Positions 1-64,000 of a stretch of 64,000 nucleotides of DNA are shown piece after piece. The notes below the pieces were generated by a model. It was not told the origin of the DNA and searched no databases. It worked only from the letters and a program-made list of their open reading frames with translations. Position 1 is the first letter of the stretch; every line of letters begins with the position of its first letter. A program made the translations under genes and the position numbers. Where the stretch lies: contig CACYJV010000002.1 in assembly GCA_902774815.1 (NCBI GenBank), positions 16,373 to 80,372 of the forward strand, read 5' to 3'. The stretch comes from an uncultured Prevotellaceae bacterium. GTDB taxonomy: Bacteria > Bacteroidota > Bacteroidia > Bacteroidales > Bacteroidaceae.

Positions 1-1212
1 AAGCACTTGTTTTTCGGGCACATAGCCGAAGTCTACATGCTGGAAGTCAACATCGCCCAGAACCTCTTTAGCCGCAACATTTTCATCCGTCATCCACTTC
101 CCCTCATCCATCGTCACGGTTCCGTCGTCCACCTCTGGTTCAGCGTCCATCAGTCGGAACACGCGCTCGGCACCCACCGAAGCATTGAGCACCGAGTTAA
201 TCTGCTGCGACACATGCGAGATAGGCTGCGTGAAACTCTTGTTCAACTGCAGAAAAGCGACAATTGTGCCGAGGGTAATTGAAAATTGGTAACCGAAAAA
301 TGAAAAATGCCCAAGAGCCAATGAGGCTCCCACCACAGCGATGAGCACATAGCCCAGCGTGCCGAGATTGCCGTTGACGGGCATCACAATGCTGGCAATG
401 CGGTTAGCATTACAAGCCGACGAGCGCAGCTGTTCGTTGATGCGCTCGAAATCGTCAATAGCCTGCTCTTCGTGACAGAACGTCTTCACCACCTTCTGTC
501 CCGTCATCATTTCCTCGATGAAGCCGTTTACACCCGCCAGTGACTCCTGCTGAGTGCGGAAGTAGCCCCGCGACCACGAACCGAGTTTTGTCGTTGCGAT
601 GGACATCAGCACGGCAATGAAGATACTCACGAAGGTAAGAGGCATGCTGAGCACAATCATCGACGTGAAGGTGACGACGATGGTGATGAGCGAGTTGAAC
701 ACCTGGGCCATACTCGTAGAAATGACTTGCCGCAGCGAATCGACGTCGTTGGTGTAGGTCGACATCATCTCGCCGTGCGAATGGGAGTCGAAGTAGCTCA
801 GCGGCAATCGTTCCATACGCTCAAAGAGTTGCTTGCGCAGTCGCAACTGAGTGCCCTGCGAGACGTAGATCATCAGCCGGTTGTAGGTATAGGAGCAAAT
901 GACGCCCAGCAACAGCACGAGACCGAGTTTGAAGAGGGCTTGCAGCAACGAGGTATACTGGGGGTTGTCGACCTGCGTGAGCGGCACCACGTAGTCGTCG
1001 ATGAGCGTTCGTGTGAAGAGCGTCGATGCCAGCGAGGTGACCGACGATATGGCAATGCACGCCAGCACCGTCAGCACCAGCCACTTGTAGTGCTTCATCA
1101 CCAGCCGAAGCAGTCGAAGCAGAGTCGACCGCTGTTCCTTGCTCATTTTCTGGAAGCCTGCCTGAGCCCGTGGCCCAGGTCCTCCGTTTCTGTTGAAATT
1201 AGGTTGCCGCAT
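1..1212 (-). CDS. ABC exporter, fused permease/ATPase subunit (N-terminal part only; gene continues past window start)
   Basis: Missing from the ORF track because the frame stays open to position 1. My minus-strand translation from ATG 1146 reads MSKEQRSTLLRLLRLVMKHYKWLVLTVLACIAISS... with an MsbA/MdlB-type multi-TM domain. An in-frame ATG at 1212 would add 22 aa, so the start is ambiguous. It lies directly downstream of the paralogous ABC gene 1300..3129, a heterodimer layout. Confidence 0.8.
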   Translation of the reverse strand, partial: MRQPNFNRNGGPGPRAQAGFQKMSKEQRSTLLRLLRLVMKHYKWLVLTVLACIAISSVTSLASTLFTRTLIDDYVVPLTQVDNPQYTSLLQALFKLGLVLLLGVICSYTYNRLMIYVSQGTQLRLRKQLFERMERLPLSYFDSHSHGEMMSTYTNDVDSLRQVISTSMAQVFNSLITIVVTFTSMIVLSMPLTFVSIFIAVLMSIATTKLGSWSRGYFRTQQESLAGVNGFIEEMMTGQKVVKTFCHEEQAIDDFERINEQLRSSACNANRIASIVMPVNGNLGTLGYVLIAVVGASLALGHFSFFGYQFSITLGTIVAFLQLNKSFTQPISHVSQQINSVLNASVGAERVFRLMDAEPEVDDGTVTMDEGKWMTDENVAAKEVLGDVDFQHVDFGYVPEKQVL

Positions 1213-1220
1213 TATGTTGA

Positions 1221-1254
1221 TTGACGATTTACGGATTGACGATTTTACGATTTA
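1221..1254. repeat. Short (T)TGACGATT / TTACGATT tandem tract
   Basis: ttgacgatttacggattgacgattttacgattta. Same unit type as the trpS leader, located just upstream of candidate start 1212. Confidence 0.65.
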
Positions 1255-1299
1255 TTTGAGTGTTGCTACACGCCGAGCAATGGAGGGCGCTGCGGCTAA

Positions 1300-3129
1300 T
1301 CAGCCCCCTTTGGGGGAGGAATTGGGATGAGGCCCATCAAAGTCACCGCTGCCCATGCTCTGCAGATCGTTCACCTCGCGATAGAACTGGTTGCTCTCGA
1401 GCAGACGCTCATGCGTATCGAAGCCGGTCACGTGACCGCCCTCCATCACGAGGATGCGGTCGCAGTGCTGTACTGTTGAGATGCGTTGTGCGATGATGAT
1501 CTTCGTCATGCCGGGCAACTGCGAACGGAACGCCTGCTGAATCTTCCGGTCGGTGTCCGTATCGCAAGCTGATGTGGAGTCGTCAAGGATGAGTATCTTG
1601 GGGCGGCGCAACAGGGCGCGGGCGATGCAGAGGCGCTGCTTCTGTCCGCCGCTGACGTTCGTTCCTCCTTGTTCGATGTGGGTGTTGTATTGCTGGGGCA
1701 TCTCCATGATAAAGCCATCAGCCTGAGCCATACGACACGCTTCGCGACATTCTTCCAACGAGGCGTCGCCCCTGCCCCAGCGCAGATTGTCGAGTATCGT
1801 CCCCGTGAACAGCGTGTTCTGCTGCAACACCACAGCTACGGCCTGACGCAAGGTCTTCAGGTCGTACTCTTTCACGTTGCGACCGCCCACACTGACGGTC
1901 CCCTGACCTACATCGTAAAGACGACTGATGAGGCTGATCAACGTTGACTTGCCCGAACCCGTACCGCCAATCACGCCGATGGTCTCGCCCGAAGCAATGC
2001 TGAACGTGACGTTGAAGAGAGCTGAGCGACGGGAGGAAGAAGCCCCTCCCCCTTGCCCCTCTCTTTGAGGAATGGGAGCAGAATGCCCTTCTGCTTGTTT
2101 CGATTGATAGTCGAACCTCACACCGCAGAACTCCACCCGGCCATCCTCGACCTCCATCACGGGGTTCTCGGGGTTCACGATGTCTGGTTCCTCGTTGATG
2201 ACCTCGCAGACTCGCTTGGCCGATGCGGCACTCTGCGTCAGCATGACGAAGATCATCGAGAGCATCATCAGCGCCTGCAGTATCGACATCACGTAGGTGA
2301 AGAGCGACGTCAGTTCGCCTGTGGTCAGCGTACCGCCCACGATGAAGTGGGCACCCCACCACGAGAGGGCTATCATGCAGCCGTAGACCACCATATTCAT
2401 CACGGGGTGGTTCAACGCCATCAGGCTCTCGGCCCGCACATACAGCTTGTACAGAGCCTCGGCAGCACGGGCAAACTTCTCGTTCTCGAACTGCTCGCGC
2501 ACAAAGGCCTTCACCACCCTGATGCCGGCCACATTCTCCTGCACGCTCTCGTTCAGGACGTCGTACTTCTCGAACACCTGTTGGAACAATCGCGACACGC
2601 GCGAGATGATCTGCCACAGCGACACGCCCAGCACCAGCATCGCCACGATGAAGATGAGCGACAGCCGCGGGTCGATGACCAGACACATTACCACCGACAG
2701 CACCAGTCGGAACGGAGCACGAACCGTCACGCGCAATATCTGCTGGAAAGCCTGCTGCAGGTTCTGCACATCGGTCGTCATACGCGTCACCAGACCCGAT
2801 GTAGAGTACTTGTCGATGTCGGAGAACGCAAAGCGCTGAATGTTTCTGTACATCGCCTTGCGCAAGTTGGCTGCAAAGCCCGTAGATGCCACAGCCGAAC
2901 TTCTTCCTGCCATAATGCCCAGCGCCAGACTCACCAGCGCCAACAGCAGCATCAGCCCGCCGTAGCGGTAGACCTGAGCGATGTCGCCCGCGTTGATGCC
3001 TTTGTCGATGAGCGATGCCGTCACCCAGGGGATGAGCACGTCCATCACCACCTCAGCAGCTGTGAACAGGGGCGTAAGCACCGCTGCCCACTTGTATTGT
3101 CCTATTTGTCGGTAGAGCGTCTTCAGCAT
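1300..3129 (-). CDS. ABC exporter, fused permease/ATPase subunit
   Basis: 609-aa ORF with an N-terminal multi-TM domain, Walker A GGTGSGKST, signature VSGGQKQR and Walker B ILILDD. It carries an atypical Gly-rich insert before Walker A (see findings). Confidence 0.9.
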   Translation of the reverse strand: MLKTLYRQIGQYKWAAVLTPLFTAAEVVMDVLIPWVTASLIDKGINAGDIAQVYRYGGLMLLLALVSLALGIMAGRSSAVASTGFAANLRKAMYRNIQRFAFSDIDKYSTSGLVTRMTTDVQNLQQAFQQILRVTVRAPFRLVLSVVMCLVIDPRLSLIFIVAMLVLGVSLWQIISRVSRLFQQVFEKYDVLNESVQENVAGIRVVKAFVREQFENEKFARAAEALYKLYVRAESLMALNHPVMNMVVYGCMIALSWWGAHFIVGGTLTTGELTSLFTYVMSILQALMMLSMIFVMLTQSAASAKRVCEVINEEPDIVNPENPVMEVEDGRVEFCGVRFDYQSKQAEGHSAPIPQREGQGGGASSSRRSALFNVTFSIASGETIGVIGGTGSGKSTLISLISRLYDVGQGTVSVGGRNVKEYDLKTLRQAVAVVLQQNTLFTGTILDNLRWGRGDASLEECREACRMAQADGFIMEMPQQYNTHIEQGGTNVSGGQKQRLCIARALLRRPKILILDDSTSACDTDTDRKIQQAFRSQLPGMTKIIIAQRISTVQHCDRILVMEGGHVTGFDTHERLLESNQFYREVNDLQSMGSGDFDGPHPNSSPKGG

Positions 3130-3135
3130 ATTTGT

Positions 3136-3180
3136 AGTTTCAGGGTTCCTAGTTCCGAGTTTCTAGTTTCAAGTTTCAAC
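3136..3180. repeat. 8-nt periodic tract (AGTTTC-nn) in the leader of the ABC exporter gene
   Basis: agtttcagggttcctagttccgagtttctagtttcaagtttcaac. In mRNA sense this is GAAACT-nn repeats ending 6 nt before ATG 3129. Confidence 0.75.
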
Positions 3181-3182
3181 TG

Positions 3183-3190
3183 CAAAAGTA
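3183..3190 (-). promoter_or_regulatory. Candidate -7 box TACTTTTG for the ABC exporter operon
   Basis: Plus-strand caaaagta. The periodic leader repeat fills the space down to ATG 3129. Confidence 0.4.
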
Positions 3191-3226
3191 CAAAATTTAT
3201 ACGAAAAAGGACTGTCGAAACAGAAT

Positions 3227-3234
3227 TATTTTTG
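3227..3234 (+). promoter_or_regulatory. Candidate -7 box TATTTTTG for 3285..6047
   Basis: Motif match 51 nt upstream of the ATG. Confidence 0.4.
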
Positions 3235-3284
3235 TAACTTCGCGGCCTAAATCTATCTTAATTGTAATTTTCAAATACTGCCCC

Positions 3285-6047
3285 ATGAAGCAAAATGCCC
3301 TGACGACATTCATCACGATTGCTCTTCTGCTGTGTTCCCACCTGTCAGCCACAGCCCAGTCCGACGTCACCGACCAATATTTGACGAATGCCGGATTTGA
3401 CAACACTGCAGATTTTGTAAGTTCAATTGTTTATACCTATGCCAACGATGCAAACGCCAACGGCGGCGTGAGCAGCTGCCAGCCTGTCAGCCATTGGACC
3501 GCCGATGCCACTGGCGATGCAAAGGCGGGCGGAGTTTTCGGCTTTGGCTCAGGCTACGGGCTCTCGGGTGGCGGCTACGTGGTGCCCGATGCCGATGCCG
3601 AGGGCAACGACTCGGGCGGCGCACTGGGCTTGGCCACCTGCTGGTCGGCCAGCGTAGGCTACAGTCAGCCCGTCACCCTGCCGCAAGGGCTGATCCGAAT
3701 CTCGTTCATGGTCTACAACGCGGGCACCAACATCATTGCCAACTATTCAAGCACGATGGGCTTCATCGCCGACGATGGCACTGAACACTACGCCGACGTT
3801 GACTTCTACAGGGGCGAATGGACAGAAGCTGTCGTCTATCTGAACCTGCCTTCGGCAACAAGCGGCAAGATTCATCTGGGCTACACCTGTGCCAACGTGG
3901 GCTCAGCGGCTTCGCCAAAGCTGTTTGTCGACTACGTGAAGATTGAGCAGCTGCCTCGTGGATATATGGCCGACGACATGACCAGTCTCATCGACACAGG
4001 CGGCTGGGGAGGTTCTGACAACTACACTGCCGAGGGAGTGACCGCCCGTGAGGTGTTCCAGTGGGGCGCCAGCCTACCCACCGGACGACAGTTGGGGCAG
4101 CAGCTCACGGGACTGCCCGACGGTCTCTACTCGCTGACGATGCTGGTGGGAGTCTCGAGTACGTCGGGACGCGACAACGTCAACAACGTCCTCTCCGAGG
4201 GCAGCACCGCCTACGCCTCGCTTCATGCCAACGACCGCCATCACGGCGTGCCAGCCTACAATCGCGAAGCATTGAGCAAGTTCGACCGCATCACGCTGAA
4301 CGACATCGCCGTGAGCAACGGCACACTCGACATCTGGCTGAACCAAGACCAGACGGGACCTAACTGGCTCACCTTGCAGGTGCAGTCGCTGAAGTGCGTC
4401 AGGCCGATTCCTTCCGAACTGTTCTACACCATCGGCGACGTCAACGAGGACGGGGCGATCACCATTGCCGACGTGACGGCACTCGTCAACGTCATTCTGG
4501 GTAAGAGCTACGTCGGCAAAGAGCATCTTGCCGACATCAACGAGGACGGCAGTATTACCATTGCCGACGTGACGGCACTCGTCAACATCATCTTGGGCAA
4601 GGCCGAAGCCAAGACCATCGACCTGACTTGGAAGTATTCCAAACTGGATGCTATGGTCTATGCCCGCCAGTCAGCTCAGGAGAACGCTGCAGGTGCTGCC
4701 TACATGCTCCGCAAGGCCGTCAGCACGCTGACGGGTGCCGACGTGTCGGCTCTTTACGACATGACCGACGTGGTGACCACGCTGAACATTTCGACCAGCC
4801 TCGCCGATGTGACCAGTGTGAGCATCTTCGCTCTCGACAAAACCGCCATCGCTGGCCCCATGACTGTCAACCGGCGCGGCGACGAACTGCTCTATGCCTA
4901 TTCCGCCGGCAATGCCACAAGCTACGCCAGCAGTCAGGAGAGCGACGTCGTCAGCGTGAGGGCCGACGGTGCTGAAGGCACCTACACAGCTTATCTGCGA
5001 CCTGTCAGCCTGCAGCAAGGTGTGAAGGTGACCATCCAGACTGCCGACGGCCGTTTCTACAGCCAAGACTTCACCGACATAGCCGTCGGTCGGCCGAATG
5101 CTCTGACCTTCACGCAGACCACAGCGCAGAACCTCTGGCTGTCGACCATTCCCGGCAACGTGCCTTTCACGTTCCTCAGCCTGCCCGGCGCACACGACGC
5201 GGCCACAAAGGGAATGGCAGCCAACACCACCGAATGTCAGAGCCTGTCCATTGGCGAACTGCTTGCCTCGGGCGTGCGTTCGCTCGACCTCCGGCCTTAT
5301 GCGACCAGCAGCACGACGGCCGACAACATGTACATCTATCACGGATCGTTGCGAAGCAACGTGCTCTTCAAGACGGCTCTCAGCGACGTCGTCTCGTTCC
5401 TGAGCGCCCATCCTTCGGAAACCGTGTTCATCCTGATGCACGAGGAGGACGACAACAGCCTCGACGCCTGGCGCAGCGCCGTACTTGCCTGCCTGCAGAA
5501 CGTGGCCGACCACATCAAAGTCATCGACAACAACATGACGCTCGACGACTGCCGCGGGAAGATGGTCGTCATCTCGCGCGACAATGTGGCAGCCACCAAC
5601 CTCTGCGGCAAATGCGGCTGGGGCAGCAGCTTCAACCCCAAGACCGTGTTCAGGGGCAGCGACTCCAACGGCACCACCCCGTGGACGCTGTACTATCAGG
5701 ACGAATACGCCTATTCGAGCGACTACGCCTCCTCACGCATTGCCAACATCGAGAAACTGCTCACCGACCACATCGTGCCCAACGAGACGAACCCCAACTT
5801 CATCTACGTGAACACGACGAACGTGGCCTACAGGATCCTCAACTCCGGCAGCTACATCAGGACCACTGCCCCCGTCGTCAACCAAGCCATCTTGGACTCA
5901 CAGGTGTTCACGAACTCCACGGGCCGCTGGGGCATCGTCTCGTCCGACTATATGGCCGACAGCACCTACAAGGGCGACCTGCTGCTGCGAGCCATCGTCA
6001 ACCAAAACTACAAGTACGTCTTCAAGGGCCGCTCGCGTGTGGAGTAG
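3285..6047 (+). CDS. Secreted multidomain protein: unknown N-terminal region, two dockerin-like repeats, C-terminal PI-PLC X-domain-like phosphodiesterase
   Basis: Signal peptide MKQNALTTFITIALLLCSHLSATAQ. Tandem repeats DVNEDGAITIADVTALVNVILGK / DINEDGSITIADVTALVNIILGK at nt 4434-4601. The C-terminal pattern LPGAHDAAT...RSLDLR...IYHG is typical of bacterial PI-PLC-like catalytic domains. Confidence 0.7.
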   Translation: MKQNALTTFITIALLLCSHLSATAQSDVTDQYLTNAGFDNTADFVSSIVYTYANDANANGGVSSCQPVSHWTADATGDAKAGGVFGFGSGYGLSGGGYVVPDADAEGNDSGGALGLATCWSASVGYSQPVTLPQGLIRISFMVYNAGTNIIANYSSTMGFIADDGTEHYADVDFYRGEWTEAVVYLNLPSATSGKIHLGYTCANVGSAASPKLFVDYVKIEQLPRGYMADDMTSLIDTGGWGGSDNYTAEGVTAREVFQWGASLPTGRQLGQQLTGLPDGLYSLTMLVGVSSTSGRDNVNNVLSEGSTAYASLHANDRHHGVPAYNREALSKFDRITLNDIAVSNGTLDIWLNQDQTGPNWLTLQVQSLKCVRPIPSELFYTIGDVNEDGAITIADVTALVNVILGKSYVGKEHLADINEDGSITIADVTALVNIILGKAEAKTIDLTWKYSKLDAMVYARQSAQENAAGAAYMLRKAVSTLTGADVSALYDMTDVVTTLNISTSLADVTSVSIFALDKTAIAGPMTVNRRGDELLYAYSAGNATSYASSQESDVVSVRADGAEGTYTAYLRPVSLQQGVKVTIQTADGRFYSQDFTDIAVGRPNALTFTQTTAQNLWLSTIPGNVPFTFLSLPGAHDAATKGMAANTTECQSLSIGELLASGVRSLDLRPYATSSTTADNMYIYHGSLRSNVLFKTALSDVVSFLSAHPSETVFILMHEEDDNSLDAWRSAVLACLQNVADHIKVIDNNMTLDDCRGKMVVISRDNVAATNLCGKCGWGSSFNPKTVFRGSDSNGTTPWTLYYQDEYAYSSDYASSRIANIEKLLTDHIVPNETNPNFIYVNTTNVAYRILNSGSYIRTTAPVVNQAILDSQVFTNSTGRWGIVSSDYMADSTYKGDLLLRAIVNQNYKYVFKGRSRVE

Positions 6048-6153
6048 TTGGGCCGTCGAGTCGTTCCCGTTGCTTCACTTCACCGTCAGCCAGACGGCTA
6101 TTGCCACAACGCTCGGCGTGACCTCGTGCATGGGGGCGTTGTAGAGACAACAA

Positions 6154-6199
6154 AAATCGGAAAGAAATGATGCCAATGACGGTCGTTTCTTTCCGATTT
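6154..6199. terminator. Bidirectional hairpin between convergent genes (3285..6047 and trpS)
   Basis: Perfect 14-bp stem aaatcggaaagaaa / tttctttccgattt with an 18-nt loop. Confidence 0.6.
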
Positions 6200-6268
6200 A
6201 ATAGCCTGGTGCCAAACACAACGGGCAGGCGCAGGAGGATAAAGCCTCATCCCGTCATGACGTTTTGC

Positions 6269-6297
6269 GCGGGCAGACACGGGAGTCTGCCCCTACG
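6269..6297. repeat. REP-like palindromic element, family 1 (GGGCAGAC-acggga-GTCTGCCC)
   Basis: gcgggcagacacgggagtctgcccctacg has an 8-bp stem and 6-nt loop. Identical to the two copies at 63010 and 63049. Confidence 0.8.
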
Positions 6298-6321
6298 CGT
6301 GGGCATGGCTCCTCCTCCCTT

Positions 6322-7407
6322 TTACTTCCTTGCGAAGCGCTCGGCCTGCTGGCGGATGAGTTCCTGATCGTTGAAGTAGTCGATCTGCATGGCGCGGCGC
6401 ACTTCGTCCATCGTCTGGGCTGCAGTTTCGCGGGCGCGCTCGGTGCCTCGGCGCAGGATGTTGTAGACCTCGGGGATGTCCTGCTCGAACACGTGGCGGC
6501 GCTGGCGCATGGGCTCGAGGAACTGGTTGAGCACCTGGTTGAGGAACTTCTTGCACTTCATGTCGCCCAGGCCACCGCGGCGGTAGTGGTCCTTCAGCTC
6601 GTCGAGGTTCTTGTACTCAGGCCAGAACTCGGCAAAGTGGGCATCGGTGGAGAAAGCGTCGAGATAGGTGAAGACGGCATTGCCCTCGACGTGTCCCGGG
6701 TCGTTGAGGTTGATGTGAGTCGGATCGGTATACATGGAGCGAACCTTCTGCCACACCTCGTCGGCGGGGTCGCTGAGGTAGATGCAGTTGCCGAGCGACT
6801 TCGACATCTTCTCCTTGCCGTCGGTACCGGGCAGTCGGCGTGCCGTGAGGTTCTCGGGCAGCAGGATTTCGGGCTCGACAAGCACCTCGCCATAGATGTT
6901 GTTGAAGCGGCGCACGAGCTCACGCGTCACCTCGAGCATGGGCTCCTGGTCTTCGCCTGCGGGCACCGTTGTGGCCTTGAACAGGGTGATGTCGGCAGCC
7001 TGCGACACGGGGTAGCAGAAGAAGCCCAGCGGTATGTTGGCCTCGAAGTTGCGCATCTTGATCTCGGTCTTCACCGTGGGGTTGCGTTGCACGCGGCTGA
7101 CGGTGATGAGGTTCATCAGATAGGTGGTGAGCTCGGCGAGCTCAGGAATCTGACTCTGGATGAAGAGTGTGCACTTCTCGGGATCGAGGCCGGCAGCAAG
7201 GTAGTCGAGTGCCACCTCGATGATGTTCTGACGAATCTTCTCGGGGTTGTCGGCATTGTCGGTCAGCGCCTGCACGTCGGCCATAAACACGAACATCTTT
7301 TCGTAGTCGCCGGCGTCCTGCAATTCGACGCGACGGCGTAGCGAGCCTACGTAGTGGCCCAGGTGGAGACGACCTGTTGGGCGGTCGCCTGTGAGGATTA
7401 CTTTCAT
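6322..7407 (-). CDS. trpS: Tryptophan--tRNA ligase
   Basis: 361 aa. Class I aaRS HIGH-type motif ([11 protein letters not shown]) and KMSKS motif. ADVQALTDN and SQAADITLF are TrpS-like. Confidence 0.8.
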
Positions 7408-7496
7408 TTACGATTTATGGATTTACGATTTACGAATTTACGATTATACGATTTACGATTATACGATTTACGATTATACGATTATACGATTTACGG
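7408..7496. repeat. 8-nt microsatellite-like tract (T/A)TACGATT x about 11, abutting the trpS start codon
   Basis: ttacgatttatggatttacgatttacgaatttacgattatacgatttacgattatacgatttacgattatacgattatacgatttacgg. The sequence begins the nucleotide after ATG 7407. Confidence 0.85.
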
Positions 7497-7527
7497 ATGT
7501 CACAGTTGTTTCAACCACGAAGGGTAA

Positions 7528-7566
7528 TCATCAACTATAAACTATCAACTATAAACTATCAACTAC
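7528..7566. repeat. 8-nt tandem tract AACTAT(C/A)A x about 4.5
   Basis: tcatcaactataaactatcaactataaactatcaactac. It overlaps the stop codon of 7563..8324. Confidence 0.8.
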
Positions 7567-8324
7567 TCCTTCTCCATCTCAACACCGTTGTAGATGATGC
7601 ACTGTCGCTTGGGGTCGACCTTGCGGTGCTCGACCTCCTCGCTGCCCTCGAACTTGCAGTAGAGACGCTTCTTCTTGTAGAAGAAGGTACCGCGACTAAT
7701 CTGGCCGCCCGACTCCTCGGAGATCTTGTTACCACGAATGATGATGACCACATAGCCGTCGTCGAGATCGGTGCGCCAAGTGCCCTGAAGCCAGTCGGGA
7801 ACGGGCTCGGCTCCTTCGACGAGGAAGGGCTCGTAGTCCTTGACGATGGCCTCGTCGCCAAACTCGGTGAGCGACTCGTTGATGCCCTGCTCGATCATGG
7901 CCTGCTTGTAGCTGCGCTCACCGAGGCAGTTTCGCACGATGAACACGGAAACGATGAACAACAGGAGGAAGCCGATGAGACAACCGCGCATGCAGGAGCG
8001 CATGTTCATTGGGTTGTTCTGACGGTCGGCGGCAGACATGGGGCGACGACCGCCCTGACGCATCCCGAAGATGTCGGCGGGTCGGTCGGCCTGCGGAGTT
8101 CGTTCGGTTGATGCCGATGCGGCAGGCATCGTGTCTGTCTCGTCAAGGGCCTCAGCAGCAGGAGCAGACGGGGCCTCGGTCTCCTCTGGGGAAGGCTCAA
8201 GGGCGTCGCTGACCTGATACATGAAAGGCGTGCCGCAACGGGGGCACACGCAGGCTACCTCGTTGATGCCTTCATCGACGGGTGTATCGAACTTAAAGCG
8301 GCATTTGGGACACTTTACGATCAT
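7563..8324 (-). CDS. Zinc-ribbon membrane protein (unknown function)
   Basis: N-terminal CPKC...CPRC zinc ribbon, an acidic/Pro-rich linker, one TM helix (CLIGFLLLFIVSVFIV) and a roughly 120-aa C-terminal domain. Confidence 0.6.
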   Translation of the reverse strand: MIVKCPKCRFKFDTPVDEGINEVACVCPRCGTPFMYQVSDALEPSPEETEAPSAPAAEALDETDTMPAASASTERTPQADRPADIFGMRQGGRRPMSAADRQNNPMNMRSCMRGCLIGFLLLFIVSVFIVRNCLGERSYKQAMIEQGINESLTEFGDEAIVKDYEPFLVEGAEPVPDWLQGTWRTDLDDGYVVIIIRGNKISEESGGQISRGTFFYKKKRLYCKFEGSEEVEHRKVDPKRQCIIYNGVEMEKE

Positions 8325-8341
8325 CTATGGTTGTTTTAATT

Positions 8342-8430
8342 GTTGGCTGTTGGCCGTTAGCCGTTGGCTGTTGGCTGTTGGCACTGGGACAAATCAATTT
8401 TCAATTCTCAGTTTTCAATTTTCAATTTTG
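8342..8430. repeat. Two adjacent microsatellite-like tracts (GTTGGCT x about 6; CAATTTT(C) x about 4)
   Basis: gttggctgttggccgttagccgttggctgttggctgttggc (8342-8382) and caattttcaattctcagttttcaattttcaattttg (8395-8430). Both lie in the leader of 7563..8324. Confidence 0.8.
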
Positions 8431-8454
8431 CGAAGCAACCATGTTGCTTGCAAT

Positions 8455-9075
8455 TTATTCGAATCTAACAACTGCCTTACGCGTGACGCGCCAGTCGGCA
8501 CCTTCGCGGGCAACAGCACCTTCTTCTTCGGTGATGATGTGGCGGGGCTGCTGCGACGTTGAGCCGATGATGCGGCACACGGGCTTCACAAAGGCCGAGA
8601 CGCTGATGGTGGCCGTAGCAATGGCATCGGGCGTGTCGAGGAGGATGAACGTGCCGTTCTGTCCGTCGGTCGTCGTCAGCTGATAGATGCTCTTGCCAAT
8701 CTGCTCGTGCAAGGATGCCTGTTGGAAGAGTCCGTCGGCCGAAGGAGCGGGCAGATAGAATACGGTGGGCTCCACACGATGGGGCTCGGGACGAGCGGCA
8801 GGCTGGGGTGTCGTCGCCAACTGGACGTCGGCCGACATGTTGATGCCCACGGGCTGAACTGAAGTAGCAGACTCCTGTGTCTGCCCGTCGACAGGATGCT
8901 CAGCTGCGACCGAGTCAGCGTTGTTGCGCTGGGAGGCTACGGTTTCCTCTAACTCAGTTATGCGGGCCTCCATGCGCCGGCACTTGCGTTCCAGATGCTC
9001 AAGGCGCTGAAAGAGTTCCTGCAGGTCCTGCTTAGGCAGGTTCTCGTCGTCTCGTTTATTTCCAAATAGGGCCAT
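8455..9075 (-). CDS. Coiled-coil protein (last tightly linked gene of the candidate operon)
   Basis: 206 aa. N-terminal heptad-like QDLQELFQRLEHLERKCRRMEARITELEETV, a low-complexity linker, then a globular C-terminus. Its start lies 16 nt after the stop of the 1157-aa gene. Confidence 0.65.
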   Translation of the reverse strand: MALFGNKRDDENLPKQDLQELFQRLEHLERKCRRMEARITELEETVASQRNNADSVAAEHPVDGQTQESATSVQPVGINMSADVQLATTPQPAARPEPHRVEPTVFYLPAPSADGLFQQASLHEQIGKSIYQLTTTDGQNGTFILLDTPDAIATATISVSAFVKPVCRIIGSTSQQPRHIITEEEGAVAREGADWRVTRKAVVRFE

Positions 9076-9091
9076 TATTAGTTGAGAGTGT

Positions 9092-12000
9092 TTAGAGATT
9101 CTCTATGAGGTTGTTGCGGATGCTTCCGATGATGGGATAGAAGAACACCGTGTCCTCGATGGGGTCGCTGCCATTCTTCTCGGAAAGGTCCTTGGTGGCA
9201 AACTGCCAGCCGTTCAGCAGATGGTGCTTCAGGTCCTTGTTCACCAACTCGCGGAACTTCTGCAGCGACCTGTTGTCGACCAGGAAACGGTCGGCCACAT
9301 GGATGTCGTCGCAGAGTTGACTGAAGAAGTCGTTGTACTGGCGTACGGCCTCTACTATCTGGTCGAGCACTTCTCCGCGCTCCATATCGTCGTAGTTGAG
9401 CGTCTGCTTCTCGATCATCGAGTAGTTGGACTTCACGTCGGAATCGAAGCCATCGAGCATGTTGTTCAGCTCGTCGACACTCTTACAGCCTGTGGCATCG
9501 CGCACCTGCATCAAGGCACCTCGGCAGGTGATCTGCTTGGGTTCCTTGCGCTCCATGACGACCGAGAAGCCGTCGGCATCGTAGTGCTCGCCGTAGACGC
9601 GCTCGAAGACGGCCTGTGAGATGAGGTCGAGGTCGCGCTTGGTGCCCACAATGTCGAGAACCTTCGAACCTGTGCCGCTGAACATCACGGAGCGGGGTTT
9701 GTCCAGATGGCGCTGCTTCATCATGCGGGCCACATAATATAATAATGTGACATAGAAGTAAATGAAGACTATCTTGCGCTGCGGATCTTCGTTGAGCCGC
9801 TGGTTGTAGCTGAACACATCGTTGCCGCCGACCACCTTGTTGTTCTGCACGGAGAAGAGGAAGGCGTTGATGTCCTCGCTCTTACGCTTCGAGGTGATGT
9901 CGTCGAGGATGCCGCTCAGTTCGCCGTACTTCTCGTCGTCGCCATCGAAGAGGCGCTTGAAGTAGTCGACGTACTTCACGACCATCGGGTTGCTGTCGCC
10001 CTGAGGCACCTCGGAGAAGCCGTCGCCAAACAGCACGTTGGCGGCAAAGCGGAACGAGGTGAGGATTGTGGGCTGCTTGGCGCCCGACTCAAAGACCACT
10101 ACGTCGCTGGAGCCGCCGCCGATGTCGATGCTGGCCACATTGGATGCCGAGCCTCTGAACTGGCTGGACGACTTGTAGAAGTAGTAAGGGGCCACCGACT
10201 CAGGCATCTGGATGAGGTTGGTGTCGGTCACGGGGATGCCGAAGACCTCGGTGAACGTCTTGGTCCACATCTCGCCCATCTTGCGGACGTTGCCGACCTT
10301 CATGGCCAGCGGATAGAACCAGACGAGGCGCGTCTTCGTCAGGTCGCCATTCTCGAGCAGAACCTTTGCCCGCATGAGCAGCGCCAGCTCGGTGAGATAA
10401 GACTTCACGCGCTTCGATGTGGCCATCTCGGTGGACCACTTCAGATTGGGCACGATGCGGTTGCCGTAGCCGATACTCTCCTTTTCGTAGATGAACGGGA
10501 TGTTGGCATCGGCCAAAGCCACGATGGTGTCGACATTCTCGGCATCGAGGCTTTCGGGCTCGCTGATGACGGTGCGCTGGGGGAATCCATAGTCCTGACC
10601 AATGGTCTTGGGCAGGAACTCTTGCTTCAGGATGACGTCGTAGAGCGGCTGACCACCGTTATAGAGTGTTGCCAGCAGGCGTTGCGCTGCTGCTGAGTCG
10701 AGGCAGAGCGGGCCCGGCATGTCGTTTTCCTTCATGAACTCGAGGTGGGTGTTCGTCGTACCGAAGTCGACCGAGAAGGTGAAGGCGTCGTGACCGGGAG
10801 CATAGGTGGCCCAACGGGGACAAATCATGCCCTCGACAGCACGATTGCCGCGATCGTCGGTCAGCGTCACGCCGATGTAGTCGAAGTCGTTGGTAAGCTT
10901 ATAGTACTGCGAACCTACGTGCTTCTGGGCCTTCACGCTGCGCTGACGCATCATCACTTCGTCGCCTGTGAGCTGCCGCTGGTAGCCGTTCTGGTAGAAG
11001 GACAGCGACAACTTGTACTCCATCAGCATGCCGAGACCGCGATCGACCAACTGTACGGAATACTGATTGGCCAGCGGTGTGCGTACGAAGGGGAAAATGC
11101 TCAGGGCAAAGGGTACCGTGAGGAAGTGGCCGCGATTATTGGCATAGTCGTAGCGCAGGTCATTGGTCGTAGCGGCAACATAGTTGCGCTCGAGCGTGAT
11201 GAATTTGCCCTGTTTCTGCACGGGAATGCGCAGAATGGCGCGAACGGTCTCGGTGGATCCATTCTGCGTGTGGATGAGTTCGAACTTGGGCTTTCCGGCA
11301 ATGGTGCCCCAGAGGTCAGCCACGTTGAAATATTTGAAGAACATGGGCTTCAGCGGCAGCACGAAGTCGCAGCTGTCGGTGTCGCGCGAACCCTTTGCCA
11401 GATTGCCGTTGAAGAAGCAATCACGGTCGAGTGTATAGTCGAGTTTGATAAGCGTTGGCTGGAAGAAATCATCGTCGGTCAGCCAGGGGTACTCGTGACT
11501 GGTGGCGGGAAGCACTCGCTTCTCGGGCGGCAGCTGATAGTCCTGCGGAGTGATGACGGTAGCATCGGTCCAAGGCGAGGTGATGTACTTGAACGGATCG
11601 GTCTGCGGTGCGTTCAGGTGGTTCTGCAACACCAGCGGCAGGACGTCGCCACAATCCTGACGCGAAGGAACAATCATGAAGTCACTTTCCTGAATGGCCT
11701 TCTGCACGTCCTCGGCCCGGGCCTGATAGAACGGCACGCCGAGCGCTTGTATGCCTTCGTCCATCTTCGCGAACGTCGTGTCGAGGAACGTCTTTGCGCG
11801 CTCAACGCTCTCGTAGTCGTAGGCGGCGGGATTGCCCACTTCCTTCAGGATCTCGTTCTGCAGCATCGGCGGCAGCAGGGGCAGCGTGCCAATGAGGTAG
11901 CTGTTTACTTCGCTGCAGCACTTCTTCAGCTCGGGATAAGCCGTAAACAAGGCGAAGATGTACTTCACGAACTTCTGATCACGCATATGGAGAGGACGCC

Positions 12001-12565
12001 AGAGGTCGAACAGGTTCACGTTCTGCTCGACGGGAATGGGGAAGCGGCCCGGCTGCGCATTGGGCGTAGCCATAAAGAGAGTGACGGGCGACGTCGAGCC
12101 AATCACCTGATTGCCGTAGACGAGGAAATAGAGGCGGTCCATACGGTCGAAGTTGAAGGCCTCCTTGTCCTGATCGAGAAACATCTCGATGGTCTCACCG
12201 AGCAGCTTGTGTTGGGGCGAATCCTTCAGCATCTGGAGCTGCGTGTCGCGGTTCCACTCGACGATGCGTAGCTGGTTGCGATGTTCGGCATAGTTGAAGA
12301 ACAGCTGAGCCACGTCGAGGGCATTGGAAACAAGCTTCTCGTCCATTGCCTCACCCTGCAGTCGGTCGTGCATAGCCAGACGCTTGAAGGCGTTCTTGAC
12401 GAGGTCCATCTGTGCAAACGGCGAGGGAATGGCCGTACGGGGCTGCTGAGAGAGTCCGCCATTAGGGTCGTCGATCATCTCGATTTCGTCGGCATTGTAC
12501 TGACTCGTCAAAGGAATCCATCCCTCACCCGTTGTCTTGTTGTTGTAGGATAGTATCTTGCTCAT
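9092..12565 (-). CDS. Giant protein: about 590-aa unknown N-terminal region fused to an actin/Hsp70-fold (ASKHA) ATPase-like domain
   Basis: Phosphate-1-like VDFGTTNT (nt 10748-10768), phosphate-2-like DIGGGSSD (nt 10103-10126) and adenosine-like MFSGTGSK (nt 9662-9682), in the canonical order and spacing for the ASKHA superfamily. Confidence 0.8.
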   Translation of the reverse strand: MSKILSYNNKTTGEGWIPLTSQYNADEIEMIDDPNGGLSQQPRTAIPSPFAQMDLVKNAFKRLAMHDRLQGEAMDEKLVSNALDVAQLFFNYAEHRNQLRIVEWNRDTQLQMLKDSPQHKLLGETIEMFLDQDKEAFNFDRMDRLYFLVYGNQVIGSTSPVTLFMATPNAQPGRFPIPVEQNVNLFDLWRPLHMRDQKFVKYIFALFTAYPELKKCCSEVNSYLIGTLPLLPPMLQNEILKEVGNPAAYDYESVERAKTFLDTTFAKMDEGIQALGVPFYQARAEDVQKAIQESDFMIVPSRQDCGDVLPLVLQNHLNAPQTDPFKYITSPWTDATVITPQDYQLPPEKRVLPATSHEYPWLTDDDFFQPTLIKLDYTLDRDCFFNGNLAKGSRDTDSCDFVLPLKPMFFKYFNVADLWGTIAGKPKFELIHTQNGSTETVRAILRIPVQKQGKFITLERNYVAATTNDLRYDYANNRGHFLTVPFALSIFPFVRTPLANQYSVQLVDRGLGMLMEYKLSLSFYQNGYQRQLTGDEVMMRQRSVKAQKHVGSQYYKLTNDFDYIGVTLTDDRGNRAVEGMICPRWATYAPGHDAFTFSVDFGTTNTHLEFMKENDMPGPLCLDSAAAQRLLATLYNGGQPLYDVILKQEFLPKTIGQDYGFPQRTVISEPESLDAENVDTIVALADANIPFIYEKESIGYGNRIVPNLKWSTEMATSKRVKSYLTELALLMRAKVLLENGDLTKTRLVWFYPLAMKVGNVRKMGEMWTKTFTEVFGIPVTDTNLIQMPESVAPYYFYKSSSQFRGSASNVASIDIGGGSSDVVVFESGAKQPTILTSFRFAANVLFGDGFSEVPQGDSNPMVVKYVDYFKRLFDGDDEKYGELSGILDDITSKRKSEDINAFLFSVQNNKVVGGNDVFSYNQRLNEDPQRKIVFIYFYVTLLYYVARMMKQRHLDKPRSVMFSGTGSKVLDIVGTKRDLDLISQAVFERVYGEHYDADGFSVVMERKEPKQITCRGALMQVRDATGCKSVDELNNMLDGFDSDVKSNYSMIEKQTLNYDDMERGEVLDQIVEAVRQYNDFFSQLCDDIHVADRFLVDNRSLQKFRELVNKDLKHHLLNGWQFATKDLSEKNGSDPIEDTVFFYPIIGSIRNNLIENL

Positions 12566-12595
12566 TACGTTTCAATTTACAATTCACAATTATTT

Positions 12596-14140
12596 CTACA
12601 CCACGCCCACATACTTTTCGTCAAGCAGTTTGTCGAGCGTCTCGTCAAGCAGATCGAGCAACTTCAGCGCTGTGCGATCGGTGCCGTACTTCTGTGTCTT
12701 CATGGCCTGCTGCGAAGCTTTGTTTAGCGAAGAGAGCACACTCTTGTAGTCGATGGTCGACTTCAGGAATCCCGTCTTCGGCGCAATGTCGGTCAGACAG
12801 TCGCTGAGCTTGGTGGTATCGAGGTTGAAGGGCACGAAGCTGCGCTGGTTCTGACGTAGTTCACGAAGCCACTGGCGATAGCTGACGAAGAAGTCGCTGG
12901 TCAGCGTGTTGAAGAACGACGTCGAGAGGAACGCGTTCGAAATCTCGGGCTTGTCTTGCGTATAGCCGCGCCCGATGTCCTGACGTAGCTGATTGGTGAT
13001 GTACATATAGGCCAGATGGAACTTTGCCATCTGACGATTGACGAGTGCCCGCGTGCTGACGCCAAAGTCTTTCAGCGAGAGCGTCTGCTTGTCCTGAGCC
13101 AGACCGAACTCCTTGTAGATGGGGTTCACGGCATTGCCGTCCTGTGTCTGCAGCTGCTCGTCGGGGATGGCGAGGAAGTCGAGCACGGAAAGGGCTCCGA
13201 CAAACTCAACAAGGTGAGCGTCGTTGCGCTGACCGTTGCCGCCCGGGTCGTTGAAGTAGGGGTTTGAGGGCACCTGATCGCCCAGATAGTAGCAGGCGTT
13301 AATCTTCGACAACGGCAGGTCGACGCCATTCTGGCGCAGGCCGGTGAGGTTGTCGTGATAATAAAACAAGGCCGACTTGGTCTTCGAGATGAAGTCGCCA
13401 CGCGAGATAGGGCTGTTGTCGTCCTGCTGCACGTTGAAGTAGGGCAATACGGTCAGTGCACCGATACGGGCATCGCGCAGGTCGCCACGATTGTTGATCT
13501 GTGCATTGCGGGCAGCATTGCGAATGTTCTTCACGATAATGGGGTAGCCTGCAGCACCTGTTCCACCGAAGATGCTCGACACGACGAAGACGCGGTCGGA
13601 CTTCTGGAACACGTTGGAGAACTGGCGGAATTCCTCAGAGTCCTTGAACTGGTTAAGGGCAACACTGCCGATGTTGGGCGAACCGACGAAGCCGATGTCC
13701 ATCTTCGTGTTCAGCTGATAGTCGCTGAACATCATGGAACACAGGGCCTGATTACCCGTATCAAGGGTTGAGTAGTTGATGAAGTCCTGAAACTTCTTCG
13801 ACTCAATGGCACCCATGTTGAAGAGAAACGTATCGCTGAGTTGTGAGCCGTTGGGCAGAATGTCGGCAAGGCTGCTGATCTTCACCGAGAAGAAGCCCTT
13901 CTTCACATCCACCTGCTCACCGTAGAGTTGTGTCCGAATCTGTTTATACCAGCGCATGAGGTTGTCCGTGCGCTTCAGGTCTTCATTGGCCTTGTGGGGA
14001 TCAACGACGATAGGAATAATCTCGAGCGGCATGGGTTGCCCCTGTTCATCAACGGGATGAACACCTGCAGCACACTGCATGATGAGTGGCCGCATCACAC
14101 GCGAGCCTGTTCCGCCTACAAGAAATAGAAATAATCGCAT
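12596..14140 (-). CDS. Tubulin/FtsZ-like GTPase candidate
   Basis: 514 aa. N-terminal LFLVGGTGSRV (T1-loop-like, nt 14102-14116) and SSIFGGTGAAGYP (nt 13547-13567), which resembles the tubulin signature GGGTG(S/T)G. No Walker A lysine. Confidence 0.6.
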   Translation of the reverse strand: MRLFLFLVGGTGSRVMRPLIMQCAAGVHPVDEQGQPMPLEIIPIVVDPHKANEDLKRTDNLMRWYKQIRTQLYGEQVDVKKGFFSVKISSLADILPNGSQLSDTFLFNMGAIESKKFQDFINYSTLDTGNQALCSMMFSDYQLNTKMDIGFVGSPNIGSVALNQFKDSEEFRQFSNVFQKSDRVFVVSSIFGGTGAAGYPIIVKNIRNAARNAQINNRGDLRDARIGALTVLPYFNVQQDDNSPISRGDFISKTKSALFYYHDNLTGLRQNGVDLPLSKINACYYLGDQVPSNPYFNDPGGNGQRNDAHLVEFVGALSVLDFLAIPDEQLQTQDGNAVNPIYKEFGLAQDKQTLSLKDFGVSTRALVNRQMAKFHLAYMYITNQLRQDIGRGYTQDKPEISNAFLSTSFFNTLTSDFFVSYRQWLRELRQNQRSFVPFNLDTTKLSDCLTDIAPKTGFLKSTIDYKSVLSSLNKASQQAMKTQKYGTDRTALKLLDLLDETLDKLLDEKYVGVV

Positions 14141-14189
14141 TTTCTGTTATGTTGTTTTACTCTGTTGCTTTGTGATGATTGTGGAGCTA

Positions 14190-14633
14190 CTACTCAGGAA
14201 TCGGCGTATGACGGCAGTTTGACGACCACCAGCGCATAGCGAACGAAGCCACCACGAAGAGTACGGCCTCGACGGCGAGGTCGACGACGCAGAATCCACC
14301 GAGCTGGGCGCTGAAGTCATAGCCCTCGGCCGTGAAGGCATTATTGCAGATGACGAATGAGGTAACTGGGGCAGCAACGCTGGCCACACCGAGTACGATA
14401 AGCCAGTGGAACCACCGCGAGAAGCTCACGGAGTTGACGACGTAATAATAGATAGCGGCCAAGCCCCAGGCGATGAGCACCGTCACCAGTGCTACGACGA
14501 AGTAGAGGTTTTGGTTGTACATCTCGTTCGAGAATTGGCGTTCGAAGTAGAGTGCCTCGAAAATCTTCGTGTTCAACACAAGGAACAGCAGCGAAATCAC
14601 TGCACCTGCAATCAGTAGAATTGAATTCTTCAT
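14190..14633 (-). CDS. Small integral membrane protein (about 4 TM helices)
   Basis: 147 aa with four hydrophobic segments. Gaps of 29 and 49 nt to the flanking operon genes. Confidence 0.7.
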   Translation of the reverse strand: MKNSILLIAGAVISLLFLVLNTKIFEALYFERQFSNEMYNQNLYFVVALVTVLIAWGLAAIYYYVVNSVSFSRWFHWLIVLGVASVAAPVTSFVICNNAFTAEGYDFSAQLGGFCVVDLAVEAVLFVVASFAMRWWSSNCRHTPIPE

Positions 14634-14662
14634 TTGTTTATTGTTTCAAAGGAGGTTTTTAC

Positions 14663-16165
14663 TTATGGTTTCAACTCAAGCTCAAGCTCGAAATAGTAGG
14701 GGTCGCCCTTCGAGTGCTTGCGGTAACTGTCGTAGATGCCCTGCAGGAGATACTTCAGACCGAAGGTGGTCTGGGCAAACGACGACGAAGTGAGGTTGGT
14801 GTCGTCGTCGCTCGACGATGCCTCGACCCATGCGGGCAGGTGGTTCATGAGCTTGATCTCCACTTCCTGACGATGCTTAATACCCTCGCTTTCGAGGACA
14901 AACAGGTGGGTTGCCTTTCCGAGACGCTTGCGTTCGGCAGGCGAAACTTCCTTCTGAGCGATGGGGCGAATCTCCTTGATCACGACGGGATCATCGCTCT
15001 CAACACGATAGTTCTCCACATTGGTCAGGTATTGCTCGTCGATGAGCATGCCGCTCAAGTCGACAGCCAGCGCCAGACGCAAGTCACCTGCATCACGATC
15101 AACCTCGACATTCTCGATGTCGCGAATCTGGTCGCCCTGCCCATGAACTGGGCGGAAGCGACCGCGTATCTGCTCGTTGTCGAGCAGCAGCGAGTAGTAA
15201 GGTTTATAGACACCGTCGGTCCCGAAAAGGTACATATCCTCATAGCCGCGCAGGTCGCTGAAACGGCTGAAGGGTACGTAGCTTTCGTCGCGAGTCAGCC
15301 GGGCCATGTTGCGGTTGGACCCTACAACGACGATGTAGTAGGGACGACGGCCGTTGTACTGCTGACCGCTGGTGGAGTTGTATACATAATAGGCACCATT
15401 GTAGGAGCCCTGCATCTTTACGACAAGCAGTCCCTTCTCCTTAACCTGACTCTTGAAAACGGCATTCGTCATACCCTGCGCCTCAGAGAAAACCTTCTGC
15501 GGGTTGACGCCGACCATTTGCTTGGTAGAGTAGATCATATCCGTCACGAGGATGGAGAGTTCGTCCTCACCCGTCTTGTCGAGCAGTTGCTTGAAGATGG
15601 CTTCGAAGTCGGTCGACGAGGCATCGCCGATGCCCTTGGTGGACTCGAAGATATTGGGATCGCTGATGAACTGCGAATAACCTTTCGGGTAGGCATTGAT
15701 TTCGGAGTTGACCACATAGATGCGGTTGTCGTCGCCAGTACCAGGCAGCTTGTTGAGCATGCCCACAATGGCGGCCTTGAACGAACCGTCACCACCTGCA
15801 GCATCGTAAGGAACCATCGAACCGGAGCGCTCCAAGTAGAAGTTTACGGCAAGCGTACGCCGGCCGGCCTGAATGTCAATCTTCTTAGGCGGTCGGCGAC
15901 CTTCAAAGAAGTCTTCGATGTACTCCTTCACCCCGTCGACATCGAGCTGGCCGTCTTTATAGAAGTCTGTGAAATGTGCCTTCTGGCCGTCGAGGTACTC
16001 AACGATCTGCTCCCACTCTTGTGCGTCAATCACTTCATCGCGATCGGCCACATCGAGCAACAGCCGATTCAGTTCTTTCTTCTCGCCGCCACCACAAGCA
16101 GTGATCAGCACCATTCCTATCAGGGCCAAAATAGTTGCTTTCAGCCTCATCGTTTTCATCTTCAT
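14663..16165 (-). CDS. vWA-domain lipoprotein
   Basis: Lipoprotein signal with lipobox LITAC (Cys24). vWA-like core NFYLERSGSM (MIDAS-like E-R-S-G-S, nt 15818-15832) ... GDASSTDF ... LSILVTDMIYS. Confidence 0.7.
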   Translation of the reverse strand: MKMKTMRLKATILALIGMVLITACGGGEKKELNRLLLDVADRDEVIDAQEWEQIVEYLDGQKAHFTDFYKDGQLDVDGVKEYIEDFFEGRRPPKKIDIQAGRRTLAVNFYLERSGSMVPYDAAGGDGSFKAAIVGMLNKLPGTGDDNRIYVVNSEINAYPKGYSQFISDPNIFESTKGIGDASSTDFEAIFKQLLDKTGEDELSILVTDMIYSTKQMVGVNPQKVFSEAQGMTNAVFKSQVKEKGLLVVKMQGSYNGAYYVYNSTSGQQYNGRRPYYIVVVGSNRNMARLTRDESYVPFSRFSDLRGYEDMYLFGTDGVYKPYYSLLLDNEQIRGRFRPVHGQGDQIRDIENVEVDRDAGDLRLALAVDLSGMLIDEQYLTNVENYRVESDDPVVIKEIRPIAQKEVSPAERKRLGKATHLFVLESEGIKHRQEVEIKLMNHLPAWVEASSSDDDTNLTSSSFAQTTFGLKYLLQGIYDSYRKHSKGDPYYFELELELKP

Positions 16166-16259
16166 TTGTTGTTTGAGTGTTTATGTTCTGACGTCTCGCA
16201 CGGCAGGAAAGTTGCAGCAAAAACAGCTTTCGCGTGCGCACCTACGAATTAAAAACGTG

Positions 16260-16267
16260 CAAAATTA
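16260..16267 (-). promoter_or_regulatory. Candidate -7 box TAATTTTG upstream of the vWA/tubulin-like/ASKHA operon
   Basis: Plus-strand caaaatta. It lies about 95 nt upstream of ATG 16165. No clear -33 element. Confidence 0.35.
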
Positions 16268-16479
16268 CAAATAAAAATCCGAAAAACGGCCAATCGTGTG
16301 GCATTATTCAGAGTTTTTAAGATTTCAAAAACGATGCGGCAGAGACCTCTTTACCTGATTATTTCAAACTATTACACCCCACAACGGCGCAATAATTGGC
16401 AGTTGATGCGGCACCAAGGCATAAGACTTCTCAATAATCCTATGCTATTGAAGTTCATTGACACATCTCGACTATCAAG

Positions 16480-16625
16480 AACGTTGTGCTTTAGCATAAA
16501 GAAAGCATAACTTTTTCATTACAAAAGCATTGCGTTTTCAGTACAAAAGCAATGCCTTAACACCCCTAAAGCAATGCTTTGCTGACCCTAAAAGCAGTGC
16601 TTTAGACAATACAAAGCGTTGATAT
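16480..16625. repeat. 22-bp-phased degenerate tandem array (family AAAGCAnTG), copy A, about 6 units
   Basis: Core starts at 16502, 16524, 16546, 16568, 16591 and 16613. Units such as acaaaagcattgcg / acaaaagcaatgcc / ctaaagcaatgctt. Confidence 0.8.
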
Positions 16626-16710
16626 ATCAAACGAAAAGAATATCTATCTCTCTACTAAAAAAAACAACTATTTGAGAAGAAAAGTCCTACTGCACATAAA
16701 ACATCACAAA

Positions 16711-16756
16711 ACAAAAAGGTCGCCCCCTACTCCATTCGCGGAGCATGGGGGCAACC
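16711..16756 (-). terminator. Rho-independent terminator after the TonB-dependent receptor gene
   Basis: On the minus strand, ggttgccccc...gggggcgacc (10-bp stem, 1 mismatch) is followed by tttttgttttg. Confidence 0.6.
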
Positions 16757-16807
16757 ACCTTCATCAATCAATTAAATTATGCTTTGTTTTTGTGTTGGAT
16801 GAAGCCG

Positions 16808-19195
16808 TTAGAAGTGCAGGCGAAGGTCGACTCCCACCTGCAGAGGGTTGCCAAGTTGGCCGAAATACTTTGTCTCGCCAGTTGCTGACGATGCGACGGC
16901 AAACGTATTGTACTTCGAATCGGTGAGGTTGCGTCCCCATACCGACAGCACCACGGGACCGCAATCGAGGTCGAGATGTGCTCCCAATGTGGCATAGATG
17001 CCCTGAGAATAGGTGTTGGCCTCGTCCCAGTATATCTTGCCTTGCCCAGCTACGTTCAATCCGAACGTGAGCGAACGCAACGACAACTTACTGGCTGCAT
17101 TGTGGCTGAAGTCAAACCGATAGTCGGCATTGGCCGCAAAGGTGTGTTCCGGCACGAAAGGCACCCGTTTGTCCTTATAGTCAAAGGCGGTTGTTTCAAG
17201 TCCGTTGGCAATGCTGTCGATGTATTCTTTGAAGACAGCCCGCGTATAGCTGTAGCTGGCTCCCCACATCAGGTGGTCGTTCAGCGCCTGACCGCGAAGG
17301 CTGGCCTCAACGCCACACGAGTAGCTCTTGCCGGCATTCACCATCATTCGGCCAAAACCATAGTTGCCTGCCATAACGGAAAGTTGCTGATTGGTGACTT
17401 GCATGTAGAAGCCGGCTAGATCCATCTGCAATGTCTTGTTGAAGAGGTTCAGATGTGCACCAAACTCGTAGTTCCACGAGGTCTCAGGCTTGAAAGCGAT
17501 TGTCTCGCGAATGTCGTTGTAAACCTGTTCGTCGTGTTCAATCACCATCGCCCCACGTACTGACTGAGCACTCGACTGCAGTTCGGTCTGCAGGATGTCG
17601 CTGAACATCTGCATGTTGAACCCACCAGCGCGATAGCCCTTTGTCAACGTGGCGTAGAGGTTGCTGCCACCACCCAGCTTGTATGTCAGTCCGAGCTTCG
17701 GAAGCAGCTGGTCGAAGTGGTCGTGATCGTGATGAGCCAGAGCCGAAGCAACGGAAGCATCAACGTGAACGCCCATGACGTCCTCACTCAACGTGGCCAA
17801 TGCCGACGTACGATAGTCAATGGCTGCATAGCTGTAGTCGTAGCGCAGGCCGAGGGTTGCCATCAGGCGATTGGTCAGTTCGATATCGCTCTGGTGGAAC
17901 ACAGCCAGATTGGTCATCGGTGTGTGGAAAAGTCCAGGTATAGTGGCTATCTGCATATCGACTTTGCAACCTCCCATACGTGCAATCATAGCTGCGGCAG
18001 CCTCTTCACCCATACGCTTGGCCATCGAATTGAGCATGCCGTAGTAGGCATAGTCGGTAATCGTCTTCGAGAGGAATGCGTTCATCTCTGGATCGAAGTA
18101 GACGGGAGCATTGGTTTTCATCCATTGGAAGGAGCCAAAGGCACCCAGCGTCCAGTGCCAGCGTGACGGGCGATTGCCCTTGAACACGAACTCCTGCGTG
18201 AAGGCATTCTGGAACTGGCGCTCCTCAAGGTGCATATAGTCCTGAGGCAGGTAGTCGATGTCCATCATCATGTAGTCTTTCAGGAACTGATAGCTGGCTG
18301 TGTAGTTGAAATCGAATGCATTGGCGCGGAAACCGATGTTCAGCGCAGTATTCAGCAGATTGCGACGATAATTGCCTTGACGATTGGTGGCAGGGTCGGC
18401 AGTGGTATTGTCGGCAAGCGACATCAGTCCATAGGGGAAACCATTCTGGCGAACATACTGGTAGTCGGCCACATAGTCGAACGAAAGGCGATCGGTGGGA
18501 CGCCAAATGAGTCGCATCTTGCCACCAGCTTCGTTGATGCGGTCGGCTTTTTCGCCCGTCGTCTTGTTTTCAAAGAAGCCGTTCTGGCCGTTGTAGAAAC
18601 CTGCCAGCGAGAAGACAAACTGCTCGTTTACCTTATTGTAATGGGCCACTTCTGCATTTCGATACATTGCTGTTCCAAAGCCCAGTTGTACGTCGGTGCC
18701 TTGATAGTTCATGGGGTTGCGCGAGAACATGCGCAGCAGGCCTCCTTCGGTATTCTGTCCGTAGAGGGTGCCTTGCGGTCCACGCAGCACATCGATGCGA
18801 TCCAACTGATAGGTATGCACGTTGAACGCGCTCTTGCTGACCAGTGGCATTCCGTCTGTGTAGACGCCGACAGCCGGGCTGTTCACGCGTGAGCCGATAC
18901 CACGAATATACATTGACGAAGTGTAACGCGAACCATAGTTGGGCATAGTGAATGCGGGCACGAAAGTCGACAGGTCGCGCAGGTCGCGGATGCCCAGCTG
19001 TTCGATTTCAGCCGTCGAGAACACAGAGGAACTCATGGGTTGCTGGCGCAACAGGAAGCTCTCCTTAGGCTGACTGACCACAACCACCTCGTCGAGGTCA
19101 TGAACGCGGGACGAGTCGGCCACCGCATCAATCCCCTCTGCCATAAGTGGAAGTGTGGCGACAAGCACGATGCTTGTCAGGATGATTTTTTTCAT
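16808..19195 (-). CDS. TonB-dependent outer-membrane receptor
   Basis: Signal peptide MKKIILTSIVLVATLPLMA (internal Met preferred over ORF start 19303). Plug region DLDEVVVVSQPKE...IRGIGSR, a long beta-barrel, and a C-terminal LRLHF ending in Phe. Confidence 0.85.
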   Translation of the reverse strand: MKKIILTSIVLVATLPLMAEGIDAVADSSRVHDLDEVVVVSQPKESFLLRQQPMSSSVFSTAEIEQLGIRDLRDLSTFVPAFTMPNYGSRYTSSMYIRGIGSRVNSPAVGVYTDGMPLVSKSAFNVHTYQLDRIDVLRGPQGTLYGQNTEGGLLRMFSRNPMNYQGTDVQLGFGTAMYRNAEVAHYNKVNEQFVFSLAGFYNGQNGFFENKTTGEKADRINEAGGKMRLIWRPTDRLSFDYVADYQYVRQNGFPYGLMSLADNTTADPATNRQGNYRRNLLNTALNIGFRANAFDFNYTASYQFLKDYMMMDIDYLPQDYMHLEERQFQNAFTQEFVFKGNRPSRWHWTLGAFGSFQWMKTNAPVYFDPEMNAFLSKTITDYAYYGMLNSMAKRMGEEAAAAMIARMGGCKVDMQIATIPGLFHTPMTNLAVFHQSDIELTNRLMATLGLRYDYSYAAIDYRTSALATLSEDVMGVHVDASVASALAHHDHDHFDQLLPKLGLTYKLGGGSNLYATLTKGYRAGGFNMQMFSDILQTELQSSAQSVRGAMVIEHDEQVYNDIRETIAFKPETSWNYEFGAHLNLFNKTLQMDLAGFYMQVTNQQLSVMAGNYGFGRMMVNAGKSYSCGVEASLRGQALNDHLMWGASYSYTRAVFKEYIDSIANGLETTAFDYKDKRVPFVPEHTFAANADYRFDFSHNAASKLSLRSLTFGLNVAGQGKIYWDEANTYSQGIYATLGAHLDLDCGPVVLSVWGRNLTDSKYNTFAVASSATGETKYFGQLGNPLQVGVDLRLHF

Positions 19196-19272
19196 TTGTG
19201 TCTTTATATTTCTTTTGTCTATCTGATTACTTTTATGTAGAGAGAGGTCTGCAAGACTCACTTTCACGGCTG

Positions 19273-19280
19273 CAAAGGTA
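19273..19280 (-). promoter_or_regulatory. Candidate -7 box TACCTTTG for the TonB-dependent receptor
   Basis: Plus-strand caaaggta, 78 nt upstream of ATG 19195. Confidence 0.35.
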
Positions 19281-19398
19281 GGCATTATTTGCCAATTGTG
19301 CAATCCTCATAAATATGGATTTTTGTGCGGAAAGGCCCTGTGCATTACGTATAAATGTGTAGAGAGAACCAACACAGACGAATAGAAAACAAGCATTT

Positions 19399-21405
19399 AT
19401 GAAGCAAATTATACACCATCTCCTATTTCTGTTCATGGCCATGTTCTGCATGGTCACAACAACGAGGGCGCAGTGGACACGACTCACCAATCTGCCCACC
19501 GTCTACATCGATACTTATGGCGGTGCGCCCATTACGAGTAAGACTAACTACATCTACTCCACGCTGCGATATGTCGACGAACAGGACCACGTGACGGTCT
19601 ACGATTCGGTGCAGATACGCGGCCGAGGCAACTCAACATGGGGACTTGCCAAGAAGCCTTACAAACTGAAGTTCAACCAGAAGGAACGCTTCCTCGGACC
19701 ACAGCGTGCCAACGCAAAGAAGTGGACGCTTCTGGCCAATGCTGCCGACAAGACGCTCATCCGCAACGCAGTCACTGCGGCCATCGGCGAGTTCACGTCG
19801 CTGGTCTTCAACCCTGCTTATAAGTTTGTCGACCTCGTGCTTAACGGAACCCATCTGGGCAACTATCAAATCAGCGACCACATAGACGTTCGTAAACGCC
19901 GAGTCAACATCGAAGAACAAGACCTGCCCCTAGCACCTGAAAGCGATATTACGGGTGGCTATCTGCTCGAGGTCGATGGATTCAAGGAGGGCAACTGCTT
20001 CACCACCAGTCGCTACAGCGTGCCTGTACGCATCCACTATCCTGAAGACGAGGACATTTCACCGACGCAAAACACATATATTCGCAACTACATTGCCGAC
20101 TTCGAGCGCTCGTTGCAGGCTACCTACTTCGATGATCCTGAACGTGGCTATCGGCAGTATGTCGACTCGACTTCGCTCATCGACTGGTTTCTCGTCACAG
20201 AGATCAGTGCCAACCTCGACGGTTACTATAGTACCTATTTCTATAAGGATCAAGCCGATCCCCTACTTTACTGGGGACCTGTGTGGGATGCCGACATCGC
20301 CTATAACAACGATCAGCGTGTGACAGGCACATCGGAAAAGTTGATGACTGATTACGGATTCGGACAAACCAAGCAATGGGTCAACCGCATGTGGCAAGAC
20401 ACGTGGTTCGCTAAGAAAGTCTATACGCGTTACTCCGAGTTGCTTGACAGGGGACTCGTCGATTATCTCAATGCGAAGATCGACAGCCTTACCCAACTGC
20501 TGCAGCGGTCACAGGAACTCAACTATGAGCGGTGGGGCATCAACCGCAGAATGTACCACGAGGTAGTACTCTACTCCAGTTACGATCAGTACATCGACAA
20601 CCTTCGCGGCTTCATCTCATCACATTGCCAGTGGCTTCTCACTGCATTTGCCAACCGAAAGCCCATCGAACCTACACCTGAATTTGAGCCACGTCAAGTT
20701 TATTACCGCATTCTGAATGCCAATACCAATAAGGCAATCAGCGCTAGTGGCAATCTGGTCAGCCAACAGACCAATACTGAAGACAACATCGATGAAGAAT
20801 GGTGGATCAAACGCGTGGGCGACCACTTCATGATGCTCAATCGCAATTCGCTGCTCGCACTGAACGACCCCACTGAGGGGGCCGTTGGACCTTCAACCAA
20901 CGTTGGCACACCCATTGATGTGGCACAGGAGGACTCACTTGATGAGCGCCAGCTTTGGGACATCATCCCTCAAGGCACCGAAGGCTACTACAACCTGCTG
21001 AATGTCTATTCGCAGCACATCGCCAATCTGCGTGGCGGCTCTGGTGCCGACGGTACCGAGATCATCAGCTACACCAACGACGAGCGCAATTCGTCCAGCA
21101 AGAACCGACTCTGGTACTTCGTCGCCACCCGCAATGCCATTCCCGAAGACCTCGCAGGCATCGACCCGCCCGAGCCTGATGACTACGCACTGGCCTATAA
21201 TCCTACTTCAGAGGAACTACACTTCGGTGCCGAAGATCGTTCGCAGCTGCAGCGATTCACAGCTCGCGTCTTCAACGCCAACGGACAACTCGTTGGCACC
21301 TTCCGTGCTGACGAACGTTTCTCAATGGCCTCCTTGCCACATGGTCTCTACATCGTCAATTGGCAGTGCAGCCAGCAGCAGCGCTCCGCTAAGTTCATGA
21401 GGTAA
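19399..21405 (+). CDS. CotH-family (kinase-like) secreted protein with ricin-B-like lectin region and T9SS C-terminal domain
   Basis: Signal peptide. CotH-like IRGRGNSTWGLAKKPYKLKF and KKWTLLANAADKTLIRN. QxW-like repeats EEWWI / RQLWDI / RLWYF. C-terminal LPHGLYIVNW. Confidence 0.7.
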   Translation: MKQIIHHLLFLFMAMFCMVTTTRAQWTRLTNLPTVYIDTYGGAPITSKTNYIYSTLRYVDEQDHVTVYDSVQIRGRGNSTWGLAKKPYKLKFNQKERFLGPQRANAKKWTLLANAADKTLIRNAVTAAIGEFTSLVFNPAYKFVDLVLNGTHLGNYQISDHIDVRKRRVNIEEQDLPLAPESDITGGYLLEVDGFKEGNCFTTSRYSVPVRIHYPEDEDISPTQNTYIRNYIADFERSLQATYFDDPERGYRQYVDSTSLIDWFLVTEISANLDGYYSTYFYKDQADPLLYWGPVWDADIAYNNDQRVTGTSEKLMTDYGFGQTKQWVNRMWQDTWFAKKVYTRYSELLDRGLVDYLNAKIDSLTQLLQRSQELNYERWGINRRMYHEVVLYSSYDQYIDNLRGFISSHCQWLLTAFANRKPIEPTPEFEPRQVYYRILNANTNKAISASGNLVSQQTNTEDNIDEEWWIKRVGDHFMMLNRNSLLALNDPTEGAVGPSTNVGTPIDVAQEDSLDERQLWDIIPQGTEGYYNLLNVYSQHIANLRGGSGADGTEIISYTNDERNSSSKNRLWYFVATRNAIPEDLAGIDPPEPDDYALAYNPTSEELHFGAEDRSQLQRFTARVFNANGQLVGTFRADERFSMASLPHGLYIVNWQCSQQQRSAKFMR

Positions 21406-21524
21406 ACCCCCTAAGGGAAAGGGTTGTCTCACTGCACAGCCCCATTTCCTCCTTATTTATGAGGAGTCTGCCCCCTTGATTTTACTCAAGAAATGTTTGA
21501 AATATAGAGTTTTCGCAAAAAAAA

Positions 21525-21556
21525 TTTGGCACATATTGAAAATTTACTTATCTTTG
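21525..21556 (+). promoter_or_regulatory. Bacteroidota-type promoter (-33 TTTG / -7 TATCTTTG) for the OmpA-family gene
   Basis: TTTG at 21525-21528 and TATCTTTG at 21549-21556, with a 20-bp spacer. Matches the published Bacteroides consensus TTTG-N19-21-TAnnTTTG. Confidence 0.5.
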
Positions 21557-21607
21557 CCAAAAATATTAAGGACGATAGAGTTTTTTTAATTATAAATTAA
21601 AAGTAAA

Positions 21608-22726
21608 ATGAAAAAGCTAGTAGTAATGTTTGCTGCCCTTGCTATGGCAGCTTCCGTATCGGCACAGACCGTATCGGAGAGTAAGACATTCGACAACTTC
21701 TACATTGGCATCAATGGCGGAGTTGCTACAAAGGCCACTGGTCACAAGTGGATGAACGACTTGGATCCCAATGCAGGTCTTCGCATCGGCCGCTTCTTCA
21801 CGCCGGTGTTCGGTCTTGCTGTTGAGAGCAATGCCTACTTCTCAAACAAGCCTTACACATCGACTAAACTTGCTGTTCGCGGCATCAACACCAGCCTGCT
21901 GGGTACCGTGAACCTGAGCAACTGGTTCGGTGGCTATCCTGGTGAGCCTCGCTGCTTCGAGATTGTAGGTCTCTATGGCTTCGGCTGGGGACATTCATTC
22001 ACCCACGATCCTTCGCACGAGGTACTTGGCCGCAACCGTGCCAACTTCGCTACTTCGAAGGCTGCCATTGACTTTGTGTTCAACCTTGGCGAGAAGAAAG
22101 CTTGGCAGTTCTACATTGAGCCGTCGATCACATGGGCTTTCATTGGCAATGGCAACAACCTCGGCTATGAGAACGCTTACAAGGCTCATGCCAGCAGCGA
22201 TCAGCCCAGCTACAACATCAACAACGCCTTCGTGCAGCTGAATGCAGGACTCGTTTACAAGTTCGGCAACTCCAACGGTACGCACAACTTCACCATCGTT
22301 ACTCCGCGCGACCAGGCTGAGATCGATGCTTTGAACGCTCGCATCAATGCCCTCCAGGAGGAGCTTGCTCGCAAGCCGAAGGAAATCGTGAAGGAAGTCG
22401 TGAAGGAAGTTCCCGCTCCTGTGAAGCAGGAAGTGAGAGAAGTGAAGGTTGAGAACCTTGTCTTCGTAACCTTCGCTCAGGGCAAGTCGGCCCTCACTGC
22501 TGATGCCAAGAAGGCTCTTGACGGTGTGGCCAAGGACGCTCACGTACAGATCGTAGGTACAGCTTCGCCTGAGGGCAGTGCTGAACTGAACCAGAAGCTG
22601 TCACAGGCTCGTGCTGACGCTGTTGCCGATTACTTGAGAGGTCGCGGCGTAGTTGTCGACGAGGCTACCGGTAAGGGTGTGCAGGGCACAACCTCCAACC
22701 GTCTGGCTGTTGTCTACGTGAAGTAA
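21608..22726 (+). CDS. OmpA-family outer-membrane protein
   Basis: Signal peptide, N-terminal beta-barrel-like region, coiled linker, and a C-terminal OmpA-like domain (FAQGKSALT...GTASPEGSAELNQKLSQARADAVADYL). Confidence 0.85.
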   Translation: MKKLVVMFAALAMAASVSAQTVSESKTFDNFYIGINGGVATKATGHKWMNDLDPNAGLRIGRFFTPVFGLAVESNAYFSNKPYTSTKLAVRGINTSLLGTVNLSNWFGGYPGEPRCFEIVGLYGFGWGHSFTHDPSHEVLGRNRANFATSKAAIDFVFNLGEKKAWQFYIEPSITWAFIGNGNNLGYENAYKAHASSDQPSYNINNAFVQLNAGLVYKFGNSNGTHNFTIVTPRDQAEIDALNARINALQEELARKPKEIVKEVVKEVPAPVKQEVREVKVENLVFVTFAQGKSALTADAKKALDGVAKDAHVQIVGTASPEGSAELNQKLSQARADAVADYLRGRGVVVDEATGKGVQGTTSNRLAVVYVK

Positions 22727-22754
22727 ACTGACAATTCGCAATTGACAATTTCTA

Positions 22755-22815
22755 AAAAGGACATCAGTCGTTTTGCTGCCTTGTGCATGCAAAGGGCTGA
22801 TGTCCTTTTCTTTAA
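22755..22815 (+). terminator. Terminator after the OmpA-family gene
   Basis: aaaaggacatcag ... ctgatgtcctttt stem followed by ctttaa. The loop is large, about 29 nt. Confidence 0.5.
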
Positions 22816-22837
22816 CCATCATCATTAACAATTATCC

Positions 22838-23698
22838 GTGACATCCGCTAAATACGAGATGTTCCGTGATTGCAAAATCTATTATAAAAGTAAAGTGTTA
22901 AACAAAGTAGGACGCTATGAATTCTTGGCGGAGCCGTTTCATTGCGACTTCTCCAACAGGCTGTTCATGGGACATTTGGGAAACCACATGCTGAATGCAG
23001 CTGACTTCCACTCGAACGACCGTGGATTTGGCATGCACTATCTGAACACGATTCAAAAGACATGGGTGCTATCAAGGCTGGCTATTGAGATGACAGAGAT
23101 GCCCGAGGCCTATGATCGCTTTCACGTAGAGACGTGGGTGGAGTCGGCCATGCGATTCTTCACCAATCGTAACTTCCGTGTGGTTGCTGATACCGCTGAC
23201 GGTGAGAAAGTCTATGGCTATGGCCGATCGGTTTGGGCAATGATAGATACTGAGACACGTCAGCCTACAGACATCCTGGCAATCAAAGATGGCAGCATTC
23301 GCGACTATATTGAAGCGGAAAAAACATGTCCGATTCAAAAAAGTTCACGCGTGAAGATGGGCCCCGATGCCCAACTGGTGCGCACCATTGACACACAATA
23401 TAGTGATGTAGACATCAATGGCCACATCAACAGCGTGAAATATATTGAGCACGTGCTCGACCTTTGGAATCTGGAGTGGTACAAGCAGCACAGCATACGC
23501 CGCTTCGAGATTGCCTATGTGGCAGAAGCCCATCAAGGCGACCGCTTGAGTTTTTATATGGAACACACACCTTCCGAAGAGGCTGACAGCGGACATGAAG
23601 AACAAGCGTTCTCGGTTCGCATTGTCAAAGAAACAGAAGATGGCTGCGAACCCGTAGAGACGTGCCGCAGCCATGTGGTATTTGTGACCCACCCCTAA
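22838..23698 (+). CDS. Acyl-[acyl-carrier-protein] thioesterase
   Basis: YEFLAEPFHCDFSNRLFMGHLGNHMLNAADFHSNDRGFG...TWVLSRLAIEM matches the double hot-dog acyl-ACP thioesterase family as I remember it. Position 22838 is a GTG, and ATG 22859 is an alternative start. Confidence 0.75.
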   Translation: MTSAKYEMFRDCKIYYKSKVLNKVGRYEFLAEPFHCDFSNRLFMGHLGNHMLNAADFHSNDRGFGMHYLNTIQKTWVLSRLAIEMTEMPEAYDRFHVETWVESAMRFFTNRNFRVVADTADGEKVYGYGRSVWAMIDTETRQPTDILAIKDGSIRDYIEAEKTCPIQKSSRVKMGPDAQLVRTIDTQYSDVDINGHINSVKYIEHVLDLWNLEWYKQHSIRRFEIAYVAEAHQGDRLSFYMEHTPSEEADSGHEEQAFSVRIVKETEDGCEPVETCRSHVVFVTHP

Positions 23699-23716
23699 GG
23701 GGATGGGTCTTTTTTT
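23686..23716 (+). terminator. Terminator after the acyl-ACP thioesterase gene
   Basis: gacccacccc-taa-ggggatgggtc followed by ttttttt. It overlaps the stop codon. Confidence 0.65.
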
Positions 23717-23718
23717 GT

Positions 23719-24105
23719 TCAATTGTCTTCTTTCTCTTGCAGTTTGTATTCAAAGAAGAAGGATACGAGAAGTCCGAGGCCGATGCCAAAGGCAATGATA
23801 AGCCAGAAGTAGATATTGTGCTTGGCTTCGAGACCGAGCAGGAAGTCGGCAAAGGCACCGACACCCAGTCCGATGAGGATGCAGGCCCAGCGCAGCGAAG
23901 AATACTTATTTGATTTCTTTTCCTTCTCTTCGATGAGGGCCTTAGCGGTTTCCAGATCGGTGTTGTGCTCGATGAGCAGCTTGCGCAACTCAGTCTCGCT
24001 CTGCTTCTTACGGATTGACATGATGGCCCCGAAGATGATAGCCACAATAGGAATGGACAGGGATAGTACAATGGCGAAAAGGCCTTCTAATTCTACTGGA
24101 TACAT
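23719..24105 (-). CDS. Membrane protein (about 3 TM helices plus a charged central helix)
   Basis: 128-aa ORF. Last gene of the co-directional sigma/anti-sigma cluster. Confidence 0.5.
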   Translation of the reverse strand: MYPVELEGLFAIVLSLSIPIVAIIFGAIMSIRKKQSETELRKLLIEHNTDLETAKALIEEKEKKSNKYSSLRWACILIGLGVGAFADFLLGLEAKHNIYFWLIIAFGIGLGLLVSFFFEYKLQEKEDN

Positions 24106-24182
24106 ATTATTTACCTTTCTTTATTAATTAAACTTGTTCAATCATTTCGTTTCATTTATAAGACCGTCCTGTGTTCAAATAA

Positions 24183-24518
24183 TTACACTTCAATTGGATA
24201 AAAAAACTCAATGGCCTTCCATGAGCCGTAGAGCATAGCTGCAACAGGGAAAACAAGACAGACGTAAACAATTGAGTTCTGGCCTTGCTGACTGACGAAC
24301 AGCCATAGCAGCCAGCCGAAGAGCAAAAGCACAAACGGAAGGCCAAAGGCAAAGGCGGCGGCCCTACCCCACTGGCGCAACTGACGTCGGCGTGTTTGAC
24401 GACGCAGGTCTTTCATCACGCCAACAGTGATGTCTTCGGCAATCTGCTGGCGTTCGAACGTCTGGAGAATGAGGTCATCCAGCTGTTGTTCGGTGAGGGG
24501 GTTATTGTTTATATCCAT
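24183..24518 (-). CDS. Putative anti-sigma factor / membrane protein
   Basis: 111 aa. Starts 11 nt after the ECF sigma stop. TM segment AAAFAFGLPFVLLLFGWLLWLFV. Called from position only. Confidence 0.5.
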   Translation of the reverse strand: MDINNNPLTEQQLDDLILQTFERQQIAEDITVGVMKDLRRQTRRRQLRQWGRAAAFAFGLPFVLLLFGWLLWLFVSQQGQNSIVYVCLVFPVAAMLYGSWKAIEFFYPIEV

Positions 24519-24529
24519 GTTCTTTCTTA

Positions 24530-25054
24530 TTATTGAATGCGATTGATTTCTTCATCTTCACCTAATGTGCGCCGCAAACGTTCGCGAATACGATGGAGAC
24601 GCACGAGTACATTGGTCTGCGTGAGTCCAGTAAACCGAGCTATCTCATCAGTTTTCTTCTGCTCATAGTAGTGCAGGCGAATGATTTGTCGGTCTTGCTC
24701 GGGTAGTAGTTCGATGGCTTGCTCCATGCGTTGCAATAGCACTTCGCGGTCATGATCATACTCATCGGTAGCAGGTACAGGTTGCATGCGGTGCTTTTCG
24801 CGTTCCAACTCATTAAGGGCCAGGTGCATAGCGATTGCAGCAAGCCATGGGCCTAGTGAGTCGCCTCGCCAATAAGCTAGCCGCTCGTAAGTGCGGACGA
24901 AAGTCTGCTGTGCTATTTCCTTAGCCAGCTCTTCGCGGTTGACGATGCCAAGAGCTTTCGAGAATACCATTCCCGAATAGCGTCTTACAATCTCAGCGAA
25001 GCATTGTTGATTGTGTTCGCGCAACACCTTGTTGGCAAGTTCCCTGTCAGTCAT
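24530..25054 (-). CDS. ECF-type RNA polymerase sigma-70 family factor
   Basis: 174 aa. Region-2-like FAEIVRRYSGMVFSKAL...QQTFVRTYERL and region-4-like LPEQDRQIIRLHYYEQKKTDEIARFTGLTQTNVLVRLHRIRERL. Confidence 0.85.
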   Translation of the reverse strand: MTDRELANKVLREHNQQCFAEIVRRYSGMVFSKALGIVNREELAKEIAQQTFVRTYERLAYWRGDSLGPWLAAIAMHLALNELEREKHRMQPVPATDEYDHDREVLLQRMEQAIELLPEQDRQIIRLHYYEQKKTDEIARFTGLTQTNVLVRLHRIRERLRRTLGEDEEINRIQ

Positions 25055-25092
25055 TCTGCTATATAGACCGGCATACAGAGAAATTATTACAT

Positions 25093-26898
25093 TCAGCGGA
25101 CAACTATTTTTTTGCCGCCGTGAATGTAGATACCCTTGGGGAGTTCACCATTTACTGATTTGCGATTTACGATCATGCGGCCTTGTAAGTCGTAGATGTT
25201 ATCATTTTCAATTTCCATTCCTCCATTTTCAATTTGAATGATTCCCGTCGGCACTTTCTGATAGACGCGCACATAGTCGAACTCGGTTTCGTAGATGAAG
25301 TCTTGGTCTGGTTTGGCTGCCCAAGAACCATCACCTACACTTTGATTGAGGATGATGTAGAAATCGTGGTCAAAGGGCCATTGCAATCCATCAATCGCAG
25401 TCTGGGTAGTCAGCCTGCGATAGGTTGCCACGCGATTTCCATCAACGGTCCATGTCAGCAGATCGGGTTCCCAAGTCAATCCGTAAACATGCCAGTTGTC
25501 AATGGTAACCGTCTCGTTGCTGCTCGGTGTAGGGTTCGTTCGCTTCAGGTTATAGGTCCAGTTGGAATGAACTGTGTGGTAAGCTGTATTTTTGTCATCG
25601 ATAGATTCGAAGATATCTATCTCACCTGCATTAGGCCACGAGGCACAAGGTGGTTGCGGCATCATCCATGCGGCAGGGAAACTGCCTGTGTGAGGCAAGG
25701 TCTTCAGTCTTATTTCAACTTTTCCGTAGGTAAACGAGAAGAGATTGCGAGTCTCCATGGCACCTGTTATCATTGGAACATTATCAGTTGTTGTGTCAGG
25801 ATTCTTGATTGCACGGCACACCAGTGAGCCATTACGGATGAAAGCCACGTCGGGCGAATTGCTGATATAGCGGTTCCATGTGGAACCATAGCGGGTGGAG
25901 CATTGCCACTTGGCAGGATCGGGGCGTGAGCCATCGGTCTGGTTGAACTCATCACTAAAAATGAGCTGATAAACTTCGTCTTCAGATCCGCTGTCGTTGC
26001 TGATAAATTCGGCTCTGACCTCCATATCGCCATCAACGATGGAACCATCGAGTGTGACCAACCCATGATCGAAAGCTGATGCAGAGAACGTTTCCTCAAC
26101 ATATTGTGCCACTCCATTAACCATCGAGTCGGCCTTAAGCAATCCATGACGCACGCTAATCTGCTTCAACCGCATACCTTCATCAGGCACAACAACGAGC
26201 GGCAGTGACTGCCCGATGGTCCATTCGGCTGTTGTGACCGGCTCTCCGTTACCAAGGCTTACAGTACCGCCTTCGGCTTTGATGGTTATGCCGACCGTAG
26301 GATCATCATAGATGCGAAGTCTTACGTCAGCGATGCCTCCGCCATTTGTGATGATGCTATTGTCTGCTCCGACATAACCTCCCGGATCGGCTGAATCCCA
26401 ATCTATTTTATAGCGCATCATGTAGAAGCCCGGCTGTAGCGACTCGGGCAATGTGAAAGCCACAGGCGTGAGCACTCCCATGTCAACAGTCTGGCCAGCA
26501 CTGTTGTAATTGCCATCGCTGAACGTCATCCCTGAGAACGAAACGAGATCATTATCGGCCGTCAACGTTCCATGTTCACCTGGCTGAAGTACGTCAAACC
26601 TTCCGTTTTGATTCTTGTCGACGTAGACGAAGCCATGCATCCAGCGACCGGTATAGTCAAAGGCAGGTATCACCGTTTGCCCGGCTTTGGCCACAACGGA
26701 GTGCATAGTCATGTCGTTATACATCTTCATCGGGTCGGTCACAGCCACCGAGACGCCGCCCAGTCCCACGCCATTGAGGATGCGATCTGTGCGCGTGCGG
26801 TTCTGGTCTTTTGCGAAGTTGATGGGGTAAGCATTGTCTTGCTGTGCCATGGCCGTCAGCCCGACAATCAACAGCAATACTGTCAGCATCTGTTTCAT
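25093..26898 (-). CDS. Glycoside hydrolase family 16 (beta-glucanase-like) with T9SS C-terminal domain
   Basis: Signal peptide. GH16 catalytic motif GEIDIFES (ExDxxE). C-terminal ...LPKGIYIHGGKKIVVR. Confidence 0.8.
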   Translation of the reverse strand: MKQMLTVLLLIVGLTAMAQQDNAYPINFAKDQNRTRTDRILNGVGLGGVSVAVTDPMKMYNDMTMHSVVAKAGQTVIPAFDYTGRWMHGFVYVDKNQNGRFDVLQPGEHGTLTADNDLVSFSGMTFSDGNYNSAGQTVDMGVLTPVAFTLPESLQPGFYMMRYKIDWDSADPGGYVGADNSIITNGGGIADVRLRIYDDPTVGITIKAEGGTVSLGNGEPVTTAEWTIGQSLPLVVVPDEGMRLKQISVRHGLLKADSMVNGVAQYVEETFSASAFDHGLVTLDGSIVDGDMEVRAEFISNDSGSEDEVYQLIFSDEFNQTDGSRPDPAKWQCSTRYGSTWNRYISNSPDVAFIRNGSLVCRAIKNPDTTTDNVPMITGAMETRNLFSFTYGKVEIRLKTLPHTGSFPAAWMMPQPPCASWPNAGEIDIFESIDDKNTAYHTVHSNWTYNLKRTNPTPSSNETVTIDNWHVYGLTWEPDLLTWTVDGNRVATYRRLTTQTAIDGLQWPFDHDFYIILNQSVGDGSWAAKPDQDFIYETEFDYVRVYQKVPTGIIQIENGGMEIENDNIYDLQGRMIVNRKSVNGELPKGIYIHGGKKIVVR

Positions 26899-26924
26899 AA
26901 GCTTGAATCAATTAGTTCCAACTG

Positions 26925-26932
26925 CAAATATA
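26925..26932 (-). promoter_or_regulatory. Candidate -7 box TATATTTG for the GH16 gene
   Basis: Plus-strand caaatata, 27 nt upstream of ATG 26898. Confidence 0.4.
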
Positions 26933-26972
26933 CAAAAAAACAAAAGCAGGACAAAGTTTTTGCCCTGCTTTT
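26933..26972 (-). terminator. Terminator after the lipoprotein gene 26991..28079
   Basis: Stem aaaagcagg / cctgctttt. On the minus strand it is followed by gtttttttg. Confidence 0.5.
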
Positions 26973-26990
26973 TTCGTATTTATTAAATGA

Positions 26991-28079
26991 TTACTTATTT
27001 GACGTAGTCGCGCGGCAGAAGCGATAGCTCATCCCAAAGTTCACCACGCCCTCGATGCCATAGCCCAACTCAGCAAAGAAGCGGAGATGGCGTCCGCCGA
27101 CATCAAAGCCAAGGGCTGTGAGCTGCGGGGCCAGTTTCCATCGCTTGCGGTCGAACACTTCCTGTCTGTGGTGCTGATAGCTGATTTCGGGAAGAAGCGA
27201 TGCCTTAATGGTGTGTACCGATGCCCATGTGTGACTGTACTGGGCTCCGAGTGCCGCCATGGAGTAAAGGGAGAACATATCGCTATAAATCCAGCTGTAC
27301 TTCACGGCAGGCATGGCGAATGTCGACCGGGTGTGGATATGAGCATAGGGCGACAAGGCATACGAATCGGGATCTTCCGGGTCGTAGGGCGTTTCCAATT
27401 CGTCGTAGGAACTCGCCTTTCCGAAAACTGCACCAATGGCTACATGCGGGTTGATGTGGTAGAAGTAGCGAATACCCCATGAGATGCCGTCAACATAGAT
27501 TCCACAACGAAAGGGTGTCTCCATGCCCATGTCGCGGAACTGTTCGACTTGCCGATCGTGAGTTCCCTGCCAGACGGAAGACCCTAAGCCTGCCAACACG
27601 TCGATCTCGTGGCGATAGAGGCGGGGCTCACGGCGAACGGGCAACTGCACTATCTTGCTCACGCCGACAGGCGCCAAGGGCTCGGCACCGATGCTCTCCT
27701 CCTTGCTGCGCTTGCTGATGTAGTAGCGCGACATGGCAGGTTCGTAGATGGCGCCCGTCATCAGGTCGACGGGCAGGCCCAGAAATCCGTTGAAGTAGTT
27801 GGCCCAAATCCAGAGGTTGGTGTTGCGACCGGGAATGATGTCGGCATAGTCGTAGTGGGGCGACGTGAGCGTGATGGGCTCGGTGAGCTTATCGCGCCTG
27901 ATGCTCAGGGAAGCTGGCAGCGAGACGCTGTCGTAGGTTTGCTCGTCGGCAACAATGGTGAGGGGTTCGGGTGCGTCGCCGTCGATGATGACGCGAGCTC
28001 GTGTGCCCGTGAAGATGGTGGCACACGACGTCAACAGCAGCGTTGACAAGGCTAACAAAGGCAGATGTTGTTTCTTCAT
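26991..28079 (-). CDS. Lipoprotein, unknown function
   Basis: 362 aa with lipobox LLLTSC. The aromatic-rich C-terminal half suggests a beta-rich fold. Confidence 0.55.
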   Translation of the reverse strand: MKKQHLPLLALSTLLLTSCATIFTGTRARVIIDGDAPEPLTIVADEQTYDSVSLPASLSIRRDKLTEPITLTSPHYDYADIIPGRNTNLWIWANYFNGFLGLPVDLMTGAIYEPAMSRYYISKRSKEESIGAEPLAPVGVSKIVQLPVRREPRLYRHEIDVLAGLGSSVWQGTHDRQVEQFRDMGMETPFRCGIYVDGISWGIRYFYHINPHVAIGAVFGKASSYDELETPYDPEDPDSYALSPYAHIHTRSTFAMPAVKYSWIYSDMFSLYSMAALGAQYSHTWASVHTIKASLLPEISYQHHRQEVFDRKRWKLAPQLTALGFDVGGRHLRFFAELGYGIEGVVNFGMSYRFCRATTSNK

Positions 28080-28152
28080 TTCGTTTTGCTTTATGATTAC
28101 AATAACTAAACATTAAACGACGATGAAACAATAAACTTGCACGGTCTGAGAG

Positions 28153-28230
28153 AAAAAATGTAGGGACGCGACGTGTCGCGTTCGTAAATAGAAAAGACGA
28201 ACCAAACAACGCGACAGGTCGCGTCCCCAC
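28153..28230 (-). terminator. Inverted pair of REP-like family-2 elements forming a long hairpin plus T-tract (terminator of yccF-family gene)
   Basis: gtagggacgcgacgtgtcgcgtt (28160-28182) and aacgcgacaggtcgcgtccccac (28208-28230) are near-perfect reverse complements. On the minus strand the hairpin is followed by TTTTTT (28153-28158). Confidence 0.65.
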
Positions 28231-28242
28231 ACGAAATGCCCC

Positions 28243-28608
28243 CTACACGATTTCCCTGCCGAACGGGGTGAGGGCGATGTGGGCGAGCTTGAAGTGCTGC
28301 TTGCCGAAGGGGATGCCGATGATGGTGATGAAGAACAGGCAACCGAAGAGCACATGCGTGAGCCATATCCACAGTCCGCCGACAAAGAACCACAGCACGT
28401 TCATGGCAGTGTTCAGACAGCCGCTGGTGGGTTTCTTCTTCACCTCCGAGCCGAAGGGCCACAGGGCCAGCAGGCCGAGCTTCAGCGATTGCAGACCAAA
28501 GGGAATACCTATGATGGTGATCATCATGGCAAGACTTGCCACAAGATATTCAATGGCGATTTCGATGCCGCCAAACACAAGCCAAATGATGTTGCCTAAT
28601 AATTTCAT
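28243..28608 (-). CDS. YccF-family inner-membrane protein
   Basis: 121 aa with duplicated ITIIGIPFG(L/K)Q motifs, characteristic of YccF/DUF307. Confidence 0.8.
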   Translation of the reverse strand: MKLLGNIIWLVFGGIEIAIEYLVASLAMMITIIGIPFGLQSLKLGLLALWPFGSEVKKKPTSGCLNTAMNVLWFFVGGLWIWLTHVLFGCLFFITIIGIPFGKQHFKLAHIALTPFGREIV

Positions 28609-28721
28609 TTCGCGTACTATTTAATTATCAATGATGCTTCTTGCTGTTCACCGTTATTGGTTGAACTATTCTTTTGACGAGGAAACAACAAAGAAGGTTG
28701 CAGGGCTCATCATTTTTTCAT

Positions 28722-30683
28722 TTATTGCAAGGCTTCGAGTTCCTCGGAGAGTTGCATCCAGCGGTCGTTTTCCTCGTCGAGTTGGCGCATGGTCTGAGCA
28801 TATTCCTCGATGAGTTTCATGTCGGTGGCATGTTCCGGTTTTGAGAGCAACCTGTCCATGTCCTTGATGCGGACTTCCATTTGGGCAATTTTATCCTCAC
28901 AAGCCTTCACTGCTTTCTCTGCACGCTTCACCTTCTTCTGCTGCTCCTTGCGTTCTGCATAAGATGCCCCACCCCGGCCCTCACCGACTGGGGAGGGTGA
29001 CTGCTGCGGCATAGCTTTTACTGATGGCTGTTGGTTGCTCATGGCCAGTCGCTCGTCGATGGTCATGTCGGCCTCACCCTTGGGATGACTCCGCAGCCAG
29101 TCATAGATGCCGCCAAGATGCTCACGTACACGACCACCACCGAATTCAAACACCTTCGTGACAAGCCCATCGAGAAACTCGCGGTCGTGCGATACAATGA
29201 TAGCGGTGCCGTCGAAGGCACGGATAGCTTCCTTTAGCACATCCTTCGACTGCATGTCGAGATGGTTGGTCGGCTCATCGAGAATGAGCAGGTTGACGGG
29301 TTCCAACAGCAGACGAATCATGGCCAGTCGGCTACGCTCGCCACCAGAAAGCACCTTCACTTTCTTCTCCGACTCCTCGCCGCCAAACATAAAGGCCCCG
29401 AGGATGTCGTTGATACGTAGGCGGATGTCGCCTTTTGCCACGTAATCGATGGTTTGGAAGACGGTAAGCGACTCGTCTAACAGCTGTGCCTGGTTCTGTG
29501 CAAAGTAACCGATCTGCACATTATGTCCAATCTTCAGTGTACCGTCGAAAGGAATCTCGCCCATAATGCACTTCACAAGCGTCGACTTACCCTCACCGTT
29601 CTTACCGACAAACGCCACTTTCTCGCCACGTTTCAGGATGAAGTTCACGTCGGAGAACACCTGATGATGGCCATAGGCCTTACCGACATCCTCGCAGATG
29701 ATGGGATAATCGCCACTCCTGAGGCAGGGTGGGAACTTCAGACGCAAAGCACTGTTGTCAACCTCGTCAATCTCTATCGGTACTATCTTCTCCAACTGCT
29801 TGATTTTCTGCTGAACCTGCACGGCCTTCGTTGCCTGATATCGGAAGCGTTCAATGAATGCCCGCATATCTTGAATCTCTTTCTGCTGGTTTTCGTAGGC
29901 ACGCAACTGCTGTTCGCGACGTTCACGCCGCAAGACGACGTACTCGTTGTACTTCACACGATAGTCAATGATCTGTCCGCAGCTGATTTCCAGCGTTCGG
30001 TTGGTCACATTATTGATAAAGGCACGGTCATGGCTTACCAACACCACTGCCGAAGCGCTTTGAGCAAGGAATTGTTCCAGCCACTGGATGGATTCAATGT
30101 CCAGATGGTTGGTAGGCTCGTCGAGCAACAGCACGTCAGGTCGGCGAAGCAGGATCTTTGCCAATTCGATTCGCATACGCCAACCGCCAGAGAATTCAGA
30201 CGTAGGGCGATCGAAATCAGTACGCAAGAAACCAAGTCCTATCAACGTACGTTCAATTTCGGCCTCATAACCCTCGCCGCCAAGCATCAAATAGCGCTCA
30301 TGCTCCTGCGTGAACCTCTCGACCAGCCGCATATAGTCATCGCTCTCGTAGTCGGTGCGTTCGCCGAGTTCGCGTTCCATACGCTCTACTCGTTCTTTCA
30401 GCCGAGTTGTATCGCTAAAAGCCTTCCGCGCCTCTTCTTTCACGGTGGTTTCGTCGGCCAGCCGCATCACCTGCGGCAGATAACCAATCGTAGTGTCGTT
30501 CGGAATACTGACAGTGCCGCTTGTGGGGTGCTGTTCGCCACAAAGAATCTTCAGCAACGTCGACTTGCCAGCACCGTTTTTACCTACGAGTGCAATTCTA
30601 TCGCGATCGTTTATGACGAAACTTGCCTCGCTGAAAAGGGGCTTAACGCCAAATTCTACAGTTAAGTTCTCAACTGAGATCAT
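28722..30683 (-). CDS. ABC-F family ATPase (no membrane domain)
   Basis: Two ABC cassettes (GKNGAGKST / GKNGEGKST; LSGGWRMR / LSGGERSR) and a C-terminal coiled-coil tail. Confidence 0.9.
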   Translation of the reverse strand: MISVENLTVEFGVKPLFSEASFVINDRDRIALVGKNGAGKSTLLKILCGEQHPTSGTVSIPNDTTIGYLPQVMRLADETTVKEEARKAFSDTTRLKERVERMERELGERTDYESDDYMRLVERFTQEHERYLMLGGEGYEAEIERTLIGLGFLRTDFDRPTSEFSGGWRMRIELAKILLRRPDVLLLDEPTNHLDIESIQWLEQFLAQSASAVVLVSHDRAFINNVTNRTLEISCGQIIDYRVKYNEYVVLRRERREQQLRAYENQQKEIQDMRAFIERFRYQATKAVQVQQKIKQLEKIVPIEIDEVDNSALRLKFPPCLRSGDYPIICEDVGKAYGHHQVFSDVNFILKRGEKVAFVGKNGEGKSTLVKCIMGEIPFDGTLKIGHNVQIGYFAQNQAQLLDESLTVFQTIDYVAKGDIRLRINDILGAFMFGGEESEKKVKVLSGGERSRLAMIRLLLEPVNLLILDEPTNHLDMQSKDVLKEAIRAFDGTAIIVSHDREFLDGLVTKVFEFGGGRVREHLGGIYDWLRSHPKGEADMTIDERLAMSNQQPSVKAMPQQSPSPVGEGRGGASYAERKEQQKKVKRAEKAVKACEDKIAQMEVRIKDMDRLLSKPEHATDMKLIEEYAQTMRQLDEENDRWMQLSEELEALQ

Positions 30684-30685
30684 TC

Positions 30686-33600
30686 TTATTTCTTCACTTT
30701 TTTCGTTCCACCTTTGCCTTGTACGATGTAGACTCCTGCGGGCAGTTGCTGGAGTGCGTCACCAAAGCACACCTGATGGCGCAGTTTGATGCCTTCATAT
30801 GAATAGACATCAACTAAGTCGTTGTCGGCAAATGATACGTTTATTCCATCGGTAACTGCTGTTACCCGAATCTTTCCATCGACGTTGATGGTAGAGGCAT
30901 CAAACTCATACGACATACCTTCTGACTGGCATTTCACGATGACATTACCAGAAGAACGCGAGAAGCCTGCATTGAAAACTGTAATCTCATCCCCCACTTC
31001 AAGTGTGCGGGTGCTGGGAACGACAACTAGCAGCGTGTCCTGCGAGTGTGAGATCGTACCGCTTACAGAATAGCTCATGTTGCTTGAGCGCGTGAGCAGA
31101 CAGCGGATGGTGGAACCTTGCCGCATCGACAAATTACCTGTTATACGCATATTGGCGGCTGAGGTCTGGTTGATGCCAGCTGCCAGGGTACCTCCTTTCA
31201 TTACAGTGACGTTGCTGGCTGCACCATTGCCAGAGAGGGTTCCGCCATTGTTCACGGTAATAGCACCCGTAGACATTGGCGAATTGCTGGTATTATAAAG
31301 TTCGAGCGTGCCTCCATTGACACTGATTGGCGAAGTATGGCCGACTGTGCGAAGGGAGAGTTTGCCATCGCCAACCTTCTTCACGTTGGCACCTTTAAGG
31401 AGTCCGTAGAAAGTAGTGTTTTCTCCCAGATAGCCAATCTCGTAAGAACTGCCAGAGCCTCCCAAGGTAGCATCGGTTGCAGAGGTTCCCGAAGAAAGTG
31501 AACCAATCTTCAGTGTAGCAGTTCCCTCTGAGCCGCTACCACTCTTGAAGTGGGCCACATAAGCACCAGAAGCCAGGATGAGTCGCGTCTTGCTCATGTC
31601 GGTAACATTCTCCATCAGGCGGAACTGACTGCCAATGGCGGTCAGAGTTCCTTCGAAAGCACTGAAGTTAGCTCCTACATCGCAGCGCACATACCGCGTT
31701 TCTATCGTCAGATTACCCGAACCTTTTACCGTTCCGTTGATCTTTCCACGTGACGATCCCAGAATCTTATTGTTTGTTCCTTCTTGGATCGTGAAGTTAT
31801 GATTCAGATTTGGAACCGTGGAAGTACTGTTAACGTCAATCTGATGAACCTCTCCACCAGCCAATACCATTGGCGAGCCAGAACGGCCAAACGTACTATT
31901 CCAAGCTCCCTGAGCAATGACACCACGCTTAACGATCACGCCGGCGAAGTTATTGTTGCCGCCATAAGTGAAGTTCAGTTGTCCAGGGCCATCCTTGATG
32001 AGATAGCCTGAGCCATTGATCATTCCCTTCATGGAGAGCGAACTGTTGGCTTGGGCAATGCGGATGGTAGCCGTGTCGGTGAGAGTGATGATGCGGTCGG
32101 TACCCATATTGTCGCGGCTCAACACCAGTGTGCCTCCATTGAGCTGCAGGTTGCCATTAGTGGCGGCTGCTGCACCAATTGCGCTCTTTTGCCCGCCATC
32201 GTAGAAGTTGGGCACGATGAGTGTTCCGCCATTAACGATTGTCTTTCCTGTGTAGTCGCTATTCTTCAGATTGAAAGTCACATTGGCGTCTTTATTAACG
32301 GTCACACCGCCCTCGCCCGAGATGCCTCCATCGCCAGAGAACGTGTAGGTGCCACTATTGAAGACAACGCCGCTGGTCACAATTTGGTCGTTGATGGTAA
32401 TGTTCTTACGTAAAGCCGCATCATCAAAGACCACCTCATCGCCGGGAACGAATGTCGTGGCACCGTCAAGATCGAAGTTTTCCGACTTGTAATCCCAAGT
32501 TGAATTCTCGTTGCCAGTCCATACGACACCCGTTGTAGCATCACGAGTCTCCTTGACCACTAGCAAAAGCTGCTGACCATCGACCACGAACTCGAAGTTG
32601 ATTCCGTCAAGACCTCGGCTCTTCAAGGCTGTGGGGTCTGCCGTGAGCGTACCTGTGCACTCAGCAACGACATAGCTTCCGGCAGTCAGTTCGTCGTGGT
32701 TGACACTGATGGTGTTTTGCCCTGTCAAGGTTAGGTCGCCCTTCACAAGCAAACGACCGCTTTTACCATCTGCCGCATCTACTTCAATGAATACGCCACC
32801 TGGAATCATCAGACTCTTATTAAAGGTAATGACACCACTTGTTTCGTGCGGTTTCAGTCGGCAACCTTCATAGTTGAGAGCCTCTTCGAACGTGATATCA
32901 CCTGCAATCACAGCATTTCCGCTGAGCGTTCCTTTTGCCCGAAGCTCAACAGGACCGGCAATAGTACCGTTGACAGCCAACGTTCCCTCGCTGATGATAG
33001 TGGGACCCGTGAAGTTGAAGTTGTTGTTGAAAGTGGCTGTGCCAAGCATTGACTTGATGAATGTCATATCGCCAGCCAGTTGTCCTGAGCCTTGGAAGGT
33101 ATAGTCGTGGCCACGAGGGTTCATCATGTAGAAACAGGCAGGTTTCAGAATGCCATCGAGGACGATTGGAGAGGCGTTATCGCCTGAAACGTCGAACATC
33201 ACGGACTTATTGTCAGCATAAGTTTGTGCTTGCTTCATGTCGAAGGATGTGAAGCCATTCTGCCACGAACCGCCCTTCCATCGCAGATCCGCTTCGAACA
33301 CAGGCGGTAATGGCGGCATAGGCATTCCACTGCCCAGATAGAACCCTGTGTTAGGATGCTGATAGTATCCGCGCGTTGTGCAGTCACCACGATAGTGAGG
33401 ATCCTGTTGCAAGCAGTAGATGCTGTAATTGGTAGGCATGTTGGTTGTGTATCCCACCAGACCGGTAGAGCCGTCAGCGTTCTGGTTGACAAGAATCACC
33501 TCTTCACGCCAGTCGCCTACGATATCGCCCATAAAAGCAGGGCGGGTACCAGTGGCAGCATGCGTTGCCCAGTTGCTCTCCTGCGAGAATTCCACGAGTC

Positions 33601-35293
33601 GGTTTTTGCTCAACACCCGTGTCACCATCAGGTTAGTACCCCAACCACTACCTCCAGGTGAAGAAAGTTCCTCACGCTGCAGGTTCTCATCCCACCAAAC
33701 ACCCTCAAACATGGTCGATATGCCACAGCCAGAGCGTGTGTAGTTGGTCTTGTCGCCTTTACAATCGTAGATAAAATCGTCGGTAAAGCTATAGAGCTCA
33801 TAGCCTTTTCGCGAAGCGTCGACATCCATGCAGGCACCACGTCCCACGTCATAGACTGACGGCAGATACCATTCCTTGATTCGTTCGCCTGTTCGAGCGT
33901 CATAAAGCAATTGTCCAAGCAAGGCACTCTGCTGAATGGCATACACCTCCATGCCAGGACGGTCGGGATCGATATCGCTCAGGATGAAACGGTCGCCATG
34001 ACCGATTCCTGGACTTTGGAACCATCCTTTCAACGGATTCACGCTATAGCCACCCTGTATCATCTCATCGCATCCGTCGCCATCGACATCAGCCACACGT
34101 AACTGATGGAATTCAGCGGGCCAAGGCCGCTTGTCGTTACGGCTCCAGGTTGCAGAGTGATGCCAGTTCTTCGGTGTTCCTCCCGTCCAATCGAAGTCCC
34201 AAGTGAATACGTAGTTGTGGTGAGTTTTGTTGTTGTCGCGGTCAAGACACTCCATTACCAACGACGGATGAATACCGTCAAGGTAGCAGATGGCGAAATG
34301 TCCGTCCATGGCTGAATAGCCATCGCTCATATAGTTGGGGCGGCTGGTGCGTGTATAGCTGTCGCTGCCGTCGCTGACCTCGCTGTATTTCAGTTCATTG
34401 CAGGCTATTTCAGCACCTGTGGCGCCATCAATCACAGAGATATAGAAGGGTCGGTTACGTACCGATTGTGAGCGATAATCAACGATTCCGTCGCCATCAA
34501 CATCAGGATTGTCGCTGCCCATGGCATATTTTCCCCACGTCTCATTCTGTTTATCCCAAAAACGGGTACCGTCGCTGGCTCGAATCATCACCTCTGCTTT
34601 GCCGTCACAGTTGATATCGTAGGCCACAACCATATCGTTCTGACCGCCCGAGATGTTAACATTCGGCCCCATATCGACTGTCCACAGAAGTGTTCCGTCA
34701 AGTTTGTAAGCCTGTATTTTGTGCGATGTCGTTGAGGTATTGTCACTTTGGTTCTCGGCATCGTCGTTGTCGGCAGCTCCTGCAAAGAGTCGGTCGACGA
34801 CAACCGCATCGAACTCGCCATTGCCATCAAGGTCCATCGGCCATACGAACTTCGTACGGTAGTCATTTCGCGTCAGTACCTTGTTATCGAAATCGAACTT
34901 GAACCAGACATTAGGCCAAGGCTGAGTAGTATACCTGAAGGGTCGGCTCAGTTCGCCTTCCACTCCGTTGACAACAGCAGCCACGGCGAACTCAGTGCCG
35001 CTGGCCATCGTCGAGGGTTGGTAGTTCGTTTTCGTGAGAGGTGTGGTATTGACTTTGGTAAACGATGTCGCACCCGGGGAACGTTGGTAGAGGTTATAGC
35101 TAGTGCCCTCGGGCTCTTCTGCCAGTTTACGCCACGATACGAGATTTCCTTGTCCTCCGCTTGAGGTTACGCTACGACCACCGGTGCGATTGACTGCCAC
35201 CACGCCTCTGCCTAACTTCTGCTGAAGGCGTTGAGCGTTCATTCCTGATGGCAATAAGACCAGAATTGCCAACAATATGCCTATCTTTTTCAT
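30686..35293 (-). CDS. Rhamnogalacturonan lyase (PL11-like beta-propeller) fused to autotransporter-type beta-strand repeats and a T9SS C-terminal domain
   Basis: Signal peptide. LGRGVVAVN...NLVSWRKL...YNLYQ, then Ca-binding DxDGDG-type blades ([30 protein letters not shown]). Repeated GGTL(x)L / NGGTL segments. C-terminal [19 protein letters not shown]. Confidence 0.7.
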
Positions 35294-35327
35294 TACAATG
35301 GGAATTGTGTTAAGTTATATTCGACGG

Positions 35328-35335
35328 CAAAGTTA
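35328..35335 (-). promoter_or_regulatory. Candidate -7 box TAACTTTG for the PL11 gene
   Basis: Plus-strand caaagtta, 35 nt upstream of ATG 35293. Confidence 0.4.
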
Positions 35336-35388
35336 CAAAAAAGATGAAAGATTCAAGATGAAAGGTAAAAGAATTTGGTTTTTTTTTA

Positions 35389-35396
35389 TAACTTTG
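35389..35396 (+). promoter_or_regulatory. Candidate -7 box TAACTTTG for trmD
   Basis: Only 10 nt before ATG 35406, which would imply a near-leaderless mRNA. Confidence 0.3.
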
Positions 35397-35405
35397 CAGT
35401 CAGAT

Positions 35406-36092
35406 ATGAGAATTGACATTATAACCGTATTGCCCGAGATGATCGAAGGATTCGTGCATGAAAGCATCCTGGCTCGGGCTGAAAAGAAAGGTCTGGCCGA
35501 GATCCGGCTGCATAACCTGCGCGACTATACGCTGGACAAGAGGCGTCGTGTGGACGACTATCCCTATGGTGGCTTTGCCGGAATGGTGATGCAATGCGAG
35601 CCCATCGACCGTTGTATCACGGCGCTGAAGGCTGAACGCGACTACGACGAGGTGATCTTCACCAGCCCCGATGGCGAGCAGTTCAACCAGCATGTGGCCA
35701 ACGAACTGTCGCTGCTGAACAACATTATTATATTGTGTGGCCACTACAAAGGCATAGACCACCGCATTCGCGAGCACCTCATCACTCGTGAGATCAGCAT
35801 CGGTGACTATGTGCTGACGGGTGGCGAACTGGCAGCTGCCATCATGGCCGATGCCATTGTGCGCGTGGTGCCTGGTGTGATCGGCGACGAGCAGAGTGCC
35901 CTCTCCGACTGTTTCCAGGACGACATGCTTTCGGCTCCCATCTACACACGGCCTGCCGACTACAAGGGATGGAAGGTGCCCGAGATACTTCTCTCTGGCA
36001 ATGAGGCAAAGATCAAGCAGTGGGAATTCGATCAGGCCATGGAGCGTACTCGCCGACTACGTCCCGACCTGCTGAAAAAAGGAACAAAGTAA
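35406..36092 (+). CDS. trmD: tRNA (guanine37-N1)-methyltransferase
   Basis: [16 protein letters not shown]...[13 protein letters not shown]...[10 protein letters not shown]...[11 protein letters not shown]. Internal ATG 35406 is preferred over ORF start 35277. Confidence 0.9.
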
Positions 36093-36119
36093 ACCATTAA
36101 CAAGGTAACAATAAGAATT

Positions 36120-36686
36120 ATGAAAAAACTGACAGTAAAACCTCAACTGGCATTTGGCGAGGCCGTAAAGCTCGCTTTTAGCAGAATCATGCAGACCAGT
36201 GGCCGCTCGCGTCGCTCGGAATTCTGGTGGTTCATGTTGGTCTACATCATCGTTTACTGGATATTGAGCACCATTGCCACCCTGCTATTTCCGCCCTTGG
36301 GAGCACAGATTGCCGTAGGAATCATCATGCTCATAGCACTCCCCATTACCGTACGCCGGCTTCACGACACAGGTCATGGTGCTTGGTGGGTCGTCGTCAG
36401 CTGGTTGTTCAATGTGGCTTTGAGCATCTATATGGTCACAAGTGGCTACATCGAGGAGATAACAAGCGTCAATGCCGACCCGATTCGGGCTTTTGAAAAC
36501 CTGAACATTCCTCTGTTTGGAACAGCCTCGCTGGTGGTAGTCTTCACTTCGCTTGCCACGTTTATATTCTGTCTGCTCGACAGCAAGCCCCAAGCGAACA
36601 AATATGGCGAATCTCCGAAATATGTAGTGGTGAGCGACGAAGAGGAAACACGCCCCGAAGAAGCTGTCAATACTTTCAATTCGTAA
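36120..36686 (+). CDS. DUF805-family membrane protein
   Basis: GRSRRSEFWWF...RRLHDTGHGAWW motif pattern of the YhaH/YhaI family. Confidence 0.75.
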   Translation: MKKLTVKPQLAFGEAVKLAFSRIMQTSGRSRRSEFWWFMLVYIIVYWILSTIATLLFPPLGAQIAVGIIMLIALPITVRRLHDTGHGAWWVVVSWLFNVALSIYMVTSGYIEEITSVNADPIRAFENLNIPLFGTASLVVVFTSLATFIFCLLDSKPQANKYGESPKYVVVSDEEETRPEEAVNTFNS

Positions 36687-36775
36687 GCCTTCGTAGAGGC
36701 CAAAAGCCTGAGAATATCCTACGAATTCATCAACCAAGATTTCACTTCGACGCGAAAACGCAATCATCGAACAAT

Positions 36776-36815
36776 AGTGCTATGCGTAGATAACCAACGC
36801 ATAGCACTTTTCTTA
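36776..36815 (+). terminator. Terminator after the DUF805 gene
   Basis: Perfect 11-bp stem agtgctatgcg / cgcatagcact followed by ttttcttatt. The right arm doubles as the first unit of 22-bp array B. Confidence 0.65.
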
Positions 36816-37044
36816 TTCAAACAAAGCATTGCTATTGTTCTTACAGAGCATAGCTTTTGTACCCTGTAAAGCATAGCTCTACAGGCTCTAAAGCATTGAG
36901 TTAGAGGGAACAAAGCATTGAGTTGTAGTGCATAAAGCATAGGTTTGTAAGGAACAAAGCACTGAGTTTTTGGGTGTAAAGCATAAGTTTTTAAGTTACA
37001 AAGCTTTACGAAGGAACATATAAAGCATTACTTTGCAAATGAAA
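36801..37044. repeat. 22-bp-phased degenerate tandem array, copy B, about 11 units
   Basis: Core (a/g)a(a/g)gca(t/c) starts at 36801, 36823, 36845, 36868, 36890, 36912, 36934, 36956, 36978, 37000 and 37022. Confidence 0.85.
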
Positions 37045-37182
37045 AGTAAAATATTTCAACAATTCAAGTCAATACCTCATCGATTAAAAACGACTTCCGG
37101 AAGCCTTCATTTGTCATAAAAAATTCATGAAAAGACGTCCTTTCTTACCCGTTTTACGTTTGAAACATCAAATCGAATGCCG

Positions 37183-38043
37183 CTATTGCTTGCCCTTTTT
37201 CAGATGTTTACGGCAAAAATCGTGGCCAAGTTGGAGCCCTTCATCATAGAGTCGCTCCAGCTTATGCACGTCTTTTTCTATGCGATCCACCTCCAATGGC
37301 TTCTCTGGCCGGATGCAAAGCACGCTCCCTTCAGCCTCAAGCCGCTCGACAAACTCCAACTGTCGGTTGTATGCCTCTAACCGTCGGCTCAGCGCTACAC
37401 GCAGACGAGGATAGCTATGGTAGATGAAGTGTGGCACTTTGTGGTCGCGTCCCGTCTTCCGATAGCCTCGGTTGCGCGTAAGAATGACGACATTCTTGCT
37501 GAAGCCCTGACTGATGGCACGTTCCAGAGGAATGGAATCGACAATACCTCCGTCGAGCATAGGCTTGCCATCGACCATCACTATCTTGCTCACATAAGGC
37601 AGAGAGCTGCTCGCCTGCACAATGTCAAGCAATCGCTGGCGGTCGTTCCGGTCCGACAAATACTCCGCCAAGCCCGTCTGACAGTTAGTAACCACCATCT
37701 CGAAGGTGGTCGGGCTATGGAAGAACGTGTCGAAATCGAATGGAAAAATCTTATAGGGCAACTCGTCGTAGAGCAGGTCGGGATCGAAGATGCAACCTTT
37801 CTTCAGCAGATGTCGCAGGCCTATGTAGTCGTATTTCTCCAGCATGTCGATGTTCGAAAACTTGGCTCGCTTAGGCTGATGGCTCACGTAGCTCAGGCCA
37901 TTGCAGGCCCCTGCCGACACCGCCACTATGTAGGGGAATGTCAAACCATGCTCCATGAAAGCATCGAGCACGCCACTCGTGAAGACGCCTCGCATGCCAC
38001 CGCCTTCAAGCACAAGTCCTGTCCTGTCGTCAATCTTCATCAT
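37183..38043 (-). CDS. Patatin-like phospholipase
   Basis: GLVLEGGGMRGVFTSGVLD oxyanion motif and AVSAGA (GxSxG-type). Start at MMKIDD (38043) is preferred over ORF start 38166. Confidence 0.8.
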   Translation of the reverse strand: MMKIDDRTGLVLEGGGMRGVFTSGVLDAFMEHGLTFPYIVAVSAGACNGLSYVSHQPKRAKFSNIDMLEKYDYIGLRHLLKKGCIFDPDLLYDELPYKIFPFDFDTFFHSPTTFEMVVTNCQTGLAEYLSDRNDRQRLLDIVQASSSLPYVSKIVMVDGKPMLDGGIVDSIPLERAISQGFSKNVVILTRNRGYRKTGRDHKVPHFIYHSYPRLRVALSRRLEAYNRQLEFVERLEAEGSVLCIRPEKPLEVDRIEKDVHKLERLYDEGLQLGHDFCRKHLKKGKQ

Positions 38044-38051
38044 TCGAGCCG

Positions 38052-38059
38052 CAAAATTA
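38052..38059 (-). promoter_or_regulatory. Candidate -7 box TAATTTTG for the patatin-like gene
   Basis: Plus-strand caaaatta, 9 nt upstream of ATG 38043 (near-leaderless). Confidence 0.3.
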
Positions 38060-38166
38060 CAAAGAAAAACGGATATCTTCATCTTCTTTCGCCCGACTTT
38101 TTCGCTTTTTGTAGTTTTTAACGAAAAAAAGAACTTCTTTGTCGACCATTTGTACCGAAAAAACAC

Positions 38167-38174
38167 TACCTTTG
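38167..38174 (+). promoter_or_regulatory. Candidate -7 box TACCTTTG for the Xaa-Pro aminopeptidase gene
   Basis: 31 nt upstream of ATG 38205. Confidence 0.4.
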
Positions 38175-38204
38175 TAGCCAGATAGACAAAAACACATCAC
38201 AATT

Positions 38205-39608
38205 ATGTTTGGCAAAGAAACTTACATTCAGCGTCGCAACGAGCTCAAAAAGCTAGTCGGCGAAGGCATCATCGTACTGTTCGGCAACAACGAGTCGCCA
38301 AACAACTACCCCAACAATGCCTACTATCCATTCCGTCAGGACTCATCATTCCTCTATTATTTCGGTCAGCAGCGCGACGGTCTTGTCGGTATCATCGACG
38401 TAGACAACGACAGTGAAATGCTCATCGGCGACGATATCGACATCGAGGACATCGTCTGGTATGGCTCCGTCGACAGCGTCAGCGACCTGGCAGCACAGGT
38501 GGGAGTAGCCCATTCGGCACCGATGGCCCAGCTAAAGACACTCTGCGACGAGGCCCGACAGAAGGGACGCACCATCCATTTCCTGCCCCCTTATCGCCAT
38601 GACATCAAGATTCAGATCATGGACCTGCTGGGATTGCACCCGTCGGAGCAAAAGAAAGCAGCCTCAATGAAGCTCATCATGGCTGTCGTCAAGATGCGTT
38701 CGGCCAAGACAGAGGAGGAGATTGAGGAACTGGAGCGTGCCGCCGAGATCGGCTTCATGATGCACACGACGGCCATGCGCCTGATCAAGCCGGGCGTAAC
38801 TGAGAAATACATCGCCGGACAGGTGGATGGCATCGCCCATTCGTTTGGTGCACAGGTCAGTTTCGCTACCATCTTCTCCCAGCATGGCGAGATTATGCAC
38901 GGCAACCCATCGCCACGTCCTTTGGAAGACGGACGTCTGGTTTTGTGCGACTGCGGTGCTGAGACCATCAACAACTACTGTTCCGACAACACACGCACCA
39001 TGCCGGTCAGCGGTCGCTATACCCAACGCCAGCTCGACATCTACTCTATCGTCGAGGACTGCCACGATTTGGTGCTCAATGTGGCTAAGCCAGGGGTGAA
39101 ATACATGGACTGTCACTTTGCCGTTTGCCGCCTGATGACCGACCGATTGAAGGAACTTGGCCTGATGAAAGGCGACACTGAGGAGGCCGTTCGTGCCGGT
39201 GCCCATGCCATGTTCCTGCCTCATGGACTTGGACACATGATGGGTATGGACGTTCACGACATGGAAAACCTCGACCAAATCAACGTGGGCTTCGATGAAG
39301 AGACACGCCCCATCCTCGACCAGTTTGGCACTAATGCCCTGCGCATGGGCCGTCGGCTGGAAGAAGGCTTCGTCGTCACCGACGAACCGGGCATCTATTT
39401 CATTCCCGCCCTCATCGATGATTGGCGTAAGAGCGGCCATTGCGCTGAGTTCCTCTGTTTCGACGAGATTGAAAAGTACAAAGACTTCGGCGGCATCCGC
39501 ATCGAGGACGACATTCTGATCACAAAGGACGGCTGCCGCTTCCTCGGTAAGAAGCGCATACCTTACCATCCTGGGTATGTAGAGGCCTTCATGGCTACTG
39601 CCAGATGA
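38205..39608 (+). CDS. Xaa-Pro aminopeptidase (M24B family)
   Basis: M24 metal-ligand pattern: DCGAE...DNTRT...HGLGHMMGMDVHD...EPGIYF...IRIEDD. Confidence 0.85.
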   Translation: MFGKETYIQRRNELKKLVGEGIIVLFGNNESPNNYPNNAYYPFRQDSSFLYYFGQQRDGLVGIIDVDNDSEMLIGDDIDIEDIVWYGSVDSVSDLAAQVGVAHSAPMAQLKTLCDEARQKGRTIHFLPPYRHDIKIQIMDLLGLHPSEQKKAASMKLIMAVVKMRSAKTEEEIEELERAAEIGFMMHTTAMRLIKPGVTEKYIAGQVDGIAHSFGAQVSFATIFSQHGEIMHGNPSPRPLEDGRLVLCDCGAETINNYCSDNTRTMPVSGRYTQRQLDIYSIVEDCHDLVLNVAKPGVKYMDCHFAVCRLMTDRLKELGLMKGDTEEAVRAGAHAMFLPHGLGHMMGMDVHDMENLDQINVGFDEETRPILDQFGTNALRMGRRLEEGFVVTDEPGIYFIPALIDDWRKSGHCAEFLCFDEIEKYKDFGGIRIEDDILITKDGCRFLGKKRIPYHPGYVEAFMATAR

Positions 39609-39694
39609 ACATTTGCACTCCGCAAAAAGTGTTAAAATGAAATGCAAAACGTCATAATCTTAGCAAAACTGTCGTTAAATAGATAAAAAAACAG

Positions 39695-39702
39695 TAATTT
39701 TG
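39695..39702 (+). promoter_or_regulatory. Candidate -7 box TAATTTTG for the C1 peptidase gene
   Basis: 72 nt upstream of ATG 39774. Confidence 0.4.
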
Positions 39703-39773
39703 CAGCGATTTATCGGAAAAGCATTCCCACAAAAACGCGACAACAAAACTTGTTATTAGAAACCCAATAAGAA

Positions 39774-40982
39774 ATGAAGAAGATTCTTACCATTGCGATC
39801 GCCCTGTTCGTAGCAGTAGGCGGCGCGTCGGCAGCCAAGAAAAAGGCTCCCGCTAAACAGAGTAACAAACCCGTCTTCACCATTGTGAAGGAGATTCCCG
39901 TCACCTCGATGAAAGACCAGAACCGTTCGGGCACGTGCTGGGACTACTCAACCCTGTCGTTCTTCGAGGCTGAAATCCTGAAAGCCACAGGCAAGAAGTA
40001 CGACCTCTGCGAGTCGTTCATTGCCAACAAGACCTATATGGACCGTGCCATTCAGGTGGTGCGCTATCATGGCGACTGCCAGTTTGCACAAGGCGGTTCG
40101 GCTGAGGACGTGCTGGCCACGCTGAAGGCCCATGGCATCTGCCCTGAGGACGCAATGCCCTTCCCAGGCTCGCTCTATGGCGACTCACTGAACAACTTCA
40201 ACGAGTTCTTCTCAGTTCTGGAGCCCTACGTGGCAGCTGTTGCCAAGAGCTCGGCCAAGAAGATCAGCAACGCATGGAAGAACGGTTTCCAGGGCATCCT
40301 TGACTCTTACCTCGGCAAATGCCCCGAGAAGTTCACCTTCGAAGGCCGTGAGTACACTCCGAAGTCGTTCATGCAGACTCTTGGTCTGAACCTCGACGAC
40401 TATGTGTCCATCACCAGCTACACTCACCATCCCTTCTACACAGCTTTCGCCGTGGAAGTTCAGGACAACTGGCGCTTCCCCCTCAGCTATAACCTGCCTA
40501 TGGAAGAGATGATGGAGGTCATTGACAACGCCATCGAACAGGGTTACACCGTTGCTTGGGGCGGTGACGTCTCCGAGGAAGGCTTCACCCGCAAGGGACT
40601 TGCCTATGCCGTCGACACAAAGGCCACCGAGAGCCTCGCAGGCAGCGACATGGCTCGTTGGCTGAAGCTCGCTCCCACCAAGCGCACCAGCATTCTCGAC
40701 TCGCTGGGCTGCAAAGTGCCTGAGGTTGTGCCCACACAGGAGATGCGCCAGGAGCGTTTCGACAACTGGGAACTCACCGACGACCATGGCATGCACATCT
40801 TCGGTCTGGCTAAGGACCAGAACGGCAAGGAGTACTACATGGTGAAGAACTCTTGGGGTGAGAGTGGCGACTACAAAGGCGTATGGTACATGACCAAGGC
40901 TTTCATCGCCGCCAACACAATGGACTTCCTTATCAACAAGAAAGCTATTCCTGCTGACATCCGCAAGAAGCTCGGCATCTAA
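39774..40982 (+). CDS. C1-family cysteine peptidase (aminopeptidase C / bleomycin-hydrolase-like)
   Basis: Signal peptide. QNRSGTCWDYS catalytic Cys motif, DHGMHIFG (His), KNSWG (Asn). Confidence 0.8.
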   Translation: MKKILTIAIALFVAVGGASAAKKKAPAKQSNKPVFTIVKEIPVTSMKDQNRSGTCWDYSTLSFFEAEILKATGKKYDLCESFIANKTYMDRAIQVVRYHGDCQFAQGGSAEDVLATLKAHGICPEDAMPFPGSLYGDSLNNFNEFFSVLEPYVAAVAKSSAKKISNAWKNGFQGILDSYLGKCPEKFTFEGREYTPKSFMQTLGLNLDDYVSITSYTHHPFYTAFAVEVQDNWRFPLSYNLPMEEMMEVIDNAIEQGYTVAWGGDVSEEGFTRKGLAYAVDTKATESLAGSDMARWLKLAPTKRTSILDSLGCKVPEVVPTQEMRQERFDNWELTDDHGMHIFGLAKDQNGKEYYMVKNSWGESGDYKGVWYMTKAFIAANTMDFLINKKAIPADIRKKLGI

Positions 40983-41012
40983 GAAAAGCCATCTTTCAAG
41001 GTCATAACCCAT

Positions 41013-41057
41013 AACGGGAAGATGCTGTCGACAGCGACAGACATCTTCCCGTTTTAC
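41013..41057 (+). terminator. Terminator after the C1 peptidase gene
   Basis: 12-bp stem aacgggaagatg / catcttcccgtt followed by tttacg. The T-tract is weak. Confidence 0.55.
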
Positions 41058-41143
41058 GTATCTCTTCTGTGAAAAATCACTAAAAAAGCTCTAACGCCCT
41101 CACATTTCAAGACAGAAATCGCGCGCCTTTCAACTTTTCTTTG

Positions 41144-41151
41144 TAACTTTG
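41144..41151 (+). promoter_or_regulatory. Candidate -7 box TAACTTTG for recJ-recQ
   Basis: 96 nt upstream of ATG 41247. Confidence 0.35.
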
Positions 41152-41246
41152 AAGGCTGATTTTAATAAATTGCCTTAATAGGCTCATTCTCAGCCACCGC
41201 ACATACGTGCCACCGACGACAGAAAAGAAACAAAAACAATAAATAA

Positions 41247-42971
41247 ATGCACTTCAAATGGAATTACGAACCGCCTACACCACAGGAACAACAGACAGCT
41301 AACGAGCTGGGCGAGAAGCTGGGTATGAGCCCGGTACTCGCACTGCTGCTGCTGCGACGTGGCATTACCACCGAGAGTGCCGCCAAACGATTCTTCCGCC
41401 CACAGCTGGCCGACCTCATCAACCCTTTCCTTATGAAGGACATGGATGTGGCTGTCGACAGACTGAACGATGCAATGGGACGCAAGGAACGTATTTTGGT
41501 CTATGGTGACTACGATGTCGACGGATGCACTGCGGTAGCTTTGGTCTACAAGTTCTTAAGGCAGTTCTACTCAAACATTGACTATTACATCCCCGACCGC
41601 TACGACGAAGGCTACGGCGTCAGCACAAAGGGATTGGAGTATGCTCGCGACACAGGCGTGAAGCTCATTATTATTCTCGACTGCGGCATCAAAGCCGTTA
41701 GCGAAGTGGCCTACGCCCGCGAGCTTGGCATTGACTTCATCATCTGCGATCACCACGTTCCCGACGAGGTGATGCCCGATGCTGTTGCCATCCTGAATCC
41801 CAAACGCCCCGATGACAGCTATCCCTTCAAGCATCTGTGCGGTTGCGGCGTAGGATTCAAGTTCATGCAGGCCTTTGCCAAGAACAATGGAATCCCCTTC
41901 TCACGACTTATCCCCCTACTCGACTTCTGTGCCGTCAGCATTGCTGCCGATATCGTGCCTGTGACCGACGAGAACCGCATTCTGGCCTTCCATGGCCTGA
42001 AGCAACTCAACCAGAATCCAAGCACAGGACTGAAGGCTATCATCGACATCTGTGGTCTGCAGGGCCGCGAACTCGCCATGAGCGACATCGTGTTTAAGAT
42101 AGGTCCGCGCATCAACGCATCAGGACGCATGGAGAATGGCAAAGAGTCGGTCGACTTATTGGTCGAAAAGGATTTCCCAACGGCACTTGGCATGGCCAAG
42201 CACATCAATGAGTACAACGAGCAACGCAAAGACATCGACAAGCAGATGACCGAGGAAGCCAACCAGATTGTTGCGCGTTTGGAAAGCCAGAAGCATCGTT
42301 CAAGCATCGTACTCTACGACGATGGCTGGAAGAAAGGCGTCATTGGCATCGTGGCTTCACGACTCACAGAAATCTACTTCCGCCCCACAGTCGTGCTAAC
42401 GCGCGACGGTGAGTTTGCCACGGGTTCGGCCCGTTCGGTGACGGGCTTCGACGTCTATGCTGCCATCAAGAGTTGCCGCGACCTGCTCGTCAATTTCGGT
42501 GGCCATACCTATGCTGCCGGACTGACATTGCGCTGGGATGACATTCCACAATTCCGCCAACGCTTCCAGCAATACGTTGAAGAGCACATCCAACCCGAAC
42601 AGACCGAGGCTATCCTTAATATCGATGCCATGCTCGACTTCAGCGATATCACCAAGCGACTCCACAACGACCTGAAGCGTTTCTCGCCATTCGGCCCCGA
42701 CAACCAGAAGCCTTTATTCTGCACAACGGGCGTCTACGACTATGGTACGTCAAAGGTTGTGGGACGCGAACAGGAGCATATCAAGCTCGAACTGGTCGAT
42801 TCGAAGTCGAGCTCTGTGGTCAGCGGCATCGCTTTCGGGCAGAGTGCATCGGCGCGCTACATCAAGTCGAAGCGTGCTTTCGACATTGCCTATACGCTGG
42901 AGGATAACGTTTTCAAGCGTAGCCAGGTGCAACTCCAGATTGAAGACATCAGACCTTCCGAGACCGAATAG
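41247..42971 (+). CDS. recJ: Single-stranded-DNA-specific exonuclease RecJ
   Basis: DHH-family motifs VYGDYDVDGCT, ILDCG, ICDHHVP, plus a DHHA1-like GGHTYAAG. Confidence 0.9.
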   Translation: MHFKWNYEPPTPQEQQTANELGEKLGMSPVLALLLLRRGITTESAAKRFFRPQLADLINPFLMKDMDVAVDRLNDAMGRKERILVYGDYDVDGCTAVALVYKFLRQFYSNIDYYIPDRYDEGYGVSTKGLEYARDTGVKLIIILDCGIKAVSEVAYARELGIDFIICDHHVPDEVMPDAVAILNPKRPDDSYPFKHLCGCGVGFKFMQAFAKNNGIPFSRLIPLLDFCAVSIAADIVPVTDENRILAFHGLKQLNQNPSTGLKAIIDICGLQGRELAMSDIVFKIGPRINASGRMENGKESVDLLVEKDFPTALGMAKHINEYNEQRKDIDKQMTEEANQIVARLESQKHRSSIVLYDDGWKKGVIGIVASRLTEIYFRPTVVLTRDGEFATGSARSVTGFDVYAAIKSCRDLLVNFGGHTYAAGLTLRWDDIPQFRQRFQQYVEEHIQPEQTEAILNIDAMLDFSDITKRLHNDLKRFSPFGPDNQKPLFCTTGVYDYGTSKVVGREQEHIKLELVDSKSSSVVSGIAFGQSASARYIKSKRAFDIAYTLEDNVFKRSQVQLQIEDIRPSETE

Positions 42972-43005
42972 TGGGAATTGTTGATTGTTTGATGGTTTTA
43001 CAGCT

Positions 43006-45120
43006 ATGATTGAATCCGACAACACAGATATTGCAGAAGGACAGGTTCAACAACCTGCCCCATCAAATCAGTTGTCGGCATCGGAGCCGAAGCCAACAGA
43101 AGGCGATGAACCTCAAAAGGAGCAAGCCGACATGGAACGTTATCGTGCCATCTTGAAGGAATATTGGGGCTACGACGACTTTCGAGGCATTCAGCGCGAC
43201 ATCATCGAGAGCATTTGCAACGGCCATGACACGCTGGGGCTGATGCCAACAGGCGGCGGCAAGTCCATCACCTTTCAGGTTCCGGCATTGGCAATGGATG
43301 GTGTCTGCATTGTCATCACCCCACTCATTGCGCTGATGAAGGACCAGGTGTTGCACCTCCGGCAACGCGGCATTCAGGCGGCAGCCATCTACAGCGACAT
43401 GTCACGCGACGAGATACTGAAAGCCCTTGAAAACAGTATCTTCGGAGGCATGAAATTGCTCTACGTATCGCCCGAACGCCTTTCCTCCGAACTCTTCCAG
43501 ACCAAGCTAAGGCGCATCAAAGTCAGCTTCATTGCTATCGACGAGGCTCACTGCATTTCGCAGTGGGGCTATGATTTCCGCCCTTCTTATCTCGAAATAG
43601 CCAAAATCAGGAAACTGGTCAACCACGGAAAGCCCACTCCCGTGCTGGCTCTCACCGCCACAGCTACGCCTCGCGTGGTCGATGATATACAGAATCGTCT
43701 GGAGTTTGCCCGCCCCAACGTCTTCAAGATGAGCTTTGAGCGCAAGAACCTTGCCTATGTGGTCCGGCATACCGACGACAAATTCCAACAACTCATCGAC
43801 ATCTTGGAGGCAGTGCCTGGTTCGGCCATCGTCTATACACGCAGTCGAATGCGCACCAAGGAGTTTTCCGACTACCTGAACACGCATCTCCACGTTGAAA
43901 GTGGCAAGAAGGCCGCCACCTACTTTCATGCCGGCCTTGACTTTAGTGTGCGTGACGAGCGTCAGACGGCATGGCAGAAGAACGAAATCCGCGTCATGGT
44001 GGCAACAAATGCATTCGGTATGGGCATCGACAAGCCTGACGTGCGACTTGTTATCCACATCGACTGCCCCAGTTCCATTGAAGCCTACTTTCAGGAAGCA
44101 GGACGTGCAGGGCGCGATGGCAAGAAAGCATACGCCGTATTGCTGTTCCAGAAGAACGACGAACGCCTGCTTGAAGAACGCATTAACAACACGTTCCCAC
44201 CGAAGGACTACATCCTTCAGGTCTATGAACACCTGGCCTACTACTACCAAATGGCCGTTGGCGATGGCTTTGGCGTAACGCGCGAGTTCGACATCGTGCG
44301 CTTTTGCACCACTTACCATCACTATCCCGTGAAGGCTGACGCAGCCTTGCGAATCCTATCGCGTGCCGGATGGATCCACTACGAGGAGGATCCCGATACG
44401 GCTTCGAGAATCCTATTCCTCCTGACACGCAACGAACTCTACAGGCTGAACGATGTTTCGCCCCACGAAGATGTAGTCATCACGGCATTGTTGCGCGAAT
44501 ACGGCGGGCTGTTCGTCGACTACGTGTACATCAGCATTCCTCTTCTGGCTCAGCAGACAGGGCTTACCAACGACCAGGTTTACCTCTGCCTGAAGGCACT
44601 GGACACGAGGCGCATCGTACACTTCATCCCGCAGCGCAAGATGCCCACCATTACCTGGTCGCAGCGAAGGGAAGAGACCGAGCGCGTTGTCATTCCGCCT
44701 TCCATCTATGAGGATCGACGCAAAGAATTCGCCAAGCGCATCAGGGCCATGATATTCTATGCAACCAACGACGCACAGTGTCGTTCGCGTCAGTTGCTGA
44801 ATTACTTTGGCGAAACCAATGCCGACGACTGCCATATCTGCGATGTCTGCCTCAGCCAGAGGCCCCAACCACTCCCGCGGATAGGCACTCTCCGAGTCGA
44901 AGGCGATGGTATTGTTGCCGAAGGATGGGACGATATGAGTAGCAAAGTGCTGCATTTGCTCGCCGATGGCAATGCTCACACCCTACTGGAACTGAGGGAA
45001 TTAGGAAAGAATCACCGCGAAGAGCTGAACACCTCATTGCGTCTGCTCCTCTATGAGGAGATTATCGAGGCCGATGCCCATCTCTATAGACTCAACATGC
45101 GGATTATCAAAACATCATAA
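43006..45120 (+). CDS. recQ: ATP-dependent DNA helicase, RecQ family
   Basis: YWGYDDFRGIQ, PTGGGKS, DEAHCISQWGYDFRPSY, ALTATA and FQEAGRAGRDG. ATG 43006 is preferred over the TTG at 42985. Confidence 0.9.
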   Translation: MIESDNTDIAEGQVQQPAPSNQLSASEPKPTEGDEPQKEQADMERYRAILKEYWGYDDFRGIQRDIIESICNGHDTLGLMPTGGGKSITFQVPALAMDGVCIVITPLIALMKDQVLHLRQRGIQAAAIYSDMSRDEILKALENSIFGGMKLLYVSPERLSSELFQTKLRRIKVSFIAIDEAHCISQWGYDFRPSYLEIAKIRKLVNHGKPTPVLALTATATPRVVDDIQNRLEFARPNVFKMSFERKNLAYVVRHTDDKFQQLIDILEAVPGSAIVYTRSRMRTKEFSDYLNTHLHVESGKKAATYFHAGLDFSVRDERQTAWQKNEIRVMVATNAFGMGIDKPDVRLVIHIDCPSSIEAYFQEAGRAGRDGKKAYAVLLFQKNDERLLEERINNTFPPKDYILQVYEHLAYYYQMAVGDGFGVTREFDIVRFCTTYHHYPVKADAALRILSRAGWIHYEEDPDTASRILFLLTRNELYRLNDVSPHEDVVITALLREYGGLFVDYVYISIPLLAQQTGLTNDQVYLCLKALDTRRIVHFIPQRKMPTITWSQRREETERVVIPPSIYEDRRKEFAKRIRAMIFYATNDAQCRSRQLLNYFGETNADDCHICDVCLSQRPQPLPRIGTLRVEGDGIVAEGWDDMSSKVLHLLADGNAHTLLELRELGKNHREELNTSLRLLLYEEIIEADAHLYRLNMRIIKTS

Positions 45121-45158
45121 TAACATTCAAATTTTATATCAACAAAAACAAAAGTGAC

Positions 45159-47192
45159 ATGAAAATGAGAACTATGCTTCCGATGCTTGCCATGATGGCG
45201 CTACCCATCACAGGCATCGCACAGAACAAATCGGGTCTGAAGGCCGAGAACTTCGACAAGAGCTATCGCCCCGCCGACGACTTCTACATGTTCGCAACGG
45301 GTGGTTGGCAGAAGCTAAACCCACTGCCTGCTGCCTATTCGCGCTTCGGCAGCTTCGACCAGTTGCAGGAAGACAACAACAAACGCATCAATTCCATCCT
45401 CGGCGACCTGCAGAAGAAGACCTACGCCGCAGGCACTACCGAGCGCAAACTGGCCGATTTCTACAAGCTGGCCATGGACTCCGTACGCCGCAACCAGGAA
45501 GGTATTGCTCCCGTGAAGCCGTTGCTCGACGAGATGGAGGCCGCCCGCACCAAGGCCGACCTGCAGAAGCTGCAGCTGAAATACGCACCTATGGGCTACG
45601 GAGTGCCCTTCGGTTCAGGATTCGGAGCTGACGAAAAGAATGTCGAAATGAACATTCTGAATGTCTCACAGGGCGGACTTACGCTTGGACAACGCGACTA
45701 TTACCTGAACAATGACGAGGCTACAGTGAAAATTCGTGAGGCCTATCGCGAGCACATCGCACGTATGTTCCAGCTCTTTGGCTTCACAAAGGCACAGGCA
45801 GAGGCCAAGCGCGACGCTGTGTTCCGCTTCGAAACGTCGGTGGCACTGATATCGAAGAGCCGCACTGAGCTGCGCGATCCGCAGGCCAACTACAACAAGA
45901 TGACACTCGACGAACTGAAAGCCCTATGCCCGAACATTCCGTTTGAGGCCATGGCCAATGCCGAGGGCGTGAAGAGCGAGTACATTCAGGAGATGATAGT
46001 CGGTCAGCCCAAGTTCATGGAGAGCGTCGACAAGCTGCTCGCCGCCATGAATGCCGACGACCTGCGCGCCTATATGGAGTGGGATGTCATCTCTGGAGCT
46101 GCCGGATTGCTCAGCGATGAGATTCGCGAGGCCAACTTCGACTTCTTCGGACGCACCATGACGGGCCGCCAGCAGGACTATCCGCTGTGGCGTCGTGCCA
46201 CAAACGCCGTTCAGGGTGCCATGGGCGAGGCTCTCGGCAAGATGTATTGCGAGCGCTACTTCCCTGCCACATCGAAGAAACAGATGGAGACGCTGGTGCG
46301 AAACCTGCAGATTGCACTTGGCGAACGTATCGATGCCCAGAAGTGGATGAGCGACTCAACGAAGCAAAATGCCCACAAGAAGCTCGACACATTCTATGTT
46401 AAGATTGGCTATCCCAATAAGTGGACCGACTATTCGAAGCTCGACATCGATCCTGAAAAGTCCTATTACGAGAACATGATGGCCGTTCGCATGTGGCGTC
46501 ATCAGAAGCATATCGACGAAAAGGCAGGCAAACCCGTCGATCGTGACGAATGGTATATGACTCCGCAGACCGTCAATGCCTACTACAACCCAACGACTAA
46601 CGAGATCTGTTTCCCTGCAGGCATCCTGCAATACCCCTTCTTTGATCCGAAGGCCGACGAGGCTTTCAACTATGGAGCCATTGGTGTAGTCATCGGACAC
46701 GAGATGACGCACGGATTCGACGACCAGGGTCGCCAGTTCGATGCAACGGGTAACATGCACGATTGGTGGACGGCCAGCGATGCAGCAGGCTTCAACGAGC
46801 GTGCCGACATGTACGACCGTTTCTTCTCAGCAATTGAGGTACTGCCCGGACTGAAGAGCAACGGACGCCTGACGCTGGGCGAAAACCTGGCCGACCATGG
46901 TGGTCTGCAGGTGGCTTGGTATGCTTATAAGAACGCAACGGCCAAGAAGCCGCTGAAGGAAAAGGACGGTTTCACCGGCGATCAGCGTTTCTTCATCGCC
47001 TATGCCGGCGTTTGGGGACAGAACATCACCGAACAGGAAATCCGCCAGCGCGTGAAGAACGACCCCCACTCACTGGGTGAGTGGCGCGTGAACGGTGCTC
47101 TGCCCCACATCGACATGTGGTATGAGGCTTTCGGCGTGAAGCCCGGCGACAAGATGTACTTGCCCAAGGAGCAGCGTCTCGACCTCTGGTAA
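45159..47192 (+). CDS. pepO: M13-family zinc metalloendopeptidase (PepO/neprilysin-like)
   Basis: Signal peptide. HEMTHGFD (HExxH) and ENLADHGGL (ExxAD). Confidence 0.85.
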   Translation: MKMRTMLPMLAMMALPITGIAQNKSGLKAENFDKSYRPADDFYMFATGGWQKLNPLPAAYSRFGSFDQLQEDNNKRINSILGDLQKKTYAAGTTERKLADFYKLAMDSVRRNQEGIAPVKPLLDEMEAARTKADLQKLQLKYAPMGYGVPFGSGFGADEKNVEMNILNVSQGGLTLGQRDYYLNNDEATVKIREAYREHIARMFQLFGFTKAQAEAKRDAVFRFETSVALISKSRTELRDPQANYNKMTLDELKALCPNIPFEAMANAEGVKSEYIQEMIVGQPKFMESVDKLLAAMNADDLRAYMEWDVISGAAGLLSDEIREANFDFFGRTMTGRQQDYPLWRRATNAVQGAMGEALGKMYCERYFPATSKKQMETLVRNLQIALGERIDAQKWMSDSTKQNAHKKLDTFYVKIGYPNKWTDYSKLDIDPEKSYYENMMAVRMWRHQKHIDEKAGKPVDRDEWYMTPQTVNAYYNPTTNEICFPAGILQYPFFDPKADEAFNYGAIGVVIGHEMTHGFDDQGRQFDATGNMHDWWTASDAAGFNERADMYDRFFSAIEVLPGLKSNGRLTLGENLADHGGLQVAWYAYKNATAKKPLKEKDGFTGDQRFFIAYAGVWGQNITEQEIRQRVKNDPHSLGEWRVNGALPHIDMWYEAFGVKPGDKMYLPKEQRLDLW

Positions 47193-47212
47193 TCAGCGTT
47201 AGAATGAGTTTT

Positions 47213-47250
47213 AGGAGTTGCCTTACCGGTTAGGGCAACTCCTTTTTTTG
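47213..47250 (+). terminator. Terminator after pepO
   Basis: aggagttgcc / ggcaactcct stem followed by ttttttt. Confidence 0.75.
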
Positions 47251-47284
47251 TTTCAACTTCAGAAGAGTCATGGGCGGAAATCTT

Positions 47285-47505
47285 ATAGCTATGCTTTTAA
47301 CTCGCAATAGCTATGCTTCTTATATAGCTAACTCAATGCTTTTGAGGGCACAACTCAATGCTTTAGAGGGCATAACTCAATGCTTTAGAAGGCATAACTC
47401 AATGCTTTCCAGGGTACAACCCAATGCTTTATAGAGTATAACCCAATGCTTTCCAGGGTCTAACTCAATGCATTTGCAGGCCGAAAGCAATGCGACATTT
47501 CCCAA
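47285..47505. repeat. 22-bp-phased degenerate tandem array, copy C (reverse orientation), about 10 units
   Basis: aac(t/c)caatgcttt starts at 47330, 47352, 47374, 47396, 47418, 47440 and 47462, with flanking degenerate units at 47285, 47307 and 47484. This is the reverse complement of the copy-B unit aaagcattgagtt. Confidence 0.9.
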
Positions 47506-47576
47506 AGAAAGCACCGTCATACGTCGCCAAGTAATGAAAAAACAGGCGAAAAGGCTGTTTTATTGCGTTTTTTTAT

Positions 47577-47584
47577 TAACTTTG
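47577..47584 (+). promoter_or_regulatory. Candidate -7 box TAACTTTG for metA
   Basis: 31 nt upstream of ATG 47615 and about 70 bp downstream of 22-bp array C. Confidence 0.45.
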
Positions 47585-47614
47585 TAGCAGTTTTTGCACC
47601 AATAACTCGAAACT

Positions 47615-48535
47615 ATGCCACTCCGACTGCCTGACCGGTTACCTGCCATCGACCTGCTGAAGCAGGAAAACATTTTCGTGATGGATGCCACGCGAGCCCA
47701 CTCGCAGGACATCCGCCCCCTGCGCATCGTCATTCTGAACCTGATGCCGCTCAAAGTGACCACCGAAACCGACCTGATCCGCTTGCTTTCCAATACGCCT
47801 CTGCAGATGGACATCGCGTTCATGAAACTGAAGAGCCACACTCCGAAGAACACTCCCATTGAGCACATGATGATGTTCTACAAGGATTTCGAGACGCTCT
47901 CACGCGAAAAGTTCGACGGAATGATCATCACCGGAGCGCCAGTGGAACAGATGGATTTTGAAGAGGTGAACTATTGGGACGAGATCACACAGATTTTCAG
48001 CTGGGCACGCACCCACGTCACGTCGACACTCTACATCTGCTGGGCAGCACAGGCAGGTCTCTACTACCACTATGGCATACCGAAATATCCGCTCGAGAAG
48101 AAGATGTTCGGCATATTCCCTCAGCGTACGCTCGTCAGCCAGCTGCCTATCTTCCGCGGATTCGACGATGAGTTCATGATGCCACATAGTCGCCACACCG
48201 AACTGAGGCGTTCAGACATCGTGGCCGACCAACGTCTGACGCTCATTGCAGAGGGTAGCGAGAGCGGAGTGTCGATGGTGATGGCACGAGGCGGACGCGA
48301 ATTCTTCGTCACAGGCCACCTTGAATATGCCTTCGACACGCTCGACAAGGAGTATCGCCGCGACATGGCGCTCGGACGCACCGATGTAGGATTGCCACAC
48401 AACTACTATCGCGACGACGACCCATCGAAGGGGCCGCTGGTGACGTGGCGTGCCCACGGCAATCTGCTCTTCTCGAATTGGATCAACTACTACGTCTACC
48501 AGGAAACGCCCTACAACATCGACGAAATCCGATAA
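47615..48535 (+). CDS. metA: Homoserine O-acyltransferase (MetA family)
   Basis: MPLRLPDRLPAIDLLKQENIFVMD...RPLRIVILNLMP...ICWAAQA is the typical MetA N-terminus and catalytic Cys region. Confidence 0.85.
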   Translation: MPLRLPDRLPAIDLLKQENIFVMDATRAHSQDIRPLRIVILNLMPLKVTTETDLIRLLSNTPLQMDIAFMKLKSHTPKNTPIEHMMMFYKDFETLSREKFDGMIITGAPVEQMDFEEVNYWDEITQIFSWARTHVTSTLYICWAAQAGLYYHYGIPKYPLEKKMFGIFPQRTLVSQLPIFRGFDDEFMMPHSRHTELRRSDIVADQRLTLIAEGSESGVSMVMARGGREFFVTGHLEYAFDTLDKEYRRDMALGRTDVGLPHNYYRDDDPSKGPLVTWRAHGNLLFSNWINYYVYQETPYNIDEIR

Positions 48536-48544
48536 CTACAGCCC

Positions 48545-50530
48545 ATGCGAACACTCGAACTACTTGCCCCTGCCAAGAACCTGGAATGTGGTATCGCTGC
48601 CATTGACCATGGAGCTGATGCCGTTTACATCGGAGCTTCGCGCTTCGGTGCACGCGCAGCAGCAGGTAACTGCATCGACGACATAGCCACGCTTTGCCAC
48701 TATGCCCACCAGTTCGGGGCAAAGGTCTATGTTACGGTCAATACCATTATCTTCGACCACGAACTCGAAGCCACGTTCCGACTCATCAACGAGTTGCAGG
48801 AAGTTGGCGTCGATGCCATTTTGGTGCAGGACATGGCGCTGATTCAGGGAGTTAAGGAAGTTAGAGAAGTCAAGGAAGTTAAAGACAATGCCCTCTTGGC
48901 ATCAACAGAACATCCTGACGACCTCCCTTGGAAGGGCAAGGGCATGGCTCTCCATGCCAGTACCCAGACCGATAACCGATCGGCAGAGAAGGTTCGCTGG
49001 TTGCGTTCGCTCGGGTTCAGCCGCGTAGTGCTGGCCCGTGAGTTGTCGCTGGAGGAGATTCGCGAGATTCACCGACAAGTTCCCGACGTCGAGTTGGAAG
49101 TGTTCGTTCACGGAGCACTCTGCGTGAGCTACAGCGGGCAATGCTATATGTCGCAGCATTGTGAGCGACGCTCGGCCAATAGGGGTGAGTGCGCACAGAT
49201 GTGCCGCATGAAATACGACCTGATCGATGGCGATGGGCGTGAACTCATGCACCAGCGCCACCTGCTGTCGCTACGCGATATGTGCCGTATCGATGCACTT
49301 GAGGAACTGGCCGATGCCGGTGCCGTGTCGTTCAAGATTGAAGGACGCCTGAAGGATGTGCCCTATGTGAAGAATGTCGTGGCGGCTTACAGCCAGCGTC
49401 TCGACCAACTCTGCACCAAACGCCCTAAGGATTACACCCGTGCCTCGCGCGGACGCGTTACTTATTATTTTAAGCCCGACCTGCGAAAGACCTTCAATCG
49501 TGGTTTCACCGACTACTTTCTTCATGCCTATCACGACGAGAACGGGGTGCTGCAAGGCCGTCAGGCCGACATCGTCTCGTTCGATACGCCGAAGGCTCTT
49601 GGCGAATATGTCGGCAAAGTGAAGGAGTTACGCCGCGATTCGTTGACGGTTGCCGGCACGGCAGCATTTGCCAATGGCGACGGGTTGTGCTTTTTCCAAG
49701 ACCATTCGCTCGTCGGCTTCCGCGTGAACAGGGCTGAAGGCAACCGATTGTACCCCTTGCGCATGCCTGAAGGATTGCGTCCAGGCATGGCACTCTATCG
49801 CAACAACGACGTAGCCTTCGAACGGCTCATGGCCAGTCGCACCGCTGAGCGCAAGATACCTGTGACCATGATGTTCAAGGTGACAGCTGAGGGGGTGGAA
49901 CTGACCGTCAACGATGCCGCCAACGGTTCGTTGCTGTCGACGGCCAAGCTGGCTTTGCCATTGCAAATTGCCCAGAAACCGCAACGCGAGAACATCGTTC
50001 GCCAGCTCACCAAGCTCGGAAACACGCCCTATAGCTGTGAGAACGTGACGTTTGAAGGCAACTCCGAGCAGTATTTCATCCCCAGTAGCCAACTGGCTGA
50101 GTTGAGGAGAATGGCCGTAGAGGCATGCCCGAAAGCGAGCAATCACGACGATGAAACGCCCAAGACGAGTCCTGTAGCGGGCACAGACCATACGTTTAGC
50201 CTGCCCAAGGAAGGCCTTTGGACGCGGCATCCCTATCTTTTGAACGTGGCAAACCACCTGGCACGTGAATTCTACCGGCAGCAAGGAATCGATGCGGGCA
50301 ATGCGTTCGAACTGTCGTCGGCTATTCCTGTTTCTGGAAAAGGACAGGTGGAGAGTCCTCTCCTCATGCAATGCCGCTACTGCCTGCGCTACTCGCTGGG
50401 CTACTGCGTGAAGCATGGCGGCAAGAAACCTATCTGGCGCGAACCGCTTACCATCCGTTTGGGCGACGGTCGTGAATTCCGTTTAGAGTTCGACTGTAAG
50501 AATTGCCAGATGAATATCTATTCGTCGTAA
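48545..50530 (+). CDS. Peptidase U32-family protein
   Basis: LELLAPAKNLECGIAAIDHGADAVYIG...LHASTQ...EVFVHGALCVSYSGQCYMS. Contains an atypical repeat-derived insert (see findings). Confidence 0.8.
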   Translation: MRTLELLAPAKNLECGIAAIDHGADAVYIGASRFGARAAAGNCIDDIATLCHYAHQFGAKVYVTVNTIIFDHELEATFRLINELQEVGVDAILVQDMALIQGVKEVREVKEVKDNALLASTEHPDDLPWKGKGMALHASTQTDNRSAEKVRWLRSLGFSRVVLARELSLEEIREIHRQVPDVELEVFVHGALCVSYSGQCYMSQHCERRSANRGECAQMCRMKYDLIDGDGRELMHQRHLLSLRDMCRIDALEELADAGAVSFKIEGRLKDVPYVKNVVAAYSQRLDQLCTKRPKDYTRASRGRVTYYFKPDLRKTFNRGFTDYFLHAYHDENGVLQGRQADIVSFDTPKALGEYVGKVKELRRDSLTVAGTAAFANGDGLCFFQDHSLVGFRVNRAEGNRLYPLRMPEGLRPGMALYRNNDVAFERLMASRTAERKIPVTMMFKVTAEGVELTVNDAANGSLLSTAKLALPLQIAQKPQRENIVRQLTKLGNTPYSCENVTFEGNSEQYFIPSSQLAELRRMAVEACPKASNHDDETPKTSPVAGTDHTFSLPKEGLWTRHPYLLNVANHLAREFYRQQGIDAGNAFELSSAIPVSGKGQVESPLLMQCRYCLRYSLGYCVKHGGKKPIWREPLTIRLGDGREFRLEFDCKNCQMNIYSS

Positions 50531-50562
50531 CGCCACATTCCTACATCTATCATAGTAACAAC

Positions 50563-51543
50563 ATGGAAAGGAAGAAACGAACAACCCGTACGATGCTCCT
50601 GGCACTCTGCTTTCTCAGCGTGCTATGTGCTTCGTGCTACAACAAGAAATACTCGGAAGGGCGGCACTACGACGTCAACTATAACTTTGTGGTAAAGTCT
50701 GACAGCATCGAACTGCTACGCCAGCAACCTGAAGAGCTGGCCAGCGACCTGCTGACCGATTCGTTCATCGTTGGCAAGGGCCGTCACCTCGTCGTAGCCG
50801 ACTTCCGCACGTTGCCCAACGACACCATTGACTCCGTGTGGGTGCAACTTGCAACGCAGGAAGCTGAGTTCGGGTGGACGCGAGAGTCACAGTTGCTGCC
50901 TTCGGTCGTGCCCGACGACCCCATATCGCAGTTCATTTCGACGTTCTCCGACCAGCATGTGCTCTACTCGCTCATCGTCATCGTGCTACTGGCCTTTGCC
51001 TATATGCTGCGCAAATTCAGCTCATCGCTGTCGCTGAAGAAACCTAAGGACGACGATGCGCCTCACATCGTCCACTTCAACGACATCCATTCGTTCTATC
51101 CCACGCTGCTTGCCGTCGTCGTAGCAATGGCAGCCACCTTCTATGCCTCGCTCCAGATGTTTGCACCTGAGCTTTGGCAACAGTTCTACTACCACCCTAC
51201 CCTCAACCCGTTCTCCGTTCCAGGCCTGCTTTCGGTGTTCCTGGTGTCGGTGTGGGCCATGCTTATCATCGGCATTGCTGTCGTTGACGACGTGCGTACG
51301 CTACTGCCCTTTGGCGAAGCCCTGCTCTATCTCGGAGGTCTGGCTGCCGTTTGTGCCGTCAATTACATCCTTTTCAGCATCACAACGCTATGGTATGTCG
51401 GCTATGTTCTGCTGGTTGTCTATGTCATATTTGCCATTCGTCATTACTACCGCCACCATGCCTATCGCTATCGTTGTGGTCAGTGTGGAACAAAGCTGCG
51501 CTCCTTAGGCACATGTCCCAACTGCGGAGCCATCAACGAATGA
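50563..51543 (+). CDS. Membrane lipoprotein-like protein with C-terminal zinc ribbon
   Basis: Start at MERKKRTTRTMLLALCFLSVLCASC (lipobox). An extracytoplasmic domain, then about 5 TM helices, then a C-terminal CGQCG...CPNCG. Confidence 0.6.
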   Translation: MERKKRTTRTMLLALCFLSVLCASCYNKKYSEGRHYDVNYNFVVKSDSIELLRQQPEELASDLLTDSFIVGKGRHLVVADFRTLPNDTIDSVWVQLATQEAEFGWTRESQLLPSVVPDDPISQFISTFSDQHVLYSLIVIVLLAFAYMLRKFSSSLSLKKPKDDDAPHIVHFNDIHSFYPTLLAVVVAMAATFYASLQMFAPELWQQFYYHPTLNPFSVPGLLSVFLVSVWAMLIIGIAVVDDVRTLLPFGEALLYLGGLAAVCAVNYILFSITTLWYVGYVLLVVYVIFAIRHYYRHHAYRYRCGQCGTKLRSLGTCPNCGAINE

Positions 51544-51603
51544 TGCAACATCTTTCTTACCGCCAACCATTAACACCCATCACTCAACCCCCATCACCCA
51601 ACT

Positions 51604-53259
51604 ATGAACATCCAAGCTCTATTGGTTGCTTCGTGCAGCCTCCTTCTTGCCACCTCGTGTGTACAAAAGCCTGACACATCGACACTCCAAACCGTAGGAA
51701 ACCCCTATCTGCCACTATGGGAACACATTCCTGATGGCGAGCCCTACGTTTTTGAAGACCCTGACAAGCCAGGCCATCAGCGTGTGTACATCTACGGTTC
51801 GCACGACGATTTGCGCGACGAATACTGTGGTCGCGATCAGGTAGTGTGGTCGGCTCCGGTCGAAGACCTCAGCCATTGGCGCTATGATGGCACCATTCTC
51901 GTGGTCGACAAGAACGCACGAGGCGAGCAACTCGACTCGGCAGGTCGCGGCGACGTGCTCTATGCTCCCGACGTCACGATGGTTACCGCCGCCGATGGCA
52001 CCAAGACTTATTACCTGTATCCTAACGATCAGGCTGGAGGACGCAACGGACTTGTGGCAAAAAGCTCACGTCCCGACGGTCCCTTCGAGGTCATCAACTG
52101 GAGCAAGGACGATCCTAACCGCACTGAAGGCCCGTTGCAGTTCGACCCCGCCGTGTTTGTCGACGACGACGGACGTGTCTATGCCTACTGGGGATTTACC
52201 CGTTCCTATGCCGCAGAGCTTGATCCGGCCACCATGGCTACCGTCAAACCAGGCACAAAGGTGGTCGAAGACATGATCACTTCAAAGGATCAGCCAGGCG
52301 AATTCCGCTTTTTCGAGGCATCGTCCATTCGTAAGATCAAGGATAAGTACGTGTTCATCTATAGCCGATGGACTGCTGAGGGCGAGTTCGATTTGCCAGC
52401 CACCAACTATACGCTGGCCTATGCCTATAGTGAACAGCCACTTGGCCCCTACACCTATGGCGGAACCATCATCGATGGACGTGCCCGCGAAACCGACGAG
52501 CAAGGTCGCACCATAGCATCGGCCAATGCCAGTGGCAACACCCATGGCAGTATCTGCGAAATCAATGGCCAGTGGTACGTGTTCTACCATCGCCAAAGCG
52601 GTCTGAACGAGTTTGCCCGCCAAGCCATGGTGGCTCCCATCAGCGTTCAAGTGGAAGAGGGACCTGGCGGAAAGGTCACCATCAGCGAGGGTGAATACAA
52701 CTCTGAGGGTTTCTCTCTCGATGGTCTCGACCCGCTGGAGCGCCACTCGGCAGGTATCGCATGCTGGTATACGGGTCCTAAACCATCCGAACACCAATGG
52801 CCGAACAATGTGTTTTACGGTTCGTACATTGAGGCTTCGTATGGCAACGAGGGCGCTTCGGCCGAAGAAACCCTTGCCAACAACCTGCAATCGCCTTACG
52901 ATTTGAAGGTCAACACTAATCGTGTGATTAACAATACCGATGGTTCCATTGTTGGATACAAGTACTTTAACTTCACGAAGACAAACGGTCGCAGCGACGT
53001 CAGCCTGCTTTTGCAACTCATTCCACTTGGTATCGACGGCACAATCGAAATCTATATTGACAGACCTTGGACCTCTCAAGGTGGCAAACAACTGGGTTCC
53101 ATACAGTTGAAGGCCGATATGCCGCAGACATCGACCGAGTTGAGCTCAGCTCTTCCTGCGCTTTCCGACCTGACAGGCAAGCATGCACTCTTCCTGGTGT
53201 TCAAGTCTGCCACCAAGGAACAAAGCCTCTGCACGCTGGAAAGCTTAGTCTTCGAATAA
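51604..53259 (+). CDS. Glycoside hydrolase family 43-like (xylosidase/arabinofuranosidase type)
   Basis: Lipobox LLLATSC. NPYLPLWEHIPDGEPYVFEDPD...RVYIYGSHD...YAPDV...FFEASSIRKI resembles GH43 five-bladed propeller enzymes. Assignment is from memory. Confidence 0.65.
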   Translation: MNIQALLVASCSLLLATSCVQKPDTSTLQTVGNPYLPLWEHIPDGEPYVFEDPDKPGHQRVYIYGSHDDLRDEYCGRDQVVWSAPVEDLSHWRYDGTILVVDKNARGEQLDSAGRGDVLYAPDVTMVTAADGTKTYYLYPNDQAGGRNGLVAKSSRPDGPFEVINWSKDDPNRTEGPLQFDPAVFVDDDGRVYAYWGFTRSYAAELDPATMATVKPGTKVVEDMITSKDQPGEFRFFEASSIRKIKDKYVFIYSRWTAEGEFDLPATNYTLAYAYSEQPLGPYTYGGTIIDGRARETDEQGRTIASANASGNTHGSICEINGQWYVFYHRQSGLNEFARQAMVAPISVQVEEGPGGKVTISEGEYNSEGFSLDGLDPLERHSAGIACWYTGPKPSEHQWPNNVFYGSYIEASYGNEGASAEETLANNLQSPYDLKVNTNRVINNTDGSIVGYKYFNFTKTNGRSDVSLLLQLIPLGIDGTIEIYIDRPWTSQGGKQLGSIQLKADMPQTSTELSSALPALSDLTGKHALFLVFKSATKEQSLCTLESLVFE

Positions 53260-53295
53260 GGAATAAGGTTTTTGGAGAAAGAGAGTCAAAGAAAT

Positions 53296-53429
53296 AAAGA
53301 AGTTAGAAATTAAGGAAGTTAAAGAAGTTAAGGAAGTTAAAGGACGATAGCCTTGCCACTCGGAATCTTTTTTCAGAGCAACAAGAAGAGTAATGTCCTT
53401 TAACTTCCTTAACTTCTTTTTTAACTTCC
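53296..53429. repeat. Long inverted repeat built from (g/a)aagttaa(g/a) units; possible bidirectional terminator or MITE-like element
   Basis: Left arm ggaagttaaagaagttaaggaagttaaaggac (53314-53345). Right arm gtcctttaacttccttaacttcttttttaacttcc (53395-53429). The loop is about 49 nt. The element fills the gap between the convergent stops at 53259 and 53437. Confidence 0.75.
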
Positions 53430-53436
53430 AAACTCC

Positions 53437-56088
53437 TCACTTCACCCTGATGGCACAGACCGTGTAGGGCATTAGCGTTACGCATTTTCCACTGATGTCG
53501 ACGCAACGCTCTGCAGGCAGATGGGCATCATCGTTGTAGTGAGTCACCGTTTTGTCAGCCGGTTGAGCCGTGAAGGCCTCAATATGGGCATTGGATTCAA
53601 TGGCCAGACCTTCAACATTGACCGACAACTCGCGCGGAAGGGCATTGACAAGTTTCAGATAGGTCGCACCCGTCTTGCTGTCGCGAACGACGCTCGATGC
53701 CATTCTCAACAATAAACTGTCATCTGTCGTCGGTAAACCGTCAACTGTCAATTGCGAACTCACGTACCTGTCGCCACTATGATTGCCAAAAAGGTGCTGC
53801 GTGTGGTAGGAAGGCGTGAGCTGGAGCGACGTGTTGTCGAAGTAAATCATGTCGGGATTCCAGTTGTGATGGCCTTCCTTGGCCAACAAAGGCGCATAGC
53901 TGGACATCTCAACGATGTCGCCGTTGCGCTCGATGTTGCAGAGATAGAGCGCCTCAGCCAATGCCGACTCATGGGTACGCGTGCGCGATGCATATTCGCC
54001 CACATAGACTTTCGGTCCCTTTCTGTCGTAATTATCATAGTAGTCCTGATGGTGTATGAACCATGCGGGCGACTCATAGTAGTGTTCATCGATCATGTGG
54101 AAGAGGTCTTTGTGCTTGTTGGCAAACTCCCAACCTTCGATATAGTCGGCCGATGGGAAGTGGAAAGGTCCAGCGGTGCCACAGAGTAATATCTCAGGAT
54201 GGCGCTCGCGAAGAGCCTTGGCAATCATCTCGCAACGCTCTTCGAATACCGTGGAGATGATATCCTCATTGCCGATGCCAAGATACTTCATGTTGAACGG
54301 AGCCGGATGACCGGCATCGGCACGCATCTTGGCCCATTTCGACGTGGCGGGATCTCCGTTTGCCCACTCAATGAGGTGACATAGCTCATCAATGTAGGCA
54401 GGCATCTCCTCCATAGGAATGCCTCCCTGCTGACCACCGAATCCTTCGGCATTAGGAGCAGAGTTCTGGCAAGGTACGCCAGCCGCAAGTACGGGCAGCG
54501 GTTCAGCCCCGATGTCCTCGCAAAACTGGAAGTATTCAAAGAATCCCAGTCCACGTGTCTGGTGGTAATTCCAGATGTTCATGTCAGGTTTACGGTCCTG
54601 CCAGGGGCCAACGGTATGGTTCCAATGGTAAATGTTGTCGATTCCCTGGCCATGACTCATGCAACCACCTGGGAAACGTACGAACTTCGGCTTTAGCGAA
54701 GCTATGGCCTCAGCCAAGTCTTTACGGAGTCCATGTCCCTTATAAGTGTCTTGTGGAAAGAGCGAAATCATGTCAAGTGCTGCCTGACCGCCCTTCTTGC
54801 CCACTATGCGTAGCTGACATCGCTTCACGTCGTCTTCCGTAATCACAGCGGCTTGCTGTCGTTTCAGTTTCTTGTCGGTGTCGAGTACGAGCGTATAGCG
54901 TTGCCAACCCTCGCCTTCAGCCTTAAGTTTGCCTTCGCCCATCACGGTGCCATCCTCGGCTACAAGGGCAACTGTGAACTGCTTCTTCTTGCATCCTATG
55001 AGACGAATGTAGCAGGAAAAATTGTAGCGTGCCCCTTCATCAATGATGCCATCCCAGCCACTATTCAACAGGGTGTCGGCATCTATCACCACATGATGAG
55101 GATTATTCGTTGACAAAGGCAGGTCGGTAGCCAGTTTAACGCCTGCCGATGTATTCCAAGCAGTCAGTGAATTCCACCCGCGATGATCCTTGTTTGTATA
55201 CTCAAAGTCACGGTTTTGCACCAGTTCAGCATAGAGTCCGCCATCGGCCGCATAGCTAATGTCCTCGAAGAATACGCCGATGAGTTTGTCGCTGATAGCC
55301 TTCTCGGCCGTGGCATCGACCTTCAGCGTTGCCGCAACCCTGTCAGGAAGAGAAGAGAAACGCTTGGCATCGTCGCGCATGGACTCGCGGTTGAGCACGT
55401 CTTCCCTGGCCATGGCTCCAAACCATTGACGGATGAAGTCGAGATGGATCTTTGGCACGTCAAAGAGGTCGCCTTCATACATCTTTGCCTCGCCTCCGCC
55501 CAACGGAACGATGTTAGCACTACCACGAAGCCAAGCCACGTCGTCGATGGTGCTCAGGGTTGATTCCTCCTTGAATTGTCGGAAGTCAGCCGATGCCTGC
55601 ACATAGTGCTTTCCACCTTGTCGATCCTTGTAATAGATGTCGAACGTTCCGTCGTCCATCGCAAAGATAATGGGCTCCAAGCACCCCTTCTGCGACATGT
55701 GAGGGTAGTCCTGAGGTCGCCATGTGACGAGGTCGTCGCTATAGGCAGCTGCAAAACAAGGCGCCGTGTCGTTCACGCCGAACACCAGTCTCCACGAGCC
55801 ATCATTGGCATGAACCACCGAAGGCCTGTACATGCGTTTCTCGCTTCCCCATTGGGCATAGTCAGAACCGCATAGCTGCCCCACCTCCTGCCACGTGTCG
55901 TTCTCCGTCAGGTAAGCCAGATGGAGTCCGTCCTTCACACCTGGCGAATAGATGAACACCTGGCACGTCGTGTCGACACCGATCGTGTAAAAAGGAGTCT
56001 GAGCCCATGCGGCCTGGCTCCATGCCATCAAGGCCAAGGCAACCACTATGATTGCCCCGGCTCTTCGTTTCCCACAAAAATGTTTCAT
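53437..56088 (-). CDS. Alpha-L-arabinofuranosidase (GH51-like) with an extra N-terminal domain
   Basis: Signal peptide. GGLYAELVQNRDFE, RFPGGC, LGIGNED and VYVGEYA are GH51-type motifs. Confidence 0.65.
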   Translation of the reverse strand: MKHFCGKRRAGAIIVVALALMAWSQAAWAQTPFYTIGVDTTCQVFIYSPGVKDGLHLAYLTENDTWQEVGQLCGSDYAQWGSEKRMYRPSVVHANDGSWRLVFGVNDTAPCFAAAYSDDLVTWRPQDYPHMSQKGCLEPIIFAMDDGTFDIYYKDRQGGKHYVQASADFRQFKEESTLSTIDDVAWLRGSANIVPLGGGEAKMYEGDLFDVPKIHLDFIRQWFGAMAREDVLNRESMRDDAKRFSSLPDRVAATLKVDATAEKAISDKLIGVFFEDISYAADGGLYAELVQNRDFEYTNKDHRGWNSLTAWNTSAGVKLATDLPLSTNNPHHVVIDADTLLNSGWDGIIDEGARYNFSCYIRLIGCKKKQFTVALVAEDGTVMGEGKLKAEGEGWQRYTLVLDTDKKLKRQQAAVITEDDVKRCQLRIVGKKGGQAALDMISLFPQDTYKGHGLRKDLAEAIASLKPKFVRFPGGCMSHGQGIDNIYHWNHTVGPWQDRKPDMNIWNYHQTRGLGFFEYFQFCEDIGAEPLPVLAAGVPCQNSAPNAEGFGGQQGGIPMEEMPAYIDELCHLIEWANGDPATSKWAKMRADAGHPAPFNMKYLGIGNEDIISTVFEERCEMIAKALRERHPEILLCGTAGPFHFPSADYIEGWEFANKHKDLFHMIDEHYYESPAWFIHHQDYYDNYDRKGPKVYVGEYASRTRTHESALAEALYLCNIERNGDIVEMSSYAPLLAKEGHHNWNPDMIYFDNTSLQLTPSYHTQHLFGNHSGDRYVSSQLTVDGLPTTDDSLLLRMASSVVRDSKTGATYLKLVNALPRELSVNVEGLAIESNAHIEAFTAQPADKTVTHYNDDAHLPAERCVDISGKCVTLMPYTVCAIRVK

Positions 56089-56158
56089 TCGTTTTACTAT
56101 CTTGAAAGGTTTTTAGCTCAAGCAGGGCAAAATGCTCATGCAGGACAAAAAGCGAACA

Positions 56159-56317
56159 TCAAGCCTCGCTGAACTCGTCCTTGCCTACGCCACAGAGCGG
56201 GCACACCCAGTCGGAGGGCAGGTCGTCGAAAGCTGTTCCGGGAGCGATGCCGTTCTCAGGATCGCCTACTTCGGGGTCATACTCATAGCCACAAACGTCG
56301 CAAATGTACTTCTTCAT
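56159..56317 (-). CDS. Rubredoxin
   Basis: [43 protein letters not shown] with two CxxC pairs. Internal ATG 56317 is preferred over ORF start 56359. Confidence 0.9.
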
Positions 56318-56410
56318 AATGATGGTTGTTTTTTTTATTATTATTAATGAGTGAAACAAATCGTCTGAACGGTGTGTCAGGACAAACAGCCTGGACGGTG
56401 TGTCGGGACG

Positions 56411-59400
56411 TCAGCGGACGATGGTCTTCTGACGGTTGACGATGTAGATGCCTTTGGGGAGGTTACCTTGTGACCTTGTTACCTTGTCACCTTGAATACG
56501 GCGCCCGCTGAGGTCGTAGACGGGATCCTGCGCTGCGGGATGGCGAGGGCCGGACGGGGTGGTGATGCCGAGGTCGACAGCCGGATGCAGCGTCACGGTG
56601 AAATCGCTCACGCAGAGGTAACGGCTGTTGGCACTGCCCTGAGAGGCAATGGAGAAGGTGGCGGACTGGTCGTGAAGGCCGTCGGCACCGAACTCGCGCC
56701 ACTCGGTGGTGACGGGGGTTACGGAGTTCTGGGCGTTATAGAGCAGATAGGGCTCGTTGGCCGTGAAGAGGCGCGTCTGCATGCTATAGGCCTTCACGTA
56801 GTAACCCTCGGGTGCGGTGATGGTGACGACGTCGGTGGCTCCAGGTGCCGACGGCTGCAGCGCCAGCACATAGCGCGAATAGATGCCGGAGGCCTGGCCG
56901 AACTGTGCCGTAGGACTGCTGAGCTCGACGCCGCCGATGCCATTGTCGGCATGGCTGGTCCAGCGGTGAGCCCAGGGCGTGGCATCCCACGAGCCATAGC
57001 TTTCGGGGGCATTGACGTCGTCGGTGCCGGCAATGCGGATGGTGACGTCGTCGGGCGAGGGAGGATAGACCTCGCGGATGGCAAACTGGCACCCGGTGTC
57101 GGTGATGTCGTTGCCGAGGGTCGACGTATTGCTCCAGTTATAGATAGGGGTATTGGTGAGGTTGGTCTGATTGAGCTCGACGGTGCCGCTTGTGACGATG
57201 AGCATGCCTATGGTGGAGGCTGGCTTCAGCGTCCAGCCTGCCGAGGGCTGCTGGGCGGAGGTACGCACCTGGGTGTTATAGGTAGCCACCGGCGAGATGT
57301 AGGAGAGGTCGGCACGGTTGACGATGTCGAAGGAGCCGTCGGCACGGCTGACGAACTTCCACATCATGCGGTCAGAGCCGGTCTTGCCGTTGCCGGTCAG
57401 CCCCATGCCGGCACCATTACTGTGCATATAGCGACTGCCACGCAGCGACGAGCAGAGGCTGTACCAGTGCTCCTCGACATCGGTGCTGGCAGTCGGCAGG
57501 ATAGGGCCCTCAGTGCGGCAGACCTGCTCGAAGAGTTCGTAGGCGGCATTGAGGCGCTGCATCTGCGCGGCGCGCTCGTCGGCCGGGAGCTGACTGCCGA
57601 GGGTATGCTCGATGTCGGCCATCTCCTGCATGAGCGGTTCGGCCAGCAGCTCGTCGTAATAGCCGGGCTCGGTGCCTACGACCTGGGCGACCAGATGGCG
57701 CAGCTCGGCGATGCGCGACGAGAGTGCCTCAGCCTGCTCGTCGAGTATCTGCCGGGGCGAATAGACGAGTCCGTCGAGGGCATGACGGCCCTCGGTGTCG
57801 GTGATGACGAAGGTGAACATCCACTTGTTCAGCCGCACATTCGAGGCGCTGACGTAAGGCAGCTTCATGAACACCTTGTTCCAGCCCTGCTTGAGGGTGA
57901 TGGCAACGGGCGGACGGGCGGAGGCATTCTCGTTGCGGAGGGGAGTCTCGTTGGTGATGCTCTTGCCGGCGTTCTCCCACTGCGGACCGGGCAGCTCGAC
58001 ATCGTTCAGCCAGATGCGCGACCCCTTGCGGTCCCACTGTCCGTTGGCCGGGGTGAGGTCTTTCTCGGAGCGCGAATAGTTCTGGAACTCGATGATGGCA
58101 CCTGCCTGCTGCTCGCGGGGCGAATAGACATAGGTCCAGGCATAGGCAGTGGTGTTGAGCTGCGGATTGGCGTAATAGCCCGGCACGATGGTTCCCCAGA
58201 CGTGGCGCAGGTAGACGCCGGCTCCCGTGGCACGGCCTGTGCCGTAGGTCTGGCCGAGGTAGGTGTAGCTGTCACGCGGGCCCTCGGTCTCGGGGGGCAG
58301 CACGAGGGAGGCATCGCCGCCATTGGGGAAGGCATCGGTGATCTGCCAACGGACATTGGTCTGGCGGACATAGGGGATGGACTCTGAACGAAGGCTGTTG
58401 TCCTTATGGAACAGGAAGCGGCGCTCCCAATCGCAGAACTCGTCGTACTCGCTGCCCGACCCCGGCAGCACGGCCCCGCCCTGCTCGACGTACTGCCGGC
58501 CGCCACCCATCCAGGTGCGCTCGGCAGTGGCAAGCATGTTGGCCCAGACGTTGTTCTGCCGCATGATGCCCTCCTCGGTCTCGATGTAGCGGTCGTTCCA
58601 GACGGCTGTGACCGACCCTGCCACGTCGGCACTGCCCTGCTGCGCATAATAGACGTTGCTGCGGTAGATGCCGGCGAGATCGGCGAAGAGGTCGAAATGG
58701 TTAATGTAGTTATAGCGGCAGTCGATGTTGGGCATGCCGGCGATGACCTTGCCTGACGAACTCCACATCTGCGTCATGTCGGCACCGGTGGACGTCGTGA
58801 TGGTGACGCCGCTGATGGGATTCCACACGACGACCTTCTTGCCTAACGAATGGATGTGGCCGGTCATCGTGCTGAGGAAATTAGGATAGGTGATAGCCTG
58901 CTCGTCGGCACCGATATGGATGTAGGGTGCATGCTCGAAGACGGCGGCCACCTCGGTGAGGATGTTCTTCAGCTCCTCAATGCCCTGGCTGGTCTGCATG
59001 GAGTGGCCCATGGCGCGCTGGAAAGCCTGGCTGTGGCCGGGCATGTCGATCTCGGGAATGATGGTGATGCCGCAGTTGTAGGCCAGCTGCTCGAGCTCAC
59101 GACACTGTTCCTGCGTGTAGTAACAGCCAGCGAAACGCGTCATCGACGAGGCTTCGGTGAGCTGCGGATACTGCTTCACCTCGAAGCGCCACGCCTGGTT
59201 CTCGGTGAGGTGGAAGTGGAATGTGTTCACCTTGAAGCGGGCCAGCAGGGGAAGCTGCCGCTTCAGGGTCTCAAAACTGATGAAGGAGCGCCCGATGTCG
59301 TGCATCAGACCGCGCAGCTTGAATGCCGGCCAATCGGTGATGGTGCAACACTCCAGTGCGGGCTCGCCCTCACAGCCTTCGGCCAACTGGGCCAGTGTCT

Positions 59401-59779
59401 GCACGGCATGGATGACGCCCAGCTCGCTGACGGCCTTAATGGTGATGCCTGTCGGGGCGACATCGAGCTGATAAGCCTCGTCGGGATAGCCTTCGAGGGG
59501 ATAGTCGTAAGCCCCTTCGATGGTGCTTACCAGCTCGATGGCGACGGGCACGGCCGAGGGCTCGTCGCTGACCTGCTGACCCATGATCAGGGCAAAGGCG
59601 GCGGCGATGCGTTCCGACTGCGGCGTGGCGAAGCTGATCTTCCCGTTCAATGCGAGGGGTGCGTCGACACGCTCGACCACCTGCTTGGGTTTCGGCAGCA
59701 GATGTGTAAGCTTAGCTTGCGATGTGGTGACTGCAGCCATGAGGACTGCCACGACGACGAGCACTTTCTTCATCTCCAT
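56411..59779 (-). CDS. Beta-N-acetylhexosaminidase (GH20) with long C-terminal extension and T9SS C-terminal domain
   Basis: Signal peptide. LRGLMHDIGRSF, NTFHFHLTENQAWR and HIGADE. C-terminal LPKGIYIVNRQKTIVR. Confidence 0.8.
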   Translation of the reverse strand: MEMKKVLVVVAVLMAAVTTSQAKLTHLLPKPKQVVERVDAPLALNGKISFATPQSERIAAAFALIMGQQVSDEPSAVPVAIELVSTIEGAYDYPLEGYPDEAYQLDVAPTGITIKAVSELGVIHAVQTLAQLAEGCEGEPALECCTITDWPAFKLRGLMHDIGRSFISFETLKRQLPLLARFKVNTFHFHLTENQAWRFEVKQYPQLTEASSMTRFAGCYYTQEQCRELEQLAYNCGITIIPEIDMPGHSQAFQRAMGHSMQTSQGIEELKNILTEVAAVFEHAPYIHIGADEQAITYPNFLSTMTGHIHSLGKKVVVWNPISGVTITTSTGADMTQMWSSSGKVIAGMPNIDCRYNYINHFDLFADLAGIYRSNVYYAQQGSADVAGSVTAVWNDRYIETEEGIMRQNNVWANMLATAERTWMGGGRQYVEQGGAVLPGSGSEYDEFCDWERRFLFHKDNSLRSESIPYVRQTNVRWQITDAFPNGGDASLVLPPETEGPRDSYTYLGQTYGTGRATGAGVYLRHVWGTIVPGYYANPQLNTTAYAWTYVYSPREQQAGAIIEFQNYSRSEKDLTPANGQWDRKGSRIWLNDVELPGPQWENAGKSITNETPLRNENASARPPVAITLKQGWNKVFMKLPYVSASNVRLNKWMFTFVITDTEGRHALDGLVYSPRQILDEQAEALSSRIAELRHLVAQVVGTEPGYYDELLAEPLMQEMADIEHTLGSQLPADERAAQMQRLNAAYELFEQVCRTEGPILPTASTDVEEHWYSLCSSLRGSRYMHSNGAGMGLTGNGKTGSDRMMWKFVSRADGSFDIVNRADLSYISPVATYNTQVRTSAQQPSAGWTLKPASTIGMLIVTSGTVELNQTNLTNTPIYNWSNTSTLGNDITDTGCQFAIREVYPPSPDDVTIRIAGTDDVNAPESYGSWDATPWAHRWTSHADNGIGGVELSSPTAQFGQASGIYSRYVLALQPSAPGATDVVTITAPEGYYVKAYSMQTRLFTANEPYLLYNAQNSVTPVTTEWREFGADGLHDQSATFSIASQGSANSRYLCVSDFTVTLHPAVDLGITTPSGPRHPAAQDPVYDLSGRRIQGDKVTRSQGNLPKGIYIVNRQKTIVR

Positions 59780-59803
59780 AGTGTTGATAGTTTGAATGCG
59801 GGC

Positions 59804-59875
59804 GGCGGGCCCTGAGTTGTTGAACGCAGGCCGTGAGCCCTGAATTGTTGAACGTTGGCCGTGAGCCCTGAGTGA
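59804..59875. repeat. About 2.7 direct repeats of 28 bp (ggccgtgagccctga(a/g)ttgttgaacg)
   Basis: ccctga(g/a) recurs at about 59810, 59838 and 59866. Located upstream of the GH20 start (59779, minus strand). Confidence 0.7.
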
Positions 59876-59876
59876 T

Positions 59877-59927
59877 AATAAAAAAGGTGTAAGTGTGCGT
59901 GGGTTTTCGCCTGCGCAACACTTACAC
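59877..59927 (-). terminator. Terminator after the 2-oxoacid:ferredoxin oxidoreductase operon
   Basis: On the minus strand, gtgtaagtgt...acacttacac (10-bp stem) is followed by cttttttatt. Confidence 0.7.
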
Positions 59928-59990
59928 GCTTATAGGTGTTACTCTCGGTGGCGATTCCGCCTGTGGAAACCGCCGTGAGGGAGAGGAGGG

Positions 59991-60533
59991 TCAGAGCTTC
60001 GTGATGATCTTCATGCCCTCGTCGACAGCCTGCATGTTGAGGGGGATGAGGCCGTGGTGACGCTCAGGCAGCGACTTGAAGAGAGCCTTCTCCAGTCCGT
60101 TGGTGGTGACCACGGGGCACACCTTCAGCAGTCCGCCCAGCACGATCATGTTGAACACCTTCGAATTCTTCATCTCGGCAGCCTTGTCCATGGCGTCGAT
60201 GCGATAGATGTTGATGTCGTCGCGCTGAGGAGCCGTGGCTATGCCGAAACCATCGTAGATGAGGATGCCACCGGGTTTCACCTTCGGCAGGAACTTGTCG
60301 AGCGAGGGCTGGTTGAGCACGATGGCCACATCATACTTGCTAAGAATGGGAGACGAGATGCGCTCATCGCTGACTATTACCGTCACGTTGGCCGTACCAC
60401 CGCGCTGCTCTGGTCCGTAAGCCGGCATCCACGTCACTTCTTTATCTTCCATAAGTCCGGAGTAAGCCAGGATCTTTCCCATGGAGAGCACGCCCTGACC
60501 ACCGAAACCTGAAATTATGATTTCCTTTTTCAT
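59991..60533 (-). CDS. 2-oxoacid:ferredoxin oxidoreductase, gamma subunit
   Basis: 180 aa. IIISGFGGQGVLSMGKILA...PEQRGG is typical of the gamma subunit. Confidence 0.85.
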   Translation of the reverse strand: MKKEIIISGFGGQGVLSMGKILAYSGLMEDKEVTWMPAYGPEQRGGTANVTVIVSDERISSPILSKYDVAIVLNQPSLDKFLPKVKPGGILIYDGFGIATAPQRDDINIYRIDAMDKAAEMKNSKVFNMIVLGGLLKVCPVVTTNGLEKALFKSLPERHHGLIPLNMQAVDEGMKIITKL

Positions 60534-60553
60534 TGTCGATTGTCGATTTTCAA

Positions 60554-61318
60554 TTAAAGACTCGTGGTGTCTTTTAAGTCACCCTTTACATATTTCTCAA
60601 ACATGTGCTCCTTCATCCACTCGTTGGCCTTGGCGGGCGAGAGCTTCCAGCCGCTGTTGCAGGTGGAGACAATCTCGACGAGCGACGAGCCTTTGCCCGA
60701 CATGGAGTTTTCGAAAGCCTTGCGAATGGCGGCCTTTGCCTTGCGGATGGAGGGCACCGATTCAACGGACTGACGCGTGACGTAGCAGGTGCCTTCGAGG
60801 CGCGAGGCCAGGTCGGTGATGTTGAGCGGATAGCCGTGGAGGTCGGCCTGACGACCGTAAGGACAGGTGGCCGTCTTCTGACCGAGCAGCGTGGTGGGGG
60901 CCATCTGTCCGCCGGTCATGCCATAGATGGCATTGTTGATGAAGATCATGGCAATATGCTCGCCGCGGTTCAGCGCATGGATGGCCTCGGCGGTGCCGAT
61001 GCAGGCCATGTCGCCATCACCCTGATAGGTGAACACGAGGCGGTTGGGCCACAGACGCTTGATGGCGGTAGCCACGGCGGGAGCACGTCCATGGGCGGCC
61101 TCCTGCCAGTCGATATCGATATACTTATAGGCGAACACGGCGCAGCCTACGGGCGAGACGCCGATGGTCTTGTCGGCCATACCCATTTCTTCAATCACCT
61201 CGGCCACGAGCTTGTGGACGACACCATGAGAACAGCCCGGGCAATAGTGCATGGGCACATCGTTCATCAGGGTTGGTTTCTGATAAACCAGATTTTCAGG
61301 ACTGATTATATTTTCCAT
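60554..61318 (-). CDS. 2-oxoacid:ferredoxin oxidoreductase, beta (TPP-binding) subunit
   Basis: YCPGCSHG and GDGDMACIG TPP motifs. Its ATG overlaps the alpha subunit stop (TAATG at 61316-61320). Confidence 0.85.
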   Translation of the reverse strand: MENIISPENLVYQKPTLMNDVPMHYCPGCSHGVVHKLVAEVIEEMGMADKTIGVSPVGCAVFAYKYIDIDWQEAAHGRAPAVATAIKRLWPNRLVFTYQGDGDMACIGTAEAIHALNRGEHIAMIFINNAIYGMTGGQMAPTTLLGQKTATCPYGRQADLHGYPLNITDLASRLEGTCYVTRQSVESVPSIRKAKAAIRKAFENSMSGKGSSLVEIVSTCNSGWKLSPAKANEWMKEHMFEKYVKGDLKDTTSL

Positions 61319-62400
61319 TAGAACTTCTCTTTTAAGGCTTTAACAATTTCATCGGGCTCGGGAACGATACCTCCGAGACGACCGAAATGAGCAACTGGCA
61401 CAGCGCCATTCACTGAGAGGCGGACATCCTCAACCATCTGTCCGGCATTGATCTCGACCACGAGAACACCCTTCTTGCCCTTGGCGGCGGCGGCAATCTC
61501 CTTCTCGGGGAACGGCCACAACGTGATGGGGCGGAACAGGCCTACCTTCAGACCTTCTTCCTTGGCAAGCTCCATGGCTTTCTCGGCGATGCGGGCGGCA
61601 CTACCGAAAGCAACAATCATATAGTCGTCGTCCTCGTCGAGATTGGTGGTCTCGAAGCGCACCTCGTTGTCGCGAATCTGCTGGTACTTCTCTTGCAGGT
61701 GCAGGTTGCGTTGCTCCATGACTTCAGAAGTCAGTTCGAGCGAGGTGATAATGTTGGGCTGGCGGTCCTTCGTGCGGCCGGTGGTTGCCCAGGGGCACTC
61801 CTTCAGGATCTCCTCCTCGGTGCGGCGGGGCTTGAACGGCGGCAGCACCACCTTCTCCATCATCTGACCGATGACACCGTCAGAGAGGATCATGGCAGGA
61901 TTACGGTATTTGAAAGCGAGCTCGAAGGCCAGGTCGACAAAGTCGGCCATCTCCTGCACGGAGTTCGGGGCAAGCGTGATGACGTAGTAGTCGCCATTGC
62001 CACCGCCGCGCGTAGCCTGGAAATAGTCGCTCTGCGAGGGCTGTATGGTGCCCAGGCCGGGGCCGCCACGCTGTACGTTTACAAACACGCCCGGCAGCTC
62101 GGCACCGGCCATGTAGGCAATGCCTTCCTGCATCAGGGCTACACCTGGCGACGACGACGAGGTAAGCACTTTCTTACCTGCACCGGCACCGCCGTAAATC
62201 ATGTTGATCGAGGCCACCTCGCTCTCGGCCTGCAGCACCACCATGCCGGTGGTCTCCCAGGGCTTCAGCTCGGCGAGCGTCTCAATCACCTCACTCTGCG
62301 GAGTGATCGGATAGCCGAAATATCCGTCAGCACCACAACGAATGGCTGCATGGGCAATAGCCTCATTGCCTTTCATCAATACAACTTCTTTTTCTGCCAT
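61318..62400 (-). CDS. 2-oxoacid:ferredoxin oxidoreductase, alpha subunit
   Basis: 360 aa. MKGNEAIAHAAIRCGADGYFGYPITPQSE is the typical alpha N-terminus. Confidence 0.85.
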   Translation of the reverse strand: MAEKEVVLMKGNEAIAHAAIRCGADGYFGYPITPQSEVIETLAELKPWETTGMVVLQAESEVASINMIYGGAGAGKKVLTSSSSPGVALMQEGIAYMAGAELPGVFVNVQRGGPGLGTIQPSQSDYFQATRGGGNGDYYVITLAPNSVQEMADFVDLAFELAFKYRNPAMILSDGVIGQMMEKVVLPPFKPRRTEEEILKECPWATTGRTKDRQPNIITSLELTSEVMEQRNLHLQEKYQQIRDNEVRFETTNLDEDDDYMIVAFGSAARIAEKAMELAKEEGLKVGLFRPITLWPFPEKEIAAAAKGKKGVLVVEINAGQMVEDVRLSVNGAVPVAHFGRLGGIVPEPDEIVKALKEKF

Positions 62401-62402
62401 CT

Positions 62403-62633
62403 TTACTCAACCTTTTTTTTGTAAACAGTAATACAACCATCCGGGCACACGATGGCGCACGAGGCGCAACCAATGCACTCATCAGGCAGCGCGGCCTCCA
62501 CGTAAGGATAGCCATGCGCATTCACTTTCTTTTGTGCTAACGCGATGACATTCTTCGGACAGGCAATGATGCACAACTGGCATCCCTTGCATCTCTCCGT
62601 GTTCACCACAATAGCCCCTTTAATCTTTGCCAT
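62403..62633 (-). CDS. 4Fe-4S ferredoxin-type delta subunit
   Basis: Two CxxCxxCxxxCP clusters (CKGCQLCIIACP, CIGCASCAIVCP). Its stop lies 2 nt before the alpha start. Confidence 0.85.
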   Translation of the reverse strand: MAKIKGAIVVNTERCKGCQLCIIACPKNVIALAQKKVNAHGYPYVEAALPDECIGCASCAIVCPDGCITVYKKKVE

Positions 62634-62671
62634 AATGTTTTTGGTTTTAAGGATTAGTTTATAGGTTGTTG

Positions 62672-62679
62672 CAAAAGTA
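62672..62679 (-). promoter_or_regulatory. Candidate -7 box TACTTTTG for the oxidoreductase operon
   Basis: Plus-strand caaaagta, 39 nt upstream of ATG 62633. Confidence 0.45.
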
Positions 62680-62765
62680 GTAATAAAATTCGAAACCGCA
62701 AAGGAAAAGACGAAATTTCTTTTGCATCATATAGATTGTAGCTTCGGATGATTTTACATTCTAAA

Positions 62766-62963
62766 CTATGGATTATAGACATCCTTGCAATAGTAGTTCA
62801 TGATGTCTTGCATCATTCGCAGGGCTTCCACCGCGGGCGATTCGGGGTCGAGTGCGATGGCCTCCATATAGGCATTCATGGCCGACTGGTAGTCGCCATT
62901 ACGCCGGTGCAGGTTGCCTAGCTGATAGTATTCCTCTGATGTCATAGACTTACAATTATACAA
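62766..62963 (-). CDS. Small TPR-like protein
   Basis: YYQLGNLHRRNGDYQSAMNAYMEAIALDP is a single TPR-like unit. Met7 (62945) is an alternative start. Confidence 0.5.
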   Translation of the reverse strand: MYNCKSMTSEEYYQLGNLHRRNGDYQSAMNAYMEAIALDPESPAVEALRMMQDIMNYYCKDVYNP

Positions 62964-63009
62964 GGACGCGGTTCATCACGTCCACATGGTGTTATCCTTT
63001 TTTACCTCT

Positions 63010-63077
63010 GCGGGCAGACACGGGAGTCTGCCCCTACGTTTTTATTTAGCGGGCAGACACGGGAGTCTGCCCCTACA
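63010..63077. repeat. Two tandem REP-like family-1 elements
   Basis: gcgggcagacacgggagtctgcccctac occurs at 63010-63037 and 63049-63076. Each is followed by ttttta on the plus strand. Confidence 0.85.
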
Positions 63078-63080
63078 TTT

Positions 63081-63953
63081 TTATTTTACCTTGCCCTCTC
63101 CTGCCTGAAGTGTGTTGAGCATGAGCGAGCAGATGGTCATGGGCCCTACGCCGCCTGGCACGGGCGTGATGTATGAGCATTTCGGGGCCACGTGTTCGAA
63201 ATCGACATCGCCCGAGAGTCGGAAGCCACTCTTGCGCGAGGCATCGGGAACACGCGTGGTGCCTACATCAATGACCACGGCACCCTCCTTCACCATGTCC
63301 TCGGTGACGAAGCCCGGACGACCGATGGCCGCGATGATGATGTCGGCCTCGCGACACTCCTCCTTCAGCTGTGGCGAGTGCGAGTGGCACACCGTGACGG
63401 TGGCATCGCCCCATTGCTTCTGCATCATGAGCTGGGCCATGGGCTTGCCCACGATGTTCGAACGGCCCAGCACGACGCACTTCTTGCCCGAGGTCTCAAT
63501 GCCATAACGCTTCAGAAGCGTCATGATGCCGAGTGGCGTAGCCGAGATGAAGCACGGCAGGCCTATGGCCATGCGCCCGACGTTCACTGGATGGAAGCCG
63601 TCGACGTCTTTGTCGGGGTCGATGGCCTCGGTAATCGTCTGCTCATTGATGTGCTTGGGCAATGGCAGCTGGACAATGAATCCGTCGACGTCAACATCGT
63701 CGTTCAACTTCGCTACGCAATCGAGGAGTTCCTCCTCGGTGATGGTGTCCTCAAAGCGCAGCAACGTCGACTTGAAGCCGCAAGCCTCACAAGCCAACAC
63801 CTTGTTCTTCACATAGGTTTCCGAGCCACCGTCGTGGCCCACGAGGACAGCTGCCAGGTGGGGGCGCTTGCCGCCATTGGCCACCATCTCCTTCACTCGC
63901 TCGGCTATCTCGGCCTTGATCTGCGCGGCCGTTGCCTTTCCGTCGATCAACAA
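63081..63953 (-). CDS. folD: Bifunctional methylenetetrahydrofolate dehydrogenase/cyclohydrolase
   Basis: [16 protein letters not shown]...[13 protein letters not shown]...[16 protein letters not shown]...[10 protein letters not shown]. Confidence 0.9.
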
Positions 63954-64000
63954 CCCACCCCCTTCCCCTCCCCAAGGGAGGGGCGATTGGTTAGTCTTTA

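What the first reader, a model, noticed from the sequence alone, without database searches (positions are those of the whole stretch)
8455..16267. Orphan operon pairing a tubulin/FtsZ-like GTPase with a giant actin/Hsp70-fold ATPase, a vWA lipoprotein and a 4-TM protein
Five minus-strand genes run head to tail with gaps of 29, 49, 30 and 16 nt:
- a vWA lipoprotein (14663-16165)
- a 4-TM protein (14190-14633)
- a 514-aa protein with tubulin-type glycine loops (12596-14140)
- a 1157-aa protein with the three ASKHA nucleotide-binding motifs (9092-12565)
- a 206-aa coiled-coil protein (8455-9075)

The flanking genes (a TonB-dependent receptor and trpS) are unrelated. None of the five has the size or context of the housekeeping ftsZ, ftsA, mreB or dnaK. 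I cannot map this set onto any characterised machine: a predicted GTPase of the tubulin fold, a predicted ATPase of the actin fold, a periplasm/outer-membrane-facing vWA adaptor and an inner-membrane protein.

I recall that comparative genomics (Makarova and Koonin 2010, FtsZ-like families) predicted divergent FtsZ-like genes in operons with membrane-associated partners. Whether this locus belongs to those families is untested here. Possible roles are a filament-forming trans-envelope or membrane-remodelling device, or an NTP-dependent conflict system. Both are inference.
Basis: partly seen in the sequence, partly recalled or inferred. Interest (0 to 1): 0.9.

Follow-up and report, generated by a model that had tools for sequence, protein, structure and literature searches.

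The report
Tubulin-like/actin-like envelope operon, stator-less variant
This Prevotella locus is a real, strongly conserved six-gene operon pairing a divergent tubulin/FtsZ-type GTPase with a giant actin/Hsp70-fold ATPase and membrane partners; it is a reduced version of a widespread, uncharacterised system that elsewhere also carries a Zorya-like proton-driven motor and often rides on mobile elements.

Summary
The five ORFs exist at the stated coordinates with the stated gaps. A sixth gene (7563-8324, a zinc-ribbon bitopic protein) also belongs to the block.

- **1157-aa protein:** ASKHA fold confirmed. Foldseek gives 530 PDB hits at E<=1e-3; the listed ones are Hsp70-NBD, MreB and ParM.
- **514-aa protein:** belongs to the FtsZ/tubulin superfamily, nearest Pfam Tubulin_2 (Makarova-Koonin "FtsZl1"). 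The support comes from sequence profiles. Fold search is inconclusive.
- **Lipoprotein:** the "vWA" label rests only on a MIDAS-like motif. No profile supports it.

The gene order lipoprotein, 4-TM, tubulin-like, giant ASKHA, coiled-coil is conserved in 80 Prevotellaceae genomes, 80 diverse metagenome loci, cyanobacterial plasmids and integrative mobilizable elements.

Outside Prevotellaceae the module usually continues with a ZorA-like/ZorB-like stator pair and variable secreted proteases or a nuclease. Prevotellaceae lack these genes and have the zinc-ribbon protein instead.

No characterised system matches. The closest known are the predicted FtsZl1-vWA-MotB operons (2010).

The most likely role is an envelope-linked, NTP-driven assembly system of the conflict/surveillance type (about 45%). 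A constitutive membrane-remodelling machine is the main rival (about 30%).

Verdict: new variant of a known, uncharacterised kind. Interest 0.7.

The parts
16260..16267 (-). Bacteroidetes-type -7 promoter motif TAATTTTG, ~95 nt upstream of the first gene
   Evidence: Pattern TAnnTTTG. It is the only minus-strand match between 6011 and 16259/16267. The consensus itself is from general knowledge of Bacteroidetes promoters. Function not tested.
14663..16165 (-). 500-aa lipoprotein with a MIDAS-like E112-x-S114-x-S116-M ... T185-D186 ... D209 arrangement; possible vWA-type domain
   Evidence: Lipobox and invariant Cys24. The Gloeothece homolog has a canonical VDGSGSM. No VWA profile hit in 0 of 37 members, and no PDB sequence hit. 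The fold was not predicted.
14190..14633 (-). 147-aa four-TM inner-membrane protein
   Evidence: Hydropathy. Conserved position between the lipoprotein and tubulin-like genes in Prevotellaceae, metagenome and cyanobacterial loci.
12596..14140 (-). 514-aa cytoplasmic FtsZ/tubulin-superfamily GTPase-like protein (Tubulin_2-related, short form) with a C-terminal helical domain
   Evidence: Pfam Tubulin_2 E 2.8e-4 and Tubulin E 6.8e-4, both sub-threshold. 62 of 72 and 57 of 72 diverse homologs hit those models. A homolog passes the Tubulin_2 cut-off. With the family profile, 26 of 28 PDB hits, including the top 26, are FtsZ/tubulin. AF2 pLDDT 80, pTM 0.85. Foldseek inconclusive.
9092..12565 (-). 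1157-aa cytoplasmic protein: N-terminal ~590 aa of unknown fold (helical plus beta-rich) and a C-terminal ASKHA (actin/Hsp70-fold) ATPase domain from ~595 to ~1020 and beyond
   Evidence: AF2 pLDDT 80. Foldseek: 530 PDB hits at E<=1e-3; listed hits are Hsp70 NBD, MreB and ParM. Pfam per member: FtsA 33 of 36, EutA 17, Ppx-GppA 14, MreB 9. Catalytic motifs invariant.
8455..9075 (-). 206-aa cytoplasmic protein: short N-terminal coiled coil, linker, conserved C-terminal globular domain. Equivalent to the cytoplasmic part of a ~400-aa bitopic membrane protein in other lineages.
7563..8324 (-). 253-aa bitopic protein: N-terminal zinc ribbon (CPKC...CPRC), disordered linker, one TM helix (~113-135), C-terminal ~115-aa domain. 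A Prevotellaceae-specific sixth gene.
   Evidence: Weak Pfam Zn_ribbon_4 hit. TM helix. Follows the coiled-coil gene in nearly all Prevotellaceae loci. Found in only 16 of 80 metagenome loci, nearly all with Prevotella-type operons.

Best explanation
The locus is a six-gene operon encoding an envelope-spanning, nucleotide-driven assembly module.

Shown:
- A periplasm-facing lipoprotein, a 4-TM inner-membrane protein and a bitopic zinc-ribbon protein sit in the envelope.
- Three cytoplasmic proteins accompany them: a short Tubulin_2/FtsZl1-related GTPase-like protein with conserved T1, T3, T4 and T5-type loops, a giant protein with an ASKHA ATPase domain whose phosphate-1, phosphate-2 and adenosine motifs are intact, and a coiled-coil adaptor.
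- The locus is the Prevotellaceae variant of a much wider family. The full form of that family adds a ZorA-like/ZorB-like proton-channel stator with a long helical tail, a membrane-anchored version of the coiled-coil protein, and variable secreted hydrolases. The full form is repeatedly found next to integrases or on mobilizable plasmids.

Inferred mechanism:
- An event at the envelope is sensed by the lipoprotein (metal-site ligand binding) and, in the full form, by the peptidoglycan-anchored stator.
- The signal crosses the inner membrane through the small membrane proteins.
- It triggers GTP-dependent oligomerisation of the tubulin-like protein at the membrane.
- The giant actin-fold ATPase acts as its membrane-proximal partner or remodeller, in an FtsZ/FtsA-like way.

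Inferred role: an accessory envelope-surveillance or conflict system (for example against phage or other invaders). The Prevotellaceae form is a chromosomally fixed derivative that has lost the stator and hydrolases.

Rough odds: the identity of the parts is about 0.85 secure, the assembly mechanism about 0.5, and the conflict role about 0.45.
For: - Operon and synteny: (median junctions of -8 to 11 nt in distant loci).
- ASKHA fold and conserved catalytic motifs.
- Tubulin-superfamily membership.
- Topology of the membrane parts.
- ZorB-like partner: PADLOC ZorB1 E 7e-11 over nearly the full length.
- ZorA-like partner: PADLOC ZorA best E 6e-12. PDB hits 8vvn (MotA/TolQ/ExbB, E 3e-6) and ZorA 8qyk (E 0.008). 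Three TM helices plus a ~300-aa helical tail.
- Each of the two stator genes is present in 25 of the 27 distant loci that have enough downstream sequence.
- Variable downstream Trypsin_2, retropepsin and SNase lipoproteins.
- Mobility: mobilizable cyanobacterial plasmids. An integrase, MobC and relaxase lie directly upstream in L165-168, and divergent integrases lie upstream in L158, L170 and L172.
- Literature: related FtsZl1-vWA-MotB operons were predicted to be membrane-associated (PMC2875224). Tubulin/vWA neighbourhoods were placed among predicted NTP-dependent conflict systems (PMC7159879).
Against: - Nothing here has an experimental basis.
- The Prevotella operon itself has no stator, no hydrolase, and no integrase or tRNA nearby. 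It sits between trpS and a TonB-dependent receptor.
- Within Prevotellaceae it behaves like a vertically inherited core operon. The tubulin-like protein is as conserved as TrpS (92-95% against 89-96% in the closest loci) and stays at 72% or more across genera. That is unusual for defence genes.
- None of the six proteins matches any PADLOC model meaningfully.
- The tubulin fold is not confirmed by Foldseek, and no T7/synergy loop could be identified, so polymerisation is uncertain.
- The vWA/MIDAS reading of the lipoprotein has no profile or structural support.
- The taxonomic assignment of most metagenome loci was not verified.
Confidence: 0.45

Rival explanations
1. A constitutive envelope or membrane-remodelling machine, such as vesicle biogenesis, envelope maintenance or an auxiliary division-related function. 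A second FtsZ-like/FtsA-like pair would be tethered to the membrane and coupled to a periplasmic lipoprotein, as Makarova and Koonin proposed for FtsZl1 operons. With the stator, the full form would resemble a Tol-Pal-type energised envelope system.
For: - Conservation comparable to TrpS, and strict six-gene synteny across Prevotella, Hoylesella, Segatella and Hallella.
- No recognisable toxic effector in the Prevotella version.
- Chromosomal context without mobile or defence genes.
- No meaningful PADLOC match for the core proteins.
- The tubulin-fold plus actin-fold pairing mirrors FtsZ/FtsA.
- The published inference for the related operons (PMC2875224).
Against: - The family is carried by mobilizable plasmids and integrase-flanked elements.
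- Its peripheral genes vary by lineage.
- It is associated with secreted proteases and a nuclease, and with Zorya-type rather than Tol- or Mot-type stator proteins. These are hallmarks of accessory or conflict systems, not housekeeping ones.
Confidence: 0.3
2. A trans-envelope surface apparatus for adhesion, secretion or force transmission. It would be analogous in logic to the Myxococcus Agl-Glt focal-adhesion machine, which combines a TolQR-type motor, actin-fold MreB, a GTPase, a coiled-coil protein and a vWA outer-membrane lipoprotein.
For: The component-by-component analogy: a stator in the full form, an actin-fold ATPase, a GTPase-like protein, a coiled-coil protein and a MIDAS-like lipoprotein. 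The paper on CglB as a vWA outer-membrane lipoprotein adhesin surfaced (PMC9946355). The other Agl-Glt details are from my own knowledge.
Against: - There is no homology to Glt or Agl components; the resemblance is analogy only.
- The Prevotella version lacks the motor.
- No outer-membrane channel or secreted substrate is conserved in the core.
- Outer-membrane localisation of the lipoprotein is not established.
Confidence: 0.1
3. The Prevotella operon is a decaying remnant of the full system that became non-functional after losing the stator and effectors.
For: Loss of the ZorA-like and ZorB-like genes, the hydrolases and the membrane anchor of the coiled-coil protein. Unrelated genes are inserted inside the operon in some close relatives.
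Against: - All six ORFs are intact in about 80 species.
- The nucleotide-binding motifs are invariant.
- Identity stays at 72-95% across genera. Remnants under no selection would not remain this conserved.
Confidence: 0.04
4. A member of the DO-GTPase/GAP1 'tubulin plus HSP70' conflict systems of Kaur et al. 2020.
For: That paper describes GTPase-centred systems that can include tubulin and HSP70-family proteins and vWA proteins.
Against: - No Walker-A/P-loop motif occurs in any of the six proteins, so the defining DO-GTPase is absent.
- No separate gene for a GAP1-type protein is present. Sequence similarity to GAP1 was not tested.
- In that paper the tubulin and HSP70 themes are non-overlapping and confined to Firmicutes and Actinobacteria.
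Confidence: 0.02

Closest known systems
FtsZl1 (FtsZ-like 1) operons of Makarova & Koonin 2010; Pfam Tubulin_2 (PF13809)
   Same: - The divergent tubulin/FtsZ N-domain has recognisable T1 and T4 loops but no alignable T6-H7, as here.
- It sits in an operon with a (putative) vWA protein, membrane proteins and, in cyanobacteria, a ~524-549-aa 'B7' protein followed by a ~215-230-aa MotB-type protein. That parallels the ZorA-like and ZorB-like pair of the full form here.
- 62 of 72 family members hit Tubulin_2, and one homolog passes its threshold.
- One FtsZl1 neighbourhood (Magnetospirillum) even has a 1626-aa Hsp70-like gene.
   Different: - FtsZl1 proteins are ~900-1100 aa with an extended coiled coil and a C-terminal helical domain. 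This one is 514 aa with a ~150-aa helical end and no long coiled coil.
- The window protein itself scores below the Tubulin_2 cut-off (20.7 against 27 bits).
- No Prevotella protein is in their list.
- The obligatory giant ASKHA partner, the 4-TM protein and the zinc-ribbon protein are not part of their description.
- FtsZl1 operons are themselves uncharacterised.
Zorya anti-phage system (ZorAB stator with soluble effectors)
   Same: In the full form of the family, the two genes after the coiled-coil gene best match ZorA and ZorB models. The ZorA-like protein has the long helical tail typical of ZorA. The system is also carried on mobile elements.
   Different: - The window locus has no ZorA-like or ZorB-like gene.
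- No ZorC, D, E, F or G equivalents were detected.
- In the Zorya paper I searched, three subtypes are recognised, and searches of it for 'ATPase', 'GTPase' and related terms found nothing.
FtsZ/FtsA pair of the divisome
   Same: A tubulin-superfamily protein is encoded next to an actin-fold ATPase. FtsA is the Pfam family hit by the most giant-protein homologs, 33 of 36. hhalign to E. coli FtsA gives 84% probability over the phosphate-2 region.
   Different: - The sizes differ: 514 and 1157 aa here against 383 and 420 aa.
- The gene order and context differ, and there is no dcw cluster.
- All matches are sub-threshold and limited to motif regions.
- There is no FtsZ C-terminal domain and no identifiable T7 loop.
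SrfB (srfABC 'virulence factor' operon)
   Same: SrfB is a large (~990-aa) protein family that 9 of 36 giant-protein homologs hit weakly, at the ASKHA phosphate-2 region.
   Different: The best E-value is only 0.002 and the match is restricted to ~25 residues. No SrfA or SrfC counterparts were looked for or seen. This is a lead, not a relationship.

Membership tests
FtsZ/tubulin superfamily | Glycine-rich T1 loop after strand 1 and T4 signature loop (GGGTG[ST]G) after strand 4 | tested here: met
   GGTGSR (9-14) and GGTGAAG (192-198). G9, G10, G12, S189, G192, G193 and G195 are invariant in 139 homologs. In the AF2 model each motif directly follows a strand and opens a helix.
FtsZ/tubulin superfamily | Significant profile match to Tubulin/FtsZ models | tested here: inconclusive
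   - The window protein is sub-threshold: Tubulin_2 20.7 against 27 bits, Tubulin 20.4 against 33 bits.
- 62 of 72 and 57 of 72 homologs hit these models (best E 3.3e-10 and 3.7e-6).
- The Gloeothece homolog passes the Tubulin_2 cut-off at 40.8 bits and matches this family's HMM at E 6e-56.
- With the A1 profile, 26 of 28 PDB hits are FtsZ/tubulin, with best E 0.006.
FtsZ/tubulin superfamily | Tubulin/FtsZ three-dimensional fold | tested here: inconclusive
   The model is confident (pLDDT 80, pTM 0.85), but there is no PDB hit at E<=1e-3. Generic Rossmann-type folds rank first, and TubZ 2xka is rank 11 (E 0.08, TM 0.22-0.26). The best BFVD hit is a phage tubulin (E 0.004, probability 0.87).
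FtsZ/tubulin superfamily | T7 'synergy' loop (NxDxxD/E) for polymerisation-dependent GTP hydrolysis; GTP binding and polymerisation | tested here: not met
   No alignable T7 loop. A different conserved block, G300..Q304-x-N306-x-A308-H309..E312, occupies the following region. Biochemistry cannot be tested with these tools.
FtsZl1 (Makarova & Koonin 2010) | N-terminal FtsZ-like domain followed by an extended coiled coil and an alpha-helical C-terminal domain (~1000 aa) | tested here: not met
   The protein is 514 aa. The C-terminal ~150 aa form short helices, not an extended coiled coil. The family lengths are ~470-520 aa.
FtsZl1 (Makarova & Koonin 2010) | Operon with a vWA-domain protein and often OmpA/MotB-type and membrane proteins | tested here: inconclusive
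   The adjacent lipoprotein has only a MIDAS-like motif. A MotB/ZorB-like gene is present in the full form but absent from the window.
ASKHA (actin/Hsp70/sugar-kinase) superfamily | Phosphate-1, phosphate-2 and adenosine motifs in order | tested here: met
   D600-x-G602-T603-x-N605, D814-I-G-G-G-x-x-D821 and S963-G964-x-G966 are invariant or nearly so in 36 homologs at 27-40% identity.
ASKHA (actin/Hsp70/sugar-kinase) superfamily | Two-lobed actin-like fold | tested here: met
   Foldseek gives 530 PDB hits at E<=1e-3. The top hits are Ssz1/Hsp70 NBD, MreB and ParM at E ~1e-7, probability 1.00, ~480 aligned columns.
Hsp70 / FtsA / MreB / ParM (specific ASKHA families) | Family-level profile match above the curated threshold, with the family's architecture | tested here: not met
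   All hits are below the gathering scores: FtsA best 3.6e-5, EutA 1.6e-5, MreB 8e-4. A ~590-aa N-terminal extension has no counterpart. No PDB sequence hit reaches E<=1e-4.
von Willebrand A (vWA) domain | MIDAS motif DxSxS...T...D at canonical spacing | tested here: inconclusive
   E112-R-S114-G-S116-M, T185 (+73) and D209 (+97). The first residue is Glu in the window and metagenome homologs but Asp (VDGSGSM) in the Gloeothece homolog. The canonical spacing is from my own knowledge of integrin I-domains.
von Willebrand A (vWA) domain | Profile or fold match to VWA families | tested here: not met
   No VWA Pfam hit for the window protein, for 37 diverse homologs even at E<=1 or for the cyanobacterial homologs. 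No vWA structure appears among the PDB profile hits.
Zorya defence system | ZorA (MotA-like with a long tail) plus ZorB (MotB-like) core | tested here: not met
   Absent from the window and from all 80 Prevotellaceae loci. ZorA-like and ZorB-like genes are each present in 25 of 27 informative distant loci.
Zorya defence system | Subtype effectors ZorC/D, ZorE or ZorF/G | tested here: not met
   No PADLOC Zor effector hit for the window proteins or for distant homologs.
DO-GTPase/GAP1 systems (Kaur et al. 2020) | TRAFAC P-loop DO-GTPase plus GAP1 protein | tested here: not met
   No Walker A motif in any of the six proteins. GAP1 similarity was not tested.

The most novel reading that the evidence does not exclude
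The family is a previously undescribed class of envelope-spanning system. In it a proton-driven ZorAB-type stator is mechanically or allosterically coupled to a tubulin-superfamily GTPase and a giant actin-fold ATPase. This would be a 'cytoskeletal' immune or trans-envelope machine in which tubulin-like and actin-like proteins co-assemble at the membrane on a signal from the envelope. Prevotellaceae would have fixed a stator-less core of this system in the chromosome for a new, possibly physiological, role.
Probability: 0.35. Interest if true: 0.9.

Novelty: new variant of a known kind. Interest (0 to 1): 0.7.

Why it matters
If the proposed mechanism holds, this would be a dedicated bacterial system outside cell division and plasmid segregation in which a tubulin-fold and an actin-fold NTPase are obligate operon partners wired to the cell envelope.

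It would give the long-orphaned Tubulin_2/FtsZl1 group, predicted in 2010 and still set aside as uncharacterised in a 2023 survey, a testable functional context. It would also extend the range of partners used by Zorya-type stators.

The system is abundant in Prevotella and its relatives, which are dominant gut, rumen and oral bacteria. It occurs on mobile elements in other gut Bacteroidales, so it may bear on phage resistance or envelope biology in the microbiome.

The contrast between the full version and the stator-less version is a natural experiment for working out which parts do what.

Tried and rejected
- Full-length Foldseek of the 514-aa model against PDB gave no significant hit, and against BFVD only a weak phage tubulin hit. 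I could not search the N-domain alone because coordinates are not exposed.
- hhalign of the family against a single E. coli FtsZ aligned T3-T4 but at only 0.9% probability. This is uninformative because the template was a single sequence.
- vWA tests of the lipoprotein were all negative: Pfam on the window protein, on 37 diverse homologs and on the cyanobacterial homologs, plus PDB profile searches.
- PADLOC, PHROGs and NCBIfam gave nothing meaningful on the six proteins.
- The SrfB lead for the giant protein was weak and motif-only, and I dropped it as a relationship.
- DO-GTPase/GAP1 membership is rejected because there is no P-loop.
- The ~505-528-aa proteins downstream in the cyanobacterial plasmid loci are not detectably ZorA-like.
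- Searching the 514-aa protein against the phage collection by tblastn found no match.
- Rfam on 6000-17000 found no RNA family. No tRNA was found in the window.
- The sigma-70 promoter and terminator scan is uninformative for Bacteroidota.
- The TAnnTTTG motif upstream of distant loci was only modestly enriched (9 of 38 against an 11% background), so it did not settle their taxonomy.
- Literature searches found no characterised equivalent.
- The annotated Prevotella replicon hit carried no annotation.

Full report
**1. Observation**

The gaps recomputed from those coordinates are 29, 49, 30 and 16 nt.

- The first protein has a signal peptide ending in a lipobox (LITA-C24). That cysteine is invariant in its family.
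- The second has four hydrophobic helices.
- The three following proteins have none, so they are cytoplasmic.
- A Bacteroidetes-type -7 promoter motif (TAATTTTG) lies at 16260-16267 on the minus strand. There is no other match on that strand until after trpS. This fits a single transcription unit but does not prove one.
- A sixth minus-strand ORF (7563-8324), 130 nt downstream of the coiled-coil gene, was not in the finding. It encodes an N-terminal CxxC...CxxC zinc ribbon, a linker, one TM helix and a ~115-aa C-terminal domain.

**2. Conservation**

A scan of one genome per GTDB species found 178 species with a close relative of the 514-aa protein. The best 80 loci are all Prevotellaceae (Prevotella, Hoylesella, Segatella, Hallella), plus a few evidently mis-binned contigs.

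Mapping the window's proteins onto them shows the order lipoprotein, 4-TM, tubulin-like, giant, coiled-coil, zinc-ribbon in essentially every locus. trpS and the TonB-dependent receptor are neighbours only in the closest relatives. So the block is a unit and has six genes.

Identity ranges are:

| Protein | Identity to window |
|---|---|
| Tubulin-like | 72-95% |
| Giant | 61-87% |
| 4-TM | 43-91% |
| Lipoprotein | 42-88% |
| Coiled-coil | 32-66% |
| Zinc-ribbon | 25-49% |

In the closest loci the tubulin-like protein (92-95%) is as conserved as TrpS (89-96%).

**3. The 1157-aa protein**

- Pfam gives only weak hits (EutA, Alp7A) at residues ~806-840.
- An AlphaFold2 model built on 71 homologs has mean pLDDT 80.
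- Foldseek returns 530 PDB matches at E<=1e-3. The 50 listed are all Hsp70/Ssz1 nucleotide-binding domains, MreB or ParM, at probability 1.00 over ~480 columns.
- Across 36 homologs at 27-40% identity, the phosphate-1 (D600-x-G-T-x-N), phosphate-2 (D814-I-G-G-G-x-x-D821) and adenosine (S963-G964-x-G966) motifs are invariant or nearly so.
- 33 of 36 members hit Pfam FtsA, 17 EutA, 14 Ppx-GppA, 9 MreB, 9 SrfB and 4 MutL. All are sub-threshold.
- hhalign to E. coli FtsA gives 84% probability on the phosphate-2 segment.

The ASKHA fold is therefore confirmed, and the enzyme is probably active. It belongs to no specific known ASKHA family. Its N-terminal ~590 residues (helical, then beta-rich at 428-581) have no detectable relatives.

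**4. The 514-aa protein**

Evidence for tubulin/FtsZ-superfamily membership:
- Sub-threshold Pfam hits to Tubulin_2 (E 2.8e-4) and Tubulin (E 6.8e-4), and to TIGR ftsZ (E 0.009).
- With a family profile, 26 of the 28 PDB sequence hits, including the top 26, are FtsZ or tubulin chains (best E 0.006). The alignment covers FtsZ residues ~30-116, which are T3 and T4.
- An exhaustive search finds 1,723 clusters at 50% identity with E<=1e-3 and 474 with E<=1e-30. The 150 listed are nearly all ~470-520 aa.
- Of 72 diverse members scanned individually, 62 hit Tubulin_2 (best E 3.3e-10) and 57 hit Tubulin (best E 3.7e-6).
- The columns invariant over 139 members fall on G9-G10-x-G12-x-R14 (T1-like), G150/G153/G158 (T3-like GFxGxPxxG), S189/G192-G193/G195 (T4) and P233-Y234 (T5-like PYF).
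- A Gloeothece plasmid homolog is annotated by RefSeq as a tubulin-like domain protein. It passes the Tubulin_2 gathering score at 40.8 bits. It also matches this family's HMM at E 6e-56 over nearly its whole length.

Evidence against, or missing:
- The confident AF2 model (pLDDT 80, pTM 0.85) has no significant PDB neighbour. Rossmann-type enzymes rank first, and TubZ is rank 11 at E 0.08.
- The best viral hit is a phage tubulin at only E 0.004.
- No T7 loop can be aligned. A different conserved block (G300..Q304-N306-A308-H309..E312) remains unexplained.

Makarova and Koonin noted the same absence of T6-H7 in FtsZl1. A 2023 survey equates the Tubulin_2 domain with their FtsZ-like group and sets that group aside as a divergent outgroup.

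I conclude that the protein is a member of the superfamily and is nearest to Tubulin_2/FtsZl1. It is a distinct short subfamily, because it lacks the ~1000-aa coiled-coil architecture that defines FtsZl1. No Prevotella protein is in their list.

**5. The lipoprotein**

No VWA model matches the window protein, any of 37 diverse homologs even at E<=1, or the cyanobacterial homologs. PDB profile searches find no vWA structure.

What exists is a motif pattern. A hydrophobic strand is followed by E112-x-S114-G-S116-M, then G-x-x-x-x-T185-D, and then a hydrophobic strand ending in T-D209. The spacings are +73 and +97. From my knowledge of integrin I-domains, these match the DxSxS...T...D spacing of a MIDAS site.

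In the Gloeothece homolog the first element is the canonical VDGSGSM. The vWA reading is therefore plausible but unproven.

**6. The wider family**

A metagenome scan seeded with a marine member returned 80 diverse loci from marine, freshwater, soil, sludge and gut samples.

- HMMs for the six Prevotella proteins recover the same order everywhere: tubulin-like 80 of 80, giant 73, lipoprotein 70, 4-TM 68, coiled-coil 49 and zinc-ribbon 16. Nearly all the zinc-ribbon hits are in loci with Prevotella-type operons.
- Median junctions are -8 to 11 nt.
- In the 56 non-Prevotella-like loci the coiled-coil partner is a ~400-aa bitopic protein: periplasmic domain, TM helix, coiled coil, C-terminal domain. 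The Prevotella 206-aa protein corresponds only to its cytoplasmic part.

Two further genes follow in the distant loci:
- A ~500-aa protein with three TM helices and a ~300-aa helical tail. Members hit PADLOC ZorA models (best E 6e-12). The family profile hits the MotA/TolQ/ExbB structure 8vvn (E 3e-6) and ZorA structures.
- A ~210-aa protein that matches ZorB over nearly its whole length (E 7e-11) and weakly matches MotB_plug.

Among the 27 distant loci with at least 4.5 kb after the giant gene, 25 have the ZorA-like gene and 25 the ZorB-like gene. 13 have a Trypsin_2 lipoprotein, and 6 have a retropepsin-like protease plus an SNase nuclease. None of these genes occurs in the window or in the 80 Prevotellaceae loci.

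**7. Mobility**

- Mobilizable plasmids of Gloeothece and Picosynechococcus encode homologs of the lipoprotein, small 4-TM protein, tubulin-like protein and giant protein in the same arrangement, with different downstream genes.
- Eleven contigs in the viral collection carry the module. Most of those long enough also carry the stator pair.
- In L165-168 the module starts 333 nt after a site-specific integrase, which is preceded by a MobC-like gene and a relaxase. I verified these against annotated plasmid records. This indicates an integrative mobilizable element rather than a phage; the flank has only weak similarity to unannotated 'Bacteriophage sp.' records.
- Divergent integrases also sit directly upstream of the lipoprotein gene in L158, L170 and L172.
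- The window has no integrase, relaxase or tRNA.

**8. Comparison with what is known**

- Makarova and Koonin's neighbourhood tables list vWA, then FtsZl1 (~1085-1097 aa), then 'B7' (524-549 aa), then COG1360 MotB (215-230 aa) in cyanobacteria. They also list a 1626-aa DnaK-like gene in the Magnetospirillum FtsZl1 neighbourhood. So the link between tubulin-like, vWA-like and MotB-like genes is a published prediction, interpreted there as membrane remodelling.
- Kaur et al. 2020 placed tubulin/vWA and HSP70 neighbourhoods in DO-GTPase/GAP1 conflict systems. Those systems are defined by a P-loop GTPase, which is absent here (no Walker A motif). Their tubulin and HSP70 themes do not overlap.
- The Zorya paper I searched recognises three subtypes, and searches of it for ATPase, GTPase and related terms found nothing. 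A survey of MotAB diversity has no occurrence of 'Bacteroid', 'tubulin' or 'FtsZ'.
- I found no experimental work on any member.

**9. Mechanism (inference)**

The parts list implies a complex that spans the envelope. A periplasmic lipoprotein with a likely metal-dependent binding site sits outside. Small inner-membrane adaptors cross the membrane. Inside are a GTPase-like and an ATPase whose nucleotide sites are under strong purifying selection.

The simplest reading has two steps. An envelope event is relayed inward. There it controls GTP-dependent self-assembly of the tubulin-like protein at the membrane, with the giant actin-fold ATPase as co-assembling partner or remodeller. In the full form the peptidoglycan-anchored, proton-driven stator and its long tail feed into the same cytoplasmic assembly, and secreted hydrolases act as outputs.

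A conflict or surveillance role is favoured at about 45% by three things: the Zorya-type stator, the variable hydrolases and lineage-specific periphery, and repeated carriage on plasmids and integrative elements.

The Prevotella version argues for a domesticated or constitutive envelope function, at about 30%. It is chromosomal, lacks the stator and hydrolases, appears vertically inherited, and is as conserved as an aminoacyl-tRNA synthetase.

A surface-apparatus analogy (about 10%) and decay (under 5%) are less likely.

**10. Verdict**

The locus is not an orphan. It is the stator-less Prevotellaceae variant of a broad, uncharacterised family related to the FtsZl1 operons.

I did not find any of the following described in the sources I searched: the obligatory pairing with a giant ASKHA ATPase, the link to ZorAB-like stators, or the mobile-element carriage.

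Novelty: new variant of a known (predicted, uncharacterised) kind. Interest: 0.7.

Noticed in passing
L005:6290-9349 (also a ~2.3-kb gap in L003 between the lipoprotein and 4-TM genes): In close relatives a 1019-aa secreted protein is inserted between the lipoprotein and 4-TM genes. Its first ~17 residues (MKNSILLITGAVLSLF) duplicate the N-terminus of the 4-TM protein, suggesting an insertion that copied the 5' end of the downstream gene.
   Followed up: partly
L005:16046-19513 (similar gap in L004): A 758-aa outer-membrane beta-barrel-like ORF and a small nucleotidyltransferase-like/HEPN(DUF86)-like pair are inserted between the coiled-coil and zinc-ribbon genes. The labels are by eye only. 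The zinc-ribbon gene may therefore be less tightly coupled to the rest of the operon.
   Followed up: no
L043, L058, L078, L079: Contigs from bins labelled Eggerthellaceae, Oscillospiraceae, Lachnospiraceae and Akkermansia muciniphila carry the Prevotella-type operon at 72-79% identity. This is most likely binning contamination in those assemblies.
   Followed up: no
window 3285-6047 (+): A 920-aa secreted protein with two tandem dockerin-like repeats (DVNEDGAITIADVTALVNVILGK / DINEDGSITIADVTALVNIILGK), seen in the translation. Not analysed.
   Followed up: no
window 12415-12438 (-), residues 44-51 of the 1157-aa protein: A near-invariant T-x-I-P-S-P-F-A motif lies at the end of the low-confidence N-terminal 47 residues. 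It could be a docking peptide for a partner.
   Followed up: no
window 13205-13243 (-), residues 300-312 of the 514-aa protein: A conserved block G300..Q304-x-N306-x-A308-H309..E312 (G300 and E312 invariant, the others near-invariant) has no counterpart in FtsZ/tubulin alignments. It sits where a T7-type catalytic loop might be expected.
   Followed up: partly
L165:2312-5865; L158:6492-7730; L170:4406-5608; L172:3-386: Site-specific integrases lie immediately upstream of the full module in several unrelated loci; in L165 a MobC-like gene and a relaxase accompany the integrase. The IMG/VR 'viral' label for these contigs probably reflects an integrative mobilizable element.
   Followed up: yes
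whole window: The motif TAnnTTTG occurs 31 times against 18.8 expected, and no shuffle reached 31. This fits a Bacteroidota genome that uses this -7 promoter element. No tRNA genes were found in the 64 kb.
   Followed up: no
Literature: PMC2875224, supplementary file 5: In Magnetospirillum magneticum a 1626-aa 'DnaK (HSP70)' gene (amb2961) follows two vWA genes in the FtsZl1 neighbourhood table. This is a possible independent case of a giant Hsp70-fold protein linked to a tubulin-like gene.
   Followed up: no

Follow-up and report, generated by a model that had tools for sequence, protein, structure and literature searches.

The window (the whole 64,000-nt stretch of DNA analysed, from an uncultured Prevotellaceae bacterium) contains a minus-strand operon in which a gene for a divergent member of the FtsZ/tubulin superfamily, here termed TubL, is preceded by genes for an exported lipoprotein and a protein with four predicted transmembrane segments (4-TM protein), and followed by genes for a 1157-aa ASKHA-like protein, a coiled-coil protein and a zinc-ribbon protein (Table 1). 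The original prediction of an open reading frame with two glycine-rich loops at 12596-14140 was borne out, and the strand is added here: translation of these coordinates on the plus strand is interrupted by many stops, and the single open reading frame lies on the minus strand. Conservation of the operon was counted over 80 Bacteroidales loci, of which 78-79 have the same gene order, with median intergenic gaps of 18-55 nt; the order was also found in Paludibacter and in IMG/VR loci, and the part of the operon that recurs across Bacteroidales is its first four genes. The promoter candidate upstream of the lipoprotein gene (TAATTTTG) was identified by what we take to be the Bacteroides-type -7 consensus, and its role as a promoter is presumed.

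Table 1. Features of the TubL operon, with positions in the window
Feature	Residues	Position	Strand	Remarks
Candidate Bacteroides-type -7 promoter element, TAATTTTG		16260..16267	-	102 nt 5' of the lipoprotein ATG; pattern match only
Gene 1, exported lipoprotein		14663..16165	-	500 aa; lipobox LITAC, Cys24; found in 78/80 loci
Lipoprotein ERSGSM		15815-15832	-	Part of ExSGSM...TD...TD motif
Gene 2, protein with four predicted transmembrane segments		14190..14633	-	147 aa; hydropathy scan; 79/80 loci
Gene 3, TubL open reading frame		12596..14140	-	514 aa; ATG at 14140, stop at 12596-12598; divergent FtsZ/tubulin-superfamily protein
TubL N-terminal GTPase-like domain	1-323	13172..14140	-	S1-S6, loops T1-T6 and H7; model secondary structure
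TubL T1 loop GGTGS	9-13	14102..14116	-	Translated from the DNA; follows strand 2-8
TubL T2-equivalent acidic residue, D47	47	14000..14002	-	After strand S2 (residues 40-46); invariant, 94/94
TubL family-specific insertion between H2 and S3/T3	74-145	13706..13921	-	Model secondary structure
TubL T3-like loop GFVGSPNIG	150-158	13667..13693	-	Aligns with FtsZ GAGANPEIG/GAGANPEVG
TubL T4 signature GGTGAAG	192-198	13547..13567	-	After strand 183-189 (model)
TubL T5-like PYF	233-235	13436..13444	-	After strand S5; P233 and Y234 invariant, F235 at least 90% conserved
TubL QxNxAHxxE motif	304-312	13205..13231	-	End of T6 region and start of H7
TubL C-terminal region, mostly alpha-helical	324-514	12599..13171	-	Conserved E344, W424/E427; no canonical T7 motif
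Gene 4, 1157-aa protein		9092..12565	-	Actin/HSP70-fold (ASKHA)-like C-terminal half at about 9506-10783; 79/80 loci
1157-aa protein, conserved N-terminal motif PRTAIPSPFAQMDLVKNAF (residues 42-60)		12386-12442	-	
1157-aa protein, DIGGGxxD	814-821	10103-10126	-	
Gene 5, protein with N-terminal coiled coil		8455..9075	-	206 aa; weak coiled-coil Pfam matches; 72/80 loci
Gene 6 (Prevotella lineage), protein with N-terminal zinc ribbon and one transmembrane segment		7563..8324	-	253 aa; 40/80 loci

Partner proteins encoded in the operon

Assignment of the giant 1157-aa partner to the ASKHA superfamily was judged by the phosphate-1 (DxGxT), phosphate-2 (DxGGGT/S) and adenosine (GG/GTG) motifs together with a profile match. 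The motifs DFGTTN (residues 600-605), DIGGGxxD and SGTGS (residues 963-967) are invariant in its family, and one orthologue (locus L091) scored 30.3 bits against Ppx-GppA, above the 27-bit cut-off. Weaker matches to FtsA, MreB and EutA were seen in orthologues, those from cyanobacteria matching FtsA (4e-5) and MreB (1e-3), while the profile matches of the Prevotella protein itself were weak. On these motifs and profile matches, the 1157-aa protein can be assigned to the ASKHA superfamily. A weak match of the same protein to SrfB (PF07520) was followed into the literature, which led nowhere, and this candidate was rejected.

In the lipoprotein, the pattern ExSGSM...TD...(S/T)D is invariant among orthologues, and the homologue from a Gloeothece plasmid carries DGSGSM. 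An hhalign comparison with the integrin alpha-M I-domain placed all three elements of the MIDAS metal-binding site in register, yet with a probability of 4% and an E value of 0.011; no vWA domain was matched in Pfam with three orthologue sets or in profile searches of the PDB. The MIDAS-like pattern may thus be read as a motif-level hint only of a vWA identity.

Nucleotide-binding loops, fold and C-terminal region of TubL

Conservation within the TubL family was assessed in an alignment of 94 diverse relatives with a mean column identity of 33%. The original prediction had equated the first glycine-rich loop (residues 9-13, within VGGTGSRV at 8-15) with the T1 loop of FtsZ and the second (residues 192-198, within VFVVSSIFGGTGAAGYP at 184-200) with the tubulin signature of the T4 loop, and both assignments held. 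Residues G9, G10, G12 and R14 of the first loop, which comes after a predicted strand, and G192, G193, T194, G195 and G198 of the second are invariant across the alignment, a conservation of the two motifs that is far beyond chance. In profile matches to the PDB, GGTGAAG aligned with GGGTGTG of FtsZ and GGTGS of CetZ; relative to GGGTG(S/T)G, TubL has F in place of the first G and A in place of S/T. In all, 24 residues are invariant in the family, every one of them between residues 9 and 312. These include G150, F151, G153 and G158 of the T3-like loop and E312 of the QxNxAHxxE motif, in which Q304, N306, A308 and H309 each reach 90% conservation or more and which is kept in the cyanobacterial homologues. 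The PYF motif presumably corresponds to PFxFEG of the FtsZ T5 loop, which it resembles. A HMMER alignment to the S2/T2 sequence NTDxQAL of FtsZ had offered LDTGNQAL (residues 121-133) as the T2 equivalent; this was rejected, as conservation of that stretch does not extend across the family and the model shows it as a helix, D47 being the invariant residue that follows a strand.

The spacing between T1 and T4 amounts to 183 aa, which the original prediction had attributed to insertions. In one relative, residues 7-204 correspond to positions 4-143 of the Pfam Tubulin profile, which has 190 positions, so that about 60-90 aa between the two loops would be inserted, and the structure model places insertions at residues 25-39 and 74-145, the latter modelled with low confidence from a shallow alignment and with high confidence from a deep one. 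The predicted lack of a P-loop lysine was likewise confirmed, as a pattern scan for the Walker A motif [AG]x4GK[ST] gave no match in TubL; nor was one found in its five operon partners.

Kinship with tubulin and FtsZ, the core of the original prediction, was upheld in Pfam by the relatives of TubL more than by TubL itself, whose scores of 20.7 bits against Pfam Tubulin_2 (cut-off 27) and 20.4 bits against Tubulin (cut-off 33) were below threshold, both matches being centred in register on the T4 region. At E<=0.01, Tubulin_2 was matched by 82 of the 94 diverse relatives (best E 3.3e-10) and Tubulin by 79, and many relatives carry precomputed PF13809/PF00091 matches. The Gloeothece plasmid homologue, which aligns with the TubL family over its full length (hhalign 99.95%, E 4e-38), scored 40.8 bits against Tubulin_2, above the gathering cut-off of 27, and is named 'tubulin-like doman-containing protein' by NCBI. 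The top PDB profile matches of TubL were all FtsZ or CetZ, with the T3, T4 and T5 motifs in register. An hhalign comparison of the family with the single sequence of E. coli FtsZ (in agreement with the PDB) was not significant, having a probability of 0.8% and covering only T3-T4.

That FtsZ tops the PDB sequence matches might suggest a divisome paralogue of the cell-division protein. However, TubL scored 15.4 bits against the NCBIfam model for ftsZ, TIGR00065 (cut-off 295.2), it has no FtsZ_C domain, T7 loop or C-terminal peptide, and its gene lies outside the division and cell-wall synthesis cluster in an operon context unrelated to division, all of which makes this the least plausible of the readings considered.

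The AlphaFold2 model built from the 94 diverse homologues reached a pLDDT of 94.2 and superseded a first model from 42 close homologues (pLDDT 75, and less than 50 over T2-T3). With the latter, a few short-chain dehydrogenase (SDR) structures had appeared among the Foldseek matches at probabilities of 0.3-0.66, and the Foldseek E values obtained against superfamily structures are only about 1e-3, so the resemblance to T1 and T4 might have arisen by chance in another Rossmann-like enzyme. This is very improbable: the Foldseek comparison proposed with the original prediction, run with the pLDDT-94 model, returned solely FtsZ, tubulin, CetZ, TubZ and PhuZ among its best 50 PDB matches (probability 0.91-1.0) and no other Rossmann-like family, members of the family pass the Tubulin_2 cut-off, the T3, T4 and T5 motifs align in register, and TubL matched no dehydrogenase family in Pfam or NCBIfam. 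CetZ (3zid) ranked first and TubZ (2xka) gave the longest alignment, of 397 columns, and in a viral structure library phage tubulins came out on top. TM-scores in this comparison were 0.22-0.43, values so low that only the N-terminal domain of TubL superposes. In the model, this domain is predicted to keep the Rossmann-like GTPase-domain fold together with H7.

The T7 'synergy' loop after H7 supplies the catalytic acid of the superfamily, with the sequence NxDxxD in FtsZ and NxDxxE in alpha-tubulin. The T7 acidic residue that the original prediction had proposed to look for has no conserved canonical counterpart among the 94 relatives: the loop that follows H7 (residues 324-340) varies and contains gaps, with no position exceeding 46% D/E, and polymerisation-coupled GTP hydrolysis is thus unsupported. 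Acidic residues are conserved elsewhere (D321 in 80%, E344 in 88% and E427 in 97%), the last within a WxxE motif that is kept into Cyanobacteria, and these are candidates only for the role of the T7 acid. Sequence conservation collapses past residue 322. Neither FtsZ_C nor Tubulin_C was matched in TubL by Pfam, and residues 361-509 are predicted by AlphaFold2 to form long helices with no coiled-coil segment. The absence of a recognisable FtsZ C-terminal domain or tail, as originally noted, thus agrees with the helical C-terminal third and with the TIGR00065 score, and in the model it is a helical region that appears to stand in for the T7 loop and the FtsZ/tubulin C-terminal domain.

These features bear on whether TubL forms filaments at all. 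It could instead be a non-polymerising switch or pseudo-GTPase that, as a monomer or dimer, serves to regulate or load the actin-fold ATPase and builds no cytomotive filaments, and the missing T7 motif, the collapse of conservation and the helical C-terminal domain, so different from that of FtsZ, are what such a protein would be expected to display. The strict conservation of all nucleotide-contact loops, however, argues for real nucleotide chemistry, and E344 and E427 could provide an alternative activating residue; a non-polymerising TubL is accordingly regarded as a possible but rather unlikely explanation.

Distribution, mobility and proposed role

In a library of 1.84 billion proteins clustered at 50% identity, the TubL family comprised 1732 cluster representatives at E<=1e-3 and 475 at E<=1e-30. 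Its members are frequent in Prevotella, in Muribaculaceae and in other Bacteroidales of gut or rumen, those from Prevotella being labelled 'hypothetical protein' or left unnamed. Identity to TubL is 60-94% in Prevotella, 46-50% in Muribaculaceae and 35% in Paludibacter, and this stepwise drop with taxonomic distance gives the appearance of largely vertical inheritance. The Bacteroidales genes are chromosomal, as on a 3.69-Mb Paludibacter chromosome and a 2.69-Mb contig of Prevotella koreensis, and the genes beside the operon differ among Prevotella species. On the Gloeothece plasmid, homologues of TubL and the giant protein (hhalign E 7e-13 for the latter) are accompanied by a divergently transcribed lipoprotein homologue and by a 4-TM protein that matches in size and position. 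The same set was found on a Picosynechococcus plasmid, but with an uncertain lipoprotein match. The cyanobacterial plasmids that bear the module are mobilizable, a tyrosine integrase lies directly upstream of it in locus L083, and four near-identical IMG/VR loci adjoin an integrase. An accessory or mobile function would account for this pattern of plasmids and integrases no less readily than a housekeeping one.

The presence of homologues on plasmids, and of TubZ and PhuZ among the structural matches, raised the question of a TubZ/PhuZ-like tubulin that segregates the DNA of a plasmid or other mobile element. Against this, the gene is chromosomal in Bacteroidales, a tblastn search of 50,697 phage records gave no TubL match, and the operon has no evident TubR-like DNA-binding adaptor, its partners being a lipoprotein, membrane proteins and a giant ASKHA protein. 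Such a role is therefore considered very improbable, if marginally less so than that of a dehydrogenase-like enzyme.

A conflict system against phages or plasmids, of the type put forward by Kaur et al. (2020; PMC7159879), was also weighed; in it, an NTP-dependent assembly of tubulin-like and HSP70/actin-fold proteins would set the threshold of an effector response. The GTPase-centric systems of that study include tubulin-domain proteins alongside vWA proteins and, in a separate theme, HSP70 proteins, and the mobilizable plasmids, the integrase at L083 and the variable flanks in Prevotella would suit such a system. The operon had no defence-system match in PADLOC, however, and a search of its proteins against PHROGs gave a single, marginal match (E 0.00097) to the zinc ribbon of the 253-aa protein; no variable effector domain was recognised. 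Moreover, none of the operon proteins contains a Walker A motif, so that a DO-GTPase is missing, and TubL looks largely vertically inherited. We therefore hold a conflict function to be unlikely.

The reading we favour, and consider somewhat probable overall, is that TubL is a cytoplasmic and extremely divergent member of the FtsZ/tubulin superfamily that acts with the actin-fold ATPase in an envelope-associated machine, most likely as a subunit that assembles or switches in a GTP-dependent manner within a complex at the membrane. TubL would bind GTP and, depending on the nucleotide, self-associate or act as a switch in partnership with the ATPase, both on the cytoplasmic side of the inner membrane, where the 4-TM protein may anchor TubL and couple it to the periplasmic lipoprotein. 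The result would be a machine similar to that proposed, with a role in membrane remodelling, for the operons of the FtsZl1 proteins (Pfam Tubulin_2, PF13809; Makarova & Koonin 2010, PMC2875224). Any GTP turnover by TubL would have to rely on a partner or on an activating residue of a non-canonical kind. A bolder version, to which only a modest chance is given, is that TubL and the giant protein form an undescribed GTPase and ATPase machine, anchored through the 4-TM protein to a MIDAS-like lipoprotein and assembled or activated without T7; conserved from gut Bacteroidales to plasmids of cyanobacteria, it would be a new cytoskeletal or envelope apparatus and no mere variant of FtsZ/FtsA or of the FtsZl1 systems already described.

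Proteins of the tubulin/FtsZ fold organise cell division, DNA segregation and cell shape, and, to our knowledge, it is through the T7 loop and the C-terminal domain that every tubulin studied couples polymerisation with hydrolysis. The TubL locus points to an unstudied machine in many gut bacteria and on cyanobacterial plasmids, and to a large, uncharacterised tubulin-like family that keeps every nucleotide-binding loop, has lost T7 and the C-terminal domain, and is genetically tied to envelope proteins and a giant actin-fold partner. Study of this family could show a tubulin fold at work without canonical activation, and could bring to light a new system, for the envelope or for conflict, in bacteria that dominate the gut.

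Comparison with known systems

Literature searches on this operon, on experiments with PF13809/FtsZl1 and on the RefSeq names yielded only two comparative-genomics papers and one incidental mention of the Pfam family, and no experimental study of FtsZl1/Tubulin_2, the most divergent branch, was found in the literature searched. With FtsZ itself, TubL shares the Rossmann-like GTPase-domain fold and the T3 and T4 motifs in register (GxxGxPxxG and GGTGxG), and FtsZ is among the top matches by Foldseek as well as by profile. The pairing of TubL with an actin-fold partner recalls that of FtsZ with FtsA, by analogy only. TubL differs from FtsZ in having no FtsZ_C domain, NxDxxD loop or C-terminal tail and in having about 90 more residues between T1 and T4, and it falls far below the TIGR00065 cut-off. 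CetZ, TubZ, PhuZ, BtubA/B and the eukaryotic and Asgard tubulins are all structural matches (probability 0.9-1.0), but with TM-scores of only 0.2-0.45 and identities of 9-14%; TubL has no Tubulin_C-type domain, and the partners of TubZ, BtubA/B and PhuZ (TubR, the BtubC protein and phage-nucleus genes, respectively) are missing from its operon.

The conflict systems of Kaur, Burroughs, Iyer & Aravind (2020), based on DO-GTPase/GAP1-N2 proteins and including tubulin-domain proteins with vWA proteins, resemble the TubL operon in that membrane and vWA-like proteins accompany a tubulin-domain protein extended at its C-terminus by alpha-helices, and in the related theme of an HSP70/actin-fold NTPase (PMC7159879). 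Those systems are, however, defined by a DO-GTPase and GAP1, their operons having one or two P-loop GTPases of the TRAFAC clade, whereas no Walker A motif occurs in the six TubL-operon proteins; their tubulin and HSP70 themes are separate, whereas TubL adjoins the actin-fold protein in 79 of 80 loci. The tubulin-containing systems were reported in Firmicutes and Actinobacteria.

The closest resemblance is to FtsZl1, whose proteins are encoded in membrane-associated operons and have no counterparts of T6-T7 (PMC2875224). Common to both are a GGTG T1 loop, a GGTG-type T4 loop, insertions between T1 and T4, a helical C-terminus without T7 or an FtsZ-type domain, and operons with genes for exported or membrane proteins; Tubulin_2 is also the best Pfam match for most TubL relatives, although TubL itself falls below the PF13809 cut-off. 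The FtsZl1 proteins are about 900-1130 aa long (Huta_2051, 1051 aa; BACCAC_02057, 913 aa; Cyan8802_4288, 1097 aa), with a long central coiled coil followed by an alpha-helical C-terminal domain, and their hallmark neighbours are vWA, P-loop GTPase, OmpA-like and Ser/Thr kinase proteins (PMC2875224). The TubL family, in contrast, measures 470-520 aa and has no coiled coil, TubL having just a helical region of about 190 aa and a separate coiled-coil protein being encoded two genes downstream; none of these four neighbours was detected in Pfam-recognisable form in the TubL operon, and the adjoining actin-fold protein of about 1100 aa is not among the associated families described in PMC2875224. 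The supplementary tables of that study list no Prevotella protein and a single Bacteroides entry, of 913 aa and with a different neighbourhood, so that the TubL family is not simply the Bacteroidetes representative of FtsZl1. It forms a compact branch whose nearest described relatives are the FtsZl1/Tubulin_2 proteins.

Homology of TubL to the tubulin/FtsZ GTPase domain

TubL, the tubulin/FtsZ-like protein encoded by the third gene of a conserved operon, is read from a single 514-aa open reading frame on the minus strand (12596-14140, ATG at 14140); the plus strand across the same positions is closed by stops. Both glycine-rich loops of the original prediction were present in the translation, GGTGS at residues 9-13 and GGTGAAG at residues 192-198, the latter directly preceded by VFVVSSIF. 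The claim that there is no Walker-type P-loop was borne out by a motif search, in which no Walker A motif was found in TubL or in the other operon proteins (six in all).

Several independent lines of evidence agree that TubL is homologous to the tubulin/FtsZ GTPase domain. Its own matches to the Pfam families Tubulin_2 (E 2.8e-4, 20.7 bits) and Tubulin (E 6.8e-4, 20.4 bits) were both below threshold, centred on the T4 region and in register. When 94 relatives were scanned singly, Tubulin_2 was matched by 82 (best E 3.3e-10) and Tubulin by 79. As residues 7-204 of one relative align with Tubulin profile positions 4-143, and residues 7-240 of another with Tubulin_2 positions 2-206, the T1 and T4 loops are both in register. 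Precomputed PF13809/PF00091 matches exist on relatives such as Paludibacter propionicigenes Palpr_2047. A 511-aa protein of Gloeothece verrucosa PCC 7822 plasmid Cy782204, named 'tubulin-like doman-containing protein' at NCBI, scores above the gathering cut-off of Tubulin_2 (40.8 vs 27 bits) and was aligned by hhalign with the TubL family profile over 428 columns (99.95%, E 4e-38). Against PDB sequences, the best matches of a close-homologue profile were all FtsZ and the top three of a diverse profile were CetZ, in each case bar a few unrelated proteins at E >0.9; GFVGSPNIG was aligned with the FtsZ T3 loop GAGANPEIG, and SSIFGGTGAAGYP with the T4 loop. Comparison of the family profile with a single, verified E. 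coli FtsZ sequence gave no significant match.

An AlphaFold2 model of TubL on a diverse alignment (pLDDT 94.2, pTM 0.94) was compared with known structures using Foldseek. The best 50 PDB matches were all superfamily members, namely FtsZ, CetZ, TubZ, PhuZ, BtubA and Asgard/eukaryotic tubulins (probabilities 0.91-1.0), with E-values of about 1e-3 and TM-scores of 0.22-0.43, from which it follows that only the N-terminal domain superposes. Phage tubulins led in a viral structure library. The initial reading of TubL as a divergent tubulin/FtsZ-like protein is correct in both observation and interpretation.

Conservation and anatomy of TubL

Searching 1.84 billion cluster representatives with a TubL profile gave 1732 proteins at E<=1e-3, of which 475 reached E<=1e-30; nearly all full-length ones among the 150 matches listed are 460-530 aa. 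In the alignment of the 94 relatives, which were taken from these matches (31-55% identity to TubL, mean column identity 33%), the residues without variation are G9, G10, G12, R14, G26, D47, Y65, G150, F151, G153, G158, S189, G192, G193, T194, G195, G198, P200, P233, Y234, K253, Y261, G300 and E312. Within this large family, conservation is thus highest at GGTGS and GGTGAAG, and TubL is a real, constrained feature. The window itself belongs to a rumen- or gut-type Prevotellaceae genome (best genomic match 94% identical, MAGs RUG12665 and RUG12193), and the close homologues of TubL that have a source name are called 'hypothetical protein', none with a precomputed Pfam domain.

Secondary structure was taken from the AlphaFold2 model and conservation from the family alignment (Table). 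The predicted tubulin fold is intact in its nucleotide-binding half, with strictly conserved putative nucleotide-contacting loops, and the insertions anticipated between T1 and T4 are seen in the model as one short and one family-specific segment. Conservation collapses past F322. At the T7 position, the loop (324-340) varies and contains gaps, and the acidic residue sought there was not found, no column exceeding 46% acidic in the 94-sequence alignment. The rest of the protein consists mostly of long helices (361-388, 408-429, 465-481 and 490-509 in the model); E344 (88%), W424 and E427 (97%) are the only strongly conserved residues of the C-terminal part, and the WxxE motif is kept in the Gloeothece homologue. 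The canonical hydrolysis-activating T7 loop and the C-terminal domain of FtsZ/tubulin are thus lost and not recognisable. As T7 is missing, hydrolysis, if any, must use a different residue, for which E344 and E427 are candidates, or a partner, which makes a non-polymerising switch a serious alternative.

Table. Features of TubL, its operon, related loci and the surrounding window
Feature	Location	Strand	Remark
S1	TubL 2-8		model
T1, H1	TubL 9-24		model
Short insert	TubL 25-39		model
S2	TubL 40-46		then invariant D47 (T2); model and conservation
H2	TubL 53-73		model
Family-specific insertion	TubL 74-145		model
T3	TubL 150-158		
H3	TubL to 177		model
S4	TubL 183-189		model
T4, H4	TubL 192-207		
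S5	TubL 225-231		then PYF (T5-like)
H5	TubL 247-264		model
S6	TubL 282-286		then D288
T6-like loop	TubL 287-309		G300, Q304, N306, A308, H309
H7	TubL 310-323		invariant E312
Giant protein	window 9092-12565	-	1157 aa, directly downstream of TubL
Giant protein N-terminal motif	window 12386-12442		
Lipoprotein	window 14663-16165	-	
Dockerin protein	window 3285-6047	+	920 aa
CotH kinase	window 19399-21405	+	with ricin-type lectin domain
Rhamnogalacturonan lyase family 11 protein	window 30686-35293	-	1535 aa
Arabinofuranosidase	window 53437-56088	-	
GH20 hexosaminidase	window 56411-59779	-	1122 aa
Gloeothece module (L095)	NC_014503.1 39251-47534		
Gloeothece lipoprotein	L095 6881-8284	-	
Picosynechococcus sp. 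PCC 7003 module (L096)	NZ_CP016476.1		
Locus without giant gene	L047 11543-21542		
Most distant TubL relative	L094 4986-6788	+	600 aa
Giant gene's expected place	L094 6789-11170		~4.4 kb
Tyrosine integrase	L083 1669-2865	+	
Paludibacter propionicigenes locus	L081 14814-21407		

The operon, its partner proteins and its distribution

The genetic linkage of TubL with an actin-fold protein and with membrane or exported proteins is obligate, being seen in 78-79 of 80 Bacteroidales loci, in which TubL identity is 60-94% (Prevotella and relatives) or 46-50% (Muribaculaceae). The genes are co-directional, with a lipoprotein (78/80) and a 4-TM protein (79/80) before TubL, a protein of ~1150 aa (79/80) and a coiled-coil protein (72/80) after it, and median intergenic gaps of 18-55 nt; the Prevotella lineage adds a Zn-ribbon/TM protein to the operon end. 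The single locus with opposite-strand genes in place of the giant actin-fold gene (L047) may be a natural case of TubL without its partner or a rearrangement.

The giant protein carries the invariant actin-fold motifs DFGTTN, DIGGGxxD (DIGGGSSD in the window) and SGTGS in its C-terminal half, and its orthologues matched the ASKHA families Ppx-GppA (30.3 bits, above the cut-off) and FtsA (4e-5) and, more weakly, MreB, EutA and Hydantoinase_A. No known family was matched by its first ~590 residues; a strongly conserved N-terminal motif, PRTAIPSPFAQMDLVKNAF, has the cyanobacterial counterparts SIPSPWARPL or SVPTMWARPL. In the lipoprotein, the lipobox cysteine is invariant, as is a pattern, [E/D]xSGSM...TD...(S/T)D (DGSGSM in the Gloeothece homologue), that looks like the metal-binding MIDAS site of vWA domains. 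No vWA domain was found in it by Pfam or PDB profiles, and its hhalign alignment with the integrin alpha-M I-domain was in register and not significant; it may contain a very divergent or novel MIDAS-bearing domain.

The four-gene core was also found in Paludibacter propionicigenes, where four more genes in the same direction (387, 503, 249 and 610 aa) come after it. Next are a retropepsin-like aspartic protease and a protein bearing a CXXCXGXG zinc finger of the DnaJ type. Makarova and Koonin (2010, PMC2875224) noted that GTPases of FtsZl1 operons can carry fused DnaJ-like zinc fingers. Twelve IMG/VR contigs hold a TubL relative, most of them with the four-gene core, which is complete at L083-L087 and L090, the others being short of one or two matches or cut off. 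The most distant relative found (L094; 23% identity, Tubulin_2 match over 7-240) lies downstream of a lipoprotein with the degenerate motif YLEQTGR, and just three short ORFs (118-157 aa), two on the opposite strand, occupy the expected place of its giant gene; possible causes are stop-codon recoding, gene decay and an assembly fault.

Two mobilizable cyanobacterial plasmids, one from Gloeothece verrucosa PCC 7822 and one from Picosynechococcus sp. PCC 7003, also carry the module, made up there of 4-TM, tubulin-like, giant actin-fold and coiled-coil proteins. Homology of the Gloeothece giant protein (97.8%, E 7e-13) and of the divergently transcribed Gloeothece lipoprotein (97.5%, E 5.6e-12) was confirmed by hhalign. 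At the Picosynechococcus locus, TubL and the giant protein are present and the lipoprotein match is weak and local, and the small membrane proteins of both loci match by size, position and hydrophobic segments only. Weaker tblastn matches to the tubulin-like protein lie on plasmids of Picosynechococcus PCC 8807, PCC 73109 and [Synechococcus] sp. NIES-970. The plasmid copies imply horizontal spread across phyla. At L083 (IMG/VR UViG_2051223001_000039), a tyrosine integrase (phrog_1, E 1.2e-24) lies directly upstream of the lipoprotein gene; the operon may therefore, in some lineages, sit at the edge of an integrative element. Carriage on mobilizable plasmids and the adjoining integrase would also suit a conflict system of the type proposed by Kaur et al. 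(2020, PMC7159879), a less probable reading; the defining DO-GTPase/GAP1 pair is absent from the operon, and PADLOC finds nothing.

The surroundings in the window are rich in glycan-degradation and surface functions (Table), a content typical of plant-fibre-degrading Prevotella. The window also encodes a protein matched to the type I dockerin domain (Pfam E 9e-9), a domain familiar above all from the cellulosomes of clostridia.

Proposed mechanism and comparison with known systems

In the most likely mechanism, TubL would bind GTP and, alongside the actin-fold ATPase at the inner membrane, serve as a subunit whose self-association or switching depends on nucleotide. The 4-TM protein would tether it to that membrane and connect it to the periplasmic lipoprotein. 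Such a mechanism would match the membrane-remodelling role proposed, without experiment, for FtsZl1 operons (PMC2875224).

FtsZ proper was ruled out by TIGR00065 (15.4 vs 295 bits). A TubZ/PhuZ-type segregation system was also rejected, the operon being chromosomal in Bacteroidales and without an adaptor protein; that no phage matches to TubL were found counts against it as well. As relatives are automatically tagged 'tubulin-like', this kind of protein is already known; the Prevotella TubL itself carries no annotation. In the literature searched, there is no description of the compact architecture or of the invariant pairing, across two phyla, with a giant actin-fold protein, and TubL represents a solid lead amenable to experiment and not a surprise in kind.

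Among described families, FtsZl1/Tubulin_2 comes closest to TubL: in both, the T1 loop has the GGTG form, insertions lie between T1 and T4, T7 and FtsZ_C are missing, and the operons are membrane-linked. However, the FtsZl1-associated families listed by Makarova and Koonin (PMC2875224) do not include the giant ASKHA protein, and none of the FtsZl1 neighbours vWA, GTPase, OmpA and kinase is Pfam-recognisable in the TubL operon. The two families also differ in build, TubL proteins being about 490 aa long without a coiled coil, whereas FtsZl1 proteins are about 900-1130 aa long and have one.
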